From Candidatus Poribacteria bacterium (GTDB lineage: Bacteria > Poribacteria > WGA-4E > PCPOR2b): a stretch of DNA of 64,000 nt. The translations under genes were made by a program, and so were the position numbers. This document shows positions 1 through 64,000 of this stretch, piece by piece. Numbering within the stretch: the first letter of the stretch is position 1; each line of letters opens with the position of its first letter. The DNA lies in contig JAJECO010000040.1 in assembly GCA_022822005.1 (NCBI GenBank), forward strand, positions 90 through 64,089. Direction: 5' to 3'. The notes beneath the pieces are model-generated. The model made no database searches. It saw nothing but the letters and a program-made list of their open reading frames with translations, and was not told the DNA's origin.

Positions 1-66
1 AAATTGGGTTCTTGGTGATACACCACAACCAATAGCAAGCACAATCAATGCTAATAGAATCCTCAT
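1..66 (-). CDS. Partial gene: lipoprotein N-terminus. Only the signal peptide is inside the window; the rest lies upstream of position 1.
   Basis: ATG at 66..64 (minus) has a GGAGGA SD 7 nt upstream. Translation MRILLALIVLAIGCGVSPRTQF contains a lipobox AIGC. The ORF is open to the window edge. Confidence 0.45.
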   Translation of the reverse strand, partial: MRILLALIVLAIGCGVSPRTQF

Positions 67-116
67 GTCTGTGTCCTCCACCCAAACCGTGCATGCGACT
101 TTTACAGCACACGGCA

Positions 117-146
117 GTCCCCCTGACAAGGGGGATTTAGGGGGTT
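117..146. repeat. Family C repeat copy: hairpin CCCCC-TGACAA-GGGGG followed by G-run ATTTAGGGGGTT.
   Basis: Same motif recurs at 7405-7580 and 37345-37465. Seen directly. Confidence 0.6.
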
Positions 147-227
147 AAAAAAAATCTCGCGCCGCGTGCTGAATTTACGTAAGCCCTGTTATAAATTGAT
201 GGTGTTGTTTTCGGTTGGTTATTATCG

Positions 228-540
228 TTGATTTGTTCAGCTTCTCGCTCCTCTAGAGCGAAAGAAACGATTGAACTCTTGCATCCCCCTATACCTATTT
301 TGACAGCGGCATATATTCCGCTCCAGCGGGGCGGTATGTCTATAGAATGGCGATATGTCCAACCCTCGCGCTCCAGAGGAGCGCAATGTGTATCAGGTAT
401 CAGCTGCAGGGGCCGCATCAAAAACCTTGGATTAGTTGATTTGTTCAGCTTTTCGCTCCAGCGGAGCGATATGTCTATAGAATAGCGATATGCCCAACCC
501 CCGCGCTCCAGAGGAGCGCAATGTGGATAACCGGAGCAAA
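228..540. repeat. Family A repeat: two tandem ~200-bp units, each holding small GC hairpins (CGCTCC-NNN-GGAGCG) followed by (A/C)ATGTG and ATATGTCTATAGAA.
   Basis: Unit starts TTGATTTGTTCAG at 228 and 436. Hairpin+ATGT modules recur at 4816-4915 and 6018-6160. Confidence 0.6.
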
Positions 541-890
541 TCACCACATCCCAAAGCGATAGGTCGCAACTTGCGTTAGGATGATAGATCGCAGGGAAAT
601 GGGGAGAGAAAAATTTGGGGCAAGGGACACCAGGCAATTTTCAACGAATTCAATTTATCCCTCTGAACTGAAACCTTTTTGAACACTGAGGTAAGTTTCA
701 TATCGCATCTCCCCCGGTTTTATTGGGATTCAAAGCAACTGGGGCTAAACAAATCAATCCAATAATGAACCCCTAATCAATCGCGTTTTACACATCACGT
801 TTCACGCCTTCCAAAATGCCTATCCCTTTCCTCTCCTCTGCGTCTTTGCGTCTTCGCGTCCTTGCGTTGAATTCTTCTCACGTTTCATGT

Positions 891-3800
891 TTAATCCGTA
901 ATACTGACCTCCGGCAAACCCTCCACAATCTCCACCGTCTCCAAACTGACCGTGATTACCTTCCCGATTAGCTTAACGATGTACTGCGGATCATCCTCGC
1001 GGTTCGGGTCGTTGACGATCCCACTCCGCTTGTCTGTCTTGACGCGATACTGATCTATCACCCATTCCAGCGCTGACCGATTCCCAAGCCGATAATCAAA
1101 CACCTTTGGGGGTATTCCGTCGAGGGTCAGGAAATCGTTGTATGTTATCCCCGTTTTGTCTTTGGACAGTCTCATCTTTTCGACACGCCAATCGAGGGGT
1201 TGTCCCGGTGTTTCGACCTTCTTGATCGGATATTCGTCCGCGTCTTCATAGCCGATGTGGATTTCTCCCAACCTTCTCCCCGCTTTGGCAAATCCCCAAA
1301 AGTCCGGTGTGTATGGCAGGTGCGGTAGGTCCCGCTTGAGGTTCGCCTGATACCGCCTCCGATAGACGGGGTGATGCAGGAGGCCATAGACATAATGGAA
1401 GATATCCCACTTGGTGATTGCCTCATCTCGGTAATGGGACCGGAATTGTGCTAACGCCCAATCGGTGATGTTCTCCCGGCGGTTTGTGCCATCTTCGTCG
1501 TAGGTGTAGAAGGGGAAACATTGATTTTTTTCAAACGCTAAATCTAAGGTAGGAATCCTGTTTGTTATAAGACAACCAAATCCTTTTCTATTACCAACAC
1601 CAGCAATACAAATTACACGATTTTCCATTTCGGTACTAGGCGTAGGAAAAATTCGATACTGTTGATAACGTTCCTCATTCCAGAAGTTATCGAAATAGAG
1701 GTATTTCTGACTGAACGGACGATACAACGCGGTGCGAAAGTGTGAATCTTCATAATTGCTCAATTCCAGTTTTTTCAATGATGCCTTAACCTGACGAGTC
1801 CATTTGATACATGGGTCATCTGTATCAATGATACTTTCAACGGGGATGTTGGGATCATGCCTTTTCCTGCGGTCAACGGTGCTGTTGTATATTTCGATAA
1901 ATGTGTGAACACGTTCTTGTAGCAACTCAAGATTAAACGAGTAAGCCAAAATATCCCTATTCGTGACAACCCCCAAAGAGTAGAGACGAAAAATCGCTTC
2001 TTTGTCTCCATCCTTCACCGCTTTTCTTGTCTTGCTGCCCATCGGGATAAAAGTCTCAAATTCCGGGTGAAGACCTTCTGTCAACCATGTGTAACGTGCG
2101 TCGGGTTGAACGGGCTGCCAATTTATATTGCTAAGGTGTTCGCGTTCACTCAGAAAATCGAATTTTTGTTTTTTGTTCCATAGATCATCAGTGCGATAGT
2201 AAAAAATACGGGTAGGAACAGAATTACCATCGTTTGTAGTAGGGCGATTTATCGCTCGTCCGGTTTTCACAAATAGGTTGATACTCACACCGACCCGTAT
2301 CCCGAACACATTGGCATCCGAGGCTTTTAATCCTTTCCGCGCATTCCCACCCAGGTCCAGAATGTAAATCGCGTCAAAGTCGCCTGCGAGGTGTTTCCGC
2401 ATCCCATCAAACGCCACATCGCCGAGAAAGCTATTGTTCGTTACAAAGGCAACAATCCCTTCTTGTCCAATGCGATCCGATGCCCACCGAATCGCCTTTA
2501 TGTATGGGTCGTAGAGTTTATTTCTGAGCGTCGCTGTGGAGTCTTTTGCATAGGTATCTTTAACCCGTGCATCCATCGTTGGATATTTCCGATTCTTATT
2601 GTTATCATTTTCGTTGATCTGGCCGGCGTTGTAAGGGGGATTGCCGATGACGACAAACATCGGGGCTTTTTTCTGGCCCGCAACGCGGCGGGTGGTTTCA
2701 GGATCAAACAACGACAACTGCCGATCTTCCGCCAACTCAAATGTATCGACGAGGCAGATCCCCTCAAATGGCTGATACCCACCCGTCGCCTCGAAAAACT
2801 CGTGTTCGATATTCAGAGACGCGATGTAGTACGGGAGCAGCATCACCTCATTGCAGTGGAGTTCGGACTGATACTTGTCGGCTAACGCAGTCTTCTGAAT
2901 CTCACGCATTATCCGCACGATAAAATTGCCGGTCCCCACAAACGGATCAATGATATGCACACCGGAATCGGAGAGCGATCGGTTGAATTCTGCCCCTAAA
3001 ATCTCCTCAACACTTCTCACCATGAAATCGACAATCGGCTGCGGCGTGTAGACGATACCGTGTGTGTCCGCAACCTCCACCGAAAAGCCTTGAAAAAACT
3101 GCTCGTAAACGGTGTTGAGAAATCCCTGCTTTTGGGAGAAGTCGCTGATCGTTCTCGCTGTGTCCTCAATGGCAATGTAGAAGCGATCGAGGCTACGGAG
3201 AAAACCGTCACGGCTAAACGACTGGGAGGTGAGCGCGTCTATCACCTTCTCAATCTCATTGGCAATAACATTGCGGCGGGTGAAGTCGGGGTTATCGAAA
3301 ACGGTGCGGAAAATCCGTTCGGTCAAGAGGTGTTGGATCAGCATCTCCTCAACCGCTGCTTCGGAGAGGTCGGGGTTGATTGACTGGCAGCACTTCTCAT
3401 GAAAAGCCCTAAAGGCAGCCGCAAACCGGCGGTTTGTCCCCCGTTCCCTTTCGATGAGTCCTACCAAGCCTTGCCCAAGCGCGGGCACCCTGTCTTTGAA
3501 CTGAGAGACCGCTTCTTCCCATTCGAGGTATGCTTGCGGACGATGGGAAAAGAAGGTTTGGAGTGTCTCGATCAGTTGCGTAGCGTCGGTTAGATCCGCC
3601 TCAAGTGCGGGTTGGTCATTCTGCCAAAGGACAGCGCGTTGTGGAGTTTGAAAGAGGATGTTGTCACGCGGGTAACCCGCCTCAAATTTGTGCTGGACTT
3701 CAACGGGTAGGTTGTCGTGGATATCCTTCGCCTCCCAATAGACGGGAGGCCGTTGGAAACGGTCGATCAACGCGCCGTCAATCACAATTCGCCTGTCTTG

Positions 3801-3983
3801 ACGGTTGATCGGATACTCGGGCACAAGGATCCAATTTAACTTTCGTCCGTAGTGTTGGAGTAGGGATTGGAACGCCGATCGGACAGCGGTTTCGTTTGTA
3901 AAGCCGCGCTGCTCAAATTGATCGAGCGCGCCGTAGTAGTCTTTGATGGGTTGATCTGTGGGTTTGAGATTAAGGACCGTCAT
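891..3983 (-). CDS. Type IIG / MmeI-family restriction-modification enzyme. Single polypeptide: N-terminal PD-ExK endonuclease, N6-adenine methyltransferase, and C-terminal target-recognition region.
   Basis: 1030 aa. N-terminus has D...EAK (VIDGALIDRFQRPPVYWEAKD) like the MmeI nuclease motif. NPPY motif present (VIGNPPYNAGQ), with the AdoMet-binding region upstream. Size matches MmeI-like enzymes. Confidence 0.75.
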   Translation of the reverse strand: MTVLNLKPTDQPIKDYYGALDQFEQRGFTNETAVRSAFQSLLQHYGRKLNWILVPEYPINRQDRRIVIDGALIDRFQRPPVYWEAKDIHDNLPVEVQHKFEAGYPRDNILFQTPQRAVLWQNDQPALEADLTDATQLIETLQTFFSHRPQAYLEWEEAVSQFKDRVPALGQGLVGLIERERGTNRRFAAAFRAFHEKCCQSINPDLSEAAVEEMLIQHLLTERIFRTVFDNPDFTRRNVIANEIEKVIDALTSQSFSRDGFLRSLDRFYIAIEDTARTISDFSQKQGFLNTVYEQFFQGFSVEVADTHGIVYTPQPIVDFMVRSVEEILGAEFNRSLSDSGVHIIDPFVGTGNFIVRIMREIQKTALADKYQSELHCNEVMLLPYYIASLNIEHEFFEATGGYQPFEGICLVDTFELAEDRQLSLFDPETTRRVAGQKKAPMFVVIGNPPYNAGQINENDNNKNRKYPTMDARVKDTYAKDSTATLRNKLYDPYIKAIRWASDRIGQEGIVAFVTNNSFLGDVAFDGMRKHLAGDFDAIYILDLGGNARKGLKASDANVFGIRVGVSINLFVKTGRAINRPTTNDGNSVPTRIFYYRTDDLWNKKQKFDFLSEREHLSNINWQPVQPDARYTWLTEGLHPEFETFIPMGSKTRKAVKDGDKEAIFRLYSLGVVTNRDILAYSFNLELLQERVHTFIEIYNSTVDRRKRHDPNIPVESIIDTDDPCIKWTRQVKASLKKLELSNYEDSHFRTALYRPFSQKYLYFDNFWNEERYQQYRIFPTPSTEMENRVICIAGVGNRKGFGCLITNRIPTLDLAFEKNQCFPFYTYDEDGTNRRENITDWALAQFRSHYRDEAITKWDIFHYVYGLLHHPVYRRRYQANLKRDLPHLPYTPDFWGFAKAGRRLGEIHIGYEDADEYPIKKVETPGQPLDWRVEKMRLSKDKTGITYNDFLTLDGIPPKVFDYRLGNRSALEWVIDQYRVKTDKRSGIVNDPNREDDPQYIVKLIGKVITVSLETVEIVEGLPEVSITD

Positions 3984-4001
3984 TCAAAAAAACTCCGTAT
4001 C

Positions 4002-4799
4002 TTATCCGACCCGTGCACTCAAGCCGCCATCAACGGGCAGAAGCACCCCTGTAATATACCGTGCATCGTCGGACGCCAGGAACGCAGCCGCAGCCGCGAC
4101 ATCCCAGCCGGAGCCCATCTTTTGAAGAAGCGGCACATCCTCGTCCCGTTCCTTACGGATAACGTCGTGGCTTACCCCTCGTTCTGCTACCCGTCGTTCA
4201 ATCGCCATCGGTGTATCCATCAGACCGGGCAAAATCGCATTCACGCGCACCCCATATTCCGCGTTTTCGATGGCGAGGTTCTGTGTCATGGCGTTGATTG
4301 CGGCCTTGCTGGTTTTGTACGCGAGCATGGTCGGTCGCGTACAGAGCGACGCTGTCGAAGAGATATTGATAATCACCCCCGATCCTTGGGCGCGCATCAC
4401 GGGCAGGACATGCTTGATGGTGAGAAACATGCCTTTGAGGTTGATATCCATCAATAGTTCCCAATTCGCCTCAGTCACATCAGCCGTGTCAGCATCACCC
4501 GCTGCGATCCCGACGTTATTATGCAAAACATCTATCCGCCCGTAGCGCGAAACACAGGTTTCGATAATTGCCCGACAATCCTCCTCAACAGTTATGTCCG
4601 CACCGAAAACTGAGGCTTCACCGTCAGTTTCTTCTATCATCCGGGCGGTATCTTCCGCTGAATCGGGTCGCTTGTCAACAAGAAGCACCCGCGCCCCCTT
4701 CTTTGCGAAACAAATCGCGGTTGCCCTGCCGTTCCCGATGGTTTCTCCCGGCGTCTGACCGGCACCAACGACGATGGCGACTTTACCACTGAGCGACAT
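4002..4799 (-). CDS. SDR family NAD(P)-dependent oxidoreductase.
   Basis: MSLSGKVAIVVGAGQTPGETIG Rossmann motif and YxxxK region. Start moved to the internal ATG at 4799, which has an AAGGAGGAG SD. Sits 18 nt upstream of the RM gene. Confidence 0.85.
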   Translation of the reverse strand: MSLSGKVAIVVGAGQTPGETIGNGRATAICFAKKGARVLLVDKRPDSAEDTARMIEETDGEASVFGADITVEEDCRAIIETCVSRYGRIDVLHNNVGIAAGDADTADVTEANWELLMDINLKGMFLTIKHVLPVMRAQGSGVIINISSTASLCTRPTMLAYKTSKAAINAMTQNLAIENAEYGVRVNAILPGLMDTPMAIERRVAERGVSHDVIRKERDEDVPLLQKMGSGWDVAAAAAFLASDDARYITGVLLPVDGGLSARVG

Positions 4800-4815
4800 A
4801 TACAGTCTCCTTCCT

Positions 4816-4915
4816 TCGCTCCAGAGAAGCGATATGTCTGTAGAATCCCAACGCGTCCAAGCCACGCGCTCCAGTTTTGAATCCCGATTTATCGGGGAGG
4901 AGCGCAATGTGTATA
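4816..4915. repeat. Family A repeat copy (hairpin + AATGTG modules). The second hairpin loop carries a nested family B CCCGAT-TTAT-CGGG hairpin.
   Basis: CGCTCCAGAGAAGCGATATGTCTGTAGAA ... GGAGCGCAATGTG. Lies 17 nt upstream of the SDR start. Confidence 0.55.
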
Positions 4916-4990
4916 ACAGATTTCAAGGCACTTGCGTCATTCCGACGCTTATGGAATCGTGGATGCGCGGTTTTAACAGTCTTAAGGTTG

Positions 4991-5611
4991 TTAAGGCTCC
5001 GTGCGGTTTGGGCCTGCCTCAGTACCAACGAACGGTGCACTCTCACCGACGGGCACCGGCACCTCAAATACATTCAGCGTCATTGACACGAGTGTGTAGT
5101 AACCGAGCAGGATCACCAACTCCGTAACCCCCGCCTCATCGAGCAGTTCAACCGCCTCATCGTATAGATGGTCTGACACACGATGTTGGTCGAGCAATTC
5201 ACGGGCAAAGTTATAGACCACCATCTCGGTTGGATTGGATAACTCTGGGGCTGTTTCCGCCTTGACGCTTTCGATTATCCGATCGTCCAAGCCTTCACTT
5301 CTTGCAATTCTCTCATGCGCCCACCATTCATACTGTGCCTTCCATTTGGCAGCAACGATCAGGATTGCGAGCTCTCGCAGCTGCGGCGGGAGGGCACTTT
5401 CAAAACGGACGGTCTCGCCGAGTCGTTGTGCTGCATCGCCCAACACCGGACTCCTGAGCCACGGATTGAATGGACCGCTCATCCCGCCTTCTGAGTTGAG
5501 GAGATCTTCGGGAGCCCGTCCCTCGCCACGCTTGCCGCCGGTTATACTTTCGAAGAGGCGTTGTTGCGCTTCGGTAAAGTTTTCGGGTGTGATGTATGAT
5601 ATTCGACTCAT
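4991..5611 (-). CDS. Carboxymuconolactone decarboxylase (AhpD-like) family protein.
   Basis: 206 aa, all-alpha. CMD-family-like core (ELAILIVAAKWKAQYEWWAHERIA), but it lacks the usual Cys pair. Confidence 0.6.
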   Translation of the reverse strand: MSRISYITPENFTEAQQRLFESITGGKRGEGRAPEDLLNSEGGMSGPFNPWLRSPVLGDAAQRLGETVRFESALPPQLRELAILIVAAKWKAQYEWWAHERIARSEGLDDRIIESVKAETAPELSNPTEMVVYNFARELLDQHRVSDHLYDEAVELLDEAGVTELVILLGYYTLVSMTLNVFEVPVPVGESAPFVGTEAGPNRTEP

Positions 5612-5852
5612 TTCTCAATTCCTTTTTGCTCACATTTATAGCACATAACCATCTGAATAATTTCGATGAACTGATGCGAAGAACGGCGGAATAACTCTAT
5701 CACGCTCCCTGTGCGGAGTCAAGCGCAAAGTGGCAAGGGCACCCGCAAGGGGTGCCCCTACAGAGATCCGTTTCTCAGTGTATCGTTCTCTAAGTTTTTC
5801 ATGGTTTCCCACCTGCATTTGTGATAACATCTGAGATGATAAAAAAATCTAA

Positions 5853-5866
5853 TGCGTAAGACCTGT
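5853..5866 (+). repeat. Solo terminal repeat of the family F MITE (TGCGTAAGACCTG).
   Basis: Matches the right TIR GTGCGTAAGTCCT of the complete elements at 17911-18067 and 61654-61804. Confidence 0.4.
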
Positions 5867-5883
5867 GCACATTTTCATAGTTT

Positions 5884-5962
5884 ATTATGGTGAATTCTAA
5901 AAATAAATAGACACTTTCACCCCCGGTAGATGCGGTTTCCAATCGCACCGGTTTGGTGTGTC
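5884..5962 (-). repeat. Family D ~85-bp intergenic element, minus orientation.
   Basis: ATTATGGTGAATTCTAAAAATAAATAGACACTTTC...CCGGTAGATGCGG... is the reverse complement of the consensus seen at 7700-7765, 41101-41182, 56078-56175 and 57626-57708. Confidence 0.65.
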
Positions 5963-6017
5963 CCATTAATTCTACGGTCCACTATAATACGAGTCACACG
6001 AAAAACGTGGGCAGCCT

Positions 6018-6160
6018 TCAGCCCCAGAGGGGCGACATGTTTATAGAACGCAAGGCAACCAAATATCCAAAGCCCCAGAGGGGCGACATGTGAAAAGTAG
6101 TAGGCATATCCCCTTAAATATCGCCTGTCCCGATCTAGCGGGGCGGAGCGCTATGTGCCA
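6018..6160. repeat. Family A-like repeat: three GC hairpins (GCCCC-AGA-GGGGC / GCGGGGCGGAGCGC), each followed by (A/C)ATGTG.
   Basis: GCCCCAGAGGGGCGACATGT appears twice, 50 bp apart. The third module is GGGGCGGAGCGCTATGTG. Confidence 0.55.
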
Positions 6161-6254
6161 ACTTGTCTGAAGCGCAGATTAACAGATTACGCCGATAAAA
6201 CGAAAGGCTCATGTTAGGGGTGAGTCTCATAGTTTATATCTGAAGGAGAACATA

Positions 6255-7313
6255 ATGAAAACTTACCGAGTGGCGATTGTGGGACTGGGGCGTATGGGCA
6301 GTACACTTGACCAGTCGATTGCGTCTGCATCGCATGCAAGCGAACGGCTTGAAGTGGTAGCAGGGGCAGAGACAATGCCAGAACGACGGACAGCGTTCCA
6401 AGAGAAATGGGGCGTTGAAACAGTTTATGAAGACTACCAAGAGATGATTGAGAAGGAGCGGCCGGATATGGTGGGGATATGTACGACAGCGACCGGTTTG
6501 CCCAAACCGGGCAATCGTGCCCCATCAACATCGTTCCGGGACGACGCACACGCGGATATGGCGGTCTATGCGGCGAATGCCGGTGTGCCAATGCTCTTTG
6601 TGGAGAAGGCGATATCCTGTTCCGTGGAAAAGGCTGATGAAGTCCTTGAAGCCTGCCGCAAACACGGTACTATACTCAACACCGGCGTACTGAGACGGTT
6701 CAGCGGACGATATAAACGGATACGGGAGATGATCGCACGGGGCGATATCGGTGAACCGCAATCAGCGGTGGTCTATGGTGCTGCCAGCTTGATGCACGTA
6801 CACATCCACTGGATGGACACCGTCTCCTACCTGCTGGGCGATCCAGAGATTGCAGCGGTACGGGGGGATCTACTGCCCAGAAGTATAAAGGTTAAAGACA
6901 ACCGACTTGAGGAAGACCCGCAGGGACTTTTTCAGATCGCCTTCGCCAACGGAATCGAGGCATGGTCAGTGCCGGACGGGGGACGGGAGTATGAGATAGT
7001 CGGAACAGAAGGGACTATCCGATCGATGTGGGATGGCGCAGCGGTAACTTTCCGGAAGCTGAATGGGGCAGATGATTGGCCCCTACAATGGGAGGGAGAG
7101 ACATTTCCAGAGGAAACTCCGGTCAGCACAGTTGTTACCTGTTTAGAAGATTTGGTAGAGTCGCATGAATCGGGACGGCAGTCAATTGGCAATATTGAGG
7201 TCACACATCCCATCACAGAGGCGTGTATCACTGTGGCGGAAAGCCATCGACAGGGCGGTCGGTGGGTTGATTTACCGATGCAGAATCGGGACTTGTATGT
7301 GTTTCATGTGTAG
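6255..7313 (+). CDS. Gfo/Idh/MocA family oxidoreductase.
   Basis: MKTYRVAIVGLGRMGS N-terminal Rossmann motif. 352 aa. GAAGGAGAA SD. Confidence 0.85.
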   Translation: MKTYRVAIVGLGRMGSTLDQSIASASHASERLEVVAGAETMPERRTAFQEKWGVETVYEDYQEMIEKERPDMVGICTTATGLPKPGNRAPSTSFRDDAHADMAVYAANAGVPMLFVEKAISCSVEKADEVLEACRKHGTILNTGVLRRFSGRYKRIREMIARGDIGEPQSAVVYGAASLMHVHIHWMDTVSYLLGDPEIAAVRGDLLPRSIKVKDNRLEEDPQGLFQIAFANGIEAWSVPDGGREYEIVGTEGTIRSMWDGAAVTFRKLNGADDWPLQWEGETFPEETPVSTVVTCLEDLVESHESGRQSIGNIEVTHPITEACITVAESHRQGGRWVDLPMQNRDLYVFHV

Positions 7314-7404
7314 AATGTGTAATTTTATAGTAAAGTTTAAAATTATGGTGAACAATATAAATATGTAGACGTTCATCAATAGTGCCCATTATCGAAGCCT
7401 CATG

Positions 7405-7580
7405 AAGTCCCCCTGAGTTTCCCAAGTCCCCCTGACAAGTGGAACATCCCGATTTATCGGGGGCGGGATTTAGGGGATTGGTTGTGCATTGAACAAGCTT
7501 CCCCCCTGACAAGTCCCGATTTATCATTTCCCCCTGACAAGGGGGGCTAGGGGGGTTGGGGATTTAGGGGGTTGGTTGTG
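7405..7580. repeat. Family C composite: three CCCCCTGACAAG(T/G)GGGG hairpins with G-runs (GGGGATTTAGGGGGTTGG), interleaved with family B CCCGATTTATCGGG hairpins.
   Basis: Read directly. Same modules at 117-146 and 37345-37465. Confidence 0.6.
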
Positions 7581-7583
7581 TAT

Positions 7584-7765
7584 CGAAAGTGTATAAGTAA
7601 TTATAGAATTTACCATAATTGGACCCTCTGTACCGGCGAGGTTTCCTAATCGCACCGCATCCCGATGAATCGGGATAAATCGGGATCCCGACCTGTCGGG
7701 AGAAACAGCGCCTACCAAACATGGGGGGACAAGAGTGTTTATTTATTTTTAGAATTCACCATAAT
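7584..7765 (+). repeat. Family D composite. A 3'-end fragment (7584-7619) plus a full-length-like copy (7700-7765) ending TTTTTAGAATTCACCATAAT, with family B hairpin clusters between them.
   Basis: CGAAAGTGTATAAGTAATTATAGAATTTACCATAAT and AGAGTGTTTATTTATTTTTAGAATTCACCATAAT both match the D 3' end. Confidence 0.6.
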
Positions 7766-7811
7766 ATGAATTAACCCCCGATGCTGAACAACCATGAATC
7801 GGAGAAACAGT

Positions 7812-9464
7812 ATGGCTTACCGCGACATCTTAGAAAAAATTCGACTTGCTTTTCCCCAACCGGTATCCGATGCGATACATGACTCGTACTTTGTGCATTC
7901 TATTATGCGCGCCTTGGATCAGGTTGATGGGCTAAAAACACACCTGCCGATGCTCGGTGACATCGTCTCCGGTGATTTCGAGAAAGCCAGAGAAGCGACG
8001 TTGCCGGATACAATGGCTTCAATTGAGGATGTCACGGCTGACCTTGTGAGTTACCTCCGAGGAATGACCCTCTTTGGCCATCCCCGGACGCAACAGAACG
8101 TTATTCCTCCACCGACAATCCCAAGTGTGATTGGGGTACTCCTCGCCTCTCTGTATAATCCAAATCTGGTTTGGGATGAATATAGCCGCCTGGTGGCGTT
8201 GGCTGAAGTTGAGGCGGTCGCCATCGCATCGCAATTGATTGGATACGACCCGGAGCAGGCGAGCGGTGTGTTCACTTTCGGGGGCACCGCAACGACACTC
8301 TACGGCGTGAAGTTGGGGCTTGAAAAGGCGTGTCCGGGAACGATGCAGAACGGTACGCCTGAAGACGCCCTCGTGTTCGTATCAGATGCAGGTCACTACT
8401 GTGCTGCTAATATTGTCGGTTGGCTCGGCATAGGAACGAACAACCTGATTACGATTCCGACAACAGTTGAAAACGAAATGGATCTCGTGCAACTTGAGGA
8501 GGAAGCGCGGGGGGCATTGGGGAGCGGAAAAAAGATTGCCGCCATCATTGCGACCTTGGGCACTACCGACGCGTTCGGGTTGGACGATTTGGAGCACATT
8601 GCGGCGTTACGAGACACGCTCGTCGATGAATTCCAACTTGACTATCGGCCACACATCCACGCAGATGCAGCTATTGGGTGGGCTTGGTCTGTGTTCAACG
8701 ACTACGATTTTGAAAATAACCCGCTTGGGTTTCGCCCACGTACTGTCCGCGCATTGGCAGGGGCATCCCGGCGCATACGGCATTTATCCCTAGCAGATTC
8801 TGTTGGCATTGACTTTCACAAGACCGGTTTTACACCTTATATCTCCAGTCTTGTCCTCTTTCAAAACCGAACGGATCTGGAATTGGTAAAACGTCAACCA
8901 GAGCAGATGCCGTATCTCTATCAGTTTGGGGAACATCGTCCGGGAATGTATACGCTTGAAACTTCCAGGGCAGGGACAGGTCCCCTTGCTGCGCTCGCCA
9001 ATTTTCGGTTGTTCGGCGAGCAGGGGTTGCGAGTCATCCTCGGTCACATCGTTGAAATGACACAACTCCTGCGCGAACATCTGGAAGGACGCGAAGGCAC
9101 AACTGTGCTGAACCGCGAGAATTTCGGAACCGTCACGCTCTTCCGCGCCTATCCAGTCGGCGTCGATACCTTCTCAATTAAGCGACATGAATTCGAGGAT
9201 GCTGCCTACCGCGATAGCTTGCTCAAACACAATGACTACAACCGAGAAATTTCTGAATATGTCCATTCGGAGGCGATGGAGGGCAGAGGGGTTGTGATTT
9301 CGATCACAGACTGCTATCGGCGAACTCAATACGGCGAACCGATTGTTGCTTTGAAATCTTTCATCTTATCCCCATTTGTCGATGAAACCGATGTCGAAAT
9401 GGTTGTTTCAAAGGTACTGGAAGCGAGGGGAAAGGTGAGTGGCTCATGTCAAAGGGAGGCGTAA
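7812..9464 (+). CDS. Pyridoxal-phosphate-dependent group II decarboxylase (aromatic-amino-acid / glutamate decarboxylase family).
   Basis: HADAAIGWAW and the PLP-lysine motif IDFHKTGFTPY. About 550 aa. Start placed at ATG 7812, with GGAGAAAC SD inside the ORF-track extension. Confidence 0.8.
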   Translation: MAYRDILEKIRLAFPQPVSDAIHDSYFVHSIMRALDQVDGLKTHLPMLGDIVSGDFEKAREATLPDTMASIEDVTADLVSYLRGMTLFGHPRTQQNVIPPPTIPSVIGVLLASLYNPNLVWDEYSRLVALAEVEAVAIASQLIGYDPEQASGVFTFGGTATTLYGVKLGLEKACPGTMQNGTPEDALVFVSDAGHYCAANIVGWLGIGTNNLITIPTTVENEMDLVQLEEEARGALGSGKKIAAIIATLGTTDAFGLDDLEHIAALRDTLVDEFQLDYRPHIHADAAIGWAWSVFNDYDFENNPLGFRPRTVRALAGASRRIRHLSLADSVGIDFHKTGFTPYISSLVLFQNRTDLELVKRQPEQMPYLYQFGEHRPGMYTLETSRAGTGPLAALANFRLFGEQGLRVILGHIVEMTQLLREHLEGREGTTVLNRENFGTVTLFRAYPVGVDTFSIKRHEFEDAAYRDSLLKHNDYNREISEYVHSEAMEGRGVVISITDCYRRTQYGEPIVALKSFILSPFVDETDVEMVVSKVLEARGKVSGSCQREA

Positions 9465-9467
9465 AAC

Positions 9468-11411
9468 GTGATGTCCCGATCCGATTGGTCCCGACAAGTG
9501 GGGACATTAATTGCGGTAGTTTTAATCAACGGTTTCAGTTTGTTTTATTTTAATGTGGCGTCCGCTGATATTACCATTGATGGCGAGACTGTCCACGTCG
9601 AAACTGACAGCTACGCTGTCCAATTTGATAGGGGTGTTATTACCTATATTCACAACAAGTATACCAATAAGACCTATACAGTATCCGCCGATCAGGGTCC
9701 ATCGGGCTGGACTGGAATATGGTTCAATCAGAATTGGTGGGAAGCAGGGAATATTTCGACCAGTTGGGCAGAACTAATCTCCGCAACGCAGATAGATCCA
9801 CAAAGCGCCGAACTCCTGTTCCGCCATGAGGGAACGGATATTCGCCTCTCTATTGCTGTTGATCCGATGACCGACGATCTGTTGATTGACATGGAAGGGG
9901 TGTCCGATACTCGCGGGATCGTCGGGATGCAGTGGGGGATAAGTTACTTGGATATTGATAACCTATCGGTTATCATTCCAAAAGATGGTGGACGCATCTT
10001 TGATGGTACAAGTCCCGCTACCTATCACGACTATTTCTATCCTAGTACTGATTGGGAAGCCCAACTCGTCATTCTTCAAGGGGAACGTGGCGGGTTTTAC
10101 GTCAGAAACACAGACAATACACTCCAATTTAAGCGGCTTATCGGCGATCGGCCGGACGACGGATTGGCACTTAACTTTGGGACGTACAATCAAGCCCCGC
10201 TCGATTCGCATACATCAGGGCATTCAACGCTGTGGCGATTCAATACCTATACTGGCGATTGGCGGGTGCCTGCTCGTATCTATAGAGACTGGATGGAACA
10301 GGCGTTCCAGCCCCGCCGGTTATCCGATATTCCGTGGACTCAGGATATCACTTTAGTGGTAGGCAGTGCGAAAGGAGGCCCCAGCACAAATTCTGCCCCC
10401 CTACTTGACAGACTATCCGAGATTGTGGACCCCACGAAAACGTTAATCTTATTGGGCTCATGGGCGGAGGGTGGAGAGTGGTGGTCTGAGGAACTTCACG
10501 CACACATGCCAGACTTTATCCCAAAGTCAGATATGGGAACTTTCATGGAGGCGGCACATCAGCACGGGTTTCGCGTGATTCTTTTCACCATCGCGCTTGG
10601 TTTTTCGCCCGCTCATCCGCTCTATCCTCATTTCCGTCAGTATCAAATTAGAGATACCTGGACAGGAGAAATCATAGAGAACCCACCGCCTGCCCACCCA
10701 GGTGAGCATCTTGTTGAAACTATTAGTCCTGCGAGTTCAGAATATAGAAAACTAATTGTCGAAAGACTAAAGGTGGTATGGGAAGAATATGGTGTTGACG
10801 GATTTTTCATTGACGCCAATTTCATGGCATTTAACGATGGGAATGGATTGATTGATGGGTTAAATTGGTCACAAGGGATAGCGTTACTGCACAAGGAGTT
10901 AGCAGAAGCGATGCCGGGCATCGTGTTGGGAGGAGAACGACTTCATGAAGCAACATTTACCTATGAAAGTTTCGCACAACGTCCGTTACTTCCTAACCCA
11001 GCAATGAGACCGCATCGGATTAGCACATTTCTGTTTTCCCCTTTTGTACATAATATTGGCTATGCACCGCAAGCCCCGGTTGAAGATCCAGTCTATAATG
11101 ATGAGTTTCTGCGCTTTAGTAAGATTTGGGACATTATCCCAACTGCTATTATTTGGGGCCCAGAGCATCTTGGCGAACAATTTGTGGAGATGAATAAATA
11201 CCTTGAAGCGGCGCGAGTGTGGCAGCCTCAATATGGGTTAAACGGGGATGTCAACAGCGATGGGGTTATTAATATTCTGGATTTAACCCTTGTTGGGCAA
11301 AACGTTGGGATAATGCCTCTCAGCCACATACAAGCAGATATCAATGGCGATGGATTGGTTAATGTGTTAGATCTGATATTGGTTTCAAATATGTTTGATG
11401 GAGCACGTTAG
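9468..11411 (+). CDS. Secreted glycoside-hydrolase-like TIM-barrel protein with a C-terminal dockerin (type I, two Ca-binding repeats). Paralog 1 of 3.
   Basis: SPI-type signal peptide (VASA|DIT). Core contains YGVDGFFIDANF, resembling the GVDGFRLDA/GVDYLKYDNC catalytic-strand motifs of GH13/GH27-like enzymes. C-terminus has GDVNSDGVINILDL...ADINGDGLVNVLDL dockerin repeats. Confidence 0.65.
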   Translation: MMSRSDWSRQVGTLIAVVLINGFSLFYFNVASADITIDGETVHVETDSYAVQFDRGVITYIHNKYTNKTYTVSADQGPSGWTGIWFNQNWWEAGNISTSWAELISATQIDPQSAELLFRHEGTDIRLSIAVDPMTDDLLIDMEGVSDTRGIVGMQWGISYLDIDNLSVIIPKDGGRIFDGTSPATYHDYFYPSTDWEAQLVILQGERGGFYVRNTDNTLQFKRLIGDRPDDGLALNFGTYNQAPLDSHTSGHSTLWRFNTYTGDWRVPARIYRDWMEQAFQPRRLSDIPWTQDITLVVGSAKGGPSTNSAPLLDRLSEIVDPTKTLILLGSWAEGGEWWSEELHAHMPDFIPKSDMGTFMEAAHQHGFRVILFTIALGFSPAHPLYPHFRQYQIRDTWTGEIIENPPPAHPGEHLVETISPASSEYRKLIVERLKVVWEEYGVDGFFIDANFMAFNDGNGLIDGLNWSQGIALLHKELAEAMPGIVLGGERLHEATFTYESFAQRPLLPNPAMRPHRISTFLFSPFVHNIGYAPQAPVEDPVYNDEFLRFSKIWDIIPTAIIWGPEHLGEQFVEMNKYLEAARVWQPQYGLNGDVNSDGVINILDLTLVGQNVGIMPLSHIQADINGDGLVNVLDLILVSNMFDGAR

Positions 11412-11446
11412 GCTATTGATATGAAAGTCTATTTTGGAGGTGTGCT

Positions 11447-13372
11447 ATGAACCGATTTGTGTTTTTAGCAAAATTCACTTTATTGATTCTGTTGCTTGCG
11501 TGTTCTGTCGATGCCGCTATCACTGTTGAGGGTGAAACTGTCCATGTTGAAACGGATAGCTACGCCGTCCGCTTCGATAAGGGCGTGATTGCCCATATCC
11601 ATAATAGGTTGACCGATAAAACTTACACCGTAGGTGAGGGCAGAGAGGGTTGGAGTGGAATATTATACAATCGATATTATTGGGATGACGCAAATATCGA
11701 CACTCTTTGGGCTACCTTCGTTTCTGCGACAGTGATTGATCCATTCCGTGTGGTGCTTGTGTTCCGCCAAGAGGATGCCGAGGTTCGGCTCTTTATTTCC
11801 ATTGACCGTGCCACTGACGATATGCTGATCAATATCGAGGGTGAGTCCGACACCCCCGGTGTGATCGGGATGCAGTGGGGGTGTAGTTATTTGGATATTG
11901 AAAACCTATCGTTTATCCTTCCAATGTACAACGGCCGTGTGGTCGATGGCACGCATGAGGATTTCTACCACAGCCGCGACTATCCCCATTCCGAGTGGGA
12001 AGCGCAATTGGTTATTGCTCAAGGTGAAGATGGTGGATTTTACGTGAGAAATACAGATAATACCTTTCAGTTTAAGCGGTTCATCCTCAGCCGATACAAA
12101 GACGAAGCAGCCACCCTTAATTTTACGACATACAATCAAGCACCTTTTGAGGCACACACCCGTGGTAAATCCGATTTGTGGCGTTTCAATACTTATCGGG
12201 GCGATTGGCATGTGCCTGCCCGCATCTATAGGGACTGGATGGAACAGGCCTTCGATGCTAGGCGGCTATCAGATATGCCGGCGTGGGTTCAAGATATTAG
12301 CTTATTTGTCAGTAGTGCAAACTTACAGGATCCTGGGAGTATCGCTCTGCTTGATAGATTAGCAGAACTCACAGATCCGACAAGAACGGTTGTGATGTTA
12401 GCATCATGGGCTGATGGGGGAGAGTGGTGGTCTGATGAACTTGGCTCCCATCATCCTGATTATATTCCAAAGCCAGGGCTGAAGAATTTCGTTGAAACGG
12501 CACATCGGTACGGGTTTAAAGTCGTGCCTTGGATGATCGCCTGCGCTTTTTCAGCAGATCACCCGCTCTACCCTCATTTCCAGCAATATCAGTGGCGAGA
12601 TACCTGGACGGGAGAATTGACTGGCGAGTGTTGGGCACCGCCCTTGGATCCAGCATGTTATCACCCATCTCACGACCGTGCCGCTTTTATTAATCCTGCG
12701 AGTTCAGAATATAGAGATCTAATCGTTCAAGAACTAAAAGCGGTATGGGAGGAATATGGTGTTGATGGGTTCTTTGTTGATGCCAGTTGGTTTGTGATTA
12801 ACGATGCGAATGGGTTGATTGATGGATTAAATATGGGGCAGGGCATGGATTTGCTACATCGAGAGTTGGCAGAGGCAATGCCGGGTATCATATTAGGTGG
12901 AGAACGGCTTAATGAAGCGTGCTTTGCCCGTAAGAGTTTCGCTCAACGTCCACGGATTACGGACGGCATTGAACCGCATCCAATAAGTTCATTCTTGTTT
13001 TCTCCGTTTACATACGCCATTGGCTTTCCAAAATATAATCCAGACGATCGTCCGGATCTTCATCAACAGGACCAGCAATACTACGAGGTTTGGGATGTTG
13101 TTCCAACCATTAAGGTTTCGTTTACTGGACAACTAGAGGATCACGATGTAGAAATACACAAAATCATTGCAAGCGCACAGAATTGGCAACCTGATTTTGA
13201 GTTTGTCGATGGCGATCTCAATAATGATGCAGTGGTTAATATCCTTGATTTGATCATTGTCGCGAACGATTTAAGACAGGAAATACCCGCTAATTCAAAG
13301 TCAGATGTTAATAGAGACGGACGGGTGGATATACTGGATCTTACTCTTATTTCACAATATATGAGTCAATGA
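11447..13372 (+). CDS. Secreted GH-like TIM-barrel lipoprotein with C-terminal dockerin. Paralog 2 of 3.
   Basis: About 60% identical to paralog 1. N-terminus LLILLLACSVDA carries lipobox LLAC. Dockerin repeats DGDLNNDAVVNILDL / DVNRDGRVDILDL. GGAGGTG SD. Confidence 0.65.
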   Translation: MNRFVFLAKFTLLILLLACSVDAAITVEGETVHVETDSYAVRFDKGVIAHIHNRLTDKTYTVGEGREGWSGILYNRYYWDDANIDTLWATFVSATVIDPFRVVLVFRQEDAEVRLFISIDRATDDMLINIEGESDTPGVIGMQWGCSYLDIENLSFILPMYNGRVVDGTHEDFYHSRDYPHSEWEAQLVIAQGEDGGFYVRNTDNTFQFKRFILSRYKDEAATLNFTTYNQAPFEAHTRGKSDLWRFNTYRGDWHVPARIYRDWMEQAFDARRLSDMPAWVQDISLFVSSANLQDPGSIALLDRLAELTDPTRTVVMLASWADGGEWWSDELGSHHPDYIPKPGLKNFVETAHRYGFKVVPWMIACAFSADHPLYPHFQQYQWRDTWTGELTGECWAPPLDPACYHPSHDRAAFINPASSEYRDLIVQELKAVWEEYGVDGFFVDASWFVINDANGLIDGLNMGQGMDLLHRELAEAMPGIILGGERLNEACFARKSFAQRPRITDGIEPHPISSFLFSPFTYAIGFPKYNPDDRPDLHQQDQQYYEVWDVVPTIKVSFTGQLEDHDVEIHKIIASAQNWQPDFEFVDGDLNNDAVVNILDLIIVANDLRQEIPANSKSDVNRDGRVDILDLTLISQYMSQ

Positions 13373-13433
13373 AAGTCTATGACGTCAACAGGGCAGATAA
13401 AGAAGATAGGAATTACTTGCTTGGAGGTGCGCT

Positions 13434-15356
13434 ATGAAACGATTTGTGTTTTTAGCAAAATTCACTTTATTGATTCTGTTGCTTGCGTGTTCTGTCGATG
13501 CCGCTATCACTGTTGAGGGTGAAACTGTCCACGTCGAAACCGATAACTACGTGGTCCGGTTTGACAGGGGGGTTATAACTTATATCCACAACAGGTTGAC
13601 CGATAAAACTTATACGGTGCCCCCAGTCGAGTGGCCATCAGGCTGGACTGGGATGTTGTTCAATCGGTATTGGTGGGAAGGAGAGAATATTTCGACCAGT
13701 TGGGCAGAACTAATCTCCGCAACGCAGATAGATTCACGCAGTGCCGAACTCCTGTTCCACCATGAGGGAACGGATATCCGACTCTCTATTGCTGTTGATC
13801 CGATGACCGACGATCTGTTGATTGATATGCAAGGGGTGTCCGATACTCGCGGGATCGTCGGGATGCAGTGGGGATTGGGTACTTTGGATATGCAGAATTT
13901 ATCGGTAATTATTCCAGCAGCCGGCGGACAAGCCCTTGACGCAACCACGCCTATCGCCCACTATTACTACCTCTACCCCGGCAGCGGTCCCGGTTGGGAA
14001 GCCCAACTCGCTATTTTTCAGGGTGAACGCGGCGGTTTCTACGTTAGAAACACAGACAATACATTGCAGTTTAAGTGGTTCTATTATGACCGACCGGAAA
14101 ACGAAGCTGTGCTTCATTTCGGGACACAAAATCAGGCGCCTTTCGATTCGCACACATCAGGACATTCAACGATGTGGCGATTCAATACCTATGCTGGCGA
14201 TTGGCGGGTGCCTGCTCGTATCTATAGAAACTGGATGGAACAGGCGTTCCAGCCGAGGCGGTTATCCGATATTCCGGGGGCTGAAGATATTACTTTATTC
14301 GTCAGTGCTGTCCCTATAGACACATATGGTTTTCCGTTGCTTGATGGATTAGCGGAGCTAGTGGATCCGACAAAAACGTTGATACTGTTGTGGAACTGGG
14401 CTGATGGAGGAACGTGGTGGTCGGAGGAACGTGAAGCGCATCATCCAGACTATTTTCCAAAGCCGGAGCTTGGACCTTTCGTTGAACACGCACATCAGCA
14501 CGGTTTTCGCATCATGCCTGCTATACTTTCAACCGGTTTTTCACCAACTCACCCGCTCTACCCACATTTTCGGCAATATCAAATTAGAGATACCTGGACA
14601 GGAGAGATCATAGAGAATCCACCGCCTTCCCACCCATCTGAGCAACTTGTTGAAACTATTAATCCTGCGAGTTCAGAATATAGGAACCTAATTGTCGAAC
14701 GCCTAAAGTCGGTATGGGAAGATTACGGTGTAGACGGTTTCTTTCTTGATGCCAACCACGGTGTATATAACGATGGGAATGGGTTGATTGATGGGTTAAG
14801 TATGGCGCAAGGGATGGCGTTACTGCATAAGGAGTTAGCGGAAGCGATGCCGGGCATTATGTTGGGGGGTGAAAGATTGCATGAAGCGACTTTTGCGCAT
14901 ACAACTTTCGCACAACGTCCCCATGATCTGGTGGACAGAAACAAGGAAAAGCTGCATCCGATTAGTGGGTTTCTGTTCTCGCCGTTTACACACGCCATCG
15001 CGTATTTCCCAAAATACCCGGATGATGATCCCGCATATCATCAAGAACTTCTCGATTACGGTGAGGTCTGGGGCATAATTCCAACGCTAAGATTTTGGGA
15101 GTTGTATCAACTACAAGGACAGCTTACTCAAGAATTACTTGCCTCGGCACGCAATTGGGAACATCAGTATGGCTTAAACGGGGATGTCAACGGCGATGGG
15201 ATTGTTAATATTCTGGATTTAACGCTTGTTGGGCAAAACGTTGGGGCAATGCCTCTCAGCCACATACAAGCAGATATCAACGGTGATGGGTTGGTTGATG
15301 TGCTGGATTTAATTTTAGTTGCTAATATGTTCGAGGGCACAACGACAGTACGGTAA
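13434..15356 (+). CDS. Secreted GH-like TIM-barrel lipoprotein with C-terminal dockerin. Paralog 3 of 3.
   Basis: The first ~45 codons and the SD are nearly identical at DNA level to paralog 2. Core is closer to paralog 1. Dockerin repeats at the C-terminus. Confidence 0.65.
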   Translation: MKRFVFLAKFTLLILLLACSVDAAITVEGETVHVETDNYVVRFDRGVITYIHNRLTDKTYTVPPVEWPSGWTGMLFNRYWWEGENISTSWAELISATQIDSRSAELLFHHEGTDIRLSIAVDPMTDDLLIDMQGVSDTRGIVGMQWGLGTLDMQNLSVIIPAAGGQALDATTPIAHYYYLYPGSGPGWEAQLAIFQGERGGFYVRNTDNTLQFKWFYYDRPENEAVLHFGTQNQAPFDSHTSGHSTMWRFNTYAGDWRVPARIYRNWMEQAFQPRRLSDIPGAEDITLFVSAVPIDTYGFPLLDGLAELVDPTKTLILLWNWADGGTWWSEEREAHHPDYFPKPELGPFVEHAHQHGFRIMPAILSTGFSPTHPLYPHFRQYQIRDTWTGEIIENPPPSHPSEQLVETINPASSEYRNLIVERLKSVWEDYGVDGFFLDANHGVYNDGNGLIDGLSMAQGMALLHKELAEAMPGIMLGGERLHEATFAHTTFAQRPHDLVDRNKEKLHPISGFLFSPFTHAIAYFPKYPDDDPAYHQELLDYGEVWGIIPTLRFWELYQLQGQLTQELLASARNWEHQYGLNGDVNGDGIVNILDLTLVGQNVGAMPLSHIQADINGDGLVDVLDLILVANMFEGTTTVR

Positions 15357-15374
15357 GAAAAGGAGGGACATCGC

Positions 15375-16616
15375 ATGAATGAGCGTTTGGCTATTAATGG
15401 CGGAACCCCGGTGCGCACGCAACCGTTCGGGCAATCTCACGATTTTGGTGATGAAGACATTGCAGCAGTCACCGAAGTCATTCGTTCAGGTAACATCGGT
15501 AAGGGGCCGCAGGTTGCTCAGTTTGAGCGTGAGTTTGCGGCAAGGCATGGCGTCAAACACGCCATCTCAGTCACCTCCGGGACAGCGGCGATGCACGTCT
15601 GCATTGGGGCGATCAATCCCGACCCCGGCGACGAGATTATCGTTTCGCCCTGGACCGCTGGCGGCAGCTTCATCGGTGCGCTATTACACAACTGCGTCCC
15701 CGTATTCGCCGACATTGACGACACCTTCACCCTTGACCCGAAGGACGTTGAGGCAAAGACCACGCCGCGGACGCGGGCGATTATCGCCGTACATCTGTTT
15801 GGCAATCCTTGCAATATGGATGCATTGCGGGAGATCGCACACCGTCATCAGCTTTTCTTGATTGAGGACTGCTGTCAGGCTCACTTCGCAGAATATCAAG
15901 GTCAGACCGTCGGCACGCTTGGCGATATTAACGGCTTTAGTTTTGGCGGAAAACACCTATCGGCAGGCATGGGGGGTATCGTCCTAACCAATGATGAGGG
16001 ACTCTGGGGGCGCGGTGTTCTCTTTGCTGACGCTGCGCTGCCCCGCGCCAATGGACCGTATGAAGGGCTGCCTTATGCAAACTACTTCCTCGCACCGAAC
16101 TATAAGATCAACGACCTGATTGCGGCGGTATTGCTCACACAGCTCAAGAAGGTTGACGGTTACATAGCGAACAAGATTCGTGCCGCCCAGCAGATTATTG
16201 AAGGGCTCGCCGACCTTGAGGAGATTACGCCTCAACGGGTCCGGCAAGGTGATCGCCACACCTACTGGGTTCTGGGTTTTACGATTGATACCAACCGACT
16301 CAACTGCTCCGCCGGGGAGTTCGCCGAGGCAGTGAGTAGAGAGGGAGTCCCGCTGGGGGGACCATACATCGGATCGGGGAAGGAAGGACCGCTTTACCGC
16401 AACCCATTTCTCGCCGAACCGGACTGCTACGGTCGCAGCCGCTTCCCATTCGACTATGAACGGGAAAAGCCGATTGACTACCGGCTTGCCGAATGTCCGT
16501 ATGGCGAAGCCCTGATGTGTCGCGGTGTCAATCTCAGTATGCTCCCCAGCTTTACCGATGCGGACATTGCGGACATCGTCCAAGCGATTCGCAAAGTCGC
16601 TCACCACTATCGCTAG
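15375..16616 (+). CDS. DegT/DnrJ/EryC1/StrS family PLP-dependent aminotransferase (sugar aminotransferase/dehydratase family).
   Basis: 413 aa. Family-typical N-terminus (NGGTPVR...FG..E) and conserved Lys region (FSFGGKHLSAG). AGGAGGG SD. Lies 19 nt after dockerin paralog 3. Confidence 0.8.
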   Translation: MNERLAINGGTPVRTQPFGQSHDFGDEDIAAVTEVIRSGNIGKGPQVAQFEREFAARHGVKHAISVTSGTAAMHVCIGAINPDPGDEIIVSPWTAGGSFIGALLHNCVPVFADIDDTFTLDPKDVEAKTTPRTRAIIAVHLFGNPCNMDALREIAHRHQLFLIEDCCQAHFAEYQGQTVGTLGDINGFSFGGKHLSAGMGGIVLTNDEGLWGRGVLFADAALPRANGPYEGLPYANYFLAPNYKINDLIAAVLLTQLKKVDGYIANKIRAAQQIIEGLADLEEITPQRVRQGDRHTYWVLGFTIDTNRLNCSAGEFAEAVSREGVPLGGPYIGSGKEGPLYRNPFLAEPDCYGRSRFPFDYEREKPIDYRLAECPYGEALMCRGVNLSMLPSFTDADIADIVQAIRKVAHHYR

Positions 16617-17773
16617 AATAGGCCCTCCGGCTCCAGTCCCAAGAAGAACTGTCCCGCCGTTTCGTAGTGCGCCATACGCCCCTGAATCTGCTGTGTGATA
16701 ACATGTGCATCTTGGAACCGGCGTTGAATCGGCTTGTGCTCGAAAATGGAGTCGGAACCGCACACCTCATAGACAATATCGACCGCTTCTGCCGCCATGC
16801 GGATGGCATGGGTCGAAGCCAATCGCAATCGGATGCGTTCCTCAACTGTTAAGGCGTGAACCGTGCAGGCACTCTCCCACGCTGCGGATGCGGCTTCAAG
16901 CAGAAACGCGCGCGCCGATCCCCAGATTGCCTCAGCTCTGCCGATCTCTCGTTGGACGATGGGTTTATCCCGCAACAGATTTTGATCAAAACGCGGACGC
17001 TTTCCACCCGCCAACTCAACCGCGGCGTCCAGCGCGGAACGGGCAACGCCGAGTGCTGTGCACGCAAATCCCGAAGCAAACAGCAGCAACATCGGCATCA
17101 CATACAGCGGTCCCTCTTCACGCGGAGTATTGGACAGGTTAAACGTTCGCTCACCGGGGACGAAGACATCCTCGACCTCAAAGCTGAAAGTTCCAGTTCC
17201 CCGAAGCCCGTTGACCTGCCACACATCTACGAGGGTTACCTGTTCTTTCGGCATGATTAGCATCCGGTCCTCTCTTTTGTCGGTCGAAGGATCTGCAACG
17301 GGGGCAGCAGCTGCCATCCAAGTGGCATGACGGCAGCCGCTGCTAAAATTCCACCGACCCGTGAGACGGTACCCGCCGCCGACCGGAATAGCAGAGGCAT
17401 TTGTTGGAGGACCGTTTGCGACCACCGCCCGCGGGGCACCCCAAATCTCTCGCGCTAACGACTCAGGCATTTTTGCCGAGACGGTCGCAAAGACGTTATT
17501 TTGGTTGATACACCAAGCGGTGCTGCCATCAACCTCAGCGAATGTCTGAACGATCGAGAGATGCTCCAGATAGTCGATTTCCCCACCACCGAGGGAGCGC
17601 GGTACAAGTAGGCGGAAAAACCCTTTGTCTGCAAGCTCGGCAAAAAGTTCGTCAGGTAGTTCTCGTTCACGATCAATCTCGTCGATGGCCGCAGCAATAC
17701 GGGGCGCGATTTCACGCGCTGCGGTGAGATAGGAACCGGAATTGTTTTGGGTGGATGCCATTTCTCGTATCAC
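16613..17773 (-). CDS. Acyl-CoA dehydrogenase-fold flavoprotein (ACAD type 2 / flavin-dependent monooxygenase-like).
   Basis: 386 aa with ACAD N-, middle- and C-domain pattern (…GYRLTGRWNFSSG…, C-terminal helical domain). Convergent with DegT, overlapping it by 4 bp. Confidence 0.7.
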   Translation of the reverse strand: MIREMASTQNNSGSYLTAAREIAPRIAAAIDEIDRERELPDELFAELADKGFFRLLVPRSLGGGEIDYLEHLSIVQTFAEVDGSTAWCINQNNVFATVSAKMPESLAREIWGAPRAVVANGPPTNASAIPVGGGYRLTGRWNFSSGCRHATWMAAAAPVADPSTDKREDRMLIMPKEQVTLVDVWQVNGLRGTGTFSFEVEDVFVPGERTFNLSNTPREEGPLYVMPMLLLFASGFACTALGVARSALDAAVELAGGKRPRFDQNLLRDKPIVQREIGRAEAIWGSARAFLLEAASAAWESACTVHALTVEERIRLRLASTHAIRMAAEAVDIVYEVCGSDSIFEHKPIQRRFQDAHVITQQIQGRMAHYETAGQFFLGLEPEGLF

Positions 17774-17910
17774 TTTCTGAGTGCGATCTTTAAGATCAAG
17801 TTCAGATCAAATCGTGGGCTATAGTATCATAGATTGGCGTAATCCTTCAAGCCCCTTGACAACAAATGCGCTTGATGCTACACTCACTCAGCAATAGGGA
17901 TTACCATGAT

Positions 17911-18067
17911 AGGACTTACGCAGCTAAACGGTTAAAGCCCTGTAGTTCGGCGATTCATCGCCGTTAGACACCGGTCCCAACGCCCGATGAATCCCCGATA
18001 AATCCCCGATACATCGGGACAGGCGGGATTAAGAAACGGGCAACTACAATCGAAGTGCGTAAGTCCT
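17911..18067. mobile_element. Family F MITE-like element: 157 bp with 13-bp terminal inverted repeats AGGACTTACGCAG / GTGCGTAAGTCCT and subterminal CTGTAGTT / AACTACAA. It carries family B hairpins inside.
   Basis: TIRs read directly. A second complete copy is at 61654-61804. No coding capacity. Confidence 0.65.
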
Positions 18068-18123
18068 GTATGAATGTAGTAGCAGCCCACCAAGAATTGG
18101 TTTGAGGACAGCGGAGTGCCTAA

Positions 18124-20061
18124 TTGCAAGAGACATCCAGACGCAGGAAATATGAAGGCGCGACGGCGCGTGCAATACAGATTGGTCTGTTTTTAGTTCC
18201 CGTCAACGTCTATTGGGTGACAGTTGTGGAGATGAAGTACCGCGCAGAGGCGACTGCCCTGCCGATATTCATCTACCCCATTTTTATTCTGTTCTGCCTC
18301 GTTGTTTTCAACAACTGCCTATCGAAGGTGTGGGAGCGGATTAGCCTATCCTCCGGAGAGCTGCTCACCATCTATTCCATGCTCGTGATTTCGACCTCAA
18401 TCGCGTCGTATGGGATGCTGCAAGATCTATTCGCATTCTTCCTTCACCCGTACCAATTTGCCTCACCAGAAAATGAGTGGAAAGAACTTTTTTTCCATTA
18501 TATCCCGCCTTGGTTCACCGCCAACACGCCCTATGATATTCTCGCGGAATACTATGAAGGAGACTCAACACTTTACAAAGCGAAACACCTTAACGCCTGG
18601 GTGCAACCCGTATTGGTTTGGACAGTCTTCACGTTGGTGTTACTATTCATGCTCCACTGCATGAATACCTTAGTCCGTCGGCAGTGGGTGCAGACGGAAC
18701 GATTGGCGTTTCCAATTATCCAACTGCCGGTAGCGATGGTGCAGTCATCACGTTTCCTTAGGAACGGTTTTCTGTGGCTCGGCTTCGCTATACCCGCCGT
18801 CTTAGATCTGATGAACGGACTACACGTGCTCTTTCCATCCGTTCCATATATCCACCTTAAGTTGACATCCATCAGTCAATATTTCGCTGAGAAACCGTGG
18901 AGCGCGATGGCAGGCACACGACTTTCCTTCTATCCCTTCATGATTGGACTCGGTTTTTTCCTACCACTTGACCTCTCCTTTACCTGCTGGTTCTTCTATG
19001 TGCTGCGCCGGCTAATCAGTGTTTTCACCACTTATTTGGGGCTTACGCATCTCCCCGGCTTCCCGTACTTTCACGAACAAGCCGGCGGTGGCTGGTTCTG
19101 CCTATTCTTTATCGCGATATGGGCAACGCGGAAGCATTTGGCTTTTGTGTTTCGGTCCGCATTTTCTGCCACCCCATCGGTTGATGCTGATGAGCCGATG
19201 CGCTATCGAACAGCCCTGATTGGATTAGCTGGTGGATTTCTGTTTATGGCTATCTTCTCCGCTCAAGCGGGCATGTCAATAGTCGCCATTCCCATCTTCT
19301 TCGGTCTCTATTTTGCGATCGCCCTCGTTATTACCCGGCTACGGGCAGAGTTTGGCGCACCCCACAGAATATCCAATAATCCATCGGATGTGATGGTAAC
19401 CTGTTTCGGAACGCTGGCTTGGGGGGGGCGCAACTTAACTGTGATGAGTTTCTATCAGTGGTTTAACCGGAGTTACCGTTCGCACGCAAATCCGAATCAG
19501 TTTGAACCACTCAAGATGGCTGAGGTTGCCAACATCAACAGTCGTCGATTGGTTTGGGCGATGATGCTTGGATCTGCGGTTGCGCTTATTGTAGGGATGT
19601 GGATAAATCTGGACATGATGTATCGCGACGGGGCGATCGCGCGGGTATCCTTCTTTAAGATTTGGGTATCCAATACGGCATTCCGACGGTTGGAAAATTG
19701 GCTGTATCATCCGATGCCCCCCGATCTGCTACGGATGACATTTATGGGCGGTGGGATGGTATTGACCTTGATTCTGTTCGTCTTGCGGATGCGTTTCTTT
19801 TGGTGGCCGCTTCACCCCGCTGGCTACCCACTCGCACTTAGCTCCTCAATCGACTATTTCTGGTTCACCTTTTTCATAAGTTGGGCACTAAAAGCGGTTA
19901 TCCTGAAGTACGGTAAAGTTAGAGGATATCAACGCGCCATCCCATTCTTTTTCGGCCTGATTCTGGGAGATTTCATAGTGGGAGGGCTCTGGATGGTCTA
20001 CGGCGTCTTGACGCATCAGCAGGTTTATATGATCTACCTGAATGGGGGTACGTGGTATTAA
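18124..20061 (+). CDS. Polytopic integral membrane protein of unknown function.
   Basis: 645 aa with at least 12 hydrophobic segments. No recognisable transporter signature. Start uncertain; alternative ATGs lie downstream. Confidence 0.55.
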   Translation: MQETSRRRKYEGATARAIQIGLFLVPVNVYWVTVVEMKYRAEATALPIFIYPIFILFCLVVFNNCLSKVWERISLSSGELLTIYSMLVISTSIASYGMLQDLFAFFLHPYQFASPENEWKELFFHYIPPWFTANTPYDILAEYYEGDSTLYKAKHLNAWVQPVLVWTVFTLVLLFMLHCMNTLVRRQWVQTERLAFPIIQLPVAMVQSSRFLRNGFLWLGFAIPAVLDLMNGLHVLFPSVPYIHLKLTSISQYFAEKPWSAMAGTRLSFYPFMIGLGFFLPLDLSFTCWFFYVLRRLISVFTTYLGLTHLPGFPYFHEQAGGGWFCLFFIAIWATRKHLAFVFRSAFSATPSVDADEPMRYRTALIGLAGGFLFMAIFSAQAGMSIVAIPIFFGLYFAIALVITRLRAEFGAPHRISNNPSDVMVTCFGTLAWGGRNLTVMSFYQWFNRSYRSHANPNQFEPLKMAEVANINSRRLVWAMMLGSAVALIVGMWINLDMMYRDGAIARVSFFKIWVSNTAFRRLENWLYHPMPPDLLRMTFMGGGMVLTLILFVLRMRFFWWPLHPAGYPLALSSSIDYFWFTFFISWALKAVILKYGKVRGYQRAIPFFFGLILGDFIVGGLWMVYGVLTHQQVYMIYLNGGTWY

Positions 20062-20255
20062 AAAAACGTAAGCTGCTACCTCCCATCTGAATCTGGCTTT
20101 ACGGAACGTGAAACATAATGCGTGAAACGCAAATCAGTTCATTGGGTAATTAATGAACCAGTGAACTAATGAACAATTGCAGCTTCTTGTAAATTTCCCC
20201 GAATGATGCGACACAATTATTCAGAAACGGTATTATAAAGAAAGAAGGGGTTTTT

Positions 20256-21698
20256 ATGGCATCACACATCTCTAACGCTCGACCCGATCCGGACTCGATA
20301 CTTGTTGACATTGCTGCATACGTCGCGCAAAACGCTATTGACAGCGACCTCGCTTACGAAACAGCGCGCCACTGTTTGATGGACTCGCTCGGTTGTGCGT
20401 TGCTGGCATTGCGCTACCCCGAATGCACGAAACATCTGGGACCAACAGTCCCCGGCACACACGTCCCACACGGTGCCCGCGTTCCGGGGACGCAGTTTGA
20501 ATTAGATCCGGTTCAGGCGGCATATAATATCGGCGGTCTGATTCGCTGGCTGGACTATAACGACACATGGCTCGCGGCGGAGTGGGGGCATCCGTCCGAT
20601 AATCTGGGCGGCCTCCTCGCAACCGCCGACTACTTGAGCCGCCGAAATATAGCAGAGGGTCGTCCACCCCTTTTGGTGCGCGATCTTCTCACCGCGATGA
20701 TTAAAGCGCACGAAATTCAGGGCGTCCTTGCGCTGGAAAACAGCTTGAACCGTGTCGGTTTGGATCATGTGCACTTTGTGAAAGTTGCATCGACCGCAGT
20801 TGTAACAGGAATGCTCGGGGGCAGAGAGGAGGAGATTATCAACGCTGTTTCCAACGCTTTTGCTGACGGGGGCAGCCTACGGGTTTATCGGCAAGCACCG
20901 AACACCGGTTCACGTAAATCGTGGGCAGCAGGTGATGCAACAAGCCGCGCTGTATGGCTTGCATTGACAACGATGAAGGGAGAAATGGGCTATCCGTCCG
21001 TACTCTCCGCAGAGGGCTGGGGCTTTTGCGATGTGTTGTTCAACGGGAAACCCTTCGTCTGCCGGCAGCCATTTAGGGCTTACGTGATGGAGAATATCCT
21101 TTTCAAAATTGCGTTCCCAGCGGAGTTCCACGCGCAGACAGCGGTAGAATGTGCCTTCCAGCTGCACGAAGCGGTAAGGGATCGCTTGGATGAGATTGAC
21201 GAGATTACAATCACGACGCATGAGTCGGCAATCCGAATTATCTCAAAGGCGGGACCGTTGCACAACCCCGCTGATCGCGATCACTGTCTCCAATATATGG
21301 CAGCGATTGGGCTAATCTACGGAACACTTACCGCCGATCACTATGAGGATGAGATTGCGGCTGACTCACGCATTGACGCTTTGCGTGAAAAGATGACAGT
21401 TGTGGAAAATCCACAGTACAGCAAAGACTATCTCGATCCGGACAAACGCTCAATCGCCAATGCCCTTCAAATCCGGTTCAAGGATGGCTCAGTCAGTGAA
21501 AAGATTGCGGTCGAATACCCGATTGGGCATCGTCGTCGTCGCGCGGAAGGGATTCCGCTGCTGGAGGAAAAGTTTGTCAATAACTTAGCAACCCGTTTTC
21601 CGACGAAACAAGCGGAGACGATTACGGAACTTTGCTTAGACCAGGAGCGATTAGAAACCACACCGGTGAATGAATTTATCAGGCAGTTTATTATCTAA
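20256..21698 (+). CDS. prpD: MmgE/PrpD family protein, most likely 2-methylcitrate dehydratase.
   Basis: 480 aa, with PrpD-like length and motifs throughout (…[18 protein letters not shown]…). Confidence 0.8.
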
Positions 21699-21940
21699 CA
21701 GAGTGACACCTCACCGAACGGATAAATGCAGGAACTGACTTATTTTAGAGCGCTTCTTCTTGGCTACAGGAGATACAATTTTAAAATGTCTTAAAAATGT
21801 TCAAATTTAACGAAACCGAACGAAGAAAACCCTCGTTTGTTAAGTTCGACATACCACAAGATATTGGGTTACTGAACCCAATGGCACACAAAAAAATTAG
21901 CAGAATGTGCTGAGACCCGCATTATTACTGTCTTTTTCGC

Positions 21941-21969
21941 TTGACATACTAATGTGTGTATAGTATAAT
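21941..21969 (+). promoter_or_regulatory. Consensus sigma70-type promoter TTGACA-N17-TATAAT driving the HU gene.
   Basis: TTGACA at 21941-21946, 17-nt spacer, TATAAT at 21964-21969. AT-rich UP-like region upstream. HU start is 55 nt downstream. Confidence 0.7.
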
Positions 21970-22024
21970 TGACTCCGTTTTGTGGTACAATTATTAAGTT
22001 TCTTCATAATCTTAGGAGGATAAT

Positions 22025-22303
22025 ATGGCTGATGTAAGTAAGCAAGACGTCATTGATGCCGTCGCTGACGCGACCGGATCGAGTAAAGCAGACGCAAATA
22101 GAGCCGTTGACGCCGTTATCGATTGTATTAAAGGCTCTTTGGCCAACGGCAAGTCTGTTGGGATAATCGGATTTGGTACTTTTGAAGTTAGGAAGAGAGC
22201 CGCCCGTGAAGGTCGAAATCCCCAAACAGGTGCTACAATCAAAATCGGCGCGAAGAATGTTCCTGCTTTCAAAGCTGGTAAAGCGCTCCGAGACGCTGTT
22301 TAA
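22025..22303 (+). CDS. hup: HU family nucleoid-associated DNA-binding protein.
   Basis: 92 aa. [21 protein letters not shown]...[13 protein letters not shown] is the canonical HU arm. AGGAGGA SD. Confidence 0.9.
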
Positions 22304-22800
22304 GTAAGTAGTCACAGTGATCGTCAAGGCTTGCTTAGCTCCGCTTTGAGGACGTCTTGGCGATCGCCTCCCCCTATCCCATCTGTTCACAACCCCGCTA
22401 CGCCTTTATCCAATCCTGTATTTCAAGCGAAATACCCCACAACGCTAGATCGCCCTACCTCATTTACCAATCTCAATTTTTCCGATAGAGATATGCAGAT
22501 CCGAAAATAGTCGAACGCAAGGTGAGATGCTCCGTATATTCTTATCCAGATAAAAAAGGATGCATCAAGACAGTACCAAGGGCAGCTGCGCCCGGGAACT
22601 CAGCACTGTTTCTAAATCCCCACATTTGAACCTTAAATCACAGAATAGATTGACGCCGTATCATGAAATAGGCTACACTTATAGGAAAAGACCGAGCGCA
22701 TTGAGCAGAATGGGGCTGATTCTCGGCTGGATCGTCCTCGCACGGATTTCGCTTAGATGGCGCAACCTTGACAAATTAGTGACCTATGGAGAACGAATAG

Positions 22801-23823
22801 TTGAACAATACCAATTCCGTTGATGTGTCAGACGCAGATTTAGAAGCCGCAGAGTTTCTGAAAAATGCGCGAGAATCAATTCTAAATGAACTGAAGAAAC
22901 GAATTGTTGGTCAACAAGCAGTCATTGATGAACTATTGATTGCGCTTTTTTCACAAGGGCATTGTCTACTTGTGGGAGTGCCTGGATTGGCAAAAACCTT
23001 ACTCATCAATAGTCTTGCTCAAATCTTAGATCTTGACTTCAGTCGCATCCAATTTACGCCAGATCTGATGCCTTCAGACATCATCGGTACTGATATTATT
23101 CAGGACGATGTGGAAACTGGCAGGAGATCCTTTCGCTTCATTAAGGGACCTGTTTTCGCTAATATCGTGTTAGCAGACGAGATAAACCGTACCCCGCCGA
23201 AAACGCAAGCGGCATTGCTGCAAGCCATGCAGGAGTACAAAGTTTCCGCGGGCGGTACAACCTATGAGCTGGATCGTCCCTTTTTTGTTTTAGCGACACA
23301 GAATCCGATTGAGCAGGAGGGAACATATCCGCTGCCTGAAGCGCAACTGGATCGGTTTATGTTCAACATCTATCTTGATTATCCCGATCCTGCCGATGAA
23401 AAAGAGATTGTTATGACAACAACCTCTGCCTACGAACCGCAGTTAGATGCCGTCATCACAAGCGAAGAGATTTTGCGATTGCAGCAGGTGGTGCGGAAGG
23501 TTCCGATTGCCGAGTCAGTTGTTGATTACGCAGTTGCGTTGAGTCACCGTTCCCGTCCCAATGCGCCGGATGCGCCAGATTTCATCAAGGATTGGGTCAA
23601 TTGGGGAGCTGGTCCCAGAGCATCGCAATATCTTGTGCTAGGATCGAAAGCACGGGCGATCACGCATGGTCGCTATCATGTCTCCTACGATGACATACGC
23701 GCCGTCGCGAAACCGGTGCTCCGACACCGTATCCTCACGAACTTTAACGCCGAGGCGGATGGTATATCGAGCCTTGATATCATCGATCGATTGTTAGAAT
23801 TGGTACAACCTTCCGAAGCTTAG
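22801..23823 (+). CDS. MoxR family AAA+ ATPase.
   Basis: Walker A GVPGLAKT and Walker B LADEINR. Full-length similarity to MoxR/RavA-like ATPases. Start is TTG 22801 with GGAGAA SD; GTG 22825 is the alternative. Confidence 0.8.
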
Positions 23824-24040
23824 GCAGAAGTATACACAGGAAAACGCGAAGACGGGAAAACCAGAAAACGGGAGGAAGTGAGAGTAAGGAAGTGGGAGAG
23901 CGAGCTTTTGAGGACTCGCCCCCTCACACACTCGCTCCCTCGTCCGATCATTTTCTCGTCTTATACAAACGTACTGCTACTTTCCGAGTTGCGGACTGTA
24001 ACCGTCAACTCATTAAACCCGAATATTGGAGGAAACTTAT

Positions 24041-24826
24041 ATGCGACCTAATAAATTACGAGAGTTGTTGAATGCAGGGAAACCGACGCTCGGCACTCAC
24101 ATCCACAGCACTTGGCCGTCCCTTATCGAGGCGATCGGGCACACAGGCTTGTATGATTATGTTGAATTTGTGGCAGAATATGGTCCCTTCGATCTACACG
24201 ATTTCGATAATTTAGGTCGGGCAGCTGATTTACACGGCATGTCCAGCATGGTCAAGGTCGACCAAGAACCGCGTGGCTTTATTGCGCAACGCGCAATCGG
24301 CTCCGGTTTCCAGAGCGTGTTGTTCGCCGACTGCCATACTGTGGAAGATGTCAAGGAGTGCGTGCGCATCTCACGGCCGGACACCCCTGAAGATGGCGGT
24401 TCCTACGGTGTTGCCACTCGTCGTTTTTCATACATGGGATATGGCGGCTCCGAAGAATATGTTAAAGCAATTAGAGACGTCGTCGTTGTGATTATGATTG
24501 AGAAGGCAGGTACCGTCGATAATCTGGAAGAAGTTCTTTCCATCGATGGGGTGGATATGATTCAGTGGGGTGGATCTGACTATTCGATGAATGTCGGCAA
24601 AGCCGGTCAACGGGGGGCGCCCGAAATTCAGGCTGCTGAGCGCAAAGTGTTTGAAACTGGCATAAAGATGGGGGTGCCGCCGCGCGCTGAAGTCAATACT
24701 GTGGATGCAGCGAAATCCTACCTTGATATGGGTGTACGACACTTCTGCATCGGTACTGATATTTCAATCCTTTTCGACTGGTGGAAGCGGAACGGCGACG
24801 ATTTTCGGAAAGCCTTAGACGGTTAG
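24041..24826 (+). CDS. HpcH/HpaI family aldolase (2-keto-3-deoxy-acid aldolase / citrate-lyase-beta-like TIM barrel).
   Basis: 262 aa. Family-typical length and motifs. Start moved to ATG 24041, 6 nt after GGAGGAA. Confidence 0.75.
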   Translation: MRPNKLRELLNAGKPTLGTHIHSTWPSLIEAIGHTGLYDYVEFVAEYGPFDLHDFDNLGRAADLHGMSSMVKVDQEPRGFIAQRAIGSGFQSVLFADCHTVEDVKECVRISRPDTPEDGGSYGVATRRFSYMGYGGSEEYVKAIRDVVVVIMIEKAGTVDNLEEVLSIDGVDMIQWGGSDYSMNVGKAGQRGAPEIQAAERKVFETGIKMGVPPRAEVNTVDAAKSYLDMGVRHFCIGTDISILFDWWKRNGDDFRKALDG

Positions 24827-24951
24827 TGTTATCTGATTTTTGAGATGCAATTACCATATACATGAGATAGTTGCATCTCTGCTTGTAAAATGCAACGTGA
24901 AACGTGAAACGCAATAGATGGGAACCTTCGCGTTTCACGCAAGGAGACGGT

Positions 24952-25539
24952 GTGGAACGTAAAACCGAAGTAGTCCGCGAAACGCGGGAAACTCAAATTA
25001 CACTCAAACTCAATATTGACGGTTCAGGAACCTCCAGTATCAACACCGGTGTTGGATTCCTCGATCACCTGCTTGAACTCTTTGCCAAACACGGCTTCTT
25101 CGATCTTGAAGTAAATGCCACCGGCGATCTTCACGTTGATGCACATCACACCGTTGAAGATGTGGGCATCTGCTTAGGTGATGCTTTTAGGGAGGCAGTT
25201 GGAGACAAGGCAGGAATGCGTCGATTTGGCAGTTTCACCGTTCCGATGTATGAGGCGCTTGCGCAGGTTGACCTGGATCTCTGCGGTCGCTCCTACCTTC
25301 ACTACCAGACCCCACTCAACTATGGAAAGGTAGGCACGTTTGACGTAGAACTTGCTGAGGAATTTTTCCACGGGTTTGCCAACCACAGCGGAACGACGTT
25401 GCACATCAATGTCCCCTACGGAACCAATCGCCACCATATCATTGAAGCAATTTTCAAGGCAGTTGCAAAAGCACTTGATATCTCCACAAGTATTGATGAT
25501 CGCGTCAGCGGTGTACTTTCAACCAAAGGCACCCTATAG
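24952..25539 (+). CDS. hisB: Imidazoleglycerol-phosphate dehydratase.
   Basis: RETRETQITLKLNIDG...GFLDHLLE...DLHVDAHHTVEDVGI...HHIIEAIFKA are IGPD hallmarks. GTG start at 24952 with AAGGAGA SD. No other his genes adjacent. Confidence 0.9.
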   Translation: MERKTEVVRETRETQITLKLNIDGSGTSSINTGVGFLDHLLELFAKHGFFDLEVNATGDLHVDAHHTVEDVGICLGDAFREAVGDKAGMRRFGSFTVPMYEALAQVDLDLCGRSYLHYQTPLNYGKVGTFDVELAEEFFHGFANHSGTTLHINVPYGTNRHHIIEAIFKAVAKALDISTSIDDRVSGVLSTKGTL

Positions 25540-25779
25540 AAGAATATTGTTTTTCGTTGTACCAACCAGCCGCACAGAAGAATCCTCCCACTCCGTAGGC
25601 TAAATCATTTTTGTGTAAACTAGCCCCTTCCTTTCTACGTTTATCTCCAAATATTGGCAAATTGTCATGAGAGCTATCGGCCGTATATTTAAATTTCTGA
25701 TGGATGCGGCAGGTATGTTCTGGCAATCTGCCAAATTAGTGACCGGTTTATCCGATCCCAGATCTGACGGAGATACGTA

Positions 25780-28700
25780 TTGAATTTGCTCGTCACAAAA
25801 ATGTTCCGCCCTCCTTCCCTTTTCATCCTCGCACTTATTTTTGCTACGCTACATCCTCCCGCTGCTCACGCCGAACCTGTCCTTAAAGACGTATCGTTGA
25901 CGGAATCCTACATCCAACGCCGCTCACTGGTGCTCGACCCGAAAGAAGACATCGCTCCCTCCGAACCCGCGGAACCGTCGAAAACCCAGAATTTCTGGGC
26001 ACCTACCGCAGCTACAGATCCGTGGAAAACTCCGCCACCTCTGACCGACAAGGAAACAGAAGAACAGGACCTCCGCCTCGAGATGTTGACCCCATATTTT
26101 GAGTCGTTGCGCCGGTGGAAGAATCCAGATTACCTGCTCGATCTCCGCGACCTTGATGACCTACGTGCAGGAAAACGGGAAGAGCAGGAGAAGGGAATTG
26201 CGCTCCCGCTCCAGTCCAACCTTCAGATCACAGGGCATAAGTCGGTAACGGTTGAATTACACCAAACACACTATTTCGGCGAGGGCGATATTAATCGTTA
26301 TGGTGGCAGCTACGGAGGCGGTAGTTTCGGTTCTGGGCTCGATCTCGGGTTGACCTCCTCCTACAGCTACGATAGTTTTGGGAGCGGTTTCGGTGGAGGG
26401 TACGGTGGAGGGTATGGTGGGGGATATGGGAGCGGATTCGGCGGAGGGTTTGGCGGATATGGCGGCGGATACGGGAGCGGTTTTGGAAGCGGTCGTTCTG
26501 GGGTGCCCCGCGACACTGGGATAAATATTCGCCAAACTCTCGAAGTAGGTCTACACGGTCGGGTTGGGGAACACACCCACGTTGAGGTGGATTATAACGA
26601 CTCTGGCGGCGGATATGGCGGCGGATACGGGGGCTATAGCAGCGGTTATGGGGGCGGATACGGTGGAATGAAAGAGCAGAAAATTCGTGTTTGGTATGAA
26701 GGAACGGAGACAAGCATCCTCAAAACCCTCTCATTTGGTGACTTGACACTCAATCTGCCCAACGCTCGCTTTCTGAATGTCAATCGTAATCTATTTGGGC
26801 TTGAGGCGGTTGCCCAGCTTGGTGGTGCAAGGTTGACTGCGTTCGGCTCTCGCAGCAAAGGTCTTTCGGATATACGTCGTTTCCGCGGGGAATCGCGACG
26901 CGCGGCAGGCGGCAGGGGTCACCAAATTCCCGACGCAAATTATGTCAAAGAACGCTTTTACCTAATTCAACTCGGCGAAGATGAGCTTCTCCACGACGCC
27001 TACCGTCCAATTAAGCACGGCAGCGAGGAGATCTATATTGACGACAACGTTGCAGGTAACAATCAGGGCGGCGTACGGACGGGGCGTGGTTACTTCAATC
27101 TGCAGCAAGCAGGTCAGGACTATAACATCAATTACGAAACCGGTGAAATCGAGTTCTTAAGCCCAATTTCTGCCAGTTATGAAATCGTGGTCGCTTATGA
27201 ATATCTCGGCGATGGCGGTGGTGTGGTTGGGAGTCCGGGAAACGTCTTTGCAGACGAGAACGGGGACGGCACAGTCGACGAAGAGGGTGAGGAAATCGGC
27301 TATGTTACCATCAAAGGGAAGAGCCTGCGCGGAACAGAATCGCGGCGTGTGTACAGCCTCGGCAACCGGAATATTAGTCCACGAGACTATCAGATCGTGA
27401 TTGTGCGTCAGGGGAGCGGCGAATCTTTTGATACGGGGAGCGAAGAAGTCCCGTACATCCAGATCTTTGGACTCGATGAAAATGGGGATGGCATCGTTGA
27501 TCCAGAATTTATTGACTTTGACAGGGGCCTCCTGACATTCCCTGATTTGCGTCCCTTTGTCATTGATGACCCTCAAAGTCCGTATTTCCAATTTAGTGAT
27601 CGACTAAGTAACGAAGCGATCTATCATGAGAATCCACGGACGACTGATGCCGCCTATACAATCATCGTCGACTATTCTTTTCAATCGGAGACGTATAACG
27701 TCGGGTTGTTTGTAATCCCCGGTAGCGAGAAAGTCCGACTCAACGGGCGACAGCTGCAACGCGATGTTGATTACACGATGGTGTATGAGGTAGGAAGTAT
27801 CCGTTTCTTTACTGAACTTGATGAATTCGATGAGATCGTGGTCGAATTTGAGAGGACTCCATTTGGCGGATCATTGCAACAGACGGTCGCTGGCCTGTGG
27901 TTAGAATATTCCTACGTTCCCAAACAGAAGAAAGTAGAGGAAAAAAAGGAGCAGGAGTTCGACCGGTTTGAAAGACTCATCGGTACAACCGATCGTCCGG
28001 AAACCGACGCTATGTTTGAAACGAGCGATACCACCTTTGGGCGCAGATCTTCCGATGGATTTGGTAGCAGGTTCGGTGGCAGCCGATTTGGCGGCGGTCA
28101 GTCTGGGCGGTTTGGAGGTGGGTTCGGCGGTGGTGGTTTTGGCGGATATTCAGGTTTCGGTGGTCGATCAAGGCGAGGATTGCGTGCAGGAGGCAGCAGC
28201 TACTTCAGTCCAACCTTCCAAAAAGGATTTAGCTTCGCAACAGGCTATATCCTGAACACTGGACAAAAACCGTCTCGTATTCCTGACGTCAATGGTGCAC
28301 CGAGCAGATTGCAAGCTGTTAACTTCAACACCACCTTTGGTAGAGATTTCAATTTGGCGCCGCTGTTGAATCCGTTGCCACTCATCGCGATGCGTAATTT
28401 CCCGCTGTCTATAAATTTCAGCGGGGAAACAGCGTTCTCCCACAACAACCCGAACAGTGTTGGCCTCGCTCTAATTGATAGTATGGAAGGGACACGAGAG
28501 GCGTCAAACACTCCCACGTTCAAACACCACTGGCGCGTGAGCAGCCTACCTGTAGCAGAAGGCGTAACTCTGGACAATCGGGCGCTGTTTCGTGTGCTTG
28601 CGAAGGATCGCAATGAATCCCAAGCTGTTGGCAACTATATGCGCAATCGTGAGGTGCCTGCATCGGTAATCAATCCGCTGGCAACTTCGACGGAAGAACG

Positions 28701-31700
28701 CCTCATCATGGAAGTGGGTTATGATCTTACGGATGTCATTGAGGAGTGGGGTGGTTTCTCGTACGGCCTTTCCGCTTCTGGGGAAGATTTCTCGGAGCGC
28801 CAATTCCTTGAGATTTGGTTTCGAGTACGCGGTGACTCCGATGTGACCTTGCATATTGATTTAGGTGTCGTGAGCGAGGATAGCGATTTGGACAACCGAC
28901 TTGACACCGAAGATCTGCCACCGGAGTTGGAAGATATCAATGGGGACGGGAAAATTGACACGTTGGACCTCGATCTGGAAAACCTACCTGCCTCCCAAAA
29001 ATTCCGTGCAAATGGTTCGTTGGATACAGGCGAGGATGTCGGCTGGGAGTATAGTGCCGGGTTCCAACCGGCGCAAGTTGGTTCCAGCAACACAGTTTTA
29101 GATACAGAAGACCTTAACGGAGATGGGGTCCTGGACGCTATTGATGCGTATCTCGAAATTAAGATCCCGCTCAACGATATCCCCGAAGAATGGCTAAAAC
29201 GTCAACATCCGAATGGCTGGACATTTCTGAGTATTCCTCTCAGCGCAGCGACATCAGAAGGCACCCGCTTACCCAACCTTGGATATGTCCAACATCTACG
29301 TTTCTGGTTACAGAAGAACAGGTCTGGAGCCGTTACAGGTAAATTTGAGTGGGCATCAATTGAGGTTGTCGGAGTTCAATGGGAACGCGGAGTCGTAACG
29401 CGGAATGACGCCATTACCAATGATGCCGCTGAGCGGTTTACCGTTGGCACCAAGGATAATTTCAACTTCAATGACTATCACGCCGCCTATGAACAGATCA
29501 AAGATCAGGACGATTTTAGGAAGTTACATCCCTTCACAGAAGCGACATACGGCTATCAACAACGGCAGCAGCGCGAACAAACGCTGACGTTGGATTATGT
29601 GCTTCTGCCAGAATCCTTCGGCGTGACGTCGCGGGTACTGCGCGGTCGACAACACGGTGAAGGACAAGATTTTTCAAAACATGATACGCTCAGGCTGTGG
29701 ATCTACGGAGACAGAAGCGAGACGACATTTGTGTTGCGCCTTGCGCCAAGTATCCGCACTGGGTTCCGGTCCTCCTATCGCTCTGCAGGTCCCTTCGAAA
29801 ATCCACAAGATCAAGAAGAAGATATCAACGTCTTTGAAAACTTGAGAGACTATTACGAATACACGCGTGTAATCGACTTTGATGGTTGGAAGTTGATTGA
29901 AATCGAGTTAAGCGATCTGAAGCGAAACGAGTACCCGGAAGCCGGTCTATCGGGCAGTATTATACCGCAGACAGGTCAGATTGACCAATTGGGCACGGAT
30001 CTATCAATTGCAGAAACGGTAGATCCCGACGAACCCGACGGGCATCCGGATGGTTTTGTTGTGCGAGGAACAAATAGTTCCCAACTTTCGATAAAGAACA
30101 TCGGCGGCATCCTGATTGGGCTCCGCAACGACACCCCACGGGAAGTTGGTGGGGAGGTGTGGGTCAATGAGATCCATCTGAGCAACCCGATCGTCCGTTC
30201 AGGTTGGGCGCGGCGTGCCAACATGGATGTTAAACTCGGCAATCTGATTAAGGTTAACGGTGGATATGCAAAACAGGACAAAGACTTTGAGAATTCTGCT
30301 GGCGATACTGGACGCCAACGTCGCCACGATTTGGGTTATAGCACAACTAGCAATGATTTTAATATCAACAGCGAGCTTAGCCTCTTCTCTTGGCTACCCA
30401 TTCGCTATTCTGTCCGAGAGGAGGAATCCGAAACAGAAAGTCAGCGCGGCTCGTTTAGCTCCTTCCAAAGCGGAAAGAGCAAAACCAAGAATCGGGACTT
30501 CTCGGCGACTTTTAACCTACGCCCACTGCCAGTGTTAGGATTCGCGCTCAACCGCCAAGATTTCTGGAATGAACGACAGGGAACAGAACTCAGCGATCTC
30601 TATACCGGCTCTTTCCAGTTCGGTCTTGGCTCGTTTTTTGGACTTGACGCTCAGTTTCACCACGAGGATGTTGAAACTGATTCATCGACAGCAACAGATA
30701 CTTCTAGTAGCGGTTCTTCATTTGGAAGCTATTATGGACGAAGCCGAGATGAAAAGGTCGATAGCGGTAGTATTTCACTCGATATTAGCCCATTCGAAAG
30801 TTTCAGTCTGAACCCGCAGTATGAGGTCCGTCGAACGCTTGAGAAACGCGATCCCAACGACCAAGGGGGACGGAGTTTTAGCAGCTTTGCACAGTCCACA
30901 GATCCAATCGAGGAGACAGAAGAACCGACAGCAGTACCGATTTTCACCATTGCGGAACGAGAACATCGACTTGCTCTGAACCCGCGTCTGAATCGTGATC
31001 TGTTAGGTATCCGTCCCACGCTGAATAACCGAGTTAGCCTAAACGAAAACTGGTTCGGCGATCGGAAAGATGCCCGGATCAGTGCGAATATCAGTTTAGG
31101 GCTCAATGTTCGTCCGCGTGTGTGGTTCGGTTGGTTATTCCACGAACCAGAGCCTGAAGTCCCGTCCGAAGAAGGAGATGGGCAGGAAACAGAAAAGGAA
31201 GGGCAGGAGGGAAATAAGGAACAGAGCGGTGAACAATCTAAGCCGTCCGAAGAATTTGATAGCTTTGAGGCAGAGACGCGTCTTGAGGAAAGCCGCCAGC
31301 GACAACTTGACAGGCTTGAACAGATGGGGGTCGATTCCGACACAATTGAAGATGCGGAGAATCAACGTGGAGACTGGATTCGTCGCGACAAGGCGGAAAT
31401 GGCGCGGAAGTTGAGAGAGCGAAAGAGTAAGGGAGAAGAAGAGGAGAAAAAGGAGGCAGGCATAATTCAACGAAGCATCGAAAGCCTTGGGCTGAATGCG
31501 AATGTCAGTCTTAATAACCAAGATTCTCTACGCGGATTGGATCCGGGTATGCGAATCGCAGACATCCTACAGCTTCCAGACGAGGCTGAAGAACGAACCC
31601 AGTCGCGCCAAGGCACACGCTACAGTTTTCGCACATCGGTTGATCCGTGGAGTTGGGCTTCACTTGGCGGCAACATTGACCGCAGCAATAACTTCACCAA

Positions 31701-32292
31701 GTCATCAAGCACCTCCTCCCGAGCTGAATCCGTTCGTTATGAAGGAGATATTAAGATTTTCAACGCGAAAAACACATCGAGCCTTCAGTTGAGATACGGT
31801 TATACGCTCCGGGATCAGAGCAACATCAATACCCAGATTGGTCAGAGCACCGCTCACGAACCTTCGATTAGCTGGAGTCATACGTGGAGAGAGACGACGA
31901 GAACCGCATTTGGTATCCGTCTCACACAGCGTGACGGGGAACGCAGCGGAATTGACACAACTTCGTTCATTGTTACACCAAATGTTAGCATCGATTACCG
32001 AGTGCGGATAGAAGGTGGGCTTCGTCTCCCCTTTGTGGGCAAGATTTCGCTGGAGCACGATTTAGACCTCAGCAACACGCTCTCAACGGTTATCCGTCGT
32101 GAACGGTTCGGAGCAAATAGGGAAGAACGGTCTGAGCGATATGAGACATCTCTGCGGGTTGGATACAGGTTGAGCGAGCGTCTCACTGCTGATATGAATC
32201 TCGGGTTGAGCTACAATAACGACCGCGTCGAAGAGGGGCGGGATTTCATTTCGGTGGCAAGTGCGTTGACGGTTCGTGGAGAGTTTGAGTAA
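25780..32292 (+). CDS. Giant (2170 aa) secreted protein. It has Gly/Tyr/Phe-rich low-complexity repeats, several DxDGDG Ca-binding (dockerin/EF-hand-like) motifs, an E/K-rich charged segment, and a C-terminal region of alternating-polarity strands suggesting an outer-membrane beta-barrel.
   Basis: Signal peptide MFRPPSLFILALIFATLHPPAAHA|EP (likely true start ATG 25801). GGYGGGYGGGYGSGFGGGFGGYGGGYGSGFGSG blocks at roughly aa 175-230, 275-300 and 755-800. C-terminus ...SVASALTVRGEFE. Single uninterrupted ORF. Confidence 0.65.
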   Translation: MNLLVTKMFRPPSLFILALIFATLHPPAAHAEPVLKDVSLTESYIQRRSLVLDPKEDIAPSEPAEPSKTQNFWAPTAATDPWKTPPPLTDKETEEQDLRLEMLTPYFESLRRWKNPDYLLDLRDLDDLRAGKREEQEKGIALPLQSNLQITGHKSVTVELHQTHYFGEGDINRYGGSYGGGSFGSGLDLGLTSSYSYDSFGSGFGGGYGGGYGGGYGSGFGGGFGGYGGGYGSGFGSGRSGVPRDTGINIRQTLEVGLHGRVGEHTHVEVDYNDSGGGYGGGYGGYSSGYGGGYGGMKEQKIRVWYEGTETSILKTLSFGDLTLNLPNARFLNVNRNLFGLEAVAQLGGARLTAFGSRSKGLSDIRRFRGESRRAAGGRGHQIPDANYVKERFYLIQLGEDELLHDAYRPIKHGSEEIYIDDNVAGNNQGGVRTGRGYFNLQQAGQDYNINYETGEIEFLSPISASYEIVVAYEYLGDGGGVVGSPGNVFADENGDGTVDEEGEEIGYVTIKGKSLRGTESRRVYSLGNRNISPRDYQIVIVRQGSGESFDTGSEEVPYIQIFGLDENGDGIVDPEFIDFDRGLLTFPDLRPFVIDDPQSPYFQFSDRLSNEAIYHENPRTTDAAYTIIVDYSFQSETYNVGLFVIPGSEKVRLNGRQLQRDVDYTMVYEVGSIRFFTELDEFDEIVVEFERTPFGGSLQQTVAGLWLEYSYVPKQKKVEEKKEQEFDRFERLIGTTDRPETDAMFETSDTTFGRRSSDGFGSRFGGSRFGGGQSGRFGGGFGGGGFGGYSGFGGRSRRGLRAGGSSYFSPTFQKGFSFATGYILNTGQKPSRIPDVNGAPSRLQAVNFNTTFGRDFNLAPLLNPLPLIAMRNFPLSINFSGETAFSHNNPNSVGLALIDSMEGTREASNTPTFKHHWRVSSLPVAEGVTLDNRALFRVLAKDRNESQAVGNYMRNREVPASVINPLATSTEERLIMEVGYDLTDVIEEWGGFSYGLSASGEDFSERQFLEIWFRVRGDSDVTLHIDLGVVSEDSDLDNRLDTEDLPPELEDINGDGKIDTLDLDLENLPASQKFRANGSLDTGEDVGWEYSAGFQPAQVGSSNTVLDTEDLNGDGVLDAIDAYLEIKIPLNDIPEEWLKRQHPNGWTFLSIPLSAATSEGTRLPNLGYVQHLRFWLQKNRSGAVTGKFEWASIEVVGVQWERGVVTRNDAITNDAAERFTVGTKDNFNFNDYHAAYEQIKDQDDFRKLHPFTEATYGYQQRQQREQTLTLDYVLLPESFGVTSRVLRGRQHGEGQDFSKHDTLRLWIYGDRSETTFVLRLAPSIRTGFRSSYRSAGPFENPQDQEEDINVFENLRDYYEYTRVIDFDGWKLIEIELSDLKRNEYPEAGLSGSIIPQTGQIDQLGTDLSIAETVDPDEPDGHPDGFVVRGTNSSQLSIKNIGGILIGLRNDTPREVGGEVWVNEIHLSNPIVRSGWARRANMDVKLGNLIKVNGGYAKQDKDFENSAGDTGRQRRHDLGYSTTSNDFNINSELSLFSWLPIRYSVREEESETESQRGSFSSFQSGKSKTKNRDFSATFNLRPLPVLGFALNRQDFWNERQGTELSDLYTGSFQFGLGSFFGLDAQFHHEDVETDSSTATDTSSSGSSFGSYYGRSRDEKVDSGSISLDISPFESFSLNPQYEVRRTLEKRDPNDQGGRSFSSFAQSTDPIEETEEPTAVPIFTIAEREHRLALNPRLNRDLLGIRPTLNNRVSLNENWFGDRKDARISANISLGLNVRPRVWFGWLFHEPEPEVPSEEGDGQETEKEGQEGNKEQSGEQSKPSEEFDSFEAETRLEESRQRQLDRLEQMGVDSDTIEDAENQRGDWIRRDKAEMARKLRERKSKGEEEEKKEAGIIQRSIESLGLNANVSLNNQDSLRGLDPGMRIADILQLPDEAEERTQSRQGTRYSFRTSVDPWSWASLGGNIDRSNNFTKSSSTSSRAESVRYEGDIKIFNAKNTSSLQLRYGYTLRDQSNINTQIGQSTAHEPSISWSHTWRETTRTAFGIRLTQRDGERSGIDTTSFIVTPNVSIDYRVRIEGGLRLPFVGKISLEHDLDLSNTLSTVIRRERFGANREERSERYETSLRVGYRLSERLTADMNLGLSYNNDRVEEGRDFISVASALTVRGEFE

Positions 32293-33931
32293 GCGTTAGG
32301 GATTGATTCGGGTTCACGTTGGCAAGTTGCTCGGCATCTCCACTGGGCCATTCTACCTTGATCAGATCAATTTGAGCGTCATTCCCAATTCCGAAGATAG
32401 CCGTGAGTTCACTCTGTGAACAGTAGCTTGCGCCACTTTTCACCGTACGTGTCTGCGTACCAGATTTCGATTGCACGGTAATTTTCGCGCCGATTCCACT
32501 CCGATTGCTCTTGGTCCCGATCAATTTCAACTTGATCCAGTTGTTGCGATTCCCGCCATCGTTACGGTATAGCCGGGCTGCCGTATTGGAAGCATTCACC
32601 AACACATCCCAATCGCCATCATTATCAATATCCCCATACGCTGCGCCGCGCCCGACGATCGGTTTTTGGAGATCCGAGCCAACCTTTGGCGCCACGTCCT
32701 CAAACTGACCGCTACCGATATTATGGAACAGATGCGGCGGTTGTGCGTAAGTCACTTCGCTCTGCACGGCGTTGATGTCATTTTCAATGTGACCATTTGC
32801 AGCAAAGATATCGAGTTTTCCGTCGAGGTCGAAGTCGAAGAAGAAGCAACCAAACGTCAGCGTTAGCAGGCTGGTATATCCGATGTTGGCAACAGGCGCA
32901 TCGTCAATAAAGAACTCCCCCTCGTTATGGTAGAGATTCATCATCTCATTGGAGAAGTTTCCGATTACGAGGCTTTCCCTACCGCTGCCATTATAGTCCC
33001 CGGCATCAATGCCCATCGCTCCCCGGGCGACACCTCTTTCATCGTAAGCGATGCCGGCGAGCATTCCTCTTTCGATAAAGGTGCCGTCCCCGTTGTTCTG
33101 ATAGAGTTTATTCGGTTGGGTGTCATTCGCCTCAAAGATGTCGGGAAAGCCATCGGCATTGTAGTCAAACACGCAGACGCCCAGTGATTTACTGGTGAGG
33201 TCCTCGATCAGGGCAATCCGTGAGACATCGGTGAAGGTTCCGTCCCCACGATTCCTGAATAGTTTGCTCGCTTGCCCCGGATACGATCGGGGTCCGCAGT
33301 ACGACTGATTTACGCCGTCTAATGTGCAGAAAAGATTTGTTTCAGGTGTCCACTCTATGTAATTGGCAACAAAGATATCGAGATTGCCATCTTTATCGTA
33401 ATCCAACCAAGCACAGCTTGTCCCGAAACCGGGATTATCAATCCCCGCCGATTCTGTTACATCAAGAAAGGTCCCATCTCCCTGATTCTGGAACAACCGA
33501 TCCGCTGTCAGGCAGCTGATATAGAGATCGTCATCGCCGTCGTTATCGTAGTCGGCAACGGCAACACCGAGTCCATACAGTTCTACGGCAAGTCCGGCAG
33601 TTTCTGTAGTATCGGTAAAAGTTCCGTCCTGGTTGTTTCGGTAGAGCCCCAGCGTTTGCCGGTTTCCGGTTGGGTGTCCGCCCCAATCCTTACCGTTTAC
33701 CAACAGAATATCTTGCCAACCATCGTTGTCGTAGTCAATAAACGCACAGCCAGAAGCGATCTCTTCTGGAACGTATTTCCCGCCAAACGCACCGGTGTTG
33801 TGGACAAAGTCGATCCCTGCCTCCGTCGCAATATCGACAAATTGAGGGAGCGGTTCTGCGGCGATTGTGCTGTGAATCCAGATCAGAGATATGCAGATAA
33901 AAAGCCATTTTGTTAATGATGTAGTTTTCAT
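32246..33931 (-). CDS. CRTAC1-family protein: FG-GAP/VCBS repeat beta-propeller with C-terminal ASPIC/UnbV domain, secreted.
   Basis: Signal peptide MKTTSLTKWLFICISLIWIHSTIAA|EP (start moved to 33931). Repeated DxDxDG FG-GAP motifs. C-terminal GIGAKITVQSKSGTQTRTVKSGASYCSQSE (UnbV-like). Its 3' end overlaps the giant ORF by 47 bp, convergent. Confidence 0.8.
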   Translation of the reverse strand: MKTTSLTKWLFICISLIWIHSTIAAEPLPQFVDIATEAGIDFVHNTGAFGGKYVPEEIASGCAFIDYDNDGWQDILLVNGKDWGGHPTGNRQTLGLYRNNQDGTFTDTTETAGLAVELYGLGVAVADYDNDGDDDLYISCLTADRLFQNQGDGTFLDVTESAGIDNPGFGTSCAWLDYDKDGNLDIFVANYIEWTPETNLFCTLDGVNQSYCGPRSYPGQASKLFRNRGDGTFTDVSRIALIEDLTSKSLGVCVFDYNADGFPDIFEANDTQPNKLYQNNGDGTFIERGMLAGIAYDERGVARGAMGIDAGDYNGSGRESLVIGNFSNEMMNLYHNEGEFFIDDAPVANIGYTSLLTLTFGCFFFDFDLDGKLDIFAANGHIENDINAVQSEVTYAQPPHLFHNIGSGQFEDVAPKVGSDLQKPIVGRGAAYGDIDNDGDWDVLVNASNTAARLYRNDGGNRNNWIKLKLIGTKSNRSGIGAKITVQSKSGTQTRTVKSGASYCSQSELTAIFGIGNDAQIDLIKVEWPSGDAEQLANVNPNQSLTLTQTLHEPSTHLPPK

Positions 33932-33972
33932 TATTGGCTCACAAAAAGATAAAAGTGCAACACACTCAGAGA

Positions 33973-34006
33973 AACCGAGTTTTTTCCTCAAAACTCGGTT
34001 TCTTTG
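33973..34006. terminator. Candidate bidirectional intrinsic terminator: CCGAGTTTT-loop-AAAACTCGG followed by TTTCTTTG (plus) / UUUCUCU (minus).
   Basis: Perfect 9-bp inverted repeat read directly. 37 nt downstream of the minus-strand Gfo/Idh/MocA gene stop. Confidence 0.4.
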
Positions 34007-34042
34007 CACAATTTCTTAACATGACCTCACTATTGATTGTGT

Positions 34043-35035
34043 TCAAGTGCCCACTTTAACTTTGGTATTATGTGTCATCGCCCCCTCAACGGCTAAACAA
34101 GTTTCAACCGTTGCAATCCCTTCCGACAACGGACAAGCGAGCGGTGTATCTTCCAAGATACTATCGACAAAGTTTTCCATCTCGTATGCCCATTCAGGTG
34201 AACCGCGACCGTGTAGCGGCGTTGTGGTCAAACGCTCTGGATCCCATTCGGCAGATTTGTGCAGATAGCCTTGAAGCATCTCTTCCTCCCACCAACAGAC
34301 GATTGTTCCGCCGTGCCCGTAGACAGAAAGCGACATGATGTATGGGCGTACCACCGATGCACTGGTAAACACCTTGCCCATCGCACCGTTCCTGAACTTC
34401 AAGATTGCAAGTCTCGCATGTTCCGTATAATCGCCGGATACCTCCTCAATGTCACCAGCAATCCAGCGCAACAGATCTACGGAGTGATAGGCGATGCCCA
34501 GCCGCATCTGGGCGCGGGGGCTGCGTCCCCACGTCAGACGGCTTGGATATTCATCCGGATCTGCTTTATGTGCGTAGTTGGATGAGAGGTAGAACAGATC
34601 ACCGAGATTTCCGTCGGAGACTACTTCTTTGGCGTGCGCGAAGGTGGGCCAAGAACGGCAGATATGTCCTGTGGCAGCCTTCTGATTCGGATACTCAAAC
34701 ATGGCGATGCGAAGTGCTCGGCACTCCTCAATGGTAAGGCACGCGGGCGTCTCGCCAAGCACATGCTTACCTGCTTGTAAGCACGCGAGCAGTTGTTCCG
34801 CGTGGAGGTAGTGCGGTGTGCACAGGTTGAATGCGTCAATTTCGTCATCCCGCAAGGCTTCATCAAATGAGCGATAGATTTTCGGAACACCCCACGTCTC
34901 CGCCTTCATCTTTGAGGCATCAGAATGTGCCACCACAGCGGCAACCGTCGCCTTCTCAGATATTGCCTTGTAACCGTTAAAATGGTTCGTACCTGTCCAA
35001 CCTGTACCGACTATACAGACGTTGACTTTTTCCAT
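34043..35035 (-). CDS. Gfo/Idh/MocA family oxidoreductase.
   Basis: MEKVNVCIVGTGWTGTNH Rossmann N-terminus. 330 aa. Confidence 0.8.
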   Translation of the reverse strand: MEKVNVCIVGTGWTGTNHFNGYKAISEKATVAAVVAHSDASKMKAETWGVPKIYRSFDEALRDDEIDAFNLCTPHYLHAEQLLACLQAGKHVLGETPACLTIEECRALRIAMFEYPNQKAATGHICRSWPTFAHAKEVVSDGNLGDLFYLSSNYAHKADPDEYPSRLTWGRSPRAQMRLGIAYHSVDLLRWIAGDIEEVSGDYTEHARLAILKFRNGAMGKVFTSASVVRPYIMSLSVYGHGGTIVCWWEEEMLQGYLHKSAEWDPERLTTTPLHGRGSPEWAYEMENFVDSILEDTPLACPLSEGIATVETCLAVEGAMTHNTKVKVGT

Positions 35036-35402
35036 CGCTTAGATCTCCTTATTCCGATAAATCCTTTCGCATATAAGAACGGATTCGTTACTGGGTTCTC
35101 AAAAAAAACTAACGTCACGCCGGAACTTCTGTGATATAATAGCGTGGGTTGCAAACTGTGCGAGGAAGTTAGCACAGACTCTTAAAATACGTTCATTGGA
35201 GTAATAAGATAGGATTATACTGGCAAAGGTAGTTCCAACTGACTTTCCCCATCGCTCGGCATTAAGAGTAGTGGAAAAGTGGGGGTGTGTCAAGCGTAAA
35301 AACCCTATCCAACCAAAGCACAACAGAAGGCATTGGAGACCAATACTCTAGCATCATAAGGACAACTGTAACTCGTAACCGAACACCGGAGGTATAAGAG
35401 CT

Positions 35403-36215
35403 ATGCCCAAACTGGTTGATCCCGTCATCGCAGATCCGGATGACATGGAAGCACAGATCGAATGCTTCAAAACCCACGGTTATGTCATCCTTCCAGACCT
35501 ACTTTCACCCGATGAAGTCGACACCCTCAACGACGCCATCGATCGGGATCGGAAGACGAATCCGTTCATGTGGTTCTCAGGAACTTCACCCGACTACAAC
35601 TGCAATCTCTTGCTGACAGAACCCGCGTTTGAGATGAGCATCCGCCATGAAAGGCTGCTCCCACTTATCGGAGAACTGATGGGGGGGGCCATCTGTTTTG
35701 AGGAGCTTGCTGTGCGCCACCGTGGTGGAGAGGCTGAAGCGCGCGATACGGGATGGCACAGAGATCGTGGCTATTGGCCCGAACACCCCCTGAATCTCGA
35801 TTATCCGCAGGTTATCTACTACCTGAACGATGTGAACGAAACTACTCACTGTTTTTCTATCAGCCCGGAGCCGGCTGGCGGGGAAATCCTTGATGACAGA
35901 GACGCACATCTTGAACGCGGCGGCGTCCTCCATTTCTACGGCAGTGCAGGTTCGGCAATCCTTTTCAACTGCGCTACTTTACACGGCGTCACACTACGTA
36001 AAACCGATGAAGTGCGCCGTACCATTCAGGTCTATTATGGACATCCCAACCGCCGCTCCTTGAGCGAAGTGACGATGATGCCTCCGAACCTATGGCGAGA
36101 CCATTCAGACCCGGAAGTTCGGCGTTTCTATAGCAAGTTCAATCGGTATACGAAAGTAATGATGGACGGCCTCAGTATGCCCGATGATAGAGAACATTCG
36201 CTTCCCCAACTGTAG
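35403..36215 (+). CDS. Phytanoyl-CoA dioxygenase (PhyH) family Fe(II)/2-oxoglutarate-dependent oxygenase.
   Basis: 270 aa. HxD...H facial-triad pattern (GWHRDRG ... TLHGV). PhyH-like length. Confidence 0.75.
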   Translation: MPKLVDPVIADPDDMEAQIECFKTHGYVILPDLLSPDEVDTLNDAIDRDRKTNPFMWFSGTSPDYNCNLLLTEPAFEMSIRHERLLPLIGELMGGAICFEELAVRHRGGEAEARDTGWHRDRGYWPEHPLNLDYPQVIYYLNDVNETTHCFSISPEPAGGEILDDRDAHLERGGVLHFYGSAGSAILFNCATLHGVTLRKTDEVRRTIQVYYGHPNRRSLSEVTMMPPNLWRDHSDPEVRRFYSKFNRYTKVMMDGLSMPDDREHSLPQL

Positions 36216-36224
36216 GTGAAAATA

Positions 36225-37328
36225 ATGCAATTCAAAGAGCATCTTGTTGATGACACAATCAGAAGCGTTTACGGGCTGGAAGTCGCCGACATGAACGGCA
36301 ATGGCAAGAAGGATATCATCATGGGCTCGACAGGCGAGCCGATCATTGTCTGGTACGAGGCACCCGATTGGAAAAGGCATCTGATTTCGGATCAACACCC
36401 CGGCAACATCACCATCGCGGCTCAGGATTTGACGGGCAACGGCGTACCGGATCTGTTTGTTGGAAGCGCATTCAATCGGGGCGACCGTTCTCTTATCGAA
36501 TATCTGCATTGGCTTGAGGCGCCCGAGGACGGTGGCCAGTGGAAAAGTCACTTCATTGAAGAGATCCCATACCTGCACCGAATCGCGGTCGCGGACATCA
36601 ACGGCGATGGTCAACCCCTTCTGTTCGCCGCCTCAATTCAGGGACCCGAAGGCGGGTTAGATGATTGGTACGATCCGGGCAGTCTCTGGTGTTATCCATT
36701 CCCAAGCGATCCGGTCAACGATCCTTGGGAACGCCACTTAATTGATGGCGAATTGCATCTCAACCACGGATTGAGCGTTGGCGATGTGGACGGGGATGGC
36801 AGGCTCGATATCCTGATTGGCTGTCGCGACGGAGTGATTTGGCTTGAACCTCCTTCGGATCCGTTAATTGGAGAGTGGAACCGGTGGGTAATCAGTGACC
36901 AAGAAAGCAGCGAGGTTTTCACGGTGGATCTTGATGGAGATGGAGTCAACGAGATCTTATCCATTGAGCCGTGGCACGGGAACACGTTATCTTGGTACAA
37001 GGCATCAGGGGATTTGCGAACAGGTGAGTGGACACGACACCAGATCGATGACACGTTGAACCGCGGGCATTCGCTGCACGGGATCGACCTCGATGGCGAT
37101 GGGCGGGTGGAGATTATCTCTGGATATAACGGCGAAGGCTGGAACCTCCAACTCTATCGCCCTGAAGATCTTGATCAGAACCGGTGGACGAAAGAACTCA
37201 TCGACAACGGCGGCTTGGGGGTCGGTAACATGCACGTGCTTGACCTGAACGACGACGGACGGGTGGACATCATCGCCGGGGGGTTGAGCACGGGCAACGT
37301 CAAGTGGTATGAGAATGTGGGGGCGTAG
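36225..37328 (+). CDS. FG-GAP/VCBS repeat beta-propeller protein with no signal peptide (cytoplasmic).
   Basis: Seven or more repeats of D(I/L)(N/D)GDG(x)D (DMNGNGKKDI, DLTGNGVPDL, DINGDGQPLL, DVDGDGRLDI, DLDGDGVNEI, DLDGDGRVEI, DLNDDGRVDI). Start is ATG 36225, 5 nt after AGGTGA and 10 nt after the PhyH stop. Confidence 0.75.
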   Translation: MQFKEHLVDDTIRSVYGLEVADMNGNGKKDIIMGSTGEPIIVWYEAPDWKRHLISDQHPGNITIAAQDLTGNGVPDLFVGSAFNRGDRSLIEYLHWLEAPEDGGQWKSHFIEEIPYLHRIAVADINGDGQPLLFAASIQGPEGGLDDWYDPGSLWCYPFPSDPVNDPWERHLIDGELHLNHGLSVGDVDGDGRLDILIGCRDGVIWLEPPSDPLIGEWNRWVISDQESSEVFTVDLDGDGVNEILSIEPWHGNTLSWYKASGDLRTGEWTRHQIDDTLNRGHSLHGIDLDGDGRVEIISGYNGEGWNLQLYRPEDLDQNRWTKELIDNGGLGVGNMHVLDLNDDGRVDIIAGGLSTGNVKWYENVGA

Positions 37329-37344
37329 TTCCCTTCTTACAGCC

Positions 37345-37485
37345 AACCCCCTACCCCCCTCAACTCCCCTGACAAGAATTTCCCCCCTGACAAGGGGGGC
37401 TAGGGGGGTAGGGGATCTTCTCCCTTGTCTTTCCCCTCTTATCAGAGGGGTTCAGGGGGACTTATGAACCAGCTACGTAAGTCCT
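37345..37485. repeat. Family C repeat (CCCCCCTGACAAGGGGGGCTAGGGGGGTAGGGGAT) plus a minimal family F hairpin (GGACTTATGAACCAGCTACGTAAGTCC).
   Basis: Read directly. Lies between the FG-GAP gene and ackA. Confidence 0.55.
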
Positions 37486-37493
37486 AATCAATT

Positions 37494-38702
37494 ATGCTTA
37501 TACTCTGTGCCAATGTTGGCAGCACCTCATTCAAATACCAGATTATTGATGTCGAAACATCAGCATCGTTGGTCAAAGGGGGTATTGAGCGGGTCGGCAA
37601 TTCACCGTCGCCATTCACGCACGATGTCCCCGGCAAACCGACTGTAACCGGCGAAATTAACGCCCCAAACCACAACGCTGCGATCGCACACACGATAGAT
37701 TGGGTCACATCCCCAGAAACTGGGGTAATGGAGGATCTCAGCGGCCTCGTGGGGATAGGGTTTAAGACTATTCTCGCCAGAGGGATTTGGCGTTCCGCAT
37801 TGATAACAGACGAAGTAGTCAACGCACTCAAAGCCGATATTCCATTTGCCCCGACCCATAATCCCGCTTACATCGCCTCGATCCGTGCCTTTCAGGAACG
37901 GCTCCCGAACACCCCTTTGGTCGCTGTTTTTGAGACATGGTTCCATCAAACAATGCCCGATTACGCCTCTGAATTTGGCGTCCCAAGGGAGTGGGTTGAG
38001 AAGCACCAGATCCGTCGCTACGGCTTCCACGGTGCGTCACATCGTTACATCTCAGAGCGTGTCCCCCAACTGCTCGACGATTCACCGTCGGATCTGCGGA
38101 TTGTCTCCTGCCATCTCGGTGGGAGTTCGTCGCTGTGCGCTATCCGTAACGGTCGGTCAATTGATACGACGATGGGAGTTTCGCCGCAATACGGTCCCAT
38201 CCAATCGTCTCGAAGCGGCGATCTGGATCCGTTTGCAGTGCTTTACCTGATGGATGCGGAGGGATGGGATACAAACGAAATTCGTCGCCAACTGATTGAG
38301 GAATCAGGGATGCGAGGAATTTCGGGCGTCAGCGGTGATTTACGCGATGTTGAAGAAGCGGCGATAGAAGGGAACGACGACGCACGATTGGCAATGGACA
38401 CCTACTTCTATCAGGTCAAAAAGTATATCGGTGCTTACATCGCTGCGCTCGGCGGGGTGGATGTGATTGCGTTCACCGGCGGGATTGGCGAAAAAAGTCC
38501 GACCGCCCGTGCAGCAATCTGCGATAGCTTGGAATGGCAGGGTATCTTGTTAGATTCACAAAGGAATGAGAGTCATACCGGCGAAGGTGAAATCTCCACA
38601 ACCGATAGCCGGGCGAAAATCCTCGTCGTGCCAGCAGATGAGGAGATTATTGTCGCACGGGAAACGGCAAACGTCATCACACAACAGAAGAATAATGCGT
38701 AA
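37494..38702 (+). CDS. ackA: Acetate/propionate kinase family protein.
   Basis: N-terminal MLILCANVGSTSFKY (acetate-kinase ATP motif LVLNxGSSSxKY-like). About 400 aa. Conserved HGASHRY. Confidence 0.8.
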   Translation: MLILCANVGSTSFKYQIIDVETSASLVKGGIERVGNSPSPFTHDVPGKPTVTGEINAPNHNAAIAHTIDWVTSPETGVMEDLSGLVGIGFKTILARGIWRSALITDEVVNALKADIPFAPTHNPAYIASIRAFQERLPNTPLVAVFETWFHQTMPDYASEFGVPREWVEKHQIRRYGFHGASHRYISERVPQLLDDSPSDLRIVSCHLGGSSSLCAIRNGRSIDTTMGVSPQYGPIQSSRSGDLDPFAVLYLMDAEGWDTNEIRRQLIEESGMRGISGVSGDLRDVEEAAIEGNDDARLAMDTYFYQVKKYIGAYIAALGGVDVIAFTGGIGEKSPTARAAICDSLEWQGILLDSQRNESHTGEGEISTTDSRAKILVVPADEEIIVARETANVITQQKNNA

Positions 38703-38929
38703 TGCGTAAAATTTTCTCGCTGATGTTAAGAAAACGCCCAACAGAAACCGATTTTTGTAAGGGTTAGGTTACCCAATCCGTTGGTCGAGGGGAACCTTGT
38801 CTCTACGGCAGGGAGCCCCGGTCCCCTCGATAAATCCCCGATGAATCGGGACAAGCGGGATGCAAGCACCTACGATTTTACTTCGCATTTTGCAATTTCT
38901 TTTTACATAAGCCTTCTCAATAATAGCAG

Positions 38930-39925
38930 TTATCGGTCAAGCTGTTTGACCCATCCCCATATCGTAAACTTTCTGCTTCTAGGTGAAACTGAAAAAGGTG
39001 AGTTAAACCATGCAGGATCACTGTCAGGCTGCGGATTATTGGTGAGATTTTGAGAATTGCCCCCATCGGCGTCCATCACGTAGATTTCGGCATTCCCATT
39101 CCTACCAGACACAAATACAATCCGGTTATTGTCAGGGGACCAGGAGGGAAATAAGTCATAAACGCCATTTTCAGTGAGTCTTTGTGTATTCTCCCCATTG
39201 GCATCCATCACGTAGATTTCATCAGTGGGCCAACCGCCTTTGTCAAGGACCCAATCCCTATCAGACGAGAATGCAATCCGGTTACTGTCAGGAGACCATG
39301 AAGGTGAACGGTCATTATGGCGATCATTGGTGAGGTTTCGCTGCTTACCCCCATTCGCATCCATCACGTAGATCTCAAAGTTTCCATCCCTGTTAGACGA
39401 GAAGGCAATCCGGTTACCGTCAGGAGACCATGAAGGTGAACTGTTATGACGGCGATTATTGGTGAGTCTACGCCGATTATCCCCATCGGCGTCCATCACG
39501 TAGATGTTCATGTTCAGGTCCCCATCCCTATTAGACACAAAGGCAATCCGTTTACCGTCAGGAGACCAAGAGGGGGCCCATTCATCAAAGTCATTGTTAG
39601 AAAGGTTGCGCTGATTCCCACCATCGGCGTCCATCACGTAGATTTGCCGGTTCCAATCCCTATCACTCCTCTCAGACACGAAGGCAATCCGTTTACCGTC
39701 AGGAGACCAAGAGGGGGACCTGTCATGAAAGTCATTCTTGGTGAGTCTTTGTAGATTCTCTCCATCGACGTCCATCACGTAGATTTCAAAGCGTATACCG
39801 TTCCAATCCCTATCAGACTCAAAGGCAATCTGTGTTTGTGCTTCAACGACTATTATCAGCGACGTTAGACTCAAGACTACAACACTAGCTAAAATCAAAT
39901 GGGCAAGACTATATTTTCGTTGCAT
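38930..39925 (-). CDS. Membrane-anchored/secreted PD40 (TolB-like WD40-like) beta-propeller repeat protein. Paralog 1 of 3.
   Basis: N-terminal signal/anchor MQRKYSLAHLILASVVVLSL. Six or more PD40 repeats (EIYVMDADGGNQRNLTNN...SPSWSPDGKRIAFVS). AAGGAGG SD. Confidence 0.8.
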   Translation of the reverse strand: MQRKYSLAHLILASVVVLSLTSLIIVVEAQTQIAFESDRDWNGIRFEIYVMDVDGENLQRLTKNDFHDRSPSWSPDGKRIAFVSERSDRDWNRQIYVMDADGGNQRNLSNNDFDEWAPSWSPDGKRIAFVSNRDGDLNMNIYVMDADGDNRRRLTNNRRHNSSPSWSPDGNRIAFSSNRDGNFEIYVMDANGGKQRNLTNDRHNDRSPSWSPDSNRIAFSSDRDWVLDKGGWPTDEIYVMDANGENTQRLTENGVYDLFPSWSPDNNRIVFVSGRNGNAEIYVMDADGGNSQNLTNNPQPDSDPAWFNSPFSVSPRSRKFTIWGWVKQLDR

Positions 39926-39992
39926 TTCCTATGCCTCCTTTGTTTTTAACGCGGTCTTTTATCCTTAAACACTATTCTCTAAATAATAGCAG

Positions 39993-40988
39993 TTATCGAG
40001 CACCCTGTTTGAGTTGTCCCCACATCGTAAACTTTTTGCCCGCGGGGGCAACGACAAAAACAGGAACAGACCATGCAGGATTACCATCATTCCTCGGATG
40101 ATTGGTGAGCTTTTGCGGATTTCCCCCGTCAGCGTCCATCACGTAGATCTCCCCTTGGTTATCCCTATAGGACGAGAAGGCAATGCGTGTGCCATCAGCC
40201 GACCATGAGGGTGACACGTCCCTATCGCGATTTTCAGTGAGTCTTTGCTGATTACCCCCATCGGCGTCCATCACGTAGATTTCATAATTTGCAAAGTCCC
40301 CCTTCCTATCGGATGAGAAGACAATGCGTGTACCATCGGGTGAGTCGTCATTTTGGCGGTTTTCAGTGAGCCTTTGCGGATTACCCCCATCGGCGTCCAT
40401 CACGTAGATTTCAGAAGTGAGGCCACTGTCGGCTATAAAGTGCCCATCCCTATAAGAGGAAAAGGCAATGCGTTTGCCATCAGCCGACCATGAGGGATGC
40501 TGGTCAGTACCAGGATTGTTAGTGAGTTTTTGCGGATTCCCCCCATTGTTGTCCATCACGTAGATTTCAAAGTTCACCTCCCTATCAGAGGAAAAGACAA
40601 TGCGTTTGCCGTCAGGAGACCATGCAGGAGAGTGATCAGAATTGGGATCATTAGTGAGGTTTCGCTGATTTTTCCCCTCCGCGTCCATCACATAGATTTC
40701 AAAAGTGGACCACACGCGGCCCTTAGGGACGTGCCCATCCCTATCAGACACAAAGGCAATCCGTGTGCCATCGGGCGACCATGAGGGTGCTAAGTCCCTA
40801 TCGGGGTGATTGGTGAGGTTTCGCTGATTTTTCCCATCATCGTCCATCACGTAAATTTCATAGTTCCTATCCCTATCAGACTGGAAGGCAATCTGTGCCT
40901 GTGTATCAGCGTCTACTACCAGTAACGTTAGCCCTAACATGACAACGACAGCTAAAATCAAATGTGCGAGATTGTATCTCCGTTCCAT
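39993..40988 (-). CDS. PD40 beta-propeller repeat protein. Paralog 2 of 3.
   Basis: Same architecture as paralog 1 (MERRYNLAHLILAVVVMLGL..., repeated EIYVMDADGGN / SPSWSADG). AGAGGAGG SD. Confidence 0.8.
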   Translation of the reverse strand: MERRYNLAHLILAVVVMLGLTLLVVDADTQAQIAFQSDRDRNYEIYVMDDDGKNQRNLTNHPDRDLAPSWSPDGTRIAFVSDRDGHVPKGRVWSTFEIYVMDAEGKNQRNLTNDPNSDHSPAWSPDGKRIVFSSDREVNFEIYVMDNNGGNPQKLTNNPGTDQHPSWSADGKRIAFSSYRDGHFIADSGLTSEIYVMDADGGNPQRLTENRQNDDSPDGTRIVFSSDRKGDFANYEIYVMDADGGNQQRLTENRDRDVSPSWSADGTRIAFSSYRDNQGEIYVMDADGGNPQKLTNHPRNDGNPAWSVPVFVVAPAGKKFTMWGQLKQGAR

Positions 40989-41100
40989 CCGTTATGCCTC
41001 CTCTGTTGTCAAATCGGTTTATATTTCCTTGGAGTGGATAGAGATCGGCTTGTGTTGGCAACCTTTTTCCAATTATAGTAGATCTTAGAATTAATGAGAC

Positions 41101-41182
41101 ACTCCAAACCGGTGCGGGGAGAAAACGCACCTACCGGGAGACGAAAGTGTTTATTTTTAGAATTCACCATAAGGTGACAACT
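41101..41182 (+). repeat. Family D ~85-bp element, plus orientation, solo copy.
   Basis: TAATGAGACACTCCAAACCGGTGCGGGGAGAAAACGCACCTACCGGGAGACGAAAGTGTTTATTTTTAGAATTCACCATAA. Confidence 0.65.
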
Positions 41183-41267
41183 CGGTTTATTATCGCATGA
41201 AGATCTCGCCTCTTCGTTCGCGTTTATGACCCAATCTCAACGCACGCTGTTTTCTCGATAATGGTAA

Positions 41268-42230
41268 TTATTGGTCAACGCCCTTGAGCCATCCCCACAT
41301 TATAAACTTCTTATAAGAGGGGGTAACTGAAAGAACAGCGTTATACCATGCAGGAGCTCCCTCATCCTCAAGATGATTGGTGATGTTTCGTGGATTCGCC
41401 CCATCGGCATCCATTACGTAGATGTCCGGATTAAAATCCCTCGTCCTATTCGACACGAAGGCAATGCGTTTACTGTCGGGCGACCATGAGGGTGAATAGT
41501 CCCTATCAGGATGATTGGTGAGGTTTCGCTGATTCCCTCCATCGGCGTCCATCACGTAGATATCTGTGCGAAGAGCCCCAGGTCCAAAGGCATCAAAGGC
41601 AATGTGTTTACCGTTAGGGGACCATGAGGGATTATTGTCATGAGTGTTATTAAAGGTGAGGTTTCGCCGATTGCTTCCATCGTCATCCATCACGTAGATG
41701 TCCATGTCCCCATCCGCCCTCCTAGGGAAAGCAAAGATAATGCGTCTACCGTCAGGAGACCATGAGGGATTATTGTGATTAAGGAGATTCTCAGTGAGGT
41801 TTAGCTGATTGTCCCCATCGGCATCCATTACGTGGATTTGTTCGTTCCGCACGAAGACAATGCGTTTACCGTCAGGAGACCATGAGGGCTCCCTATCATC
41901 ACCAAGATTATTAGTGAGATTTCGCTGATTATCCCCATCGGCGTCCATCACGTAGATTTGCCGGTTCCCATTCCTATCATTCCTATCAGAACTGAAAACA
42001 ATGCGTTTACCGTCAGGAGACCAAGAGGGCTCCCTATCATCACCAAGATTGTTAGACAGGTTTAGCTGATTGCCCCCATGGTTGTCCATCACATAGATTT
42101 CCCAGTTCCAATCCCTATCAGACATGAAAACAATTCGTGCTTGTGCGTCAGTGGTTACCATCAGCGGCGTCAGACTCAAGACTATAATGCTAGCTAAAAG
42201 GATATGTGTCAAATTGTATCTCCGGTGCAT
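41268..42230 (-). CDS. PD40 beta-propeller repeat protein. Paralog 3 of 3.
   Basis: Start moved to ATG 42230 (MHRRYNLTHILLASIIVLSL), which matches the paralog N-termini and has a GGAAGGA SD. Repeated IYVMDADGDNQRNLTNN / SPSWSPDGKRIVF. Confidence 0.8.
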   Translation of the reverse strand: MHRRYNLTHILLASIIVLSLTPLMVTTDAQARIVFMSDRDWNWEIYVMDNHGGNQLNLSNNLGDDREPSWSPDGKRIVFSSDRNDRNGNRQIYVMDADGDNQRNLTNNLGDDREPSWSPDGKRIVFVRNEQIHVMDADGDNQLNLTENLLNHNNPSWSPDGRRIIFAFPRRADGDMDIYVMDDDGSNRRNLTFNNTHDNNPSWSPNGKHIAFDAFGPGALRTDIYVMDADGGNQRNLTNHPDRDYSPSWSPDSKRIAFVSNRTRDFNPDIYVMDADGANPRNITNHLEDEGAPAWYNAVLSVTPSYKKFIMWGWLKGVDQ

Positions 42231-42692
42231 TTGACATTCCTTCCCTGTTTTCAAATCGGTTGTCTATCCTCTGGATTTGATAGTGGTCAGATTGGGGGCA
42301 ATCCCTTTACAATTATAATTATAACATAGACACAAATTCCTACTGGGAGTTCTCAAGTAAATTAGGTTCTGTTGACATTTACCAATTCGTAGGTTGGGTT
42401 GAACGGTTAAACGAGAATCCTTATCAAGTGCAATAGAGGTTTGGTCGATCAACAACACCTGCTTATAGACAGATAGAGTGAAATCCAACAAAGTTTTTCA
42501 TCAGGAAGTCCCCTTTTCGAAAAGCATTTTCGTAAACGTGATCTTTTGTACCATCCCGATTGAATCGGGATGATCCCCGCCTACAAACTAACAGTTTGCG
42601 CTACATGTGTCAGATTAGCCGATGATTACAGCGTTTGCTCAATTAGCGACATCAAAATGTCAACACGTCCTAGCAACTCGGTTTATTAATAT

Positions 42693-42927
42693 AGCACTTA
42701 CGCAGTAGGAGAGAATTCCGATTCCCAACAAAATATTGCGGGGCAAGTCTGAGAGGATCCGTCCGTGCCGAGACCAAGCGTGACCGGGGAGGCCCTGCCT
42801 ACGATTTTTAAGGCAAGTCAGTGCTGTTGCACTAATTCTTTACATGAGCGACAAACAAAATCACTAACATATCCCACCGCGAAACATTATGCACACTCCC
42901 TAAATAAGTAGGATCTACGCAGTTGAA
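42693..42927. repeat. Degenerate family F-related segment. Two same-orientation left-end-like repeats (AGCACTTACGCAGTAGG, GGATCTACGCAGTTGAA) flank an internal GCGGGGCAAG...GCCTACGAT module shared with the 61654-61804 MITE.
   Basis: Motifs read directly. No ORF with support. Confidence 0.4.
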
Positions 42928-42965
42928 TATCCCAAGCTAAAACCCCGATTGCTTAGGGTTACTGG

Positions 42966-43820
42966 TTAGCTGTCAAAAAGATAGGTCAATAGCCGATCCC
43001 CGTCCTGAAAATCGGGAATGAGAATATCCGCACCGGCGTGAAGTAATCTGCCCCGTTTGTCCGCGTTCATCTGGTAGCGGTTATTCTCCGCCGAATTTAC
43101 GCCCACAGCGATTGCGCCGACCGCCTTCGCATTTTCGATCTCCACCGAACCGTCACCGACTACCAGAAGCTCACTCCCGGTCAGATTGAAATCATCCAGA
43201 ATTTGCTGAATTATCATTGCCTTCGAGAAGTTCTGATAGTCGCGCAACGCTCCGAAAATACCGCCATCAAAGTAGGATGCAGCGCCCAGCAGTCCCGCTT
43301 CATGCCGAACAAATTCAACATCGGTTCCACTCGCGAGATAGCGTTTCACACCCCGTTTTTGCAGAGACTGTAAAAACTCAAGCGACATCGGCACACGCAG
43401 ATCCGCAGCTTCAATCTCTCCCCTCTCCAGCTTGGCGATGCGTTCATCCACAGTTGGTAGGAGCAAGCTGTTATACAGATCTTTGTAATCCAACGGTTCC
43501 TTGGGGACGCCACCCCGCTTCTCAATCTCTTCGCAGAGCTGCATCATTTGGTAGATGGTCTGCTTGCCGGTCAAATTATCCACAAATTCAACAACAACCT
43601 CTTCCAGCTGCTCCGGCGTTTCATCCGTTTCCGTTTCTCCAAGCAGGATGTCAACCATCATGGGCACCATGACGCTCTGCCAACCGTCGCGGACTAGCGA
43701 AATCGTCCCGTCGAAATCGAACAGAGCGTGCTGAACCTTTCCTCGCTCAATCTCGCGGACTATCTCAATTGACGTATTCTCTAAGGTTTGTGATTCCGCC
43801 ACGGTTTGGCAACTCCCCAT
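42966..43820 (-). CDS. HAD superfamily hydrolase.
   Basis: Motif I FDFDGTI. Motif III/IV region VVGDGSVEIENAKAVGA...D. Confidence 0.7.
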   Translation of the reverse strand: MGSCQTVAESQTLENTSIEIVREIERGKVQHALFDFDGTISLVRDGWQSVMVPMMVDILLGETETDETPEQLEEVVVEFVDNLTGKQTIYQMMQLCEEIEKRGGVPKEPLDYKDLYNSLLLPTVDERIAKLERGEIEAADLRVPMSLEFLQSLQKRGVKRYLASGTDVEFVRHEAGLLGAASYFDGGIFGALRDYQNFSKAMIIQQILDDFNLTGSELLVVGDGSVEIENAKAVGAIAVGVNSAENNRYQMNADKRGRLLHAGADILIPDFQDGDRLLTYLFDS

Positions 43821-43842
43821 TTTTCAACGGTGTGAGAGGTTA

Positions 43843-45474
43843 TCAAGCAAGGTCTTGCGCCCAATAATACTGTCCATACAGGTGAATCAGGTTTTTCGGA
43901 TTGTCGGCTAGCAGATCACCAAAGGTTATCTTCTGAATCTCACGCTTCGGTCCCGGTGCATCGTCATGATACGCAGCGCGGCGTGCCTGCCCCTCAGTAG
44001 GGAAAGCAATCCATTGATCGTGATCATCTCGGAATGCGTAGACCGTTCCGCCCGCTGGCGTGTGCACCTCGACGTCCGCATCTTGGAACGGACGGATGCG
44101 CGTTTCAGAGGCATCGTGATTTTCCAGAAACTCGATCCAAGCGGCACGCATCCGTTCAGCGACATCGGGATGGGAATCCACAATGTTATGCTGCTGATCA
44201 GGATCGGTTTTCAGGTTATACAGTTCGGAAGGCATCCCCTGCGGTGCACATAGGTAAGCCCACTCATCATCGGTGATGGTGCTGGGTTCAACGTTCCGGT
44301 CAGAACCAACCCAACCGTCGAAAGTGGCACCCTCTACCGGCGTGTAGCCGGTCGTCCCTGCGCTGGGCGGGAATCGACTTGAGAAGGCGTAATCGTGTAT
44401 CTTTGCTGTGTCTCCACTCATCAAGGGGAGGAATGAGGTCCCTTGGATGTGTGACGGTGTTGAGATTCCACGGAAGTCCAAGATTGAGGGTAAGATATCA
44501 GGGGGTTGGACAACCCCGTGAATCCGTTCACCTGCTCCCAATCCATCGGGGTGATGAATCAAGAGGGGGATCCGGACGGTGATTTCGTAGAGCTTACCGA
44601 GTTCGGCTCCCGGCTTGCCTTGTAGGTCATGGTCTCCGAACAGGTGCCCGTGGTCGGAGGCCCAGATGATGAGTGTATTCTTAAAGAGCCCCAACCGTTC
44701 TGCCAGATCCAGAAATGCGCCCACCCACCGATCCGTCAGTGTGACATTGCCGGCATAGAGTGCACGGAGATGCGCCGCCTCCGCCTCGGACATATATGTT
44801 GGGCGACCGTATTCCGGGTACAACATCCGATCGCCATCGTAGTCGGGATCGGCGTATAGCGCATAGTCGTACCAAGGGCAGTCGAACGGTTCATGGGGAT
44901 CCCACATATCGACATAGAGGAAAAACGACTCTTGGTTGTGGTTGGTCTCCAGCCAATCCATCGCTTCCGACATCCCCCGTCCAATGCAGAACTCACGATC
45001 GAATTGACGGGCGGCGTGGTTGCGGAGGTAGTTTTGTAGACCTGAGATATTGCGGATTTTATGGGGTTGTGCCCCCAGTTGAATGTCCAGAGAGGGGTCA
45101 GTTATCCATGGATCACCCTTCTGGCTATGCACAAAACTGAGTCCCCCGAAGCCACGTGTGTAGTTATAATCGTGCATTGCAAGCATTGGGGTATCCCAGA
45201 TCATTTGGGTATGCACACCGTCCGCAGACAGGAGCTGCCCCCAAGTCACATCTCCAGGGCTCAAGGGCTGCCACCCGCGAGAAGGGAAACCGAAACGCCC
45301 GGTCGCCAAGTCCCACCGGTTAGGCACCGTCGGATAGGAGGCTGCATAGAATTGCTCAAAAAGGGCTGCGTGCTGGGCAAACCCATCCAGATTGGGCGTC
45401 TGAATCCAAGTGTTGCCGTAGCATCCCAAGTGGTCCCTGCGAAAGGTATCGTTCATGATAAAGATGACGTTCAT
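43843..45474 (-). CDS. Sulfatase-fold (alkaline-phosphatase superfamily) enzyme with Thr at the formylglycine position. Likely cytoplasmic.
   Basis: N-terminus FIMNDTFRRDHLGCYGN...TPNLDGF...ASYPTVPNRWDLATGR aligns to the sulfatase (C/S)xPxR signature, but reads TVPNR. DHGH region conserved. No signal peptide. Confidence 0.75.
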   Translation of the reverse strand: MNVIFIMNDTFRRDHLGCYGNTWIQTPNLDGFAQHAALFEQFYAASYPTVPNRWDLATGRFGFPSRGWQPLSPGDVTWGQLLSADGVHTQMIWDTPMLAMHDYNYTRGFGGLSFVHSQKGDPWITDPSLDIQLGAQPHKIRNISGLQNYLRNHAARQFDREFCIGRGMSEAMDWLETNHNQESFFLYVDMWDPHEPFDCPWYDYALYADPDYDGDRMLYPEYGRPTYMSEAEAAHLRALYAGNVTLTDRWVGAFLDLAERLGLFKNTLIIWASDHGHLFGDHDLQGKPGAELGKLYEITVRIPLLIHHPDGLGAGERIHGVVQPPDILPSILDFRGISTPSHIQGTSFLPLMSGDTAKIHDYAFSSRFPPSAGTTGYTPVEGATFDGWVGSDRNVEPSTITDDEWAYLCAPQGMPSELYNLKTDPDQQHNIVDSHPDVAERMRAAWIEFLENHDASETRIRPFQDADVEVHTPAGGTVYAFRDDHDQWIAFPTEGQARRAAYHDDAPGPKREIQKITFGDLLADNPKNLIHLYGQYYWAQDLA

Positions 45475-45660
45475 GGAGGTGCATACTCCCTTTTTTATAC
45501 ATCTACTGAGCCGAGCCGTACTCGCACCTGTGCAGTGGATTTGTTAATCCACTGCGAGTTGCTTTGAATCCCGATTTATCGGGGCGTTGATTTTCTTACT
45601 TTGGTTCCCATTCGCCTAAACGGTAGCCGATTCTGCAAATGGCAACTTGCTTTACCACTA

Positions 45661-46191
45661 TCAAACCTTTGTCAATGCAGCGGTAATCTTTTCAACGATA
45701 CCATCTGCACGACCACGGATTTGATCAGGTGTAAGGCTCTGGATCGGGTGGTCAACGGTGGTTGGATGGAAATCGCGATAACCGAGCGATTTCGCTTGAA
45801 CTTCCCCGGCAGCGAAGAATACATCGGAGCAGATCGATACGCTGGGGATGCCACGTTCTTCTAAAGCGGTTCCGTCGTGCACACTGCACGATATACAGGA
45901 ACCTCAGTCTGCAAGCCCTTCCACCACGAAGTCGCACCGATCGGCGAGTTCTGTGATTAGGTCTTGCGGTGCGGGACGTGCAAAGGTTGGTTTTGTTACA
46001 CGCACCACATCGACAAGGTCAAAATTCTCACGCATCAGCTCTTCAACACGATCGAGGAAGATATCGCTGCCGTTTTTACTGATGTTCAGTAAGCCCATCA
46101 CTTTGCCGTTGAGGTCATTGAGGCGCGGAGCAAGATATTTCTCCGACGGGTTGTTTGGAGCGACTGGATCGAGTAAAGTTGTATTTGCCAT
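45661..46191 (-). CDS. Selenoprotein, UGSC-motif family (putative thiol/selenol redox protein). The in-frame TGA at 45906..45904 is read as selenocysteine.
   Basis: ATG 46191 with AGGAGG SD (6-nt spacer). ...VVEGLAD-TGA-GSCISCSVHDGTALEER continues in the same frame to the stop at 45661. The U-G-S-C motif is created by the TGA. A SECIS-like hairpin lies immediately 3' of the TGA. The ORF caller reports two abutting same-frame ORFs (45904..46191 and 45661..45882). Confidence 0.7.
45868..45903 (-). promoter_or_regulatory. Bacterial SECIS-like stem-loop immediately downstream of the in-frame UGA.
   Basis: mRNA reads UGA-GGUUCC-UGUAUA-UCGUGCA-GUG-UGCACGA-C-GGAACC: a 6-bp lower stem, asymmetric internal loop, 7-bp upper stem, and a G/U-containing apical loop. 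Confidence 0.6.
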
Positions 46192-46319
46192 TGTAAGCCT
46201 CCTATGGATTTAAGAAATGTATGTAGATAGAATAGCAATTTCGATGGCGCCTGTCAACATCTATTTCCGTTGAATCTCTTCGGCAGTGTGGTATAATACG
46301 CGAAGCACAAAATGCAGAA

Positions 46320-47093
46320 TTGACAACGACTTCGGAGCCCCTTTTCGCTCAAATGATAACGACAAAAGAACTGACCAAACGTTTCGGCAAACTTGTCGCC
46401 GTGGATAGCCTGACCATGCAGGTCAAAGCAGGTGAATTGTTCGGTTTTTTGGGTCCCAATGGTGCCGGGAAGACTACAACTATCAACATGCTAACCGGTT
46501 TGATCCGTCCAACCTCCGGCACCGCGACGATTTGCGATTATGATGTCAGGACGCAGGCATCACAGGTGAAAGCGATAACGGGCTTAATGCCCGACACACC
46601 ACACCTCTATGAGACGTTGACAGGGAGGCAGTTTGTTCGCTTCATTGCAGATCTCTACGAGATTGATCCTAAACGATCAGGACGGCGGATGGAGGAGTTG
46701 CTGGAGGCGTTTGATCTTACTGACGCCGCAGACTCACTAATCAAAAGCTACTCCTACGGCATGCAGAAAAAGATCCTTTTGACAGCGGTGTTGGTGCATG
46801 AGCCGCGTGTTCTGTTTCTCGATGAACCGACAAGCGGCCTTGACCCGAAAAGTGCTCGCATCGCAAGGGATCTCTTGCGTGAGTGCTGCGATCGTGGATG
46901 CACAGTGTTCATGACTACGCACGTTCTTGAGATTGCAGAGCGGGTGTGCGATCGGATAGGTATCATTAACGAAGGAAAGCTTGTTGCGGTGGGAACGATG
47001 GAGGAGCTGCGTCAGAACCGCACAACGACGGACCTGAGTTTGGAGGACATCTTTCTGGAACTAACGTTAGATAGTGAGGATGAGACTGTTTGA
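46320..47093 (+). CDS. ABC transporter ATP-binding protein (ABC-2 type). No permease gene adjacent.
   Basis: Walker A GPNGAGKTT, signature YSYGMQKK, Walker B LFLDEPTSGLD. ATG 46353 (MITTKELTKRFG) is the alternative start. Confidence 0.8.
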   Translation: MTTTSEPLFAQMITTKELTKRFGKLVAVDSLTMQVKAGELFGFLGPNGAGKTTTINMLTGLIRPTSGTATICDYDVRTQASQVKAITGLMPDTPHLYETLTGRQFVRFIADLYEIDPKRSGRRMEELLEAFDLTDAADSLIKSYSYGMQKKILLTAVLVHEPRVLFLDEPTSGLDPKSARIARDLLRECCDRGCTVFMTTHVLEIAERVCDRIGIINEGKLVAVGTMEELRQNRTTTDLSLEDIFLELTLDSEDETV

Positions 47094-47147
47094 CGAGGTG
47101 CTCAAGCGTTCAAAAGTACATTAGTTCATTACTGAGTTCTCATGGCT

Positions 47148-47912
47148 CTATTCCCTTTCTGCTTGTGTGTTAGCAACTTTCAATCTATCCAAAACATGCT
47201 CAAAATTAGCAATAATAGGCTTATAGTAAATATGATGCGCCTCTTCATATTTAAGACCATCTGATGCGGACTCCCCAATTACATCAAACATCATGTCTAC
47301 CAGTGGATCTATATGTTCAGGATGTTTTCGGGCAGCTCTCATAAGTCTCACATACAAGGAGAGAGGCATTCCAAATATAGGTTTCTTGATAAAACCTTCT
47401 TTAGATTCATCTTTGCCAATAGACCACATATAGACAGTATATTCAATTTTGTTATTTACCTTTTTTGCTTCGGCAATCAGACCTGAATATATTCCTATTG
47501 ATGATGAGGCCGAGTAAAGCCCTTTGTAACGAGGCATCCATTTAGCAATATGTGTATTTTCTCGCATGAGCATCAATAGACTATCACCTATCTCTAATGT
47601 GACAAAGTCCTGCCCCATTGAATTCCAGTGATTCTTACCTCCAGGAATACAAAATGTTACTGTATCCTTATCAATGTTTGGAATGCCTTCTATGAGTTTA
47701 TCAACATTGAAAGTAAGGTCAGTAACATATCCATTTGTTACTGGGTTATGGACGTATTGCCTTTTAACGAGTGTCCCAATAAAAACCAATTCAGTTCGCT
47801 TCATGTATGCAGAGAAGGGTTCCTTGACTATACTTGATCCTACGGCGAGATTCCCACAAACAAACAGTAAGGTAAGGGGCAGGGTTAATATTACAAAACG
47901 TTTGGCGTTCAT
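47148..47912 (-). CDS. Hypothetical secreted protein, sitting in a visibly AT-richer segment.
   Basis: Signal peptide MNAKRFVILTLPLTLLFVCGNLAVGS. 254 aa, no recognisable domain. Local base composition is clearly lower in GC than the flanks. Confidence 0.55.
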   Translation of the reverse strand: MNAKRFVILTLPLTLLFVCGNLAVGSSIVKEPFSAYMKRTELVFIGTLVKRQYVHNPVTNGYVTDLTFNVDKLIEGIPNIDKDTVTFCIPGGKNHWNSMGQDFVTLEIGDSLLMLMRENTHIAKWMPRYKGLYSASSSIGIYSGLIAEAKKVNNKIEYTVYMWSIGKDESKEGFIKKPIFGMPLSLYVRLMRAARKHPEHIDPLVDMMFDVIGESASDGLKYEEAHHIYYKPIIANFEHVLDRLKVANTQAERE

Positions 47913-48049
47913 CTTTAATCTCCCTCCGCTATTGAGATCTCATCGTTCGGATGGGAGGCCCAGAGCTGAGTGGAACAATTTCATTGACGACCCAAGACAA
48001 ATGGTAATTGGTTCAATTTATCAAATATCAGTAGAACCAGCAACTCGCG

Positions 48050-48604
48050 TTAATTCAGTGGAGGCGTGTGGGGATCTGTCAAACGGTGTGCTTTTCGCAC
48101 CAGCTCCGGATTAATAGAAAACCGCTTGGCGGCATCAATCAGATGATTCACGTGATCGTGCATATCCTTTTCCATCTGGGAGATACGGCCCAACAGATAG
48201 GGTCTACCGCTCTGATAGATTGCATCTTTGATGGTCGAAACCAACTCTGCATAGATTGCGTCTGACTCGCCGGTCTCAAGCGCAACAGCGATCTCAAATG
48301 CGTCATTGAGAGTAACCTGTTTTGCACTTACACGCTCTTCATATTCACTCAATGTGTTGTTAATCCGTTCGATAGATACATCGGCTAACTGAGGACCGGG
48401 GGCATCTAGCCCAAAGGTCTGGGCACAGAGCGAACGTCCAAAACCGACGAGGAGATGGTGCTGCCACTCCTCTGCGCTCATCTCCTGCCAAAATCGCGCA
48501 ATTCGTTCATCGACATCGCCCAATCGGACAGATAGCGTCGCGTATAGTTTTGCATGTCTCAGTTCAATCTCTTGGCATAAATCAAAGGTTTCTGCTAAAG
48601 TCAT
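48050..48604 (-). CDS. Hypothetical protein, possibly a ferritin-like diiron four-helix-bundle domain.
   Basis: ExxH-type pairs (ELRHAKL, EEWQHH, EKDMHDH). Start moved to ATG 48604 (MTLAETF) with GGGAGGGTGAG SD. Lies directly downstream of the antiporter gene. Confidence 0.45.
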   Translation of the reverse strand: MTLAETFDLCQEIELRHAKLYATLSVRLGDVDERIARFWQEMSAEEWQHHLLVGFGRSLCAQTFGLDAPGPQLADVSIERINNTLSEYEERVSAKQVTLNDAFEIAVALETGESDAIYAELVSTIKDAIYQSGRPYLLGRISQMEKDMHDHVNHLIDAAKRFSINPELVRKAHRLTDPHTPPLN

Positions 48605-48639
48605 AGCTAACTCACCCTCCCTTCCACAGCATTTCATCC

Positions 48640-50631
48640 TCATGTATCCTTTCCGAGAGCCAATTGGTGTCGTAGGGAATAAACAGCGTGTGAGGATTGC
48701 CCGTATTCACCAAATCGCAGCTCCAACTCTTCCAGACTTTCCAACGAGCCAACCACTGTAACCCAATCACCAGTCTGGAACTCTGTATAACCGTGCGTAA
48801 TTATGATATGCCCAGCACGGCGAGCCGATAGGATTAAGGCATCGGACGGCAGACGCAGATCCCGGACAGCCATACCCGCCAAGTTGGGATTACGGACCTC
48901 CAAATCAATAATATCGTAGTTCTCCTCCATCCCAAGTAACAGTGATATTGATGATGGGGCCCGAACAAAATGGTCCAGTAAACTAATGATTGCCGTGGAG
49001 GGTCTGACAGTAAACGCGCCCAATTCACGGAAACGATCATAATTTGCCAAATGGTTCAGTCGCACAACGAGGTTATCTGTTCCAAAATGCTCATAGGTAA
49101 GTTCACAGATACGGTAATTTTCTTCGTCAGACAGCATGGCGACAACGGCACCGGCTTCTCCTACACCAAATGTTTGCAATTCATCTAACGAAAGACCAGG
49201 CATCGGACGGGCATCAAAATACGAACTTGTCACATTTTCTATCTCTTCCGTTTGACTGTATGCGACCTTTACCTCCCAATCATGTGCACGCAGCTGCCGA
49301 GCAAGCGCCAGCGATTGACTATCCGAACCAAAAATGATGGCACTGTGTATCTGATCTGGCTCAGATTTCTTGGCACGTGGACGCGCTTCCTTCACCCAGA
49401 CGAGCGCCCATTTGAAAAGGGTAGGTCCGATAAGCTGATTCACCACGATGGTCGAAATCATCAGTGTGGCAAAAGCTGGGCCCCACGCCGGAAACGCACC
49501 TCCGACCTCTTTAGCCAGTCCCAATCCAACGCCGGCTTGTGTGATATACGCCATCCAGCTGACTCTGTTGTACGTCATTGGGTCTCCAGCCAGAACGCCG
49601 CCGGTCAAAGAGCCGATGAATATCACTACAAAACGAACCGCAACCAACAGTAACGTAATTGGCCAAATATCTGCCAAGATGTCCAAAGTAAGTGAGGCAC
49701 CGGTCAGTGTGAAAAAGGCGATATAAACCAGCGGTCCAACCTCGTGCAACGTCTTCAGGAACTCATCCCGCGTGTCGGTCCTGTTAATCAGCCAGAAACT
49801 CCCAATCATGCAAACGAGCAGTGGCTCAATAAACACTTCAAACGGTAGGATAGCATGGGTGGCGTGGCGAATCCAAACGGATACGGCAAAGACAGCATAG
49901 CCTGTCAGTAAGATGCCGACTATCTTTGCACCGTGATTGATTCGGCTTGACAGAATCCGTTGTAAAATTCTTCCGACGACATATCCGGCCGCCACTGCTA
50001 CCGCCAACTCAGCGAATAACAGAGCGATGAAGGTTAGATTAAACCGAAGTCCGGTGAGAAGGGCATCTGCGATAGACGCATTGACAGCAAACAGGATGAT
50101 GACAAGGACATCCGTAACAACAGTAACACCCATGACTGTTTGCGTGAATGGTCCTTTGGCACGGAGTTCTTTTATGATCGCAACGGCGGAGGAGGGAGAC
50201 CGAGCGACCAAAATCGCACCGGCAAGGATAGCAATGGCAATTCGACCTGTGACTGGAAGGCCACGCATAAATGGCATGAAATCTGCCAACACAAAAACGG
50301 TCAAGCTGCCTAAGATGAAGGTGCTGACGACAATACCAATACTTACCAATTTAATGCTCTTAAATCGGCTTCTCAGCTCCTTCAAGTACAGTTCACTTCC
50401 GGCGACAAAGGCAATAAATGCCAAGGAGAGCTCATCCACAAAGCGTAACCGCTCGGTCGCCTCTACAGAAATGAAGTCGAATATAAAGGGACCTGCGATT
50501 ATACCGGTAAAGAGAAAGCCACTGATCAAAGGGAGTTTAAATTTGGCAAAAAACTGTCCAATCTGTTTTGAAGCCAACGCGATGAGAACAAAACCGGCGA
50601 CAAACATGAACAGGTTTTGATAGGCTGCCAT
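48640..50631 (-). CDS. Monovalent cation:proton antiporter-2 (CPA2/Kef-type) with C-terminal RCK (TrkA-N/TrkA-C) regulatory domains.
   Basis: 663 aa. About 12 TMs with the Na_H exchanger fold pattern. C-terminus has IIFGSDSQSLALARQL (Rossmann GxGxxG-like) and a TrkA-C region. Confidence 0.85.
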   Translation of the reverse strand: MAAYQNLFMFVAGFVLIALASKQIGQFFAKFKLPLISGFLFTGIIAGPFIFDFISVEATERLRFVDELSLAFIAFVAGSELYLKELRSRFKSIKLVSIGIVVSTFILGSLTVFVLADFMPFMRGLPVTGRIAIAILAGAILVARSPSSAVAIIKELRAKGPFTQTVMGVTVVTDVLVIILFAVNASIADALLTGLRFNLTFIALLFAELAVAVAAGYVVGRILQRILSSRINHGAKIVGILLTGYAVFAVSVWIRHATHAILPFEVFIEPLLVCMIGSFWLINRTDTRDEFLKTLHEVGPLVYIAFFTLTGASLTLDILADIWPITLLLVAVRFVVIFIGSLTGGVLAGDPMTYNRVSWMAYITQAGVGLGLAKEVGGAFPAWGPAFATLMISTIVVNQLIGPTLFKWALVWVKEARPRAKKSEPDQIHSAIIFGSDSQSLALARQLRAHDWEVKVAYSQTEEIENVTSSYFDARPMPGLSLDELQTFGVGEAGAVVAMLSDEENYRICELTYEHFGTDNLVVRLNHLANYDRFRELGAFTVRPSTAIISLLDHFVRAPSSISLLLGMEENYDIIDLEVRNPNLAGMAVRDLRLPSDALILSARRAGHIIITHGYTEFQTGDWVTVVGSLESLEELELRFGEYGQSSHAVYSLRHQLALGKDT

Positions 50632-50677
50632 AGTTACCTCATGTCAATAGGATTAACTAAAGCATTAGCCCGCACCG

Positions 50678-51481
50678 TTAACCCCAATGTCTTGGATGAT
50701 CCCGGAGTATGCTCGGGGGAGTGGAGGAGATAAAAGAGGGGAGCGCGCTTGGGGGCGTCTCCTTCCATGTTTTCACGTCTTTACCGTTTTGCATATCTGC
50801 CTCTTGATTGCGGATAGCGGTGATGATGACTTTTGCCGCTTGTTCATCGCTCACTGATCCAGTATTTAGGACCAAATCGTAGTGCTTGGGATCCGCCCAG
50901 TCGGCATCGTAGTAATGTTTGATATATTGAGCGTGTTGCTTGTCGACGGCATCAACCTCTCTCTCCGCTAAGGGATAGACGATCCCTTGTTCATTCATGA
51001 CCCGTTCAATACGGTCCGCAACAGGTGCGACGAAGCGCACGTGAAGCGCATTTGGTCTATCCGCGAGAATCATCTGGCTTCCACGTCCGACAACGACAAC
51101 ATTGTCCATCTTCCACAGTTTTTCAATGATATGCTGGAAGAACCTCAAGACCTCCGTTTCAGTGGGAATAAGGTCCTCATCAAATGCTATATCCCTCTCG
51201 ACAGGATAGCTATCCATCAGAAATTCGGAGGGGTAGTAGTAGTAAGGGAAATCCAGGTATCGCGAGAATTCCGGGACAAAGAGTTTCTTGAGGAAACCCT
51301 TTAGTCCATTTTCACACTTCTCGTCGTAGCGACTAACCTGTTGAGCGGTTGTGTTCGCGGCCTGTGCCACCTCGTTGAGGATATTCTTATCAAAATAGTT
51401 ATATCCTAGGTCCTGAGCAACTTGTCGGGCAATCTCTGTGCCGCGACTGTAGTATTCTCTTGAGACTGTAATGACTGCCAT
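50678..51481 (-). CDS. Cytidylate-kinase-like family (AAA_33-type) P-loop NTPase-fold protein.
   Basis: MAVITVSREYYSRGTEIARQVAQDLGYNYFDKNIL matches the cytidylate-kinase-like family N-terminus. 267 aa. Confidence 0.65.
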   Translation of the reverse strand: MAVITVSREYYSRGTEIARQVAQDLGYNYFDKNILNEVAQAANTTAQQVSRYDEKCENGLKGFLKKLFVPEFSRYLDFPYYYYPSEFLMDSYPVERDIAFDEDLIPTETEVLRFFQHIIEKLWKMDNVVVVGRGSQMILADRPNALHVRFVAPVADRIERVMNEQGIVYPLAEREVDAVDKQHAQYIKHYYDADWADPKHYDLVLNTGSVSDEQAAKVIITAIRNQEADMQNGKDVKTWKETPPSALPSFISSTPPSILRDHPRHWG

Positions 51482-51651
51482 GATCGTTTACCTCCTTCTA
51501 TAATGATTGGGACGCGATAGATAGCGCATCCAGATTGTGTTTAGCCTTGCTGCGGTACTTCTTCAGTTTCTTACTAAAATATTAACATTCAATTTTACTG
51601 TTTAGCCATTCTACCTTGGCTTCAAGGAAGCGATGTTGAAGCCACGCTTAT

Positions 51652-51867
51652 CTAAGCAATGTCGTCCGATTCATGTCTTGGACTACCAAATGGAATCGCT
51701 GTATCCTCAAAGATTTCCCACATTGGGGGCTGCATCAACTGATGTGCAACATCAACTCCTTCACGATACTCCTGAAGGATCTCATAGGTCAGTCGATCTA
51801 TCGTATCATTTAATCCATCCTCAAAACCGTTCAGTTTGAGCCTCAAAGACGCCTCACCCCATAGCAT
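51652..51867 (-). CDS. Small hypothetical protein (71 aa, acidic).
   Basis: Strong SD AAGGAGGA 7 nt upstream of ATG 51867. Lies 34 nt downstream of the response-regulator gene. No homology recognised. Confidence 0.4.
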   Translation of the reverse strand: MLWGEASLRLKLNGFEDGLNDTIDRLTYEILQEYREGVDVAHQLMQPPMWEIFEDTAIPFGSPRHESDDIA

Positions 51868-51901
51868 GTCAATTTCCTCCTTGTTTTTTGATGTTTGTCT
51901 C

Positions 51902-52492
51902 TCACCCAGTTACCTTTTTTTCCACAAGTGAATCAACACGCTTCACAAGTTCCTTGTAATCAAAGGGTTTGTCAAGGTAGTCTGCACAACCGGTGCGCCT
52001 TAGTTCACGAAACAGCGAGCGGTTTCCATAGGCGGTGATGAGCAGAACGGGGATTTTGATTTTCAGATAATGCAACTCATCAATCAACTGAAGTCCGGTT
52101 AAACCGGGTAGCCGAAGATCCGTGATGAGTAGATCTACCGGGTGACCGTTCTCTCGTGCCGCCAATATTTCTTCTAATGCTTGTTGACCCTCCGCAGCGG
52201 TTGTGACCTGATAATTCGCAGATTCCAGAATAAATGCAAGGGTGTTAAGCATGTTCTGTTCGTCATCAACGACGAGGATATGTTCCTTTGCCATATTCTC
52301 CATGTAGACCGTTACAGGCAAAGGACTCGGTTGGACGGCGGGACTGAGACTGGACTCCGCAGGCACAAGCTCAGTGTGCCGCTCGGACGTTCCAAATTGT
52401 GACTCGATCCCGTAGGATTCCGCCCTATCAACTTCACCAATTCTTGTGCTGAGTAGTGCTTCCTGACCGAGAGTTTGCGTTAGAGTCTCCAT
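51902..52492 (-). CDS. Response regulator: receiver (REC) domain only, with a ~65-aa Ser/Pro-rich N-terminal extension.
   Basis: HILVVDDEQNML...DLLITDLRLPGLTGLQL...PVLLITAY...K (D-D-D...T...K receiver signature). AGGAAG SD at the 196-aa start. Confidence 0.7.
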   Translation of the reverse strand: METLTQTLGQEALLSTRIGEVDRAESYGIESQFGTSERHTELVPAESSLSPAVQPSPLPVTVYMENMAKEHILVVDDEQNMLNTLAFILESANYQVTTAAEGQQALEEILAARENGHPVDLLITDLRLPGLTGLQLIDELHYLKIKIPVLLITAYGNRSLFRELRRTGCADYLDKPFDYKELVKRVDSLVEKKVTG

Positions 52493-52544
52493 AATTCTTC
52501 CTGTGTTATTTGAATGGTTCCTGTTGAAAAAAACAAACCCACGT

Positions 52545-53039
52545 TTAGCCGTCGCTCTCGCGTTCGCCTAACTCCTTGTCTAACAGATACAGAGCCGTGC
52601 CCTGATCACCAATCATTTTTAGCTGATCCAGTATCTGACGGGCTTGCTTCTCCTCTTCGACCTGCTCGGAAATAAACCATTGTAGCTCCACCTGCATGGG
52701 GTAATCTTTTTCTTGGACCGCCAGTTCGTAGAGTCGATCAATGGTCTCTGTTACGTGCACTTCATGCTGCATGACCTGCTGGAAGGCATCTGTCGGAGAC
52801 TGAAATTCTATAGGCGGCTGAGCAATCGCTTCAAAGGTTGCCTGTCCGTTCCTGTCGTGGAGATAGTCAAACAACTTCATCCCGTGTGTCCGCTCTTCCT
52901 CACCCTGTAACCGCATCCAATGCGCGAAACCACCCAAATTAAGTGATTCAAAATAGGCTGACACCGACAGGTAAAAGTAAGATGAGTAAAATTCATGGTT
53001 AATTTGTCTGTTCAACGCTTCCTGAATTACTGGCTTCAA
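52545..53039 (-). CDS. ftn: Ferritin (non-heme, Ftn-type).
   Basis: MKPVIQEALNRQINHEFYSSYFYLSVSAYF...EEERTHGMKLFDYL: ferritin ferroxidase-site residues. 164 aa. Confidence 0.85.
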   Translation of the reverse strand: MKPVIQEALNRQINHEFYSSYFYLSVSAYFESLNLGGFAHWMRLQGEEERTHGMKLFDYLHDRNGQATFEAIAQPPIEFQSPTDAFQQVMQHEVHVTETIDRLYELAVQEKDYPMQVELQWFISEQVEEEKQARQILDQLKMIGDQGTALYLLDKELGERESDG

Positions 53040-53520
53040 TGCGGTTTCTCCTTCCTGTTTTTTGGATTCTTCTCAACACCTTTGCCATGCTATGTGCAAA
53101 ATAGATGCCAAAATGTGCCAGGATGAGAGTATACAACCTCTTAGCCTCTGTCTTACACCGGAGACAATCACGCCGAAACCGCTCTGTTTACTGCTTTCAC
53201 GCGCTTCACAGAATTACTCTGAAATCGGATGGATACCACTAATTGATATGAATAGGGTCTGGGAAAAAAACTGAAAGGGGTGAAACGGATGGGAGCGTCA
53301 TTTTGAGATAGATGGCTCGCAAACCCTTTTAAATTCAAGGTCCGGGGCGAAAGAAACAGATGTTTCTGAAAGAAACAAATGTTTCACCCCTTGGAAAGCG
53401 CAGGAAGCAGATTCTAAAAAAAATAAATGCCTTCCCAATCAAATCGTGTTATAATCAGTTTTCGTAAGTTCCGATGGAGTTTGTATTCCGCATTTCGACA
53501 GTGTCCCCAGAGGGAGAGCC

Positions 53521-54258
53521 ATGAATCCAGTCCAAACAATTTCAGCCGAAGAGTTAGAATTGCTTAAAGCGGTAGATACGCCCACAATTTGTAACGTTAT
53601 AGAACTGTTTGATGTACGTCCACGCAACGCGGGCTATATGGATGACCGCATCCAATCCTGTTTCCCGGAAATGCCGCCGATGGTTGGGTATGCAACAACA
53701 GCGACGCTTTCTACCAGTAATCCGCCGCGTGAAGGAGAGACCTACGCCGGTATGGATAGCCAGATCGAACAGATCAACTCGATTCCTGAACCTCGTGTGG
53801 TTGTCTTCCAAGATCTCGATGTCCCAGCCGCTGCGGCAACCTTTGGCGAAGTGATGTGCATGACCTATCAGACCTTCGGTTGCGTAGGACTGGTCACGAG
53901 TGGTGCTGGGCGAGATTTAGATCAGGTCCGGGAGATCAATTTTCCCACCTTCACGAGCGGGACCAACCCCTCTCACGGCTACCACCAAATAGCGGAGGTG
54001 AACATCCCGGTGCATGTCGGTGGGACTACAGTCTACCCCGGGGATTTGATACATGGGGATTGCAACGGCGTAACGACTATTCCGAACCATATTGCCGGCA
54101 GTGTTGCGCATCTGTGCGCGGAATATATGGAAGCCGAAGGCTATGTGCTCGACTTTCTTAAAACCGGGGAGCGTGACTTAGCAGGATGGCAGTCAGCACG
54201 GGCTGCATCCGCGGAGAAGATGGCTGAACTCCGACAACGCGCGCTGAATTCGTTATGA
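53521..54258 (+). CDS. RraA family protein (RraA-like / 4-hydroxy-4-methyl-2-oxoglutarate aldolase / oxaloacetate decarboxylase fold).
   Basis: 245 aa. Family-typical pattern ...DTPTICN...GDL...GDCNGV. GAGGGAGAG SD. Confidence 0.75.
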   Translation: MNPVQTISAEELELLKAVDTPTICNVIELFDVRPRNAGYMDDRIQSCFPEMPPMVGYATTATLSTSNPPREGETYAGMDSQIEQINSIPEPRVVVFQDLDVPAAAATFGEVMCMTYQTFGCVGLVTSGAGRDLDQVREINFPTFTSGTNPSHGYHQIAEVNIPVHVGGTTVYPGDLIHGDCNGVTTIPNHIAGSVAHLCAEYMEAEGYVLDFLKTGERDLAGWQSARAASAEKMAELRQRALNSL

Positions 54259-55190
54259 AAATCGGATTGCTCTATGAACCCGCGTACTGGTTCCTGTTAG
54301 CAGACCTGGTTCAAGGGCTTGAGCATGAGATTAGGCTTGCGGGGGGACAGAGTTATCGACTGACACCGGCAATGCTCGGTCAGATGGACATAGACTTGGT
54401 TTATGTGTTACCCTACGATGAGCTTGAAACACTGAAACAGATTGAAGCAGAACGACTTGTCATCAATTCAGTGAGATCGCAGGAGATTGCCATTGATAAA
54501 ATAGCAACTTCTCGGCTTATTATTGAAAACGACCTACCGACACCTGAAACGACCATCTCCCAGACCCCCGATGCAGTGATAGAAATATTAGACCGTTACG
54601 GAATAGCGTTATTGAAATCGACAAATCTATGCGGCGGTGCGGGGCATCGGATCTTACGGCATGAGGGAGGAACGATAACGACACGGAGGCGAGATCGGAC
54701 CTATCAGGTCGTCTTTGGACAGCGCAACCGCATCCTTGATCAGACGCTGGTGCTTGCGCCGCCCTACTATGTGCAACAGTTCATCGGCACGGCTGCACAA
54801 ACCAATGATCGCGTCTATCGTATGTATGTTGTTGGAAACAAGGTGGTTATGGGTACAATGCGCGTGAAGGAGGGCGTTAATACGGCTGAAGCGTCAATTA
54901 TTAACGCTGCAACGGGAGCACGTTATGAGTTCCTACAAACGGTTGATGAAGAGATGGTATCACTTGCCCTGAGTTTGGCGGATCTGATTGGGTTTGAGAT
55001 TGGTGTCGTTGATTTGTTGCGCGATCCGTCAGGACGTCCACTGCTCATCGAAGCCGACTGCGATGGTCGCCACCTGTTCATCTGCCGTAAATTCCAAGAG
55101 GTCTCCGAATACAGCAGTCCCTACAATTTTAATGCACATCTTGTCAAACGACTTGCGGAAATTGCGGACGGCGCTCCGCACCGCCCATGA
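54255..55190 (+). CDS. ATP-grasp fold ligase (RimK / glutathione-synthetase-like).
   Basis: 311 aa. ATGA overlap with the RraA-like gene. Pattern ...LLKSTNLCGGAGHRIL...YRMYVVGNKVV...EADCDG is consistent with ATP-grasp. Weaker than the other calls. Confidence 0.55.
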   Translation: MKIGLLYEPAYWFLLADLVQGLEHEIRLAGGQSYRLTPAMLGQMDIDLVYVLPYDELETLKQIEAERLVINSVRSQEIAIDKIATSRLIIENDLPTPETTISQTPDAVIEILDRYGIALLKSTNLCGGAGHRILRHEGGTITTRRRDRTYQVVFGQRNRILDQTLVLAPPYYVQQFIGTAAQTNDRVYRMYVVGNKVVMGTMRVKEGVNTAEASIINAATGARYEFLQTVDEEMVSLALSLADLIGFEIGVVDLLRDPSGRPLLIEADCDGRHLFICRKFQEVSEYSSPYNFNAHLVKRLAEIADGAPHRP

Positions 55191-55215
55191 TGAATAACGC
55201 TCAAGGAGATTTGAT

Positions 55216-56046
55216 ATGACCCAACAAGAACAACAAACCTTCTTTGAAAAAGAGGGCTACCTTGTCGTAGAGAATCTACTATCGCCAGAAGAATTGGTGG
55301 AATGTCAGGCTGAAATTCTACGCCTGCACAAACTTGCCGCCGAACTGGAAGCGAAGGGCGAAAATGGTCACTTTCAACGTGAGCCTTACGCTAAAAACGA
55401 GGCACAGGAAATGACGACCCACGGTGTCGCGGATGATAGGCTTCCGGTGCTAAGAAAGGCTGAAAACACCCGCCAATATTCGGACGTATTTCGTCGCCTC
55501 TCAGTCCATCCGAAACTAATCCAAGTTGTGCAAAAGCTTCTTGGACCCGATCTCTTGCTGTTCAGAAGTACACTGATGTTCAAGCCGGCATTCCACGGCT
55601 CCGCACACGGCATCCATCAGGATTCCGCGTATTGGCCCATGGAGCCGCCGAAGTTGGTAACGGTGAGCATTGCACTCAACGACGCCACACCTGAAAATGG
55701 ATGTTTTCAGGTGATTCCCCAGAGCCACAAATGGGGGCTTCAGTCTTGGGGACATATCGCTCGCGAACAGGATGAATCTCTGACAGACCATGAGGATCGC
55801 GATTTTTCAGGACAGATTGAGGTTCCCCTTTCTGCGGGGAGTGCGCTATTCTTCCACAGTCTCATGGCGCACGGCTCTGGCCCGAATCGCTCACCAAATC
55901 CGAGGAACACCGCACTTTACGCATACTTCTCGCCGCAGGTCCGTTATGTGCCACGCAACGGCAAGCCGGAACGGAAGTCGTTCCCAGTCGCCGCCGGGCT
56001 TGGTGGCAAAGAGGAATTGACACTCGTTGCCGAAAGTGCTGAGTAG
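55216..56046 (+). CDS. Phytanoyl-CoA dioxygenase (PhyH) family Fe(II)/2OG oxygenase.
   Basis: HQDSAYWP ... FFHSLMAHGSGPN (HxD...H triad). 276 aa. AAGGAGA SD. Confidence 0.8.
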   Translation: MTQQEQQTFFEKEGYLVVENLLSPEELVECQAEILRLHKLAAELEAKGENGHFQREPYAKNEAQEMTTHGVADDRLPVLRKAENTRQYSDVFRRLSVHPKLIQVVQKLLGPDLLLFRSTLMFKPAFHGSAHGIHQDSAYWPMEPPKLVTVSIALNDATPENGCFQVIPQSHKWGLQSWGHIAREQDESLTDHEDRDFSGQIEVPLSAGSALFFHSLMAHGSGPNRSPNPRNTALYAYFSPQVRYVPRNGKPERKSFPVAAGLGGKEELTLVAESAE

Positions 56047-56077
56047 CCATCGAAGCGTGAAACATAATTATAGTGGA

Positions 56078-56175
56078 TTCTAAAAATAATATAGACACTT
56101 TCGCTCCCCATGTTTGGTAAGCGCTGTTTCCAACTGCGCCGGTAGATGCGGTTAGAAAACGCACCTACCGGGGTG
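56078..56175 (-). repeat. Family D ~85-bp element, minus orientation, upstream of the M20 gene.
   Basis: TAGTGGATTCTAAAAATAATATAGACACTTTCGCTCCCCATGTTTGGTAAGCGCTGTTTCC...CCGGTAGATGCGG...CGCACCTACCGG. Confidence 0.6.
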
Positions 56176-56220
56176 ATAGCTCCACCCAACTATCCAATTA
56201 AAAAAGAAATAGGAGAACCG

Positions 56221-57600
56221 ATGGCGAATTGGGAAAATTATCTGGAAAGCAACAAGTCTCGATTCTTGGATGAGATGCTGGACTTTATCCGCATTCCGAG
56301 CATCTCCGCACTATCCGAACACGCCGGCGATATTCAGCGCGCCGGTGAATGGGTCGCAGATCGTTTGAACGCCGCTGGCATCGAAGGGGTCCGCATCCTG
56401 CCGACCAATGGACCTCCGGTGGTCTACGGCGAATGGCTACACGCTCCGGACAAACCGACTATCTTGATCTATGGCCACTTTGATACACAGCCTGTTGATC
56501 CGGTAGACCTGTGGTCTGACCCGCCCTTTGAGCCAGTTGTGCGGGACGGGCGGGTGTACGCACGTGGCTCCTCAGATGACAAAGGGAACATGCTTATCCC
56601 CATCCTCGCCACCGAAGCGATGCTCAAGGCAGAGGGGAGCCTACCGGTCAACCTGAAATTCTTCTTTGAAGGTGAGGAGGAGATCGGCAGTGGCCATCTC
56701 CCGGCAACGATAGATTCCCATAAGGAATTATTGGCTTGTAATCTGGTGGTCAGCGCCGACGGGTTGCAGTGGCGTGAGGACCAACCCTCACTGCTGGTTG
56801 GGTTCAAGGGGCTCTGCGCACTACAGATTGATGTGGTGGGACCCAATGTAGACCTGCATTCTGGAATCTATGGTGGCACTGTCCAAAACCCAATTCACGC
56901 CCTCGTGCGTCTCTTAGACTCTATGCGCAGTCCGGCGGGCGATGTGTTAGTCGAAGGTTTCTATGACGATGTTGTCCCGCTCTCCGCTGCGGATCGAGAG
57001 CAGATTGCAGCTATCGGTCACAACGAAACAGAGTATAGGGAGCAACTCGGAGTGGATCGCCTCTTCGGTGAGCCCGGCTATACGGCACTCGAACGAGCAT
57101 GGGTTCGCCCGACGCTGGAGCTGAATGGCATCTGGGGTGGTTTTCAGGGCGAGGGCAGCAAAACTGTCATTCCGAGTGAAGCCCACGCGAAAATCACTTG
57201 CCGCTTGGTGCCGGACCAGAATCCTAACAAGATTTTGGAGCAGCTCTCCGCTCACATCGAGAAATATACGCCGCCGGGGGTAAAGATAAGCACCACGCCA
57301 AAAGCTGCCCCCTCCCCGGCATACCGAATACCGGACGATCATCCGGGGAATCAGGCGGCTTACGCTGTGCTCGAAGAGGTGTACGGAAAAACGCCGTACT
57401 ATACCCGACTGGGCGGTACCCTTCCGGTATGCCGTCTCTTCTTGGATAAATTAGATGTCTATACAGTGACCTTCGCCTTCGGCTTGGAGGATGAAAATGC
57501 GCATGCCCCGGACGAGTTTTTCCGGATCAGCAGCTTTGAGCAGGGGCAGAAAGCCTATTGCAAACTGTTAGAGCGACTCAGTGAACAGGCAGGGCTGTAA
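56221..57600 (+). CDS. M20 family metallopeptidase (dipeptidase / acetylornithine-deacetylase-like).
   Basis: HFDTQP...GSSDDKG...EGEEEIGS...ADG metal-binding motifs. About 460 aa. AGGAGAA SD. Confidence 0.85.
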   Translation: MANWENYLESNKSRFLDEMLDFIRIPSISALSEHAGDIQRAGEWVADRLNAAGIEGVRILPTNGPPVVYGEWLHAPDKPTILIYGHFDTQPVDPVDLWSDPPFEPVVRDGRVYARGSSDDKGNMLIPILATEAMLKAEGSLPVNLKFFFEGEEEIGSGHLPATIDSHKELLACNLVVSADGLQWREDQPSLLVGFKGLCALQIDVVGPNVDLHSGIYGGTVQNPIHALVRLLDSMRSPAGDVLVEGFYDDVVPLSAADREQIAAIGHNETEYREQLGVDRLFGEPGYTALERAWVRPTLELNGIWGGFQGEGSKTVIPSEAHAKITCRLVPDQNPNKILEQLSAHIEKYTPPGVKISTTPKAAPSPAYRIPDDHPGNQAAYAVLEEVYGKTPYYTRLGGTLPVCRLFLDKLDVYTVTFAFGLEDENAHAPDEFFRISSFEQGQKAYCKLLERLSEQAGL

Positions 57601-57625
57601 AGCGCGGCATCTATAGTGAACCTTT

Positions 57626-57708
57626 AATGAGACACTCCAAACCGGCGCGGTTAGGAAACCGCCCCTACCGGAGGCGAAAGTGTTATCTGTTTTTAGAATT
57701 CACCATAG
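57626..57708 (+). repeat. Family D ~85-bp element, plus orientation, downstream of the M20 gene. It forms an inverted pair with 56078-56175.
   Basis: TAATGAGACACTCCAAACCGGCGCGGTTAGGAAACCGCCCCTACCGGAGGCGAAAGTGTTATCTGTTTTTAGAATTCACCATAG. Confidence 0.65.
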
Positions 57709-57742
57709 TTATGCTTGAGGGTAGTAGGAAGGAGCAGAAACT

Positions 57743-58537
57743 GTGCAATTAGCGAAGCGAACAGCAGTTATAACAGGGGCGGGGTCGGGGATTGGTCGTG
57801 CGATCGCCTGCCGATTCGCCGCCGAAGGTGCCCATGTCGTCGTAGCAGATATTAACGACGCTGCTGGAATAGAGACGGTTGCATCAATCGAAGATGAAGA
57901 TGGAACTGCTCGGTTTGTGCATACGGATGTAACGGACTCCGTCGCGATCGAGGCGATGGTAGCTCAGACAGTTGGCGCCTACGGCAACGTTGATATCTTA
58001 GTGAACAATGCCTACTTCTGTGATGGAGGCGACCTCCTCACCGTTGATGAAGAACTGTGGAACAGGAATATAAGCGGTTGTTTGTCAAGTGCCTTCCTCT
58101 GTTGTAAAGCTGTATTGCCCCACATGATTTCTCAAGACAAGGGGGCGATTGTCAACATCGCTTCGGTGAATGGGCTACTCGGACTCGGCGAGGAGGGATA
58201 TAGCGCTGCCAAAGCGGGAGTTATCTCGCTGACGCAGAACATCGCTGTCCGCTACGGAGAGCATGGAGTCCGCGCCAATTCAATCTGTCCGGGAACTATT
58301 CAAACGCCTGCATGGACGTCGGTACGTGAAAAGGATCCGGATGTCTTCGACCGTCTGGCGAAGTGGTATCCGCTCAAACGGGTTGGTAAGCCCGAAGAGA
58401 TTGCTGCAGCTGCGCTCTTTCTGGCGTCGGATCAAGCATCTTTCGTTACTGGGACAAACCTCGTAGTGGATGGAGGATTGACCGCTGGCCTGAAACGTAT
58501 GGGCGAAGAATTGGTAGGAGAGGGTACAGAGATTTGA
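57743..58537 (+). CDS. SDR family oxidoreductase.
   Basis: TGAGSGIGRA Rossmann motif, NNAY, YSAAK catalytic motif. GTG start with GGAAGGAG SD. Confidence 0.85.
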   Translation: MQLAKRTAVITGAGSGIGRAIACRFAAEGAHVVVADINDAAGIETVASIEDEDGTARFVHTDVTDSVAIEAMVAQTVGAYGNVDILVNNAYFCDGGDLLTVDEELWNRNISGCLSSAFLCCKAVLPHMISQDKGAIVNIASVNGLLGLGEEGYSAAKAGVISLTQNIAVRYGEHGVRANSICPGTIQTPAWTSVREKDPDVFDRLAKWYPLKRVGKPEEIAAAALFLASDQASFVTGTNLVVDGGLTAGLKRMGEELVGEGTEI

Positions 58538-58735
58538 TAAAATAACCTGATTTAACCAATGGTGCTAGTTTGCGACTGTTGATAGCGTGAAACGTGAAGA
58601 GAAGAATAGAACACAGAGACGCTAGGAAATTCCCTTAAAAAACTTTGCGCCGTTGCGTCATTGCGTTAAGTATTCTTCATGTACTAATGAATCAATGAAC
58701 CATGTATTTAGGGGATGAAGCTTGGAGATATAACC

Positions 58736-59578
58736 ATGACATCAACACAACTCAACGACCAACAGATGGCATTTTTTGATCCGTTTGGGTTCCTGTCCTT
58801 TCCGGGATTGTTGGCTGATTGCGCCGATAAAATAATCGACGAGTTTGAAGCCATCTGGAATTCCCACGGTGGTGGACACCACGGCGCGCTGCACGACGGG
58901 GTGAACCGTTCTTGCATCTTTCCATTCCCGGATCGAAGTGAATATCTCAGTTCCATACTGGATGACCCACGTATTCACGACATAGCCGCCAGCATTTGTG
59001 GCGATGACTTTAACTATACAAGTGGCGACGGTAATTTCTACGCAGGTGACACCCGTTGGCACTCTGACGGGTACGACGGGCACCGACTGATGAGTATCAA
59101 GATCGCTTTCTACCTCGATCCGCTGACCCGCGACACCGGCGCGCTCCGCATTATCCCCGGTAGTCACCGTGTTGGTGAACCTTACGCCGATACGATTGAA
59201 CGCGATATCCGTGAGAGCGGGCAGATTTGGGGGATGTCCGGTCCTGAGGTTCCTGCACTTATTTTGGAGACAAATCCCGGCGATATTGTCGTTTTCAACC
59301 ACAACCTCAAACACGCTGCGTTTGGCGGTTCTGAGCGACGACGGATGTACACAATGAACTTCTGCCGTCGCTACCCGGAAGAGCGACTTGGCGAGTTGCG
59401 CGATAAACTGGGCAAAGAGGCACGGTTCTGGATTGATCGTATCCACGGCGAAGCGATGATCCGCACAGCGGGACCGGAGCGGATGGTACACTTGGAGCAG
59501 GTGATGGAGAACGACACCCATCTCGCTGAATTACATCAGGAACTAAGAGAGACAATGACAGAACCGTCACGTGGATGA
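58736..59578 (+). CDS. PhyH family Fe(II)/2OG dioxygenase, tandem copy 1.
   Basis: WHSDGYDGHR ... NHNLKHAAF (HxD...H). GGAGATA SD. Confidence 0.8.
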   Translation: MTSTQLNDQQMAFFDPFGFLSFPGLLADCADKIIDEFEAIWNSHGGGHHGALHDGVNRSCIFPFPDRSEYLSSILDDPRIHDIAASICGDDFNYTSGDGNFYAGDTRWHSDGYDGHRLMSIKIAFYLDPLTRDTGALRIIPGSHRVGEPYADTIERDIRESGQIWGMSGPEVPALILETNPGDIVVFNHNLKHAAFGGSERRRMYTMNFCRRYPEERLGELRDKLGKEARFWIDRIHGEAMIRTAGPERMVHLEQVMENDTHLAELHQELRETMTEPSRG

Positions 59579-59734
59579 GGGCTCAATTGGTCTTAGCTGA
59601 AGTTATGCTGTCAACAGAGTTCCGATAACAAAAGAACGTGCAAAACGCTAAGAGAAACCGAGTTTTCGGCAGTAAGGAACCACGATCATTGTTTACTTTC
59701 TTAACATGAGCCAATAGAGATTGGAGACGCGCCA

Positions 59735-60577
59735 ATGGAGTCAACACGACTTAACGACCAACAGATGGCATTTTTTGATACGTTTGGGTTCCTGTCCTTT
59801 CCGGGATTATTGGCTGACTGCGCCGATAAGATTATTGACGAGTTTGAAGCTGTCTGGGCTGTCCACGGGGGCGGGCATAACGGTGCGCTGCACGACGGGG
59901 TGAATCGTTCTTGCATCTGCCCGTTCCCTGATCTCAGTGAGTACCTCAGTTCACTACTGGACGATCCGCGCATCCACGACATCGCTGCCAGTATTTGTGG
60001 GGATGACTTTAACTATACAAGCGGCGACGGCAATCTCTACGCCGGGGACACCCGTTGGCACTCCGACGGTTACAATGGAAACCGGCTGATGGATATCAAG
60101 ATCCCTTTCTACCTCGATCCGCTCACCCGCGATACGGGTGCACTTCGTGTGATCCCCGGCAGTCACCGCGTTGGCGAGCCTTATGCCGACACGATTGAAC
60201 GCGATATTCGTGAGAGCGGCCAGATCTGGGGGATGTCCGGTCCTGAAGTCCCGGCACTCATTCTGGAGACGAACCCCGGCGATATTGTCGTCTTCAACCA
60301 AAACCTCAAACACGCTGCGTTTGGCGGCTCTGAGCGACGCCGGATGTACACAATGAACTTCTGCTCTCGTTACCCCGAGGAACGGCTTGGGGAATTGCGT
60401 GACATGTTCGCTAAAGAAGCACGGTTCTGGATTGATCGCATCCACGGCGAAGCGATGATACGCACCGCAGGACCCGAGCGGATGGTACACTTGGAGCAGG
60501 TGATGGAAAATGACACCCACCTCGTTGAATTACATCGGGAACTAAGACAGACGATGACAGAGCCGTCACGTGGATGA
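59735..60577 (+). CDS. PhyH family Fe(II)/2OG dioxygenase, tandem copy 2 (about 90% identical to copy 1).
   Basis: Near-identical DNA over about 800 bp to 58736..59578. GGAGACGC SD. Confidence 0.8.
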   Translation: MESTRLNDQQMAFFDTFGFLSFPGLLADCADKIIDEFEAVWAVHGGGHNGALHDGVNRSCICPFPDLSEYLSSLLDDPRIHDIAASICGDDFNYTSGDGNLYAGDTRWHSDGYNGNRLMDIKIPFYLDPLTRDTGALRVIPGSHRVGEPYADTIERDIRESGQIWGMSGPEVPALILETNPGDIVVFNQNLKHAAFGGSERRRMYTMNFCSRYPEERLGELRDMFAKEARFWIDRIHGEAMIRTAGPERMVHLEQVMENDTHLVELHRELRQTMTEPSRG

Positions 60578-60633
60578 TGGATCAATTTGATATGATTACT
60601 CTAAACGTTGGTCAATATTCGGAGGAGTTAAAA

Positions 60634-60816
60634 ATGAAATTTCTTGTTAGAAGATACTACTCAGGTTTTTGTACTGATGAAGTTGAAGCAGAAGATGAGG
60701 ATGCTGCTCTTAATATTGCTAGAAATCTGCCCATAGATGAAGGCGAAATTCTTTCGACCTTAGAGGATTGGCGGTACGCCGATGAGGTCGAAGTTGCTGA
60801 AGATGATGAAAACTAG
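60634..60816 (+). CDS. Small, extremely acidic hypothetical protein (60 aa, net charge about -14) overlapping the start of the HNH nuclease gene.
   Basis: GGAGGAG SD 6 nt before ATG 60634. MKFLVRRYYSGFCTDEVEAEDEDAALNIARNLPIDEGEILSTLEDWRYADEVEVAEDDEN. Sits at the AT-rich island boundary. Confidence 0.45.
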   Translation: MKFLVRRYYSGFCTDEVEAEDEDAALNIARNLPIDEGEILSTLEDWRYADEVEVAEDDEN

Positions 60817-61651
60817 AAGCAAAATCAATTATAATTATCAGACAGTCAAAATCTCCCAAAGTCGAATAGATAGAGGGTTAATAGCTCTCCCGCGATCTCT
60901 AACGCGATGGTTCCCTGATCATAATACAACTATTCGAGTCTATTTGGGAGATTCCCTCATTCCGGAGGTTAAAAACTATACCTCACATACTGGCTCTACG
61001 AATGAATCCCGAATTGGGGGACTGGTGGATTGGTTTGATACAAATAATATCAGAGATGGTGATGAAATAGTTATCCAACTGATAGATGAGCAAGAGCGTA
61101 TTTATAGATTGATAGCCGAAAACGATTTCATCATAAAAACAAAAGAGTTACAAGATGGCTTTGACCGTTCTCAAGATGAAGATGCAGCTTTGGAAGGTGT
61201 TGTTCGACTGGCAAATTGGACGGAATTGGATAATAGCAAAGTCGTGCTTAATGAATATCGTCGATTAGTAGACACGATGCCAGTTAGAAGAAGAGGATAT
61301 GTTAGTAGACAATCGAACCGGACGAGAGAACGAACTCCTCACAATTTAAGAGTTCTATTAGGGAAGATTTATCAAGGTCATTGCCAAGTATGTGACTTTA
61401 CATTTTTAAAAACAGATGATACGCCTTATTTTGAAATTCATCACATAGATCGAGCAGAAGGTCATCAACCACAGAATCTGATAGTGGTCTGTGCTAATTG
61501 TCATAGACAGTTTGAATTTGCGAATGTTGACCATACATTTAATAATGAGGGGTGGCTTATAAAAGTCAATTTCAATCAAAGTTTTTATGACATAAATCAA
61601 GTTTTATTGAATTCCAGAATAGAAGATTTTATGAAACAGACACATATATGA
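60806..61651 (+). CDS. HNH endonuclease-domain protein with a ~200-aa N-terminal (possibly beta-barrel DNA-binding) domain. No adjacent methyltransferase.
   Basis: C-terminal CQVCDF...FEIHHIDRAEGHQPQNLIVVCANCH (HNH with zinc-ribbon Cys pairs). AT-rich. Start ambiguous among ATG 60782, 60803 and 60806, all overlapping the acidic ORF. Confidence 0.7.
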   Translation: MKTRSKINYNYQTVKISQSRIDRGLIALPRSLTRWFPDHNTTIRVYLGDSLIPEVKNYTSHTGSTNESRIGGLVDWFDTNNIRDGDEIVIQLIDEQERIYRLIAENDFIIKTKELQDGFDRSQDEDAALEGVVRLANWTELDNSKVVLNEYRRLVDTMPVRRRGYVSRQSNRTRERTPHNLRVLLGKIYQGHCQVCDFTFLKTDDTPYFEIHHIDRAEGHQPQNLIVVCANCHRQFEFANVDHTFNNEGWLIKVNFNQSFYDINQVLLNSRIEDFMKQTHI

Positions 61652-61653
61652 TT

Positions 61654-61804
61654 AGGACTTACACAGTTGAACGCTGAAGTTTTGTAGTCCGATGTTTCAG
61701 TGCCAATGCGGGGCAAGATGCTCCGCCTACGATGGGTATGGATGCTGCCCATGCCCCGATCGCCTGATGAATCAGGCTACTACAATATGAGGTGCGTAAG
61801 TCCT
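61654..61804. mobile_element. Family F MITE-like element (151 bp) with TIRs AGGACTTACACAG / GTGCGTAAGTCCT, inserted 2 nt after the HNH gene stop.
   Basis: TIRs and subterminal TGTAGTCC / GGCTACTACA inverted repeats read directly. The internal GCGGGGCAAG...GCCTACGAT module is also at 42733-42830. Confidence 0.65.
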
Positions 61805-62054
61805 GTGATATAACTAGATTGTTTGACTGCCACGCATAAGTCAAAGTATAATAGACAGAATAGCAAGAAAATGAGCAAACACGCAACAGACGCTCTCCCC
61901 GCAACAAGGGAGACCAAAGGGGAGTTAAAGTTTGAGATGAACATTCCGCAGCCCAAAGAGTATGTAGACCCAACCCTTATTTACGGTAAAGGATACTTTT
62001 AATCAAATACCCAAGACATAATAAGCTGTCGTAGGCAACAACGGGTACTCATCT

Positions 62055-62393
62055 ATGCTTACCGTACACCCCCGAGAACTACAAATCTATCGAACTCAAA
62101 ACGGGCGGGAACCTTTCACCGAATGGTTAGAATCAATCAGCGATCAAAGGACACAAAACCGAATTCAAAGACGAGTTGACCGGCTCGAAGAAGGCAATTT
62201 TGGTGATCACAAATCTGTTGGTGAGGGTGTTTTTGAGCTACGCCTCTACTTCGGTGCGGACTATCGAGTCTATTTTGGTGAAATAAATAATACGGTTCTC
62301 CTTCTGCTCTGTGGTGGTGACAAGTCATCACAGACACGGGACATTGAACGCGCAAAAACCTATTGGAGCGAATACAAGGAGGCATACCGATGA
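62055..62393 (+). CDS. RelE/ParE-superfamily toxin of the HigB-like 'addiction module killer protein' type.
   Basis: REPFTEWLESISDQRTQNRIQRRVDRLEEGNFGDHKSVGEGVFELRLYFGADYRVYFGEINNTVLLLLCGGDKSSQTRDIERAK matches the family consensus. Confidence 0.8.
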   Translation: MLTVHPRELQIYRTQNGREPFTEWLESISDQRTQNRIQRRVDRLEEGNFGDHKSVGEGVFELRLYFGADYRVYFGEINNTVLLLLCGGDKSSQTRDIERAKTYWSEYKEAYR

Positions 62394-62716
62394 GAGAAAT
62401 AAGGACATGGCGCGAATACCTAATTGAAAAGTTTGCTGACCGGGAGAAGGCGATGGGCTATCTCCAGGTTGCACTGGAAGAATACCAAGGTGACAATGAC
62501 ACCGCTACATTTATGCGGGCCCTCCAAACTGTGGTTGAAGCACAGGGCGGGATTCATGAACTTGCCAATCAAATCCATACACCACCACAAACCGCATTGA
62601 AAATGCTATCAAGCGACAACACACCAACGCTCGATACGCTCGGAACTATTTTGAATGCGCTTGGCTGGCGGCTTTCGATTGAACCGTTAGAGGATGCAAT
62701 ACCTAGCCTTGAGTAG
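62390..62716 (+). CDS. Cognate HigA-type antitoxin ('addiction module antidote protein', HTH).
   Basis: ATG 62390 overlaps the toxin TGA (ATGA), with AAGGAGG SD. REYLIEKFADREKAMGYLQVALEEY...TLGTILNALGWRLSIEP is typical for the family. Confidence 0.8.
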   Translation: MREIRTWREYLIEKFADREKAMGYLQVALEEYQGDNDTATFMRALQTVVEAQGGIHELANQIHTPPQTALKMLSSDNTPTLDTLGTILNALGWRLSIEPLEDAIPSLE

Positions 62717-62737
62717 TTTACAAAAATGAGGATAAAA

Positions 62738-64000
62738 ATGAAAAGAAACCATAATTCACTGGATTACAAGATTCAGAAAATTAGAACAGGCATAAGTATC
62801 TACCCCTACTTCTTGCTCATTGTGGCTTTTGCAGCGTTGGTAGGCATCTGGGATGCTTCAGCTGCTATCACTGGGAAGATTTCGGGTGTAGTCACCGCTG
62901 AAGCAACGCAGGCGCCGCTGGCAGATGTAACAGTAACAATTGTCGGAACCAGTAGCACCGCCACCACGAACGACGCAGGCTATTATGTCATCGTCAATAT
63001 CCCGCCGGGCGGTTATGATGTGAAAGTAGAACTCGGTGACTATGTTTCGGAGACTGTGGCGGGCGCGAAGGTGTTCGCTGGGCTTACTACAACTCTGAAC
63101 TTTGCTTTAAAGACTGCCGATGTTGTCACGCTCGAAGAGGTAACGGTAACAGCTGTCAAGCCGCTAATTAAGCGGGATGTTACCCAAACAACACGAATCA
63201 TCGAAGCGGAGGACATCGAAGCGATGCCGCGCGATACCGTGAATGGAATTCTCCAAACGCAGGCTGGCGTAGCGGTAAATAATGCGTCCGGTGCGGTCCA
63301 CATTCGCGGCGGTCGTTCGATGGAGATTAAATATTTGATCGACGGGCTGCCGGTCAATGACCTAATTGGCAGCGGCTTAGGTGTGAATATCAGCACCAAC
63401 GCCCTCGAACAGATGGAAATTATCACGGGTGGATTCAATGCAGAACACGGCGATGCACAATCCGGTGTGATTAACCTCATCACGAAAGCTGGCGCTCAGA
63501 AGTTTTCTGGCCGAATTCGGTATCGCGTTGGTCAGTGGGCAACACACCACGGCGATCCGGTATACGGTCCTTGGTTCGATCCCGATAACAACTTCCGCCC
63601 TGTAGCACTTGAACCTTTCCGGGGTATCTTCCTCGGCGAGCCTTACGACTATCAAGCCCCCTATCGCGGAGATACTACTACGGTCGAAGAGTTAGCAAAT
63701 CGAGAGGGCGATGGACAGGTCGTTTTCACGGAGATTGCCCCCGGCGTATATGCGGACAGGACAGAAAACCCGCTGTCGCCGGTTATTGATCCCACTACAG
63801 GTGAACCTCAAGTGGATGCTGCGGGCGAGGTTATTATGGCACGCCAACCGTATCAAGACACCGATGGCACCCTCATCGACTATGAAAAGAAGCAGGTAAC
63901 GCTGTTAGATGGCTATATTGTGGACCTGAATCAATACAGCGGTCTGTTCAACGATACAAAAACGTACGATCTGAGTCCGAGCCATATTGGGGAACTTGCA
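62738..64000 (+). CDS. TonB-dependent receptor with an N-terminal carboxypeptidase-regulatory-like domain. 3'-partial (runs off the window).
   Basis: Signal peptide; GKISGVVTAEATQAPLADVTVTIVGTSSTATTNDAGYYVIVNIPPGGYDVKV (CarbopepD_reg-like). The plug domain follows (EAEDIEAMPRDTVNGILQTQAGV...GGRSMEIKYLIDGLPVND). Frame open to position 64000. Confidence 0.85.
   Translation, partial: MKRNHNSLDYKIQKIRTGISIYPYFLLIVAFAALVGIWDASAAITGKISGVVTAEATQAPLADVTVTIVGTSSTATTNDAGYYVIVNIPPGGYDVKVELGDYVSETVAGAKVFAGLTTTLNFALKTADVVTLEEVTVTAVKPLIKRDVTQTTRIIEAEDIEAMPRDTVNGILQTQAGVAVNNASGAVHIRGGRSMEIKYLIDGLPVNDLIGSGLGVNISTNALEQMEIITGGFNAEHGDAQSGVINLITKAGAQKFSGRIRYRVGQWATHHGDPVYGPWFDPDNNFRPVALEPFRGIFLGEPYDYQAPYRGDTTTVEELANREGDGQVVFTEIAPGVYADRTENPLSPVIDPTTGEPQVDAAGEVIMARQPYQDTDGTLIDYEKKQVTLLDGYIVDLNQYSGLFNDTKTYDLSPSHIGELA

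Follow-up and report, generated by a model that had tools for sequence, protein, structure and literature searches.

Family D repeats of Poribacteria are very probably MITEs derived from an IS630-family insertion sequence

We analyzed a 64,000-nt stretch of Candidatus Poribacteria DNA (contig JAJECO010000040.1; hereafter the window), in which copies of a short repeat, family D, flank two genes, one for a Gfo/Idh/MocA oxidoreductase and the other for an M20 dipeptidase. A scan for TTTTAGAATTCACCATA with ≤3 mismatches returned six matches, at 5886-5902 (-), 7601-7617 (+), 7747-7763 (+), 41155-41171 (+), 56069-56085 (-) and 57691-57707 (+), against 0.19 expected, and none of 100 shuffles reached six; the repeat described in an earlier note on this DNA is therefore real. 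That note had also placed a (-) copy upstream and a (+) copy downstream of a single gene at two places, with the ...TAGAATTCACCATAA ends pointing outward, and this arrangement was confirmed at both. The features of the two places and of a further copy are as follows.

5886..5986 (-): simple copy (probable MITE), 101 nt with both TA duplications; right end at the low coordinate
6255..7313 (+): Gfo/Idh/MocA oxidoreductase gene ("bracketed"), Pfam PF01408 on the called gene
7325..7342 (+): apparent left-end variant fragment (TTATAGTAAAGTTTAAAA), cut off at the start of the next element
7343..7620 (+): variant element, bounded left and right by a right-end-type terminus (TTATGGTGAACAATATAAATATGTAGAC ... 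GAAAGTGTATAAGTAATTATAGAATTTACCATAA); inverted repeat I3
7621..7763 (+): D copy without the outer ~22 nt of the left end; adjoins the 7343-7620 element
41074..41171 (+): simple copy (probable MITE), 98 nt with TA duplications; target TTAA
56069..56195 (-): older compound copy in the PhyH-M20 spacer, end at ~56195; carries hairpin module A (inverted) and module B; left end decayed
56221..57600 (+): M20 dipeptidase gene (second "bracketed" gene); 459-aa orthologs, 83-93% identity, conserved synteny
57602..57707 (+): simple copy (probable MITE) with a ~7-nt deletion in the left end, 106 nt with TA duplications; target CTAG

Scanning GTDB genomes for the exact 17-mer gave at least 114 loci, and the matches listed include 99 loci of 8 kb from ~25 Poribacteria assemblies. 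The counts below come from the loci listed, in which ~135 right ends were sampled. Full family D elements are non-coding and 100-400 nt long, with a length mode of 103-105 nt among these loci. They begin with the conserved left end TTATAGTRGATCTTAGAATTAATGAGACAC... and finish with the conserved right end ...GAAAGTGTCTATTTATTTTTAGAATTCACCATAA, and conservation has sharp limits at TTAT... and ...ATAA. The two ends form imperfect 31-nt inverted repeats, in which 22-23 of 31 positions are equal when the left end is compared with the reverse-complemented right end. For 107 of the 135 right ends among the loci listed, a left end lies no more than 450 nt away, and the 40-340 nt between the ends holds a cargo that varies from element to element and consists of small GC-rich hairpins. 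The copies reported in the earlier note thus exist, but their limits had been under-called and the left end had been missed. Of 108 elements, 79 carry hairpin module A, 38 module B, 29 module C, 9 module D and 4 module E; modules are seen in either orientation and as tandem repeats, and module C (CCCGATnnATCGGG), at least, also exists outside D elements.

The window copies illustrate this anatomy. The one at 5886..5986 lies in a TTAA target, as read from the flanking T5885 and A5987, carries one GGTGCGATTGGAAACCGCATC hairpin as its cargo and shares 92% identity with the family consensus. On the other side of the Gfo/Idh/MocA gene, 7325..7342 may be a variant left end, judging by its resemblance to that of locus L101 (TTATAGTAAAGTTTAGAATTGATTGGACAC), which was read by eye rather than aligned. 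Inside the element at 7343..7620 lie CCCCCTGACAAGGGGG / GGGATTTAGGGGG repeats along with a CCCGATTTATCGGG palindrome, and the same compound recurs in L102, where the flank downstream of it is different. Module B (GAAACAGCGCCTACCAAACATGGGG) and CCCGAT..ATCGGG palindromes make up the cargo of 7621..7763, and the copy at 41074..41171 sits between two tandem paralogous minus-strand genes. In single-strand folding the compound copy at 56069-56192 scored z = -3.7 against shuffles, and the simple copies, with z from -0.9 to -1.3, folded no more stably than shuffles. A scan of the whole window at Rfam gathering scores returned no match.

The mobility of family D was read from orthologous sites with and without a copy, in comparisons between species 10-25% apart in DNA. 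Four empty sites were clean: ctacTTAAttat in L035 (filled in L114), ccaaTTAAagg in L052 (filled in the window at 41073-41172), aatTTAAcgt in L008 (filled in L031 and L076) and ttaCTAAgtt in L083 (filled in L085). Each reads TTAA or CTAA where the filled site reads YTA[...]TAA. L088 (filled) and L121/L124 (empty) form a further orthologous pair, and the junction is unresolvable to the base in L088 versus L124 and in window 57602 versus L126. Presence/absence polymorphism at orthologous sites holds for four of the five window copies. Filled sites in general read YTA[...]TAR, indicating that a single TA is duplicated on insertion; the target-site duplications on which the earlier note had made mobility depend are therefore present. 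Targets inferred from 119 two-ended elements among the loci listed were most often TTAA (46), TTAG (29) and CTAA (28), and 105 of the 119 (88%) were flanked Y-TA...TA-R, against an 18% background for YTAR. The variable spacers beside insertions were also seen to coincide with differences in gene content between species.

No transposase copy lies within the 64-kb window. Elsewhere we found a 909-nt IS in two copies that have no mismatches between them and different flanks (L075 1603-2511 and L072 444-1352; genome OY762722.1). Both copies have D-type ends and are flanked C-TA...TA-A, and the IS termini match D over ~21 nt at the left end and ~30 nt at the right end. Its ORFs matched PF01710 HTH_Tnp_IS630 (E 1.5e-23), PF13358 DDE_3 (E 5e-33) and NF033545 'IS630 family transposase' (105.8 bits, cutoff 100). 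They lie in two overlapping frames with an A-run, and by our own reading of OrfB the D-to-E spacing is 35 residues. IS copies with the same termini also occur in three further assemblies, of which no fewer than two are named Poribacteria MAGs, and 314 relatives of the transposase were retrieved at E ≤ 1e-30, many on contigs of ~909 nt. Among the ~135 sampled right ends there were only two intact IS copies and one remnant. Three other long spans were considered as autonomous elements or as spans between termini and were rejected: L043 6743-7791, a 1050-nt block at the position of a D copy in L016, is an ordinary gene of 319 aa without transposase features; L057 5980-7033 is an ordinary gene between separate elements; and L096 5888-7428 combines an ordinary gene with a decayed piece of a transposase. 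A literature search found no paper joining Poribacteria and IS630, and the papers retrieved with 'MITE' and Poribacteria seem, by their titles and the starts of their abstracts, to be off-topic.

We propose that family D is very probably a MITE, its members being non-autonomous derivatives of the 909-nt IS630-family insertion sequence. Of the IS, a D element retains the termini alone, with a left end of ~21 nt (TATRGTAGATYTTAGAATTA) and a right end of ~30 nt (TGTCTATWTATTTTTAGAATTCACCATAA), and 40-340 nt of hairpin modules take the place of the transposase gene. The IS encodes a DDE transposase, N-terminally HTH_Tnp_IS630 and with DDE_3 as its catalytic domain, which is probably made through a -1 frameshift on an A8 run, with a predicted fused product of ~276-279 aa, and which would bind the D ends in trans. 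Mobilization would then follow a cut-and-paste route, in which D is excised and pasted into YTAR sites with duplication of the central TA. AT-rich intergenic spacers receive copies in either orientation. Since simple D copies share a mutual identity of only ~85%, a large part of the family may be ancient and by now immobile.

The bracketing of two genes could also be taken to mean that inverted D copies with their right ends outward form a composite transposon or cassette, which moves the Gfo/Idh/MocA and M20 genes as cargo. Both outer bracket ends are right-type and make a better inverted pair than a left end with a right end, and short elements with two right-type ends do exist (7343-7620 in the window, and eight pairs, most of them 118-153 nt apart), so a transposase could in principle use such pairs. 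The reading is nevertheless largely refuted: L121, L122-124, L125 and L126 are missing D on one or both sides of the gene concerned, yet synteny around the two genes is conserved in these relatives. Gfo/Idh/MocA orthologs with 84-91% amino acid identity have adh_short and CMD as left neighbors with or without D, and every close homolog context that was fetched has the same left neighbors; a metagenome scan for relatives of this gene added only four loci, none useful for junctions. The site of the 5886..5986 copy is empty in L121 and in L122-124, the latter having a downstream spacer of 40 nt with no room for D. L088 carries an inverted 156-nt copy at that site plus a second D, and the 7621..7763 copy is missing from its orthologous downstream spacer, which has no D. 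An inversion of D in situ between the window and L088 was considered and rejected: the whole element is inverted, down to every diagnostic position of its ends, and the copies differ in cargo, being 105 and 156 nt long. The opposite orientations are better explained by replacement or by two insertions that hit the same TA independently. Around the M20 gene the order RraA-RimK-PhyH-M20-adh_short is kept, with D on neither side in L125 and upstream only in L126. The upstream copy is old and decayed; its spacer holds an intact 103-nt D copy in the same orientation in L126 and none in L125 or L127/128. The downstream copy is lineage-specific: in L125 and L126 the M20-adh_short spacer is 48 nt long and contains no D, and in the window it measures 142 nt. 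In the contexts compared, the bracketed segments therefore do not behave as single units. Nor are outward pairs enriched, as the preference for inverted pairs raised in that note would have it. Among 25 pairs of neighboring copies 401-3000 nt apart in the 99 Poribacteria 8-kb loci, 18 were direct, 5 inward and 2 outward. The predominance of direct orientation is itself unpredicted by random insertion. Two outward pairs out of two has a probability of 1/16 under random orientation, for a pattern chosen after the fact. We consider a cassette extremely unlikely. The earlier proposal of MITE-like repeats served by a transposase in trans is upheld in its TIRs, TA duplications, empty sites and matching IS630-family IS, but its single-gene mobilizable cassettes are not. 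The Gfo/Idh/MocA gene 6255..7313 and the M20 gene 56221..57600 belong to no mobile unit and are vertically inherited, and the two brackets would be chance neighbors, formed by four independent insertions, an old and decayed one among them, on either side of these genes.

Two further readings were weighed against a MITE of IS630 type. In one, D is a selected regulatory module and not primarily mobile, its right end TTTATTTTTAGAATTCACCATAAT (-10-like TAGAAT/CATAAT) serving as an outward promoter and its hairpin as a terminator, insulator or protein-binding site, so that the copies mark a regulon. Two window copies do stop shortly before gene starts (7621..7763 lies 30 nt ahead of the Pyridoxal_deC gene at 7794, and 57602..57707 lies 35 nt ahead of the adh_short gene at 57743), several copies elsewhere end 15-40 nt ahead of an RBS and ATG, and a promoter scan gives GGGACA-18-TAGAAT at 7726-7755. 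The right end of the parent IS, moreover, lies just upstream of the transposase start and probably holds an inward-facing promoter. An outward promoter was nonetheless rejected as a property of the family, since in our census, which used gene calls by a crude longest-ORF rule, right ends were followed by a same-strand gene 60 times and by a convergent one 54 times, with similar distance distributions. Of the 135 copies among the loci listed, 122 are intergenic, and the spacers show no orientation preference relative to genes (co-directional spacers with D sense 35 and antisense 38, divergent 24, convergent 9). The earlier note's suggestion of a terminator, insulator or protein-binding module is accordingly not supported as the primary nature of D. 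The T-run stands ~18 nt from the stem rather than following it as in an intrinsic terminator, and a terminator scan of 4800-8200 found no site in the D copies. The same genes also have orthologous spacers without D, and an exact 17-mer shared by many species is, along with the TA duplications and the transposase partner, what a transposon shows; a regulatory module is thus very unlikely. The other reading, for which we see an almost negligible chance, takes the GC hairpins as the core of a REP/BIME-like element moved by a RAYT (Y1 transposase), or of a single-strand derivative of IS200/IS605 type. It would account for a cargo of short GC-rich palindromes in variable mosaics, for the same hairpin in both orientations within compound copies and for the shared orientation of neighboring copies. 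However, it is the AT-rich termini that are conserved and not the hairpins, 29 of 108 elements being without hairpin A and 7 without any of the five modules, and inverted-repeat ends with TA duplication match a DDE-type IS. A replication-linked orientation, as for IS200/IS605 or REP, was likewise unsupported: D strand agreed with the sign of local GC skew, a weak proxy when taken over 8 kb, in only 44 of 75 cases, and D positions in nine complete chromosomes formed no clean two-block pattern.

MITEs related to the IS630 family and the Tc1-mariner superfamily include Stowaway-type elements in eukaryotes and Nezha in cyanobacteria. The Poribacteria IS resembles the IS630 family in its DDE_3 and HTH_Tnp_IS630 domains, in its overlapping frames with an A-run, in its D-to-E spacing and in TA duplication, which in the family occurs in NTAN targets, but with 909 nt it is one of the smaller members and it prefers YTAR, mostly TTAA. 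A close parallel is RUP of Streptococcus pneumoniae, a 107-bp MITE for which IS630-Spn1 was proposed as mobilizer (Oggioni & Claverys 1999, as reviewed in PMC2229807). Like D, RUP is a non-coding element of ~105 nt that is mostly intergenic, present in many copies and inserted at TA, with TIRs resembling an IS630-family IS of the same organisms. Sequence and phylum differ, and the RUP TIR is 9 bp and contiguous whereas the D termini are conserved over ~21-31 nt; D differs further in a wide length range due to swappable hairpin cargo and in ends conserved across many species-level genomes. The same review (PMC2229807) describes Correia (NEMIS) elements of Neisseria, with TA termini and target duplication, length classes of 107 and 155 bp set by an internal block, and outward promoter-like and RNA-structure effects. 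D shares the TA duplication, at least two length classes and a definition by filled versus empty sites. The review does not name Correia among elements whose TIRs match an IS, RUP being the stated exception (PMC2229807), whereas D has an IS630-family match. By analogy with Correia, promoter or RNA-structure effects of D copies are a possibility.

The D family adds another IS630-type MITE, comparable to RUP and Correia elements, and leaves the current understanding of MITEs unchanged. D termini might in addition shuttle other small repeats. Modules moving by their own mechanism, or right-end/right-end pairs carrying genes, would make this a two-level mobile system, which we regard as unlikely; if true, it would spread structured DNA/RNA modules, or genes, through Poribacteria genomes. 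Insertions between operon genes, such as the one that widens the M20/adh_short spacer from 48 to 142 nt, may alter expression. D copies also yield spurious ORFs, as where an ATG at 56146 within a D copy lengthens the M20 ORF by 25 codons, and they can disrupt short-read assemblies. D elements occupy many Poribacteria spacers, and with the parent IS named, both it and they can now be masked and counted. A MITE with a known parent is rare, and the pair described here, with clear ends, a YTAR target and a candidate transposase, comes from an uncultured phylum of sponge symbionts.

The 17-nt 3' end of family D (TTTTAGAATTCACCATA) was matched six times in the window at up to three mismatches, on the minus strand at 5886 and 56069 and on the plus strand at 7601, 7747, 41155 and 57691. 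Since only 0.19 matches were expected from a dinucleotide-preserving shuffle, the repeat family described in the earlier note is real. Sequence reading and alignment of the copies also bore out its description of two genes, each with a minus-strand copy upstream and a plus-strand copy downstream and the ...TAGAATTCACCATAA ends pointing outward. The extent given there for D covered the inner and 3' parts of the repeat and missed the conserved 5' end of every complete copy.

Family D copies and the genes that they bracket
5886-5986, minus strand, D copy upstream of the Gfo/Idh/MocA gene
6255-7313, Gfo/Idh/MocA gene
7621-7763, plus strand, D copy downstream of the Gfo/Idh/MocA gene
41074-41171, plus strand, D copy outside the brackets
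56069-56195, minus strand, D copy upstream of the M20 peptidase gene
56221-57600, M20 peptidase gene
57602-57707, plus strand, D copy downstream of the M20 peptidase gene

An exact scan of GTDB (one genome per species) found the 17-mer at 114 or more loci; among the matches listed, 99 came from about 25 Candidatus Poribacteria assemblies, and those outside Poribacteria were single chance matches in unrelated taxa. The ENA sponge-metagenome scaffold KELL22-1 scaffold_34 is identical to the window. The anatomy of the element was examined with 135 right ends (at most two mismatches) from the listed Poribacteria loci and the window. Family D consists of a conserved left end (TTATAGTRGATCTTAGAATTAATGAGACACTCCAAAC), a variable middle and a conserved right end (GCGAAAGTGTCTATTTATTTTTAGAATTCACCATAA), with a left end no more than 450 nt from the right end in 107 of the 135 cases and a sharp loss of conservation outside TTAT... 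and ...ATAA. Elements are 100 to about 400 nt long, most often 103-105. The first 31 nt of the left end match the reverse complement of the last 31 nt at 22-23 positions, so the terminal inverted repeats are long but imperfect, and the differences between left and right are fixed. Simple copies (n = 26) show a mean pairwise identity of 85% and an identity to consensus of 91%. Between the ends lie small GC-rich modules in mosaic arrangement.

Modules in the middle of family D, counted over 108 elements
Module A, GGTGCGGTTnGAAACCGCACC, 79 elements
Module B, GGCGCAGTTGGAAACAGCGCC, 38 elements
Module C, CCCGATnnATCGGG, 29 elements
Module D, CCCCCTTATCAGGGGG, 9 elements
Module E, GGCACACGGCGTGTGCC, 4 elements

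The earlier note had named empty sites in related genomes as a check. When the 200-nt flanks of each element were compared with all other loci (L-numbers denote loci from other assemblies, mostly Poribacteria), orthologous places were found with the element in one genome and none in another.

Filled sites and their empty counterparts
L114 (129 nt), empty in L035, ctacTTAAttat
Window 41073-41172, empty in L052, ccaaTTAAagg
L031 (300 nt) and L076 (220 nt), empty in L008, aatTTAAcgt
L085 (134 nt), empty in L083, ttaCTAAgtt

The filled sites all read Y-TA-[element]-TA-R; each empty site holds a single YTAR target, one TA of which is duplicated on insertion. The targets inferred for 119 elements with both termini included TTAA (46), TTAG (29) and CTAA (28), and YTAR accounted for 88% of D targets versus 18% of all NTAN in the same DNA. 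That TTAG and its complement CTAA are about equally frequent agrees with insertion in both orientations. At L098 4237-4264, a 28-nt solo remnant (CTATAGTAGATTTTAGAATTCACCATAG) is left of the full 110-nt element present at the orthologous L012 site (minus strand, 3879-3988), the stretch between two direct TTTTAGAATT boxes, one in the left and one in the right end, having been deleted.

A transposase acting on the D ends had also been suggested, and an IS630-family element with such ends was found by searching for opening and closing D termini separated by more than 450 nt. Genome OY762722.1 carries two 909-nt copies (L075 1603-2511 and L072 444-1352) with no mismatches between them and different flanks, each flanked C-TA...TA-A. 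Their ends, TACTATGGTAGATTTTAGAATTAC... and ...TGTCTATATATTTTTAGAATTCACCATAA, equal those of D for about 21 nt at the left and about 30 nt at the right. Two overlapping ORFs lie on the strand opposite to the D orientation. The 112-aa ORF matches PF01710 HTH_Tnp_IS630 (E 1.5e-23); the 188-aa ORF matches PF13358 DDE_3 (E 5e-33) and passes the NCBIfam equivalog NF033545 'IS630 family transposase' (105.8 bits, cutoff 100). By our reading, 35 residues separate the second D (IMDNA) from E (NPIEH) in OrfB. Because the frames overlap at an A8 run (CGAAAAAAAAGCTG) and transposase relatives of 276-279 aa hold both domains in a single ORF, it is likely that a -1 frameshift joins the two. In the IS, the first ATG of the transposase ORF follows 33 nt downstream of the right end, and the -10-like boxes in this end are probably left over from the promoter region of the transposase. 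At E <= 1e-30 the transposase has 314 relatives; many of these lie on contigs of about 909 nt, as expected when a multi-copy IS is assembled. The same termini are found on the IS copies L131-L133 (89% aa) and L134 (73% aa), which come from three other assemblies, two or more of which are named Poribacteria MAGs. L096 retains a decayed transposase fragment, and the 64-kb window has no transposase copy of this IS.

The two brackets had been read as mobilisable single-gene cassettes, and the relatives decide against this. L125 (93% aa) and L126 (91% aa) share the gene order RraA-RimK-PhyH-M20-adh_short with the window. In L125 the spacers on the two sides of M20, 82 and 48 nt long, are free of D. 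In L126 an intact 103-nt minus-strand D occupies the place of the window's decayed compound copy upstream of M20, and the 48-nt downstream spacer has none; L127/128 (83% aa) have no D at the M20 locus. For Gfo, L088 (OZ220744.1, about 87% DNA identity) is collinear with window 4002-9453 and has two plus-strand D copies in the upstream spacer and none in the downstream one. One of them (4129-4284, 156 nt) sits at the junction cacattttcataagt|T, the site of the window's minus-strand 101-nt copy. This upstream junction is empty (...cacattttcatagtttatacgtggaggaagatacaATG) in L121 (91% aa) and L122-124 (84% aa), which likewise have adh_short and CMD on the left of Gfo; 40 nt lie between the Gfo stop and the following gene in L122-124. 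The same genes thus stand in conserved order without D on one or both sides (L121, L122-124, L125, L126), the very result that the earlier note had set against its proposal. On this comparison, the bracketed genes have been inherited vertically and the four flanking D copies have arisen separately.

The spacing and orientation of neighbouring copies point the same way. Among 25 pairs of neighbouring copies 401-3000 nt apart (L001-L114), 18 were direct, 5 inward and only 2 outward as in the brackets, with gaps of 551 and 655 nt, neither gene-sized, so D has no preference for inverted pairs around genes. The shared orientation of neighbours was more frequent than chance, with no link to gene strand over the 135 copies and no clear link to GC skew (44 of 75 agree). 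D had alternatively been proposed as a protein-binding or insulator/terminator module. By a simple longest-ORF gene call, which makes the numbers approximate, 122 of 135 copies were intergenic; co-directional spacers held 35 sense and 38 antisense copies, divergent spacers 24 and convergent ones 9. The gene ahead of the right end shared the strand of the element in 60 cases and was convergent in 54, and the distances were similarly distributed in both groups. Random strand and similar distances speak against the family as a whole having been selected as promoters or terminators.

An 11-nt direct repeat, TCATAGTTTAT (5876-5886 and 6227-6237), flanks a 351-nt block made of the minus-strand D copy at 5886-5986 and 240 nt of other repeats, and its second copy leads on into the sequence that L121/L124 have at the empty, ancestral site. 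A simple TA insertion would not produce this arrangement at 5876-6237; another insertion event or a duplication of local DNA may lie behind it. At 7325-7763, a left-end fragment, a two-right-ended variant and a D missing part of its left end are piled up; the compound recurs in L102 with a different downstream flank, suggesting that compounds may move as units. Left of adh_short, a 1030-aa gene (891-3983, minus strand) encodes a restriction-modification enzyme of Type ISP (ISP_coupler, N6_Mtase, Type_ISP_C); in L121 this position (1-732) is taken by an IS whose transposase is DDE_Tnp_1/DUF4096. The region downstream of Gfo is a hot spot of gene content. Three tandem paralogues (9454-15354) separate the Pyridoxal_deC and DegT genes, which adjoin in L088, where all three are missing; L121 lacks Pyridoxal_deC as well, and L122-124 have a NIPSNAP gene instead. 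Another tandem array (38900-42300), built of 132-141-nt internal repeats (families D1, D2, D10), has one MITE between its second and third genes; a similar array in L052 is without that copy.

Tandem paralogues in the window
9468-11411, about 640 aa, weak DUF6259 and Dockerin_1 matches in L119
11447-13372, about 640 aa
13434-15356, about 640 aa
38930-39925, minus strand, about 330 aa
39993-40988, minus strand, about 330 aa
41268-42254, minus strand, about 330 aa

Other repeats were noticed as well. A second short family with the core CAGCCCCAGAGGGGCGACATGT (GC palindrome plus ATGT) occurs at 316-528, 4814-4891 and 6018-6092, at L088 3454-3494 and in many other loci; it is common in Poribacteria spacers, where tandem pairs spaced by about 50-135 nt are frequent. 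Six copies of the 14-nt palindrome CCCGATWWATCGGG (4883, 7448, 7661, 18005, 38837, 45570) stand against 0.07 expected; they lie both inside D cargo and alone in other spacers, and the palindrome may be an independent small repeat. G/C-run repeats (CCCCCTGACAAGGGGGG, GGGGATTTAGGGGGTTGG) at 7400-7580 and 37339-37414 form the inverted pairs I8 and I14 and recur as cargo module D in other genomes. Near its start, a 2170-aa ORF (25780-32292) contains glycine-rich repeats made of GGY/GGF units (family D13, 26376-26666).

From the observed termini, target, polymorphism and partner IS, we propose that a full-length IS copy would make an IS630-family transposase that recognises the 21-30-nt termini common to D, cuts out the short element and places it in a YTAR target, where TA is duplicated. 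Transposase binding, cut-and-paste chemistry and the frameshift are modelled here on established IS630/Tc1-mariner behaviour. Our literature search found no paper linking Poribacteria with IS630 or describing such MITEs. Among described elements, RUP of S. pneumoniae comes closest: it is a MITE of 107 bp that inserts at TA and has TIRs similar to IS630-Spn1 (PMC2229807); RUP and D are both MITEs of about 105 nt with IS630-like TIRs and TA insertion. Correia/NEMIS elements share with D their TA termini and length classes differing by an internal block (PMC2229807). What sets D apart is its sequence, its host phylum, the greater length of its conserved termini, its modular cargo and the fact that it is conserved in many species. 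Individual copies may affect neighbouring genes, a putative example being the M20-adh_short spacer, widened from 48 to 142 nt. The longest M20 ORF in the window starts at an ATG at 56146 inside a D copy, and the 459-aa orthologues place the true start at 56221; MITE insertions can thus mislead start-codon calls (56146-56220).

Follow-up and report, generated by a model that had tools for sequence, protein, structure and literature searches.

The 64-kb stretch of Candidatus Poribacteria DNA analysed here (the window) carries a single intact open reading frame on the forward strand, listed at 25780..32292 with 2170 aa counted from a TTG at 25780. Read from the first ATG, at 25801, the coding sequence (25801..32292, +) yields 2163 aa, and TIGR04189, a family profile and Foldseek assign it to a SprA/Sov-like outer-membrane protein. 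The translation from this ATG begins MFRPPSLFILALIFATLHPPAAHA, followed by EP, and its first 24 residues (25801..25872, +), read by eye, form a putative classical Sec signal peptide with cleavage after AHA. The claim of the initial annotation that one uninterrupted frame opens with a signal peptide is thus upheld, and the Gly-block and DxDGDG strings quoted in it were all found in the translation. Unusual length and low-complexity repeats, and nothing else, could suggest an assembly or frameshift artefact joining unrelated genes, a concern already raised with the initial annotation. The chance of this is practically nil: the gene is colinear and full length in 80/80 retrieved Poribacteria loci, the orthologues show 52-95% identity, and they come from 80 independent assemblies, including closed chromosomes. 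All named homologues that were checked are annotated as "hypothetical protein".

The 3' end of the gene overlaps by 47 nt a convergent gene for an ASPIC/UnbV and FG-GAP (CRTAC1-like) protein (32246..34009, -), exactly as had been described, and the same overlap is identical in 18 related genomes. The ASPIC/UnbV gene is a neighbour only, and nothing ties it to a secretion system. Across the phylum, the synteny around the SprA-like gene is variable (80 loci).

SprA of Flavobacterium johnsoniae (Fjoh_1653; 6H3I, 6H3J, 8GL6, 8GL8) and Sov of Porphyromonas gingivalis represent the outer-membrane translocon of type 9 secretion (the system is abbreviated T9SS) and are described by TIGR04189 and PF14349. 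In the 2163-aa protein, TIGR04189 matched five stretches with E=1.5e-43 and 148.4 bits, against an equivalog cutoff of 200 bits, and Pfam SprA_N (PF14349) scored 26.1 bits, marginally under its cutoff of 27. Since both scores fall below the curated cutoffs, the protein belongs to a divergent subfamily and is no equivalog by the NCBI criterion. Another Poribacteria member reaches 159 bits with TIGR04189, and the cutoff is passed by the nearest outgroups, P0274 with 567 bits and a Desantisbacteria protein with 211 bits. PF14349 is also precomputed on many homologues of the Poribacteria protein. The core that best matches the SprA models lies at 29083..30399 (+) and is made up of aa 1095-1515, where TIGR04189 matches best, and aa 1431-1533, matched by SprA_N. 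A single-sequence search of the PDB with the 2163-aa protein found no relative; a profile built from 58 family members retrieved F. johnsoniae SprA (6h3i, 6h3j, 8gl6 and others) with E=1.6e-90, the match spanning profile positions 130-1556; the next PDB entry had E=0.14. The last ~600 residues match SprA by predicted structure only.

Structure prediction with AF2 was carried out in two halves, aa 25-1224 and aa 964-2163, the second of which has a mean pLDDT of 73.3. Foldseek returned SprA (8gl8_A) as the top match of both, with E=1.9e-38 for the first half and E=2e-30 and a TM of 0.50 for the second, where the next family appeared at 3.5e-06. The initial annotation had tentatively guessed a SprA-like protein, and the sequence profiles and structure comparisons bear this out: the gene product is a very divergent, hitherto unannotated SprA/Sov relative of Poribacteria.

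About 38 long strands were counted by eye in the two half models together. The region before the first of them, aa 25-138 (25873..26214, +), is modelled with low confidence and short helices and contains the conserved motif PYLExLRRW. By analogy it may be the counterpart of the F. johnsoniae SprA N terminus, which lies in the periplasm and to which SkpA binds (PMC10994853). Two large domains are placed between strands, at aa ~364-684 and aa ~883-1435, and about 15 long predicted beta-strands occupy aa ~1436-1770 (30106..31110, +) in the model of aa 964-2163. An EK-rich charged segment, correctly recognized at the outset, is inserted at about aa 1783-1895 (31147..31485, +). Over aa 1783-1888 it is 50% charged, and it contains the conserved motif RGDWIxRDKAE; after its first ~35 residues, which are of low confidence, four helices are predicted. 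Twelve long beta-strands (31489..32280, +) are predicted for the last ~265 residues of the protein and end in a conserved LTVRGEF[EQ], a terminus reminiscent of the signal at the C-terminal end of outer-membrane barrel proteins. The barrel had been proposed for the final ~300 residues; strands are predicted there, but, like those of SprA, they are not confined to this part and run the full length of the chain.

The dockerin/EF-hand-like motifs pointed out earlier are all four present, namely DENGDGTVD at aa 485, DENGDGIVD at 559, DINGDGKID at 1045 and DLNGDGVLD at 1104, but they do not form dockerin domains. Pfam Dockerin_1 gave a partial match of 19.9 bits against a cutoff of 22.9, covering only positions 2-15 of 57, and four isolated loops with no complete paired domain led to the rejection of a dockerin type I or EF-hand domain. 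The first two (aa 485-496 and 559-570; 27253..27510, +) lie inside the first large inter-strand domain. Their residues are at least 90% conserved in the 58-sequence alignment, and the motif at aa 559-570 aligns to F. johnsoniae SprA. The other two (aa 1045-1058 and 1104-1115; 28933..29145, +) lie inside the second domain. The string D[TS]EDL[ND]GD is conserved well enough to be used as a search pattern. Judged from their sequence, these DxNxDGxxD elements are conserved calcium-loop-like motifs belonging to the SprA-like family.

No T9SS gene besides the SprA-like gene and no protein with a type-A C-terminal domain (CTD) were found within the 64-kb window. Candidate partners are encoded in the genomes of relatives. 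The region 2-10 kb upstream of the SprA-like orthologue in locus L033 holds a PorU-like gene (NF033707, 425.3 bits, cutoff 420) and a gene of the PorV/PorQ family (NF033709, 102 bits, cutoff 90). The same pair recurs in L081 and L082, with PorU-like scores of 425.3 and 424.8 bits and PorV-family scores of 102-116 bits across the loci. The pair of L082 shares the record CAZOAL010000002.1 with the SprA-like locus L079, and that of L081 lies on a contig of 6,266,011 bp, the length also given for the contig of the SprA-like homologue P0007, which is presumably the same one, so that PorU-like and PorV-like genes co-occur with a SprA-like gene in all three genomes if this placement is correct. A search with the PorV-like protein gave 281 matches at E<=1e-10, and 4/4 of those with a source taxon name were from Candidatus Poribacteria. 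Type-A CTDs (TIGR04183, cutoff 23) were detected with 26.2 and 27.8 bits in L033 and L043, and such proteins, the PorU-like protein itself included, make up 7/1244 ORFs of the Poribacteria loci. Kamke et al. reported in 2014 that Poribacteria encode many TIGR04183 proteins and no Por structural genes (PMC3909097). The SprA-like gene is therefore probably the missing T9SS translocon of Poribacteria, and with PorU-like and PorV-like partners also present, this likely missing pore would answer the puzzle of CTD proteins without apparent machinery.

The best explanation of these data, to which we assign a probability of roughly 75%, is a divergent SprA/Sov-type outer-membrane pore that, with PorU-like and PorV-like proteins, would export CTD proteins in Poribacteria. 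The SprA-like protein would be exported by Sec through its signal peptide and, as its conserved C-terminal LTVRGEF suggests, inserted into the outer membrane. There some 36 strands may build a barrel, and the two large domains that bear the calcium-loop-like motifs would fold between them. Its partners would most likely be a carrier barrel resembling PorV and a C25 sortase resembling PorU, a conserved pair encoded elsewhere in Poribacteria genomes, and pore and partners together would export periplasmic proteins bearing the type-A CTD. We infer the transport itself and the energy source, and likewise where the Gly/aromatic loops and the EK-rich helical insert are located and what they do.

A different view is that the protein is a giant barrel derived from SprA that has lost the role of a classical T9SS translocon, and serves instead as a Poribacteria-specific export pore, e.g., for the numerous secreted proteins with a short terminal ..KLTTTWGxLK tag, or as a passive channel for large solutes without a GldLM motor. 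The sequence score below the SprA equivalog cutoff, the clade-specific insertions and the lack of linkage to T9SS genes in most genomes are consistent with it. In addition, neither the GldLM/PorLM motor nor the GldKN/PorKN ring was seen in the 64-kb window or in ~2 Mb of partly annotated neighbouring Poribacteria DNA. A LamG-like protein with a signal peptide and a C-terminal WG tag adjoins the gene in 23/80 loci and is also found near a 40%-identical LysM-type relative. The tag terminates 30/1244 ORFs, is never internal and is commoner than the type-A CTDs. However, its link to the gene is a matter of gene neighbourhood in one subclade only, and the same genomes do encode PorU-like and PorV-like proteins together with cargo bearing type-A CTDs, a set that is sensible only with a SprA-type pore. 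We therefore regard such a repurposed barrel as rather unlikely.

The SprA-type translocon favoured here shares with F. johnsoniae SprA its size class (2163 vs 2403 aa), a putative signal peptide, predicted long strands that are distributed over the chain and separated by large folded domains, and conserved Asp-rich loop motifs; as in SprA and Sov hosts, PorV-like, PorU-like and type-A CTD proteins are also present in the genomes of Poribacteria relatives. It differs in that the structural alignments show only 11-14% identity, and in its EK-rich helical insertion, in place of which distant SprA-like proteins have non-EK sequence. The nearest outgroups are SprA-like proteins of Candidatus Desantisbacteria and other candidate phyla (1600-2100 aa, ~30% identity over the core), which are shorter and likewise labelled hypothetical, some of them passing TIGR04189. 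Unlike the hosts of SprA, the phylum Poribacteria does not belong to the Bacteroidota/FCB group, and to our knowledge the T9SS is usually described as confined to that group. If the translocon reading is true, SprA-type translocons would reach beyond it. Poribacteria are dominant sponge symbionts, and eukaryote-like repeat proteins are thought to mediate the interaction between sponges and their symbionts; a SprA-like pore would offer a concrete export route for such proteins.

The Gly/Tyr/Phe low-complexity blocks described initially are present at three sites, together ~186 of 2163 residues. The protein contains 33 [GS][YF][GS] triplets, of which the 186 residues of the blocks hold 23, vs 7.9 +/- 2.7 (maximum 17) in 500 shuffles of the protein, which places the blocks beyond chance. 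The second block (B2, aa 268-289; 26602..26667, +), rich in Gly and Tyr, is 64% Gly; at its site, distant homologues and F. johnsoniae SprA alike have a turn of 4-8 residues. The third (B3, aa 709-800; 27925..28200, +) is charged in its N-terminal half, has RFGG/GGF repeats after that and is modelled with a pLDDT below 50. Clade members have 58-141 aa here and distant homologues 0-1 aa. The flanking strands adjoin each other in F. johnsoniae SprA, where profile positions 673 and 750 fall on residues 769 and 767. In the models, the three blocks are predicted as disordered loops between barrel strands. Their Gly/aromatic composition, the conservation of which in orthologues had been left to be checked, is kept across all 54 clade members. 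Windows rich in Gly and aromatic residues were found in none of ~100 long representatives of the distant SprA-like proteins and not in F. johnsoniae SprA, which has short turns at two of the sites and ordinary sequence at the third. Conserved low-complexity loops of this kind are unusual within an outer-membrane translocon.

The resemblance of the blocks to structural proteins might suggest a giant surface adhesin, an S-layer anchor or an autotransporter-like protein in which the Gly/Tyr-rich segments are silk- or loricrin-like surface material, and Foldseek gave weak matches to Deinococcus SlpA and to autotransporter barrels. These matches are at least 20 orders of magnitude weaker than those to SprA, the blocks are a small part of the chain and lie in loops between barrel strands, and no adhesin or autotransporter family matched in Pfam or NCBIfam. 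Such a function is very improbable, and nothing else was found in favour of the adhesin alternative mentioned in the initial annotation. An autotransporter or adhesin of the T5SS was rejected on the same family searches, the autotransporter barrels reaching only E ~1e-4 to 1e-3 in Foldseek.

In composition, triplet density and predicted disorder, the loops of the SprA-like pore resemble FUS-like prion-like domains, FG-nucleoporins and loricrin or silk. Unlike these eukaryotic domains, with which they share no homology, they are short and predicted to be loops in the outer-membrane barrel of a bacterium. That they cohere or act as a gate is pure hypothesis: the loops might hang into the very wide pore or over it and form an FG-nucleoporin- or prion-like meshwork that seals the idle pore and lets cargo pass, a built-in gate replacing or supplementing the Plug, which is a separate protein in the T9SS of Bacteroidota. 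We consider this distinctly unlikely; if it were true and the GldLM motor were missing, a differently gated and differently energised type 9 secretion would exist outside the FCB group.

The first block (B1, aa 164-235; 26290..26505, +) consists of 47% Gly and 21% Tyr/Phe/Trp around a conserved SGLDLGLTSSY core. It is modelled with a pLDDT below 50 as a loop between long strands, and its composition is kept in 54/54 clade members and replaced by ordinary sequence in distant homologues. At the DNA level, 12-nt repeats are present in this block.

The SprA-like ORF extends over positions 25780..32292 (+) of the window and encodes 2170 aa when listed from its TTG codon, or 2163 aa from the first ATG at 25801. 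The product of the latter begins MFRPPSLFILALIFATLHPPAAHA-EP, which is read as a putative Sec signal peptide. Three Gly/aromatic-rich blocks are found in the protein: B1 (aa 164-235; 47% Gly, 21% aromatic), B2 (aa 268-289; 64% Gly) and B3 (aa 709-800), in which a charged half is followed by RFGG/GGF repeats. The protein contains 33 [GS][YF][GS] triplets, 23 of them inside the 186 block residues, versus 7.9 +/- 2.7 (maximum 17) in 500 shuffles. Imperfect 12-nt repeats are present in the DNA of these blocks. Four DxNxDGxxD motifs start at aa 485, 559, 1045 and 1104, and an EK-rich segment (aa 1783-1888; 50% charged) is predicted to be mostly helical. Within this otherwise variable insert, the motif RGDWIxRDKAE is conserved (window 31366..31401, aa 1856-1867). 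All strings quoted in the initial annotation occur in the translation, and the overlap it described with a convergent CRTAC1-like gene is exact: the stop-proximal end of an ASPIC/UnbV and FG-GAP gene (32246..34009, -) shares 47 nt with the SprA-like 3' end. This overlap (window 32246..32292) is kept exactly in 18 related Poribacteria genomes.

A protein search retrieved 85 relatives, the top match being 100% identical; they include full-length proteins of 2100-2390 aa in a graded series that reaches as low as 40% identity. When one genome per species was scanned, 350 relatives were found, and in each of the best 80 loci the gene is colinear, with 52-95% identity (95% in L017, OZ244825.1). These 80 derive from MAGs named "Candidatus Poribacteria" or uncultured bacterium, of which many are closed chromosomes. 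The window thus derives from Poribacteria, and a chimeric or artefactual ORF, which the initial annotation had proposed to look for as frameshifts, is rejected. Every named homologue examined is labelled "hypothetical protein". More distant clade members (P0073-P0077, P0080 and P0081, e.g., L083:10001-17167; 40-45% identity, 2280-2390 aa) have precomputed Pfam LysM (PF01476) matches, faint in P0081, which would suggest contact with peptidoglycan. Their low-complexity blocks are Tyr/Ser-rich, not Gly-rich.

The family assignment comes from profile comparisons. In five stretches the protein resembles the NCBIfam model TIGR04189 ("T9SS outer membrane translocon Sov/SprA"), with E=1.5e-43; the score of 148.4 bits lies under the 200-bit equivalog cutoff, as does that of Pfam SprA_N under its own (26.1 bits, cutoff 27). 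Because of these scores below the curated cutoffs, the gene has probably been overlooked before. The single sequence found no relevant match among PDB sequences, unlike a family profile built from 58 members, which alone reached SprA of Flavobacterium johnsoniae (6h3i, 6h3j and 8gl* entries; E=1.6e-90). Profile positions 130-673 correspond to SprA 79-769 and positions 750-1556 to SprA 767-1691, and the next PDB match has E=0.14. Two outgroup proteins exceed the TIGR04189 cutoff, with 567 and 211 bits, and thereby connect the Poribacteria clade with bona fide SprA. The product of the Poribacteria gene belongs to the SprA/Sov family as a divergent, unannotated member and a probable translocon, and its conserved low-complexity loops are unusual. 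In the NCBI taxonomy, Poribacteria stand among the candidate phyla and not in the FCB group. SprA-like proteins of 1600-2100 aa also occur elsewhere outside Bacteroidota, in P0262 and P0276 from Candidatus Desantisbacteria and in about 500 other representatives. This large population is mostly unannotated, with some members above the SprA equivalog cutoff; named examples are labelled hypothetical (Candidatus Desantisbacteria) or "CBM11 domain-containing".

The protein was modelled as two overlapping halves with the family alignment as input. For aa 964-2163 (mean pLDDT 73.3), the best Foldseek match in the PDB is SprA 8gl8_A (E=2e-30, TM 0.50), and the next family is MtrB (3.5e-06). The model of aa 25-1224 (mean pLDDT 65.4) again has 8gl8_A as best match (E=1.9e-38). 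With these top matches and the profile results, the SprA-like identity that had been tentatively proposed gains support. The half models together comprise about 38 long strands, interrupted by two large predicted folded domains (aa ~364-684 and ~883-1435) that would hold all four Asp-rich loops. The SprA structure consists of a 36-strand barrel plus a cap (PMC10994853), and the predicted strands and inserted domains would follow the same plan. The last ~265 residues contain 12 long predicted strands and a conserved LTVRGEF[EQ] end. The C-terminal β-barrel of the initial annotation therefore stands as far as these strands go, and has to be extended, as they are only the last part of a predicted whole-chain barrel. 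Adhesin and dockerin readings of the protein were both rejected, the former after Pfam, NCBIfam and Foldseek comparison.

In the N-terminal model, pLDDT falls below 50 mainly in B1, B2 and B3, each of which is flanked by long strands. Their composition is kept in 54/54 members of the Poribacteria-type clade, which answers the question of whether orthologues have Gly-rich blocks; their sequence and length are not kept. Median Gly contents across these members are 36% (B1), 54% (B2) and 26% (B3), with lengths of 53-84, 10-28 and 58-141 aa, respectively. In the four distant SprA-like proteins of the alignment, B3 is reduced to 0-1 residues and B2 to 4-8 residues, and B1 is replaced by ordinary sequence. 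The strands that flank B3 are contiguous in F. johnsoniae SprA according to the profile alignment. An exhaustive search with the core (aa 805-1782) against 1.84 billion representatives yielded 525 relatives: at the top a handful of clade representatives and, beyond a gap, SprA-like proteins 1600-2100 aa long that are about 30% identical. Among about 100 long SprA-like proteins outside the clade, none has a Gly/aromatic-rich window. Conserved in the clade and missing in the outgroups, the loops are, as judged by sequence comparison, a derived and conserved feature of the Poribacteria-type clade. They are present in both sponge-derived and seawater-derived MAGs. Strand counting gives them a membrane-side parity that varies with the short strands taken as membrane-spanning.

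The SprA-like gene has metabolic neighbours in the window: upstream lies hisB, and downstream lie genes for ASPIC/UnbV, GFO/IDH/MocA, PhyH, FG-GAP and acetate kinase. Pfam scans detected no T9SS component in the rest of the 64 kb. Synteny in the 80 loci is limited to subclades, and no neighbour conserved in all of them was found. The only T9SS genes adjoining the SprA-like gene in this set are a pair in L033 (chromosome OZ244616.1); the contexts of the more distant members P0072 and P0081 have none. The pair consists of a PorU-like C25 sortase (L033:2-6400, +; NF033707 425.3 bits, cutoff 420) of at least 2132 aa, which ends in its own type-A CTD, and directly after it a PorV/PorQ-family gene (L033:6900-7904, +; 334 aa, NF033709 102 bits, cutoff 90). 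About 2 kb separate the end of the pair from the SprA-like gene downstream. The same pair is present in L081 (2944-11131) and L082 (1669-11053), with PorU-like scores of 424.8 and 416.2 bits (cutoff 420) and PorV_fam scores of 114 and 116 bits (cutoff 90), respectively. L082 shares record CAZOAL010000002.1 with the SprA-like locus L079, and L081 appears to lie on the same contig as the SprA-like homologue P0007. By sequence criteria, the genes for the ~2100-aa PorU-like protein and the PorV/PorQ-family barrel form a pair that is conserved in Poribacteria. A search with the PorV-like protein gave 281 relatives at E<=1e-10; four carry a source taxon name, and one of these four is labelled "UPF0164 family protein".

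Candidate cargo has also been found. Two Poribacteria proteins have a type-A CTD that scores above the TIGR04183 cutoff. Among the 1244 ORFs of the sampled Poribacteria loci, an HMM made from these two detected seven proteins with a CTD; the count includes the PorU-like protein and two neighbouring beta-propeller proteins. Many TIGR04183 proteins, WD40 proteins especially, and no structural Por genes were reported in Poribacteria by Kamke et al. 2014 (PMC3909097), in the literature searched the only paper that links this phylum with T9SS, SprA or gliding, with no later one. The SprA-like gene co-occurs with these partners and cargo in related genomes. In the best-supported reading, a SprA-type translocon in the outer membrane would act with PorV-like and PorU-like proteins in the export and processing of type-A CTD cargo.

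The main rival explanation is that the SprA-like pore has been repurposed for another clade-specific route, for which a group of tagged proteins may be compared. Their C-terminal tag has the consensus (A/P)V(E/S)Pxx(K/R)L(T/A)(T/V)xW(G/A)x(L/V/I)K followed by 0-5 residues, or, as a pattern, ..K[LF][TAI][TVIM]WGx[LV]K with a further 2-5 residues (e.g., RKFTIWGWVKQLDR). This WG tag terminates 30 of the 1244 ORFs, many of them in L002-L074, with no internal copy in 542,232 aa. Its carriers are unrelated proteins with signal peptides, among them three TolB-like PD40 propellers encoded in tandem in the window (38930..39925, 39993..40988 and 41268..42254, all -). No NCBIfam model covers the tag and a literature search for it found nothing; it may serve in sorting, as a signal specific to the phylum. 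A secreted LamG/Laminin_G_3-like protein of ~250 aa with a WG or WA tag is encoded directly upstream of the SprA-like gene in L034 (8621-9379, +). In 23/80 loci such a gene is found no more than ~300 bp away from the SprA-like gene, either co-oriented with it or divergent, and another (L083:19439-20194, -) is separated by 2.3 kb from a LysM-type relative with 40% identity. The tagged LamG-like gene is absent from the window; its product may be either a cargo protein or a factor with an accessory role.

Other features of the window include a 1030-aa ORF (891..3983, -) with Type ISP restriction-modification domains (coupler domain, N6 methylase and Type_ISP_C), and a 645-aa protein (18124..20061, +) with DUF6785 and DUF6784 (Pfam match 534 bits). 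Three tandem paralogues of 640-647 aa (9468..11411, 11447..13372 and 13434..15356, all +) each combine a DUF6259 domain with a C-terminal type I dockerin domain.

Follow-up and report, generated by a model that had tools for sequence, protein, structure and literature searches.

A UGSC-family gene of Candidatus Poribacteria with a conserved in-frame UGA and a SECIS-like hairpin

A minus-strand gene in a 64-kb stretch of DNA from Candidatus Poribacteria (64,000 nucleotides, hereafter the window) very probably encodes one 176-residue selenoprotein of the UGSC family, with an in-frame UGA read as selenocysteine (Sec). Three lines of evidence carry this reading: family profiles that match the protein on both sides of the UGA, the presence of the UGA at the same codon in relatives from several phyla, and a stem-loop directly 3' of the UGA with synonymous sites that do not vary. 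Below we describe the gene and its relatives, weigh other ways of reading the TGA, and consider what the predicted fold, a faint similarity to selenoprotein B, and the gene neighborhood may say about the function of the family.

Results

Two abutting ORFs form one UGSC-family gene

The first minus-strand ORF (46191..45904) has an ATG start, encodes 95 aa, and is closed by the TGA at 45906..45904. Beyond this codon the same frame stays open for 80 codons, up to the TGA at 45663..45661. A first-pass annotation, made from the sequence alone, had described two same-frame minus-strand ORFs parted by TGA alone, the first with an AGGAGG Shine-Dalgarno sequence upstream and the second without one. This description is accurate. 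The two parts make up one frame of 176 codons, from 46191 to 45661, the AGGAGG is present at 46203..46198, and direct reading of the sequence finds no Shine-Dalgarno sequence ahead of the downstream part. Read through, the junction becomes ...DFVVEGLAD-U-GSCISCSVHDGTALEE..., with the motif U-x-x-C-x-x-C. The coordinates of all features are given in Table 1. The region holds two promoter-like consensus sites, where chance alone would give 1.4; the one listed in the table is given as a consensus match, and we ascribe no function to it.

Table 1. Features of the predicted selenoprotein gene and its surroundings (window coordinates)
Feature	Position	Strand	Basis or detail
UGSC-family selenoprotein CDS (predicted), complete, 176 codons plus stop	45661..46191	-	Single frame and family matches across the TGA
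Landmarks of the UGSC CDS	ATG 46191..46189; Sec codon = codon 96; stop TGA 45663..45661	-	
In-frame UGA as predicted Sec (U96), first residue of U-G-S-C-I-S-C (UxxCxxC)	45904..45906	-	TGA in all related copies; aligned with the invariant Cys of GDCGSC forms
SECIS-like hairpin, whole	45868..45903	-	Centroid -16.7 kcal/mol; outer stem, internal loop, inner stem-loop
Outer stem GGUUCC/GGAACC	45903..45898 with 45873..45868	-	6 bp
Conserved SECIS-like core: 7-bp stem UCGUGCA/UGCACGA, apical loop GUG	45875..45891	-	Pairing and synonymous invariance
Shine-Dalgarno sequence AGGAGG, 6 nt 5' of the ATG	46198..46203	-	Direct sequence reading
Promoter-like site TTGACA, 17-nt spacer, TATTCT, TG ahead of the second hexamer	46229..46257	-	10/12 matches

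The joined 176-residue protein, with Cys placed at the TGA, was scored against curated HMMs. It matched NCBIfam NF041046, "UGSC family (seleno)protein", with 161 bits (cut-off 125) over profile positions 2-147 of 147, and Pfam PF24696, "UGSC", with 169.3 bits (cut-off 25) over positions 2-171 of 172. Both matches run across the TGA, and thus each ORF covers one half of a single domain. The UGSC identity had been put forward from the motif, with a profile search as the way to check it; the end-to-end match of the joined protein to both models bears it out. By these scores, which exceed the curated cut-offs, the gene is a full-length member of the UGSC family.

The family has been on record since 2007 (Zhang and Gladyshev, 2007-2008), and this gene is an ordinary member of it. 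The first description of the "UGSC-containing protein" as a selenoprotein concerned Hyphomonas neptunium and marine metagenomes (PMC1976440). In the Global Ocean Sampling data it later ranked among the most abundant selenoprotein families, with 255 Sec and 21 Cys sequences, the motif UxxC, a "likely" Trx-like fold, and occasional fusion to a domain called "Unknown_1" (PMC2398784). A 2026 review lists UGSC among selenoproteins that were nearly all found bioinformatically and whose functions are largely uncharacterized (PMC13188914). As in other members, the window protein has U-G-S-C at the same aligned position and is of similar size, about 175-180 aa; the gene has its SECIS-like hairpin directly 3' of the UGA and belongs to a family in which Sec forms far outnumber Cys forms. 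We see no essential difference between the window gene and the known family. The window copy comes from Candidatus Poribacteria, a phylum that goes unmentioned for the UGSC family in the literature searched.

The UGA and the frame beyond it are conserved

Protein relatives were collected with an exhaustive HMMER search, in which the 95-residue N-terminal fragment was run against the 50%-identity cluster representatives of a 1.8-billion-protein library. At E <= 1e-3 this search matched 942 representatives, compared with 5 fragments from a word-index homology search. Among the best 150 of the 942, about 140 are 90-135 aa long and their match stops at their last residue, which corresponds to codon 95 of the window gene. 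Three others among the best 150 are full-length Cys forms: P0130 and P0058 (both DCGSC) and P0049 (SCGAC). With P0130 as the seed, a second search yielded some 70 full-length Cys forms; several Cys forms in Actinomycetota carry the NCBI name "UGSC family (seleno)protein".

We aligned 27 full-length Cys forms with the two window fragments. The Cys of GDCGSC lands between ...GLAD and GSC..., exactly where the TGA stands, and the G, S, and second C of this motif are near-invariant columns. Whether relatives carry Cys at the aligned codon had been posed as a question in the first-pass annotation, and the 27 full-length GDCGSC forms answer that they do.

Nucleotide loci were sought in one genome per species with a 2-sequence alignment as query, and 57 were found. 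The closest belong to the Candidatus Poribacteria MAGs JAJDUM010000063.1 and OZ244825.1, at 96% protein identity. The others lie in more Poribacteria, Thermoanaerobaculia and other Acidobacteria, Acidimicrobiales, Burkholderiaceae, Alphaproteobacteria, and a deltaproteobacterial MAG. The motif can be read in 58 copies, namely 56 of the 57 genome loci (from at least five phyla) and two metagenome contigs, L001 and L002; locus L059 has no motif match and stands outside the 58. Every one of the 58 has TGA at the aligned codon, followed by GSC[IT][ST]C, and the TGA is kept in 59 of 59 distinct sequences when the window is included. This conservation excludes both a sequencing error and a lineage-specific pseudogene; an error creating the TGA, which had been considered earlier, would have to recur in many independent assemblies.

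Substitutions tell the same story on both sides of the codon. Between the window and a related locus (L005) there are 20 synonymous changes and 1 non-synonymous change upstream of the UGA, and 15 synonymous and 4 non-synonymous changes downstream of it. The frame 3' of the UGA evolves like the frame 5' of it: it is conserved and under purifying selection.

A stem-loop directly follows the UGA

The RNA 3' of the UGA reads GGUUCC-UGUAUA-UCGUGCA-GUG-UGCACGA-C-GGAACC (45903..45868). It folds as the first-pass annotation had drawn it, directly after the UGA, with stems of 6 and 7 bp and a G/U loop; the minimum free energy (MFE) is -17.1 kcal/mol and the centroid energy -16.7 kcal/mol. Compared with shuffled sequences, its advantage is marginal (z = -1.74, with 15 of 200 shuffles as stable). 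A single-sequence fold is no proof of structure, and for this hairpin it is the comparative data that supply it.

The bacterial SECIS (bSECIS) consensus calls for an apical loop of 3-9 nt, an upper stem of 4-16 bp, a G within the first two loop positions that is usually followed by G or U, a UGA-to-loop distance of 16-37 nt, and an MFE at or below -7.5 kcal/mol (PMC13188914). The window hairpin falls within all of these ranges: its loop GUG is 3 nt long and opens with G-U, its stem has 7 bp, the loop begins 19 nt from the UGA (6 + 6 + 7), and its MFE lies well below the threshold, as do those of its relatives (-10.3 to -23.7 kcal/mol). In the second Poribacteria clade the loop reads G-U-A, and in the Burkholderiaceae and alphaproteobacterial copies U-G-U-A-C. 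Like the bacterial SECIS, of which E. coli fdhF is the prototype, the window stem-loop lies within the coding sequence and directly 3' of the UGA. It differs in that its 3-nt loop is among the shortest that the bSECIS model allows and in that a bulged U of the fdhF type is not evident.

Pairing in the inner stem is strongly conserved. In 37 distinct sequences, 95.8% of inner-stem cells are paired, and the sole change, from G-C to G-U, is synonymous (CAC to CAT) and keeps the pair. Double compensatory changes, and with them classical covariation, are absent from the inner stem in these 37 sequences; the evidence for pairing there therefore rests on synonymous-site invariance and on the G-C to G-U change. 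RNAalifold retained just 5 inner-stem pairs and no compensatory pairs. When 35 distinct 48-nt segments were folded, the apical hairpin was recovered in the MFE structure of 33.

Codon usage gives the clearest indication that this stretch is constrained as RNA. We considered the 96 columns whose majority residue is common to at least 30 of the 59 distinct sequences, and only 4 of them use a single codon. These four follow one another, from +5 to +8 counted from the UGA, and correspond to the 5' arm and the loop: TCG in 55 of 55 sequences, TGC in 59 of 59, AGT in 52 of 52, and GTG in 35 of 35. By comparison, Cys99, encoded three positions upstream, has TGT as its codon in 33 sequences and TGC in the other 26, and neighboring Gly, Leu, Ala, and Pro codons each occur in three to six forms. 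The lack of synonymous variants at codons +5 to +8, amid variable neighbors, points to selection on the RNA beyond that on the protein.

The outer stem behaves differently from the inner one. Across phyla it is 59.9% paired, with compensatory changes at columns 9/40 (U-A in 13, C-G in 6, A-U in 1), and other lineages have different lower stems, such as GGGUC/GACCC in Acidobacteria. The 6-bp outer stem is real in the window's clade and lineage-specific, and across phyla only the inner 7-bp stem-loop is conserved. The SECIS architecture proposed in the first-pass annotation therefore stands in part: the inner stem-loop, its agreement with the bSECIS constraints, and its conservation at the RNA level hold, and the outer 6-bp stem, which has no fixed register, is confined to its lineage.

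Rfam at gathering thresholds returned no SECIS family anywhere in the window, and at E <= 10 over 45400-46400 it returned only a chance-level match to CRISPR-DR32 at 45561-45597. The bases of the core hairpin also encode the peptide S-C-S-V-H-D, and most Cys forms read S-A-A-T-V-A-D at this place. The peptide of the Sec form may thus be partly dictated by the SECIS.

Genetic code and selenocysteine machinery

TGA serves as a normal stop in 14 of the 40 window ORFs, and the other 39 ORFs checked have no internal stop. This combination indicates a standard genetic code and a recoding that is specific to the UGSC gene. A six-frame scan of the 64 kb for TGA codons with long open flanks produced 31 candidates, and no other credible in-frame TGA was found among them. 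The remaining candidates either fall within other genes, in frames that do not code, or precede genes that are complete. One of them, the 'C-U' at 53073-53075, precedes a ferritin ORF whose match already covers the whole Pfam model.

ARAGORN found no tRNA in the 64-kb window, and hence no tRNA-Sec, and none of the 40 window ORFs matched SelA, SelB, or SelD in Pfam scans. The related TARA scaffold L001 carries selD 5 kb from its UGSC gene (TIGR00476, 347 bits, cut-off 125). The UGSC protein of L001 is 66% identical to that of the window, and the contig groups with the second Poribacteria clade. This selD has its own in-frame UGA in the N-terminal motif, MKKKKIRLTETVKCAG-U-ASKLAPGEL (...KCAG-U-ASK...), and so appears to be Sec-containing itself, which would count indirectly for Sec decoding of the UGSC gene. 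Sec-containing group 4 hydrogenases have also been reported from Poribacteria MAGs (PMC13582414).

Alternative readings of the in-frame TGA

The view that the TGA is a genuine stop, which would make the gene a pseudogene or the source of a 95-residue product with a decaying remnant downstream, agrees with public annotation at face value. Public gene callers output exactly the 95-aa product, about 95 aa is also the length of most database relatives, and in three public assemblies (L060-L062) the identical 95-residue product is annotated by itself, with no call for the downstream part. We nevertheless consider a genuine stop very improbable. The 80 downstream codons are open in 58 of 58 related copies from several phyla, where a remnant would not remain open in lineages with only 42-49% protein identity to the window; the first-pass annotation had allowed that homologs might end authentically at the TGA, and what is found instead is a conserved frame that continues. 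Downstream residues HP[IV] and E-x-x-G are common to the full-length Cys forms, changes between close relatives in this part are mostly synonymous, and both family HMMs need both halves. A second form of public call bears on the proposal that two polypeptides are made separately and assemble after translation, the second one starting at a GTG in the hairpin loop. Some gene callers do predict a downstream product of 72-73 aa from a loop ATG or GTG, and on two other contigs the gene is split into pieces of 96-97 aa and 72-73 aa, each matching PF24696. In the window, the sole start candidate of the downstream part is the GTG at 45884..45882, which lacks a Shine-Dalgarno sequence and is buried in the 7-bp stem-loop. 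The Burkholderiaceae and alphaproteobacterial copies have ACG there, which is outside ATG, GTG, and TTG, and a split would drop the residue equal to the invariant Cys of the full-length relatives; such a split gene is extremely unlikely. Misannotation, as two fragments or a pseudogene, had been foreseen, and the public calls, which give the 95-aa fragment only or two fragments, bear this out.

It is also conceivable that the UGA is read through as something other than Sec, either by genome-wide reassignment (to Trp or Gly) or by near-cognate or Cys insertion, with the hairpin merely acting as a stimulus. Stop-proximal hairpins can in general stimulate read-through, and the 64-kb window has no Sec machinery. 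Genome-wide reassignment is at odds with the standard code of the window, where 14 of 40 ORFs stop at TGA and no other has an internal one. The UGA aligns with an invariant, catalytic-type Cys, as is characteristic of Sec/Cys pairs; in loop, stem, and spacing the hairpin agrees with a SelB-type bSECIS, and relative L001 encodes SelD near its own UGSC copy. Given these observations, we attach very little weight to non-Sec read-through and return to the reading of one selenoprotein with Sec at codon 96.

Predicted fold and faint similarity to selenoprotein B

An AlphaFold2 (AF2) model was built on the Cys homolog P0130, which is 35% identical to the window protein, from a 31-row alignment. The model, a confident one (pLDDT 93.9, pTM 0.86), is a small alpha/beta domain of five beta-alpha units, with the Sec-equivalent Cys99 between a strand at 91-97 and a helix at 100-115. 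The P0130 model does not support a thioredoxin fold for the UGSC protein, and the predicted fold is flavodoxin/Rossmann-like instead. This prediction is new relative to the 2008 assumption: the UGSC literature presumes a Trx-like fold (PMC2398784), and the AF2 model of a family member disagrees with it. A PDB sequence search gave coiled-coil noise only. As in Trx-, Prx-, and SelW-like oxidoreductases, the U/CxxC of UGSC would sit at a helix N terminus after a beta-strand, and a redox role is to be expected.

The window protein also matches TIGR01917 (selenoprotein B) very weakly, at 12.6 bits against a cut-off of 602.2 (E 0.047, model positions 324-377). Weak matches of this kind recur among 31 family members: GrdB in 14 (best E 2.7e-4), GrdF in 11, TIGR01918 in 10, PrdB in 4, and GrdH in 4. 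They cover the Sec-bearing region, at model positions of about 324-404 of 431. We take the Sec of GrdB to lie around residue 350, and it would then fall on the UGSC-aligned position. GrdB carries UxxCxxC, as does UGSC (PMC13188914). The differences from selenoprotein B (GrdB, GrdF, GrdH, PrdB; TIGR01917/TIGR01918/TIGR04483) are large, however: UGSC proteins score about 13-20 bits against a cut-off of 602 and are less than half as long, and the organisms that carry them are not Stickland fermenters. No grdA/grdE/grdC or prdA-type genes were found among the window ORFs scanned. We treat homology between UGSC and selenoprotein B as a lead, a hypothesis suggested by these recurrent faint matches.

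Gene neighborhood

In the window's Poribacteria clade (18 loci), the UGSC gene lies upstream of a sulfatase gene (543 aa) and a HAD hydrolase gene on the same strand and is divergent from an ABC ATPase gene. In the second Poribacteria clade, its neighbors are a TPR protein and a ClpB-like gene. Neighborhood clustering found no partner conserved across Poribacteria. Outside this phylum the picture is different, as a conserved protein of about 475 aa directly adjoins the UGSC gene in 25 of 25 loci; the two genes share a strand in Proteobacteria and Acidimicrobiales and diverge in Acidobacteria. The window copy differs from those 25 loci in having no such partner beside it, and the partner is absent from the whole 64-kb window. 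The 475-aa protein matched no Pfam or NCBIfam family; a CPTC motif is present in its N terminus, which resembles thioredoxin weakly. This partner may correspond to the domain that the 2008 paper called "Unknown_1".

Discussion

Based on the established bacterial Sec pathway, we propose the following way of decoding the UGA at codon 96. A complex of SelB, GTP, and Sec-tRNA(Sec) would bind the stem-loop, whose apical loop starts 19 nt past the UGA, and would bring Sec to the ribosome in place of release factor 2; translation would then run on to the true stop at 45663..45661. In the folded protein, Sec would lie between strand 3 and the N terminus of helix 3, with Cys at +3 and +6 (UxxCxxC). UGSC would act as a redox protein, with the U96 selenolate as nucleophile on a substrate or on a partner disulfide. 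U96 would next pair with Cys99 as a selenenylsulfide, which Cys102 or a thioredoxin-like partner would then resolve. The gene structure, the family membership, the conserved UGA, the constraint on the hairpin RNA, and the predicted fold come from the analyses above; SelB binding, selenium insertion, redox chemistry, and the substrate are inferred for this protein.

The faint selenoprotein B matches and the constant neighbor allow a further, speculative proposal. UGSC could possibly be a stand-alone, flavodoxin-like relative of the Sec domain of selenoprotein B that forms a reductase pair with the 475-aa partner. Should this tentative idea hold, the pair might be an undescribed selenium-dependent reductase of aerobic marine and sponge-associated bacteria. 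It might then be that in Poribacteria the pair is unlinked or the partner replaced, a corollary we hold just as loosely.

The gene itself will not surprise a specialist, and the novelty that remains lies in the uncharacterized function of the family. What is new here is the predicted fold, the recurrent weak matches to selenoprotein B, and the constant 475-aa neighbor outside Poribacteria. For annotation, the gene is an example of a selenoprotein gene that public assemblies shorten or split, and the about 140 short proteins among the best 150 representatives are fragments of this truncated kind; correct calls of UGSC genes need Sec-aware pipelines. For function, the starting points are a predicted fold that is not that of thioredoxin, a weak link to selenoprotein B, and a partner that is strictly linked elsewhere. 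For the organism, the gene indicates that these sponge-symbiont Poribacteria use selenocysteine, and they join the bacteria that carry an abundant marine selenoprotein family of uncharacterized function.

Partner gene and selD at related loci

In all 25 non-Poribacteria loci, the UGSC selenoprotein gene is flanked directly by the gene for a conserved ~475-aa protein, which has a thioredoxin-like N terminus with CPTC, together with an RPGCG motif. This protein matched no Pfam or NCBIfam family, and its gene was found neither in the window nor in the Poribacteria flanks.

On L001, a related Poribacteria-like TARA scaffold, selD lies 5 kb from the UGSC gene. This selD is a selenoprotein gene itself, reading ATG...KCAG-TGA-ASKLAPGEL.

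Features at related loci and in the window
Feature	Location	Strand	Remarks
~475-aa protein gene	L032-L059, e.g., L048:1568-2998		~1.4 kb, beside UGSC gene
selD, N-terminal part	L001:4771-4891	-	in-frame TGA
selD as called	L001:3845-4831	-	gene caller's start placed 3' of UGA
IS605 OrfB/TnpB (Cas12f-like) gene	L001:8798-9874		immediately upstream of UGSC gene
Two palindromic hairpins	window 45531-45584		stems of 11 bp and 6 bp; in 186-nt spacer from UGSC stop to sulfatase start
254-aa ORF	window 47148-47912	-	near UGSC gene; no Pfam or NCBIfam match
197-aa ORF	window 48050-48643	-	near UGSC gene; no Pfam or NCBIfam match
Type ISP restriction-modification enzyme	window 891-3983	-	coupler, N6-methylase, Type_ISP_C domains
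Three tandem paralogues	window 9468-15356	+	647, 641, 640 aa; each DUF6259 region and C-terminal dockerin domain
2170-aa ORF	window 25780-32292	+	marginal family matches only
Four PhyH-type (phytanoyl-CoA dioxygenase family) genes	window 35403-36215, 55216-56046, 58715-59578, 59735-60577	+	
Three consecutive PD40/WD40-like beta-propeller paralogues	window 38930-42254	-	331, 331, 328 aa
HNH endonuclease gene	window 60782-61651		

Gene content of the window

Among the other genes of the 64-kb window, the 2170-aa ORF matched SprA_N at an E value of 5e-6, under the family cut-off, and gave a marginal match to one dockerin repeat. Two of the four PhyH-type genes adjoin each other.

Closer to the UGSC gene, the 254-aa ORF is absent from L061, a public assembly with an identical 95-aa product, with synteny otherwise kept. 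Downstream, a chance-level CRISPR-DR32 match overlaps the second of the spacer hairpins. The hairpin pair could serve as terminator or attenuator between the UGSC gene and the 543-aa sulfatase gene.

Follow-up and report, generated by a model that had tools for sequence, protein, structure and literature searches.

A small acidic protein and a B3-HNH endonuclease in an AT-rich islet of Candidatus Poribacteria: a probable methylase-less remnant of a restriction-modification-type cassette

The window analyzed here, a 64,000-nt stretch of a Candidatus Poribacteria contig, contains an AT-rich islet whose core (60634-61651) is a horizontally acquired, compositionally foreign two-gene module for a 60-aa acidic protein and a B3-HNH endonuclease. 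Our reading, which we hold to be somewhat more probable than its negation, is that this unit is the methylase-less remnant of a restriction-modification (R-M) type cassette and is still under selection. The ancestral cassette would have had four genes, encoding a PD-(D/E)XK nuclease, a small ORF product, the B3-HNH protein and an SPPY N4/N6 methyltransferase, an arrangement that appears intact in other phyla; here the upstream nuclease and the methyltransferase would have been lost and the acidic-HNH pair retained. With the acidic protein probably coupled translationally to the endonuclease, the pair may act as a stand-alone nuclease module without a methylase, most plausibly in defense against foreign DNA.

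The GC content of the cassette 60634-61651 is 0.373 compared to 0.497 for the window (z = -3.6), the lowest value of any 1018-nt stretch there. The sharp drop in base composition, and with it the foreign islet, proposed in the initial annotation is thus confirmed. In 500-nt bins, GC is 0.38-0.41 across 60501-62000 and about 0.50 elsewhere, and GC3 is 0.28-0.30 in the cassette genes and 0.52-0.62 in the flanking genes. Across 40 loci, the GC content of the HNH gene lies below that of its flanks nearly everywhere. The order along the islet is acidic ORF, HNH gene, miniature inverted-repeat element (MITE) and a RelE/ParE-HTH pair. On the left it is bounded by a host gene, the downstream copy of a tandem pair of PhyH dioxygenase genes (59735-60577, forward strand; Pfam PhyH E = 5.8e-10; GC 0.55, GC3 0.62), which is syntenic in the Poribacteria loci L004-L007. 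The right boundary is a TonB-dependent receptor gene (62738-64000, forward strand), also a host gene, which extends beyond the window end; its product is 87% identical to the orthologue at L005, and the orthologue at L001 contains CarboxypepD_reg, Plug and TonB_dep_Rec domains. A search of 60300-62900 against Rfam gave no match.

The MITE (151 bp, 61654-61804) begins 2 nt past the HNH stop, as described initially, and is delimited by 12-nt terminal inverted repeats, AGGACTTAC(A/G)CA, at 61654 and 61804. Seven matches to these repeats occur in the window, where 0.14 are expected, and a second copy with the same termini lies at 17911-18067 (repeat pair 17911/18067). The element is short and non-coding, occurs in several copies, and is polymorphic at orthologous sites, with a clean empty site in L005 and presence in L004, L006 and L007. 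It is followed by a promoter-like TTGACT-18-TATAAT (61823-61852, forward strand, 11 of 12 matches), kept in all five Poribacteria loci, which in the relatives stands ahead of the TonB-receptor gene. The HigB-like toxin and HTH antitoxin with an ATGA overlap were likewise correctly recognized. The toxin (112 aa, 62055-62393, forward strand) belongs to the HI1419 type of the RelE/ParE family (Gp49/HigB-like), with 120 bits against TIGR02683 (E = 4.3e-35, cut-off 62.85) and E = 1.5e-4 against PF05973, and the adjacent HI1420-type antitoxin (108 aa, 62390-62716, forward strand), which overlaps it at 62390-62393, scores 29.3 bits against PF21716 (cut-off 27) and 25.3 bits against TIGR02684 (E = 1.3e-5, under the cut-off of 53.7). 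Compared with the HI1419/HI1420 (HigBA-like) pair, 62055-62716 is an ordinary member with nothing notable. The toxin is absent in L004, L006 and L007, and L005 has the antitoxin gene only. Because the MITE and the toxin-antitoxin pair are missing from orthologous loci, the four elements of the islet do not form one system, and the earlier suggestion of a single defense or addiction locus was rejected; the two are independent later insertions at one hot spot.

The endonuclease gene (60782-61651, forward strand, TGA at 61649-61651) encodes 289 aa from the ATG at 60782 or, from an alternative ATG at 60806, 281 aa, a length shared with many of the homologues, of which at least 322 are full length. 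Family members occur widely among uncultured bacteria and also in some archaea; searches of phages, viral contigs and plasmids gave either no relatives or matches confined to the HNH motif. The AF2 model is of high quality (pLDDT 89.7, pTM 0.86). Its N-terminal region, noted earlier as possibly a DNA-binding beta-barrel, is indeed predicted to be one, and of the B3-like kind: residues 8-112 (60803-61117, forward strand; pLDDT 89-95) fold into an open barrel of seven strands that also has two short helices, and for which the best Foldseek match in the PDB is FUS3 (6j9b, E = 3.5e-5, TM on target 0.67), superposable over 99 columns with an RMSD of 3.6 Å. The 13 top-ranked matches are all B3 domains with a probability of 1.00 each, LEC2, VRN1, VAL1 and NGA1 being among the further ones, and prokaryotic matches include the N-domain of LlaJI.R1 (6c5d, E = 3.7e-3), BfiI (3zi5/2c1l) and UbaLAI (5o63). 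At the sequence level, residues 1-195 have no match in Pfam (E ≤ 1), NCBIfam or PADLOC, neither Pfam B3 (PF02362) nor EcoRII-N (PF09217) matches the N-domain, and the family profile retrieved no B3 protein from the PDB sequences. Arg28 and Arg77 of the barrel are invariant among the homologues.

The barrel is followed by a predicted three-helix linker (residues 113-165, 61118-61276, forward strand), a low-confidence loop (residues 174-181) and the HNH (beta-beta-alpha-metal) core with a CxxC...CxxC zinc site (61340-61528, forward strand). The C-terminal HNH motif reported at first inspection is supported by Pfam HNH (PF01844) at residues 201-243 with 29.1 bits against a cut-off of 21.4, and Cys201, Cys204, His220, His221, Asn232, Cys237, Asn239, Cys240 and His241 are all present and invariant in 40 homologues. 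A beta-rich C-terminal extension (residues 250-289, 61529-61648, forward strand) contains the invariant Trp258, Leu259, Val262 and Phe264. The predicted architecture is best explained by an N-terminal B3 pseudobarrel that would read DNA sequence and a C-terminal zinc-stabilized HNH site that would cut it; by analogy to type II enzymes, we infer that B3 binding would be sequence-specific and could be blocked by methylation. BfiI, UbaLAI, EcoRII and NgoAVII likewise combine a B3-type pseudobarrel reader with a separate nuclease domain and lie in R-M clusters. They differ from the present protein in having a phospholipase-D (BfiI, NgoAVII) or PD-(D/E)XK (UbaLAI, EcoRII) catalytic domain instead of HNH and share no sequence-level similarity with it, and most members of the B3-HNH family are without a methyltransferase. 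To our knowledge, the catalytic domains of known B3-bearing restriction enzymes are all of the PLD or PD-(D/E)XK type, and the B3-HNH fusion was not found in Pfam, NCBIfam, PADLOC, PHROGs, PDB sequences or the searchable literature. Two assignments offered by the searches were rejected. The PADLOC match to ZorE of Zorya type II (E = 6e-5) spans residues 200-243 only, and no ZorA- or ZorB-like gene was seen near the locus; the NCBIfam match to IscB covers the HNH motif alone.

The small acidic protein (60 aa, 60634-60816, forward strand) has 19 Asp/Glu residues, a net charge of about -13 and, as had been remarked, a strong Shine-Dalgarno sequence, GGAGGAG (60621-60627, forward strand), which is kept in all five Poribacteria copies. 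Its ORF overlaps the HNH gene by 35 nt (ATG 60782) or 11 nt (ATG 60806), and overlaps of 1-35 nt between the small ORF and the HNH gene recur across nearly all loci. Conservation in related loci, which the initial annotation had set as a test of this ORF, held: the protein occurs beside the HNH protein in distant phyla with 37-63% identity, and a profile search raises the number of homologues, so far without annotation, to over 250 from several phyla; 169 representative clusters were also counted. The family consists of stand-alone proteins of 55-70 aa. By this conservation, the acidic ORF is a real gene. The predicted layout is a beta-hairpin, a helix and a C-terminal strand (AF2 pLDDT 79). 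Searches of Pfam, PHROG and PADLOC with this protein gave no match, and Foldseek gave none of significance, the best being YkzG and T7 Gp2 (E about 1-4). In lying directly upstream of a nuclease gene of an R-M operon and overlapping it, the small gene resembles those of the C (controller) proteins; these are Xre-type helix-turn-helix proteins, whereas the acidic protein is a beta-hairpin plus helix in which Pfam finds no HTH.

The case for an R-M origin comes from the relatives, where complete cassettes have the order PD-(D/E)XK nuclease, small ORF, B3-HNH, SPPY N4/N6 methyltransferase. Upstream in the same operon there is always a small PD-(D/E)XK-type protein, either a close R.ThaI homologue (PF15514 E = 1.5e-81; 3ndh E = 6e-72) or a 202-aa protein that has no match in Pfam, NCBIfam, PADLOC, PHROGs or PDB sequences and whose PD-(D/E)XK assignment is based only on an invariant D...E-x-K pattern; the small ORF is of the acidic or of a Zn-ribbon type. 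A PF01555 methyltransferase lies 0-138 nt downstream of the HNH gene in 12 of 36 loci, six with the SPPY motif and six as dead remnants, the other 24 having none; since nearly all loci were found via HNH queries, such frequencies are conditional on HNH presence. The methyltransferases of the relatives match PADLOC MTase_II at 1e-99 and 1e-107, and pairwise identities of the HNH proteins correlate with those of the methyltransferases whatever the upstream module (Spearman 0.79, over locus pairs that are not phylogenetically independent). At the level of gene neighborhoods, these data show both the association of HNH and methyltransferase in relatives and its frequent loss. The cognate methyltransferase of ThaI is an N4 enzyme (PMC3025569). 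Of the ThaI system (R.ThaI, 3ndh; N4-cytosine methyltransferase; CG/CG), both counterparts are found in complete relatives and neither in the window. The characterized system does not require the B3-HNH gene and the small ORF, which in the relatives stand as two additional genes between R and M. Queries of plasmids with ThaI-like and methyltransferase sequences gave no informative contexts.

Existence of complete relatives with a methyltransferase suggests that the window holds a methylase-less remnant rather than a nuclease that was a lone sensor enzyme from the outset. The absence of a methyltransferase at this locus, stated in the initial annotation, was verified: none of the N6_N4 or D12 type lies near it, and the sole methyltransferase-like ORF of the window is a Type ISP/IIG fragment (891-3983). 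The conclusion then drawn, that this is not a classical type II pair, stands in part. No methyltransferase is encoded with the nuclease here, and because the methylase-less state is usual in the family, it is difficult to see most members as classical type II enzymes; in complete relatives, however, the HNH gene is followed by an SPPY methyltransferase gene with which it co-diverges, and it shares its operon with an R.ThaI homologue.

As judged from substitution rates, the pair is shown to be maintained by purifying selection. Among Poribacteria, the HNH gene has a dN/dS of 0.14-0.26 and the acidic ORF one of 0-0.24, at a dS near that of the flanks, and a pseudogene reading of the HNH module was ruled out by these ratios and the intact motifs. 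The HNH and acidic genes are syntenic in Poribacteria, best explained if the pair was already present before at least four Poribacteria genomes diverged. Retention by selection since then argues that the pair would work as a stand-alone nuclease module. Against the remnant reading, a restriction enzyme without methyltransferase is expected to be lethal, and the cognate methyltransferase is absent within the 64-kb window; for the host to tolerate the enzyme, protective methylation would have to come from another locus, the nuclease would have to be weak or only nick, or the acidic partner would have to hold it back. On the remnant reading, we infer that the acidic protein would bind the nuclease and modulate it. 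Also against this reading, the ThaI site CGCG shows no avoidance in the host (231 occurrences, O/E 0.74), which gives no clue on the recognition site of B3-HNH, and the acidic protein is not a constant companion of the HNH enzyme.

The acidic protein is central to an alternative which we regard as possible but on the unlikely side, namely a nuclease-immunity or toxin-antitoxin-like addiction pair in which the acidic protein, perhaps a DNA mimic, neutralizes the HNH enzyme. Release of the nuclease upon loss of the pair would account for the survival of these two genes after the other cassette genes have gone, and the tight translational coupling, the strongly acidic composition and the purifying selection on both genes fit well with it, as does retention of a small partner in 33 of 41 loci while methyltransferase and upstream nuclease decay. 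The predicted beta-beta-alpha-beta fold also weakly resembles the non-significant T7 Gp2 and YkzG hits. An inhibitor role is plausible. Co-occurrence is not obligatory, however: the other eight loci have intact, catalytically complete HNH genes without any small partner, three of them constrained across species (in Planctomycetota, pN 0.18-0.20 and pS 0.75-0.82), and the acidic gene occurs without HNH in one lineage, L055-L058. Moreover, the acidic and Zn-ribbon proteins are unrelated yet substitute for each other in cassettes, and the type present tracks the upstream nuclease and not the HNH clade. Foldseek found no structural homology to known inhibitors. Colicin E9-Im9 likewise places an HNH nuclease beside a small acidic protein, but here the small gene comes first and has no Im sequence or fold similarity.

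A type IV-like enzyme, which would cut modified foreign DNA only and spare the unmodified host, is in our view unlikely. Such an activity would account for methylase-less persistence under selection being the norm, and in complete cassettes it could back up a ThaI-type system against phages that escape through DNA modification; a complementary enzyme of this kind would make sense, since C5 methylation protects DNA from ThaI (PMC3025569). The likeness to EcoKMcrA (6ghc), the nearest HNH sequence in the PDB by family-profile search (E = 1.5e-6), extends to size (277-289 aa), N-terminal reader, helical linker, C-terminal zinc HNH and lack of a methyltransferase. The N-domain here is B3 and not the McrA reader, and B3-HNH relatives are operon-linked to a methyltransferase with which they co-diverge, the signature of a cognate R-M pair. 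In the recommended search of defense HMM sets, PADLOC returned ZorE and a weak mREase_IV match (E = 3.3e-4, residues 197-248) at the HNH motif and nothing over residues 1-195; the PDB sequence matches are limited to the same motif. None of the modified-base readers (SRA, PUA/EVE/YTH, DUF3427, McrA-N, DpnI winged helix) corresponds to the N-domain. B3 domains of solved restriction enzymes read unmodified sequence through the major groove, and we know of no B3 domain that reads a modified base. As B3 is the sequence-reading domain of type II enzymes (BfiI, EcoRII, UbaLAI), the type IV reading is without direct support, and the lone sensor-plus-HNH enzyme first proposed is not the reading we favor.

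Quite improbable is a nicking subunit, with B3-HNH cutting one strand and the PD-(D/E)XK partner (202-aa or ThaI-like) the other. Heteromeric type IIS enzymes with a large recognition and nicking subunit and a small catalytic one do exist (BspD6I, BtsI), a PD-(D/E)XK-type protein is always upstream in complete cassettes, and a nickase alone would be tolerable without methylation, explaining methylase-less HNH genes. However, HNH genes have exchanged their upstream nucleases freely, both nucleases persist in L009 and L042 in the absence of a functional methyltransferase, and R.ThaI is a self-sufficient homodimeric enzyme (PMC3025569). A non-functional remnant or a homing-type selfish endonuclease lacking a cellular role is very improbable: decay at many loci (the HNH start lost to a 1.25-kb insertion in L007, the protein reduced to residues 130-289 in L037) and unrelated contexts such as that between trpB and trpA in L002 would fit, but dN/dS is well below 1, frames are intact, catalytic residues are invariant, insertion targets differ with none in common, no viral relatives were found, and the roughly 5-6 bp read by a B3 domain are too short for homing specificity.

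For the remnant reading, the methylase-less state kept by selection is unusual for a restriction enzyme and is the opposite of textbook R-M decay, in that a catalytically complete nuclease outlives its methyltransferase under purifying selection. Host tolerance could come from methylation supplied by another locus, from an enzyme that only nicks, from dependence on modified substrates or from inhibition by the conserved small partner; working out which applies would enlarge what is known of orphan restriction genes, a poorly understood class. It is a rather unlikely but consequential idea that the acidic protein, or the Zn-ribbon protein in its place, binds B3-HNH and acts at the protein level as a safety catch, keeping the nuclease harmless to the host chromosome. 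If true, a restriction enzyme could be inherited over the long term without a protective methyltransferase, restriction would be under a control that does not depend on methylation, and the pair would link R-M systems to nuclease-antitoxin modules in evolution. A further possible gain would be a sequence-specific HNH enzyme of a new kind, or a small protein from an uncharacterized family that modulates a nuclease.

Across 60501-62000 the GC content is 0.38-0.41, down from about 0.50-0.57, in agreement with the sharp drop at about 60600 that the initial annotation had reported. The two-gene core at 60634-61651 has a GC of 0.373 (z = -3.6), and no 1018-nt stretch in the window is lower. Third-position composition departs from the flanks as well, GC3 being 0.28-0.30 in the core vs 0.52-0.62 in its PhyH, SDR, and M20 neighbors. 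The core is composed of an acidic ORF of 60 aa (60634-60816; 19 Asp/Glu), which follows a GGAGGAG Shine-Dalgarno sequence and overlaps the start of a 289-aa HNH ORF (60782-61651). Beyond the core, a 151-bp MITE with terminal inverted repeats begins 2 nt past the HNH stop, and a RelE/ParE toxin gene of HI1419 type (62055-62393) shares an ATGA overlap with an HTH antidote gene of HI1420 type (62390-62716), so that the gene layout originally described is correct. Three PhyH-family dioxygenase genes are found upstream within 5.5 kb (55216-56046, 58715-59578, and 59735-60577), the last two being a tandem duplicate that is kept in Poribacteria relatives with an M20 peptidase and an SDR; together these genes may form a small catabolic cluster.

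The C-terminal HNH motif noticed at the outset is identified by Pfam at residues 201-243 with a score over the curated cut-off, and residues 1-195 have no match in Pfam, NCBIfam, or PADLOC. The matches that PADLOC (ZorE, mREase_IV) and NCBIfam (IscB) do return for the nuclease are confined to the HNH motif, and ZorE and IscB were rejected as assignments for this reason. At least 322 full-length homologs (281-293 aa) exist and the entire length is conserved among them, with identities of ~80-90% within Candidatus Poribacteria and of 40-58% in Nitrospirota/Thermodesulfovibrionales, Planctomycetota, Chloroflexota, Ignavibacteria, WOR-3, Dadabacteria, and Thermoplasmata archaea. A confident AlphaFold2 model was built from 42 sequences (pLDDT 89.7, pTM 0.86), and Foldseek comparison with the PDB assigns residues 8-112 to the B3 DNA-binding pseudobarrel fold. 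The top matches are DNA-bound plant B3 domains, namely FUS3 (E = 3.5e-5, TM on target 0.67), LEC2, VRN1, VAL1, and NGA1, followed by the prokaryotic restriction-enzyme B3 domains of LlaJI.R1, BfiI, and UbaLAI. By these matches, the N-terminal domain, first described as a possible DNA-binding beta-barrel, is the B3-like option among the folds then listed. In the model a three-helix linker (113-165) and then a flexible loop separate the B3 domain from the HNH core. The CxxC...CxxC zinc site and the His/Asn residues of this core are invariant in 40/40 homologs examined, and its nearest HNH sequence in the PDB is EcoKMcrA. The predicted layout, with one domain for reading DNA and another for cutting it, matches a restriction-type enzyme. 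Family libraries and the searchable literature gave no earlier description of a B3-HNH fusion, and B3 with HNH is a new domain combination among known restriction-type enzymes.

The acidic small protein is also encoded directly 5' of the HNH gene, overlapping its start, in distant phyla (the Thermodesulfovibrionales copy reads MKYIVRKYFSGFCSYEVDAADEE...), which confirms its conservation in related loci; the ORF is a genuine gene. A profile search gave 250 homologs and an exhaustive search 169 representative clusters, nearly all of them stand-alone proteins of 55-70 aa and none annotated. The predicted fold (AF2, pLDDT 79) consists of a beta-hairpin, then a helix and a strand at the C terminus, and the structure search gave it no significant structural neighbor. 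The B3-HNH nuclease is coupled to this uncharacterised small-protein family. Directly upstream of HNH, a Cys-rich Zn-ribbon ORF (~75 aa) that is unrelated to the acidic one is equally frequent. In four loci from other genomes (L019, L028, L059, and L060) the acidic and Zn-ribbon ORFs stand in tandem ahead of a single HNH gene, and L028 also holds remnants of both upstream nucleases, which suggests that two upstream modules were stacked in tandem or recombined. The acidic gene is kept without HNH in one Nitrospirota lineage. At 3000-4800 of L055-L058 (Nitrospirota and metagenome contigs) such an HNH-less copy comes after a gene for ribonucleotide reductase and ahead of an RHH-PemK toxin-antitoxin pair, and N6_N4 methyltransferases are nearby; some of these contigs carry nucleotidyltransferase (MNT-like) fragments before it.

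Clustering of the ORFs around HNH in 48 loci fetched from reference genomes revealed a recurrent four-gene cassette of upstream nuclease, small ORF, B3-HNH, and methyltransferase. With the Zn-ribbon ORF, the upstream nuclease, itself small, is a close R.ThaI homolog (PF15514 E = 1.5e-81; 3ndh E = 6e-72); with the acidic ORF, the upstream gene encodes a 202-aa protein in which a D...E-V-K pattern is invariant and which matched nothing in the databases. In one metagenome protein of 145 aa (P0290), the first ~70 residues or so of the 202-aa protein run in one ORF into an acidic small protein that is complete; P0290 is probably a deletion product and ties the two genes together. Located 0-138 nt downstream of HNH on the same strand is a PF01555 N6/N4 DNA methyltransferase with an SPPY motif, which matches PADLOC MTase_II at 1e-99 to 1e-107. 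R.ThaI, which has been crystallised, cleaves at CG/CG; the methyltransferase that belongs with it is an N4-cytosine enzyme (PMC3025569). Given the R.ThaI homolog and the N6/N4 methyltransferase, the cassettes are ThaI-type restriction-modification (R-M) systems in which R and M are separated by an extra pair, small ORF and B3-HNH. HNH identities between loci follow methyltransferase identities whichever upstream module is present (Spearman 0.79; a trend rather than a formal test, since the pairs are phylogenetically non-independent). L029 and L039 differ in their upstream modules and are 70% identical in HNH and 85% in methyltransferase, whereas L039 and L042 have like upstream modules and corresponding values of 43% and 60%. 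Since these identities co-vary across upstream modules, HNH and methyltransferase would form a co-inherited core, with the upstream nuclease and small ORF tending to be exchanged as a module. In L002, the 202-aa gene, acidic ORF, and HNH (3995-7635) are placed between trpB (PALP) and trpA; ~3 kb downstream, at 9630-11701, are an unrelated D12 methyltransferase, a SacI-like restriction enzyme, and a metallo-beta-lactamase-fold protein matching the Anti-Pycsar Apyc1 family.

The methyltransferase has usually been lost. Among 36 loci with an intact HNH and at least 900 nt of downstream flank, the SPPY enzyme is kept in 6 (an internal stop interrupts one of these), another 6 retain 5'-truncated remnants that lack SPPY, and 24 have none. 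A small partner is found upstream in 33 of the 41 loci with an intact HNH and at least 400 nt of upstream flank (14 acidic, 15 Zn-ribbon, 4 both). ThaI-like genes are also frequently truncated or frameshifted, whereas HNH retains every catalytic residue. Such persistence of the nuclease after the methylase has gone is atypical. The view of the initial annotation that the nuclease is not part of a type II R-M pair stands for the 64-kb window, which contains no cassette-family methyltransferase, but not for the complete relatives with their downstream SPPY enzyme. The window's locus falls within the methylase-less class, and this copy is not decaying. Four Poribacteria genomes share the order PhyH, PhyH, acidic ORF, HNH, TonB receptor; dN/dS in Poribacteria ranges over 0.14-0.26 in HNH and 0-0.24 in the acidic ORF, and dS is similar to that of flanking genes. 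Two other Poribacteria copies (L007 and L037) are disrupted, and disruption of some copies is expected for an accessory gene. In L007, ~1.25 kb of unrelated DNA (4753-6000, GC 0.44) lies between the acidic ORF and HNH, and the HNH start codon is lost. Three syntenic Planctomycetota loci have HNH with neither small partner nor methyltransferase (pN 0.18-0.20 vs pS 0.75-0.82), and these partner-less genes are likewise under strong constraint.

The islet elements had initially been grouped into a single candidate locus, which is contradicted by an alignment of the window with the four loci closest to it. The MITE occurs in the window, L004, L006, and L007 and is cleanly missing from L005, and the complete TA pair is found in the window only, between a conserved promoter-like TTGACT-18-TATAAT (61823-61852) and the TonB-receptor gene (start 62738). 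This distribution rules out the MITE, TA pair, and nuclease pair as one system; the first two are ordinary elements that inserted independently at a hot spot. At the position of the window's 62390-62716, L005 has an HI1420-type antitoxin gene without toxin (~7090-7270), either as an orphan antitoxin or through deletion of the toxin. Between the PhyH stop and the acidic ORF, the window, L006, and L007 have a 56-nt spacer. L005 has a ~200-nt insertion there (~5600-5850) that ends ...GCGTAAGTCCT and is a same-family MITE, and L004 one of ~120 nt (~5680-5850). A second element in the window (17911-18067) has the AGGACTTACGCA terminal inverted repeats of the first MITE, similar subterminal sequence, and a different interior, and single TIR-like matches at 5853, 37474, and 42693 may be decayed copies.

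Elsewhere in the window, a 1030-aa ORF (891-3983, minus strand) contains a Type ISP C-terminal specificity domain (E = 6.9e-102), an ISP coupler, and an N6_Mtase domain with an NPPY motif. Its alignment to a 1646-position PADLOC Type IIG model covers positions 749-1640, so the N-terminal nuclease/ATPase part is missing; with the adjoining ORF at 4002-4907 (minus strand) this may be a Type ISP R-M enzyme that is split or truncated. Outside the islet (1-60577 and 62740-64000), GGCC (O/E 0.30) and CTAG (O/E 0.27) are strongly under-represented, far beyond other 4-nt palindromes, and several 6-nt palindromes, including ATGCAT and CATATG, are also scarce.

On the best-supported reading, 60634-61651 was acquired horizontally and is what remains, without the methylase, of a nuclease module associated with R-M; selection would keep it as a stand-alone nuclease to which a small partner is coupled. 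The B3 fold and the co-divergence of HNH and methyltransferase point to a type II-like ancestral role for B3-HNH. A host lacking the methylase may be spared if the acidic protein restrains the nuclease, the immunity idea first put forward, in line with the tight coupling of both genes and the preferential survival of the small ORF and HNH pair; however, some HNH genes have no partner, the acidic gene also occurs without HNH, and the small-ORF type follows its own upstream nuclease and not the HNH clade. Alternatively, B3-HNH may only nick or act weakly. It may also depend on foreign DNA modification in the type IV-like manner originally proposed; the B3 fold of BfiI, EcoRII, and UbaLAI reads plain sequence in the major groove, and by analogy argues for such reading here. 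The host sequence shows no avoidance of CGCG (231 sites, O/E 0.74). Protection through methylation by an unlinked methyltransferase is a further option; the search of the window gave no cassette-family enzyme. The nuclease would be a moderately surprising, testable case for R-M specialists.
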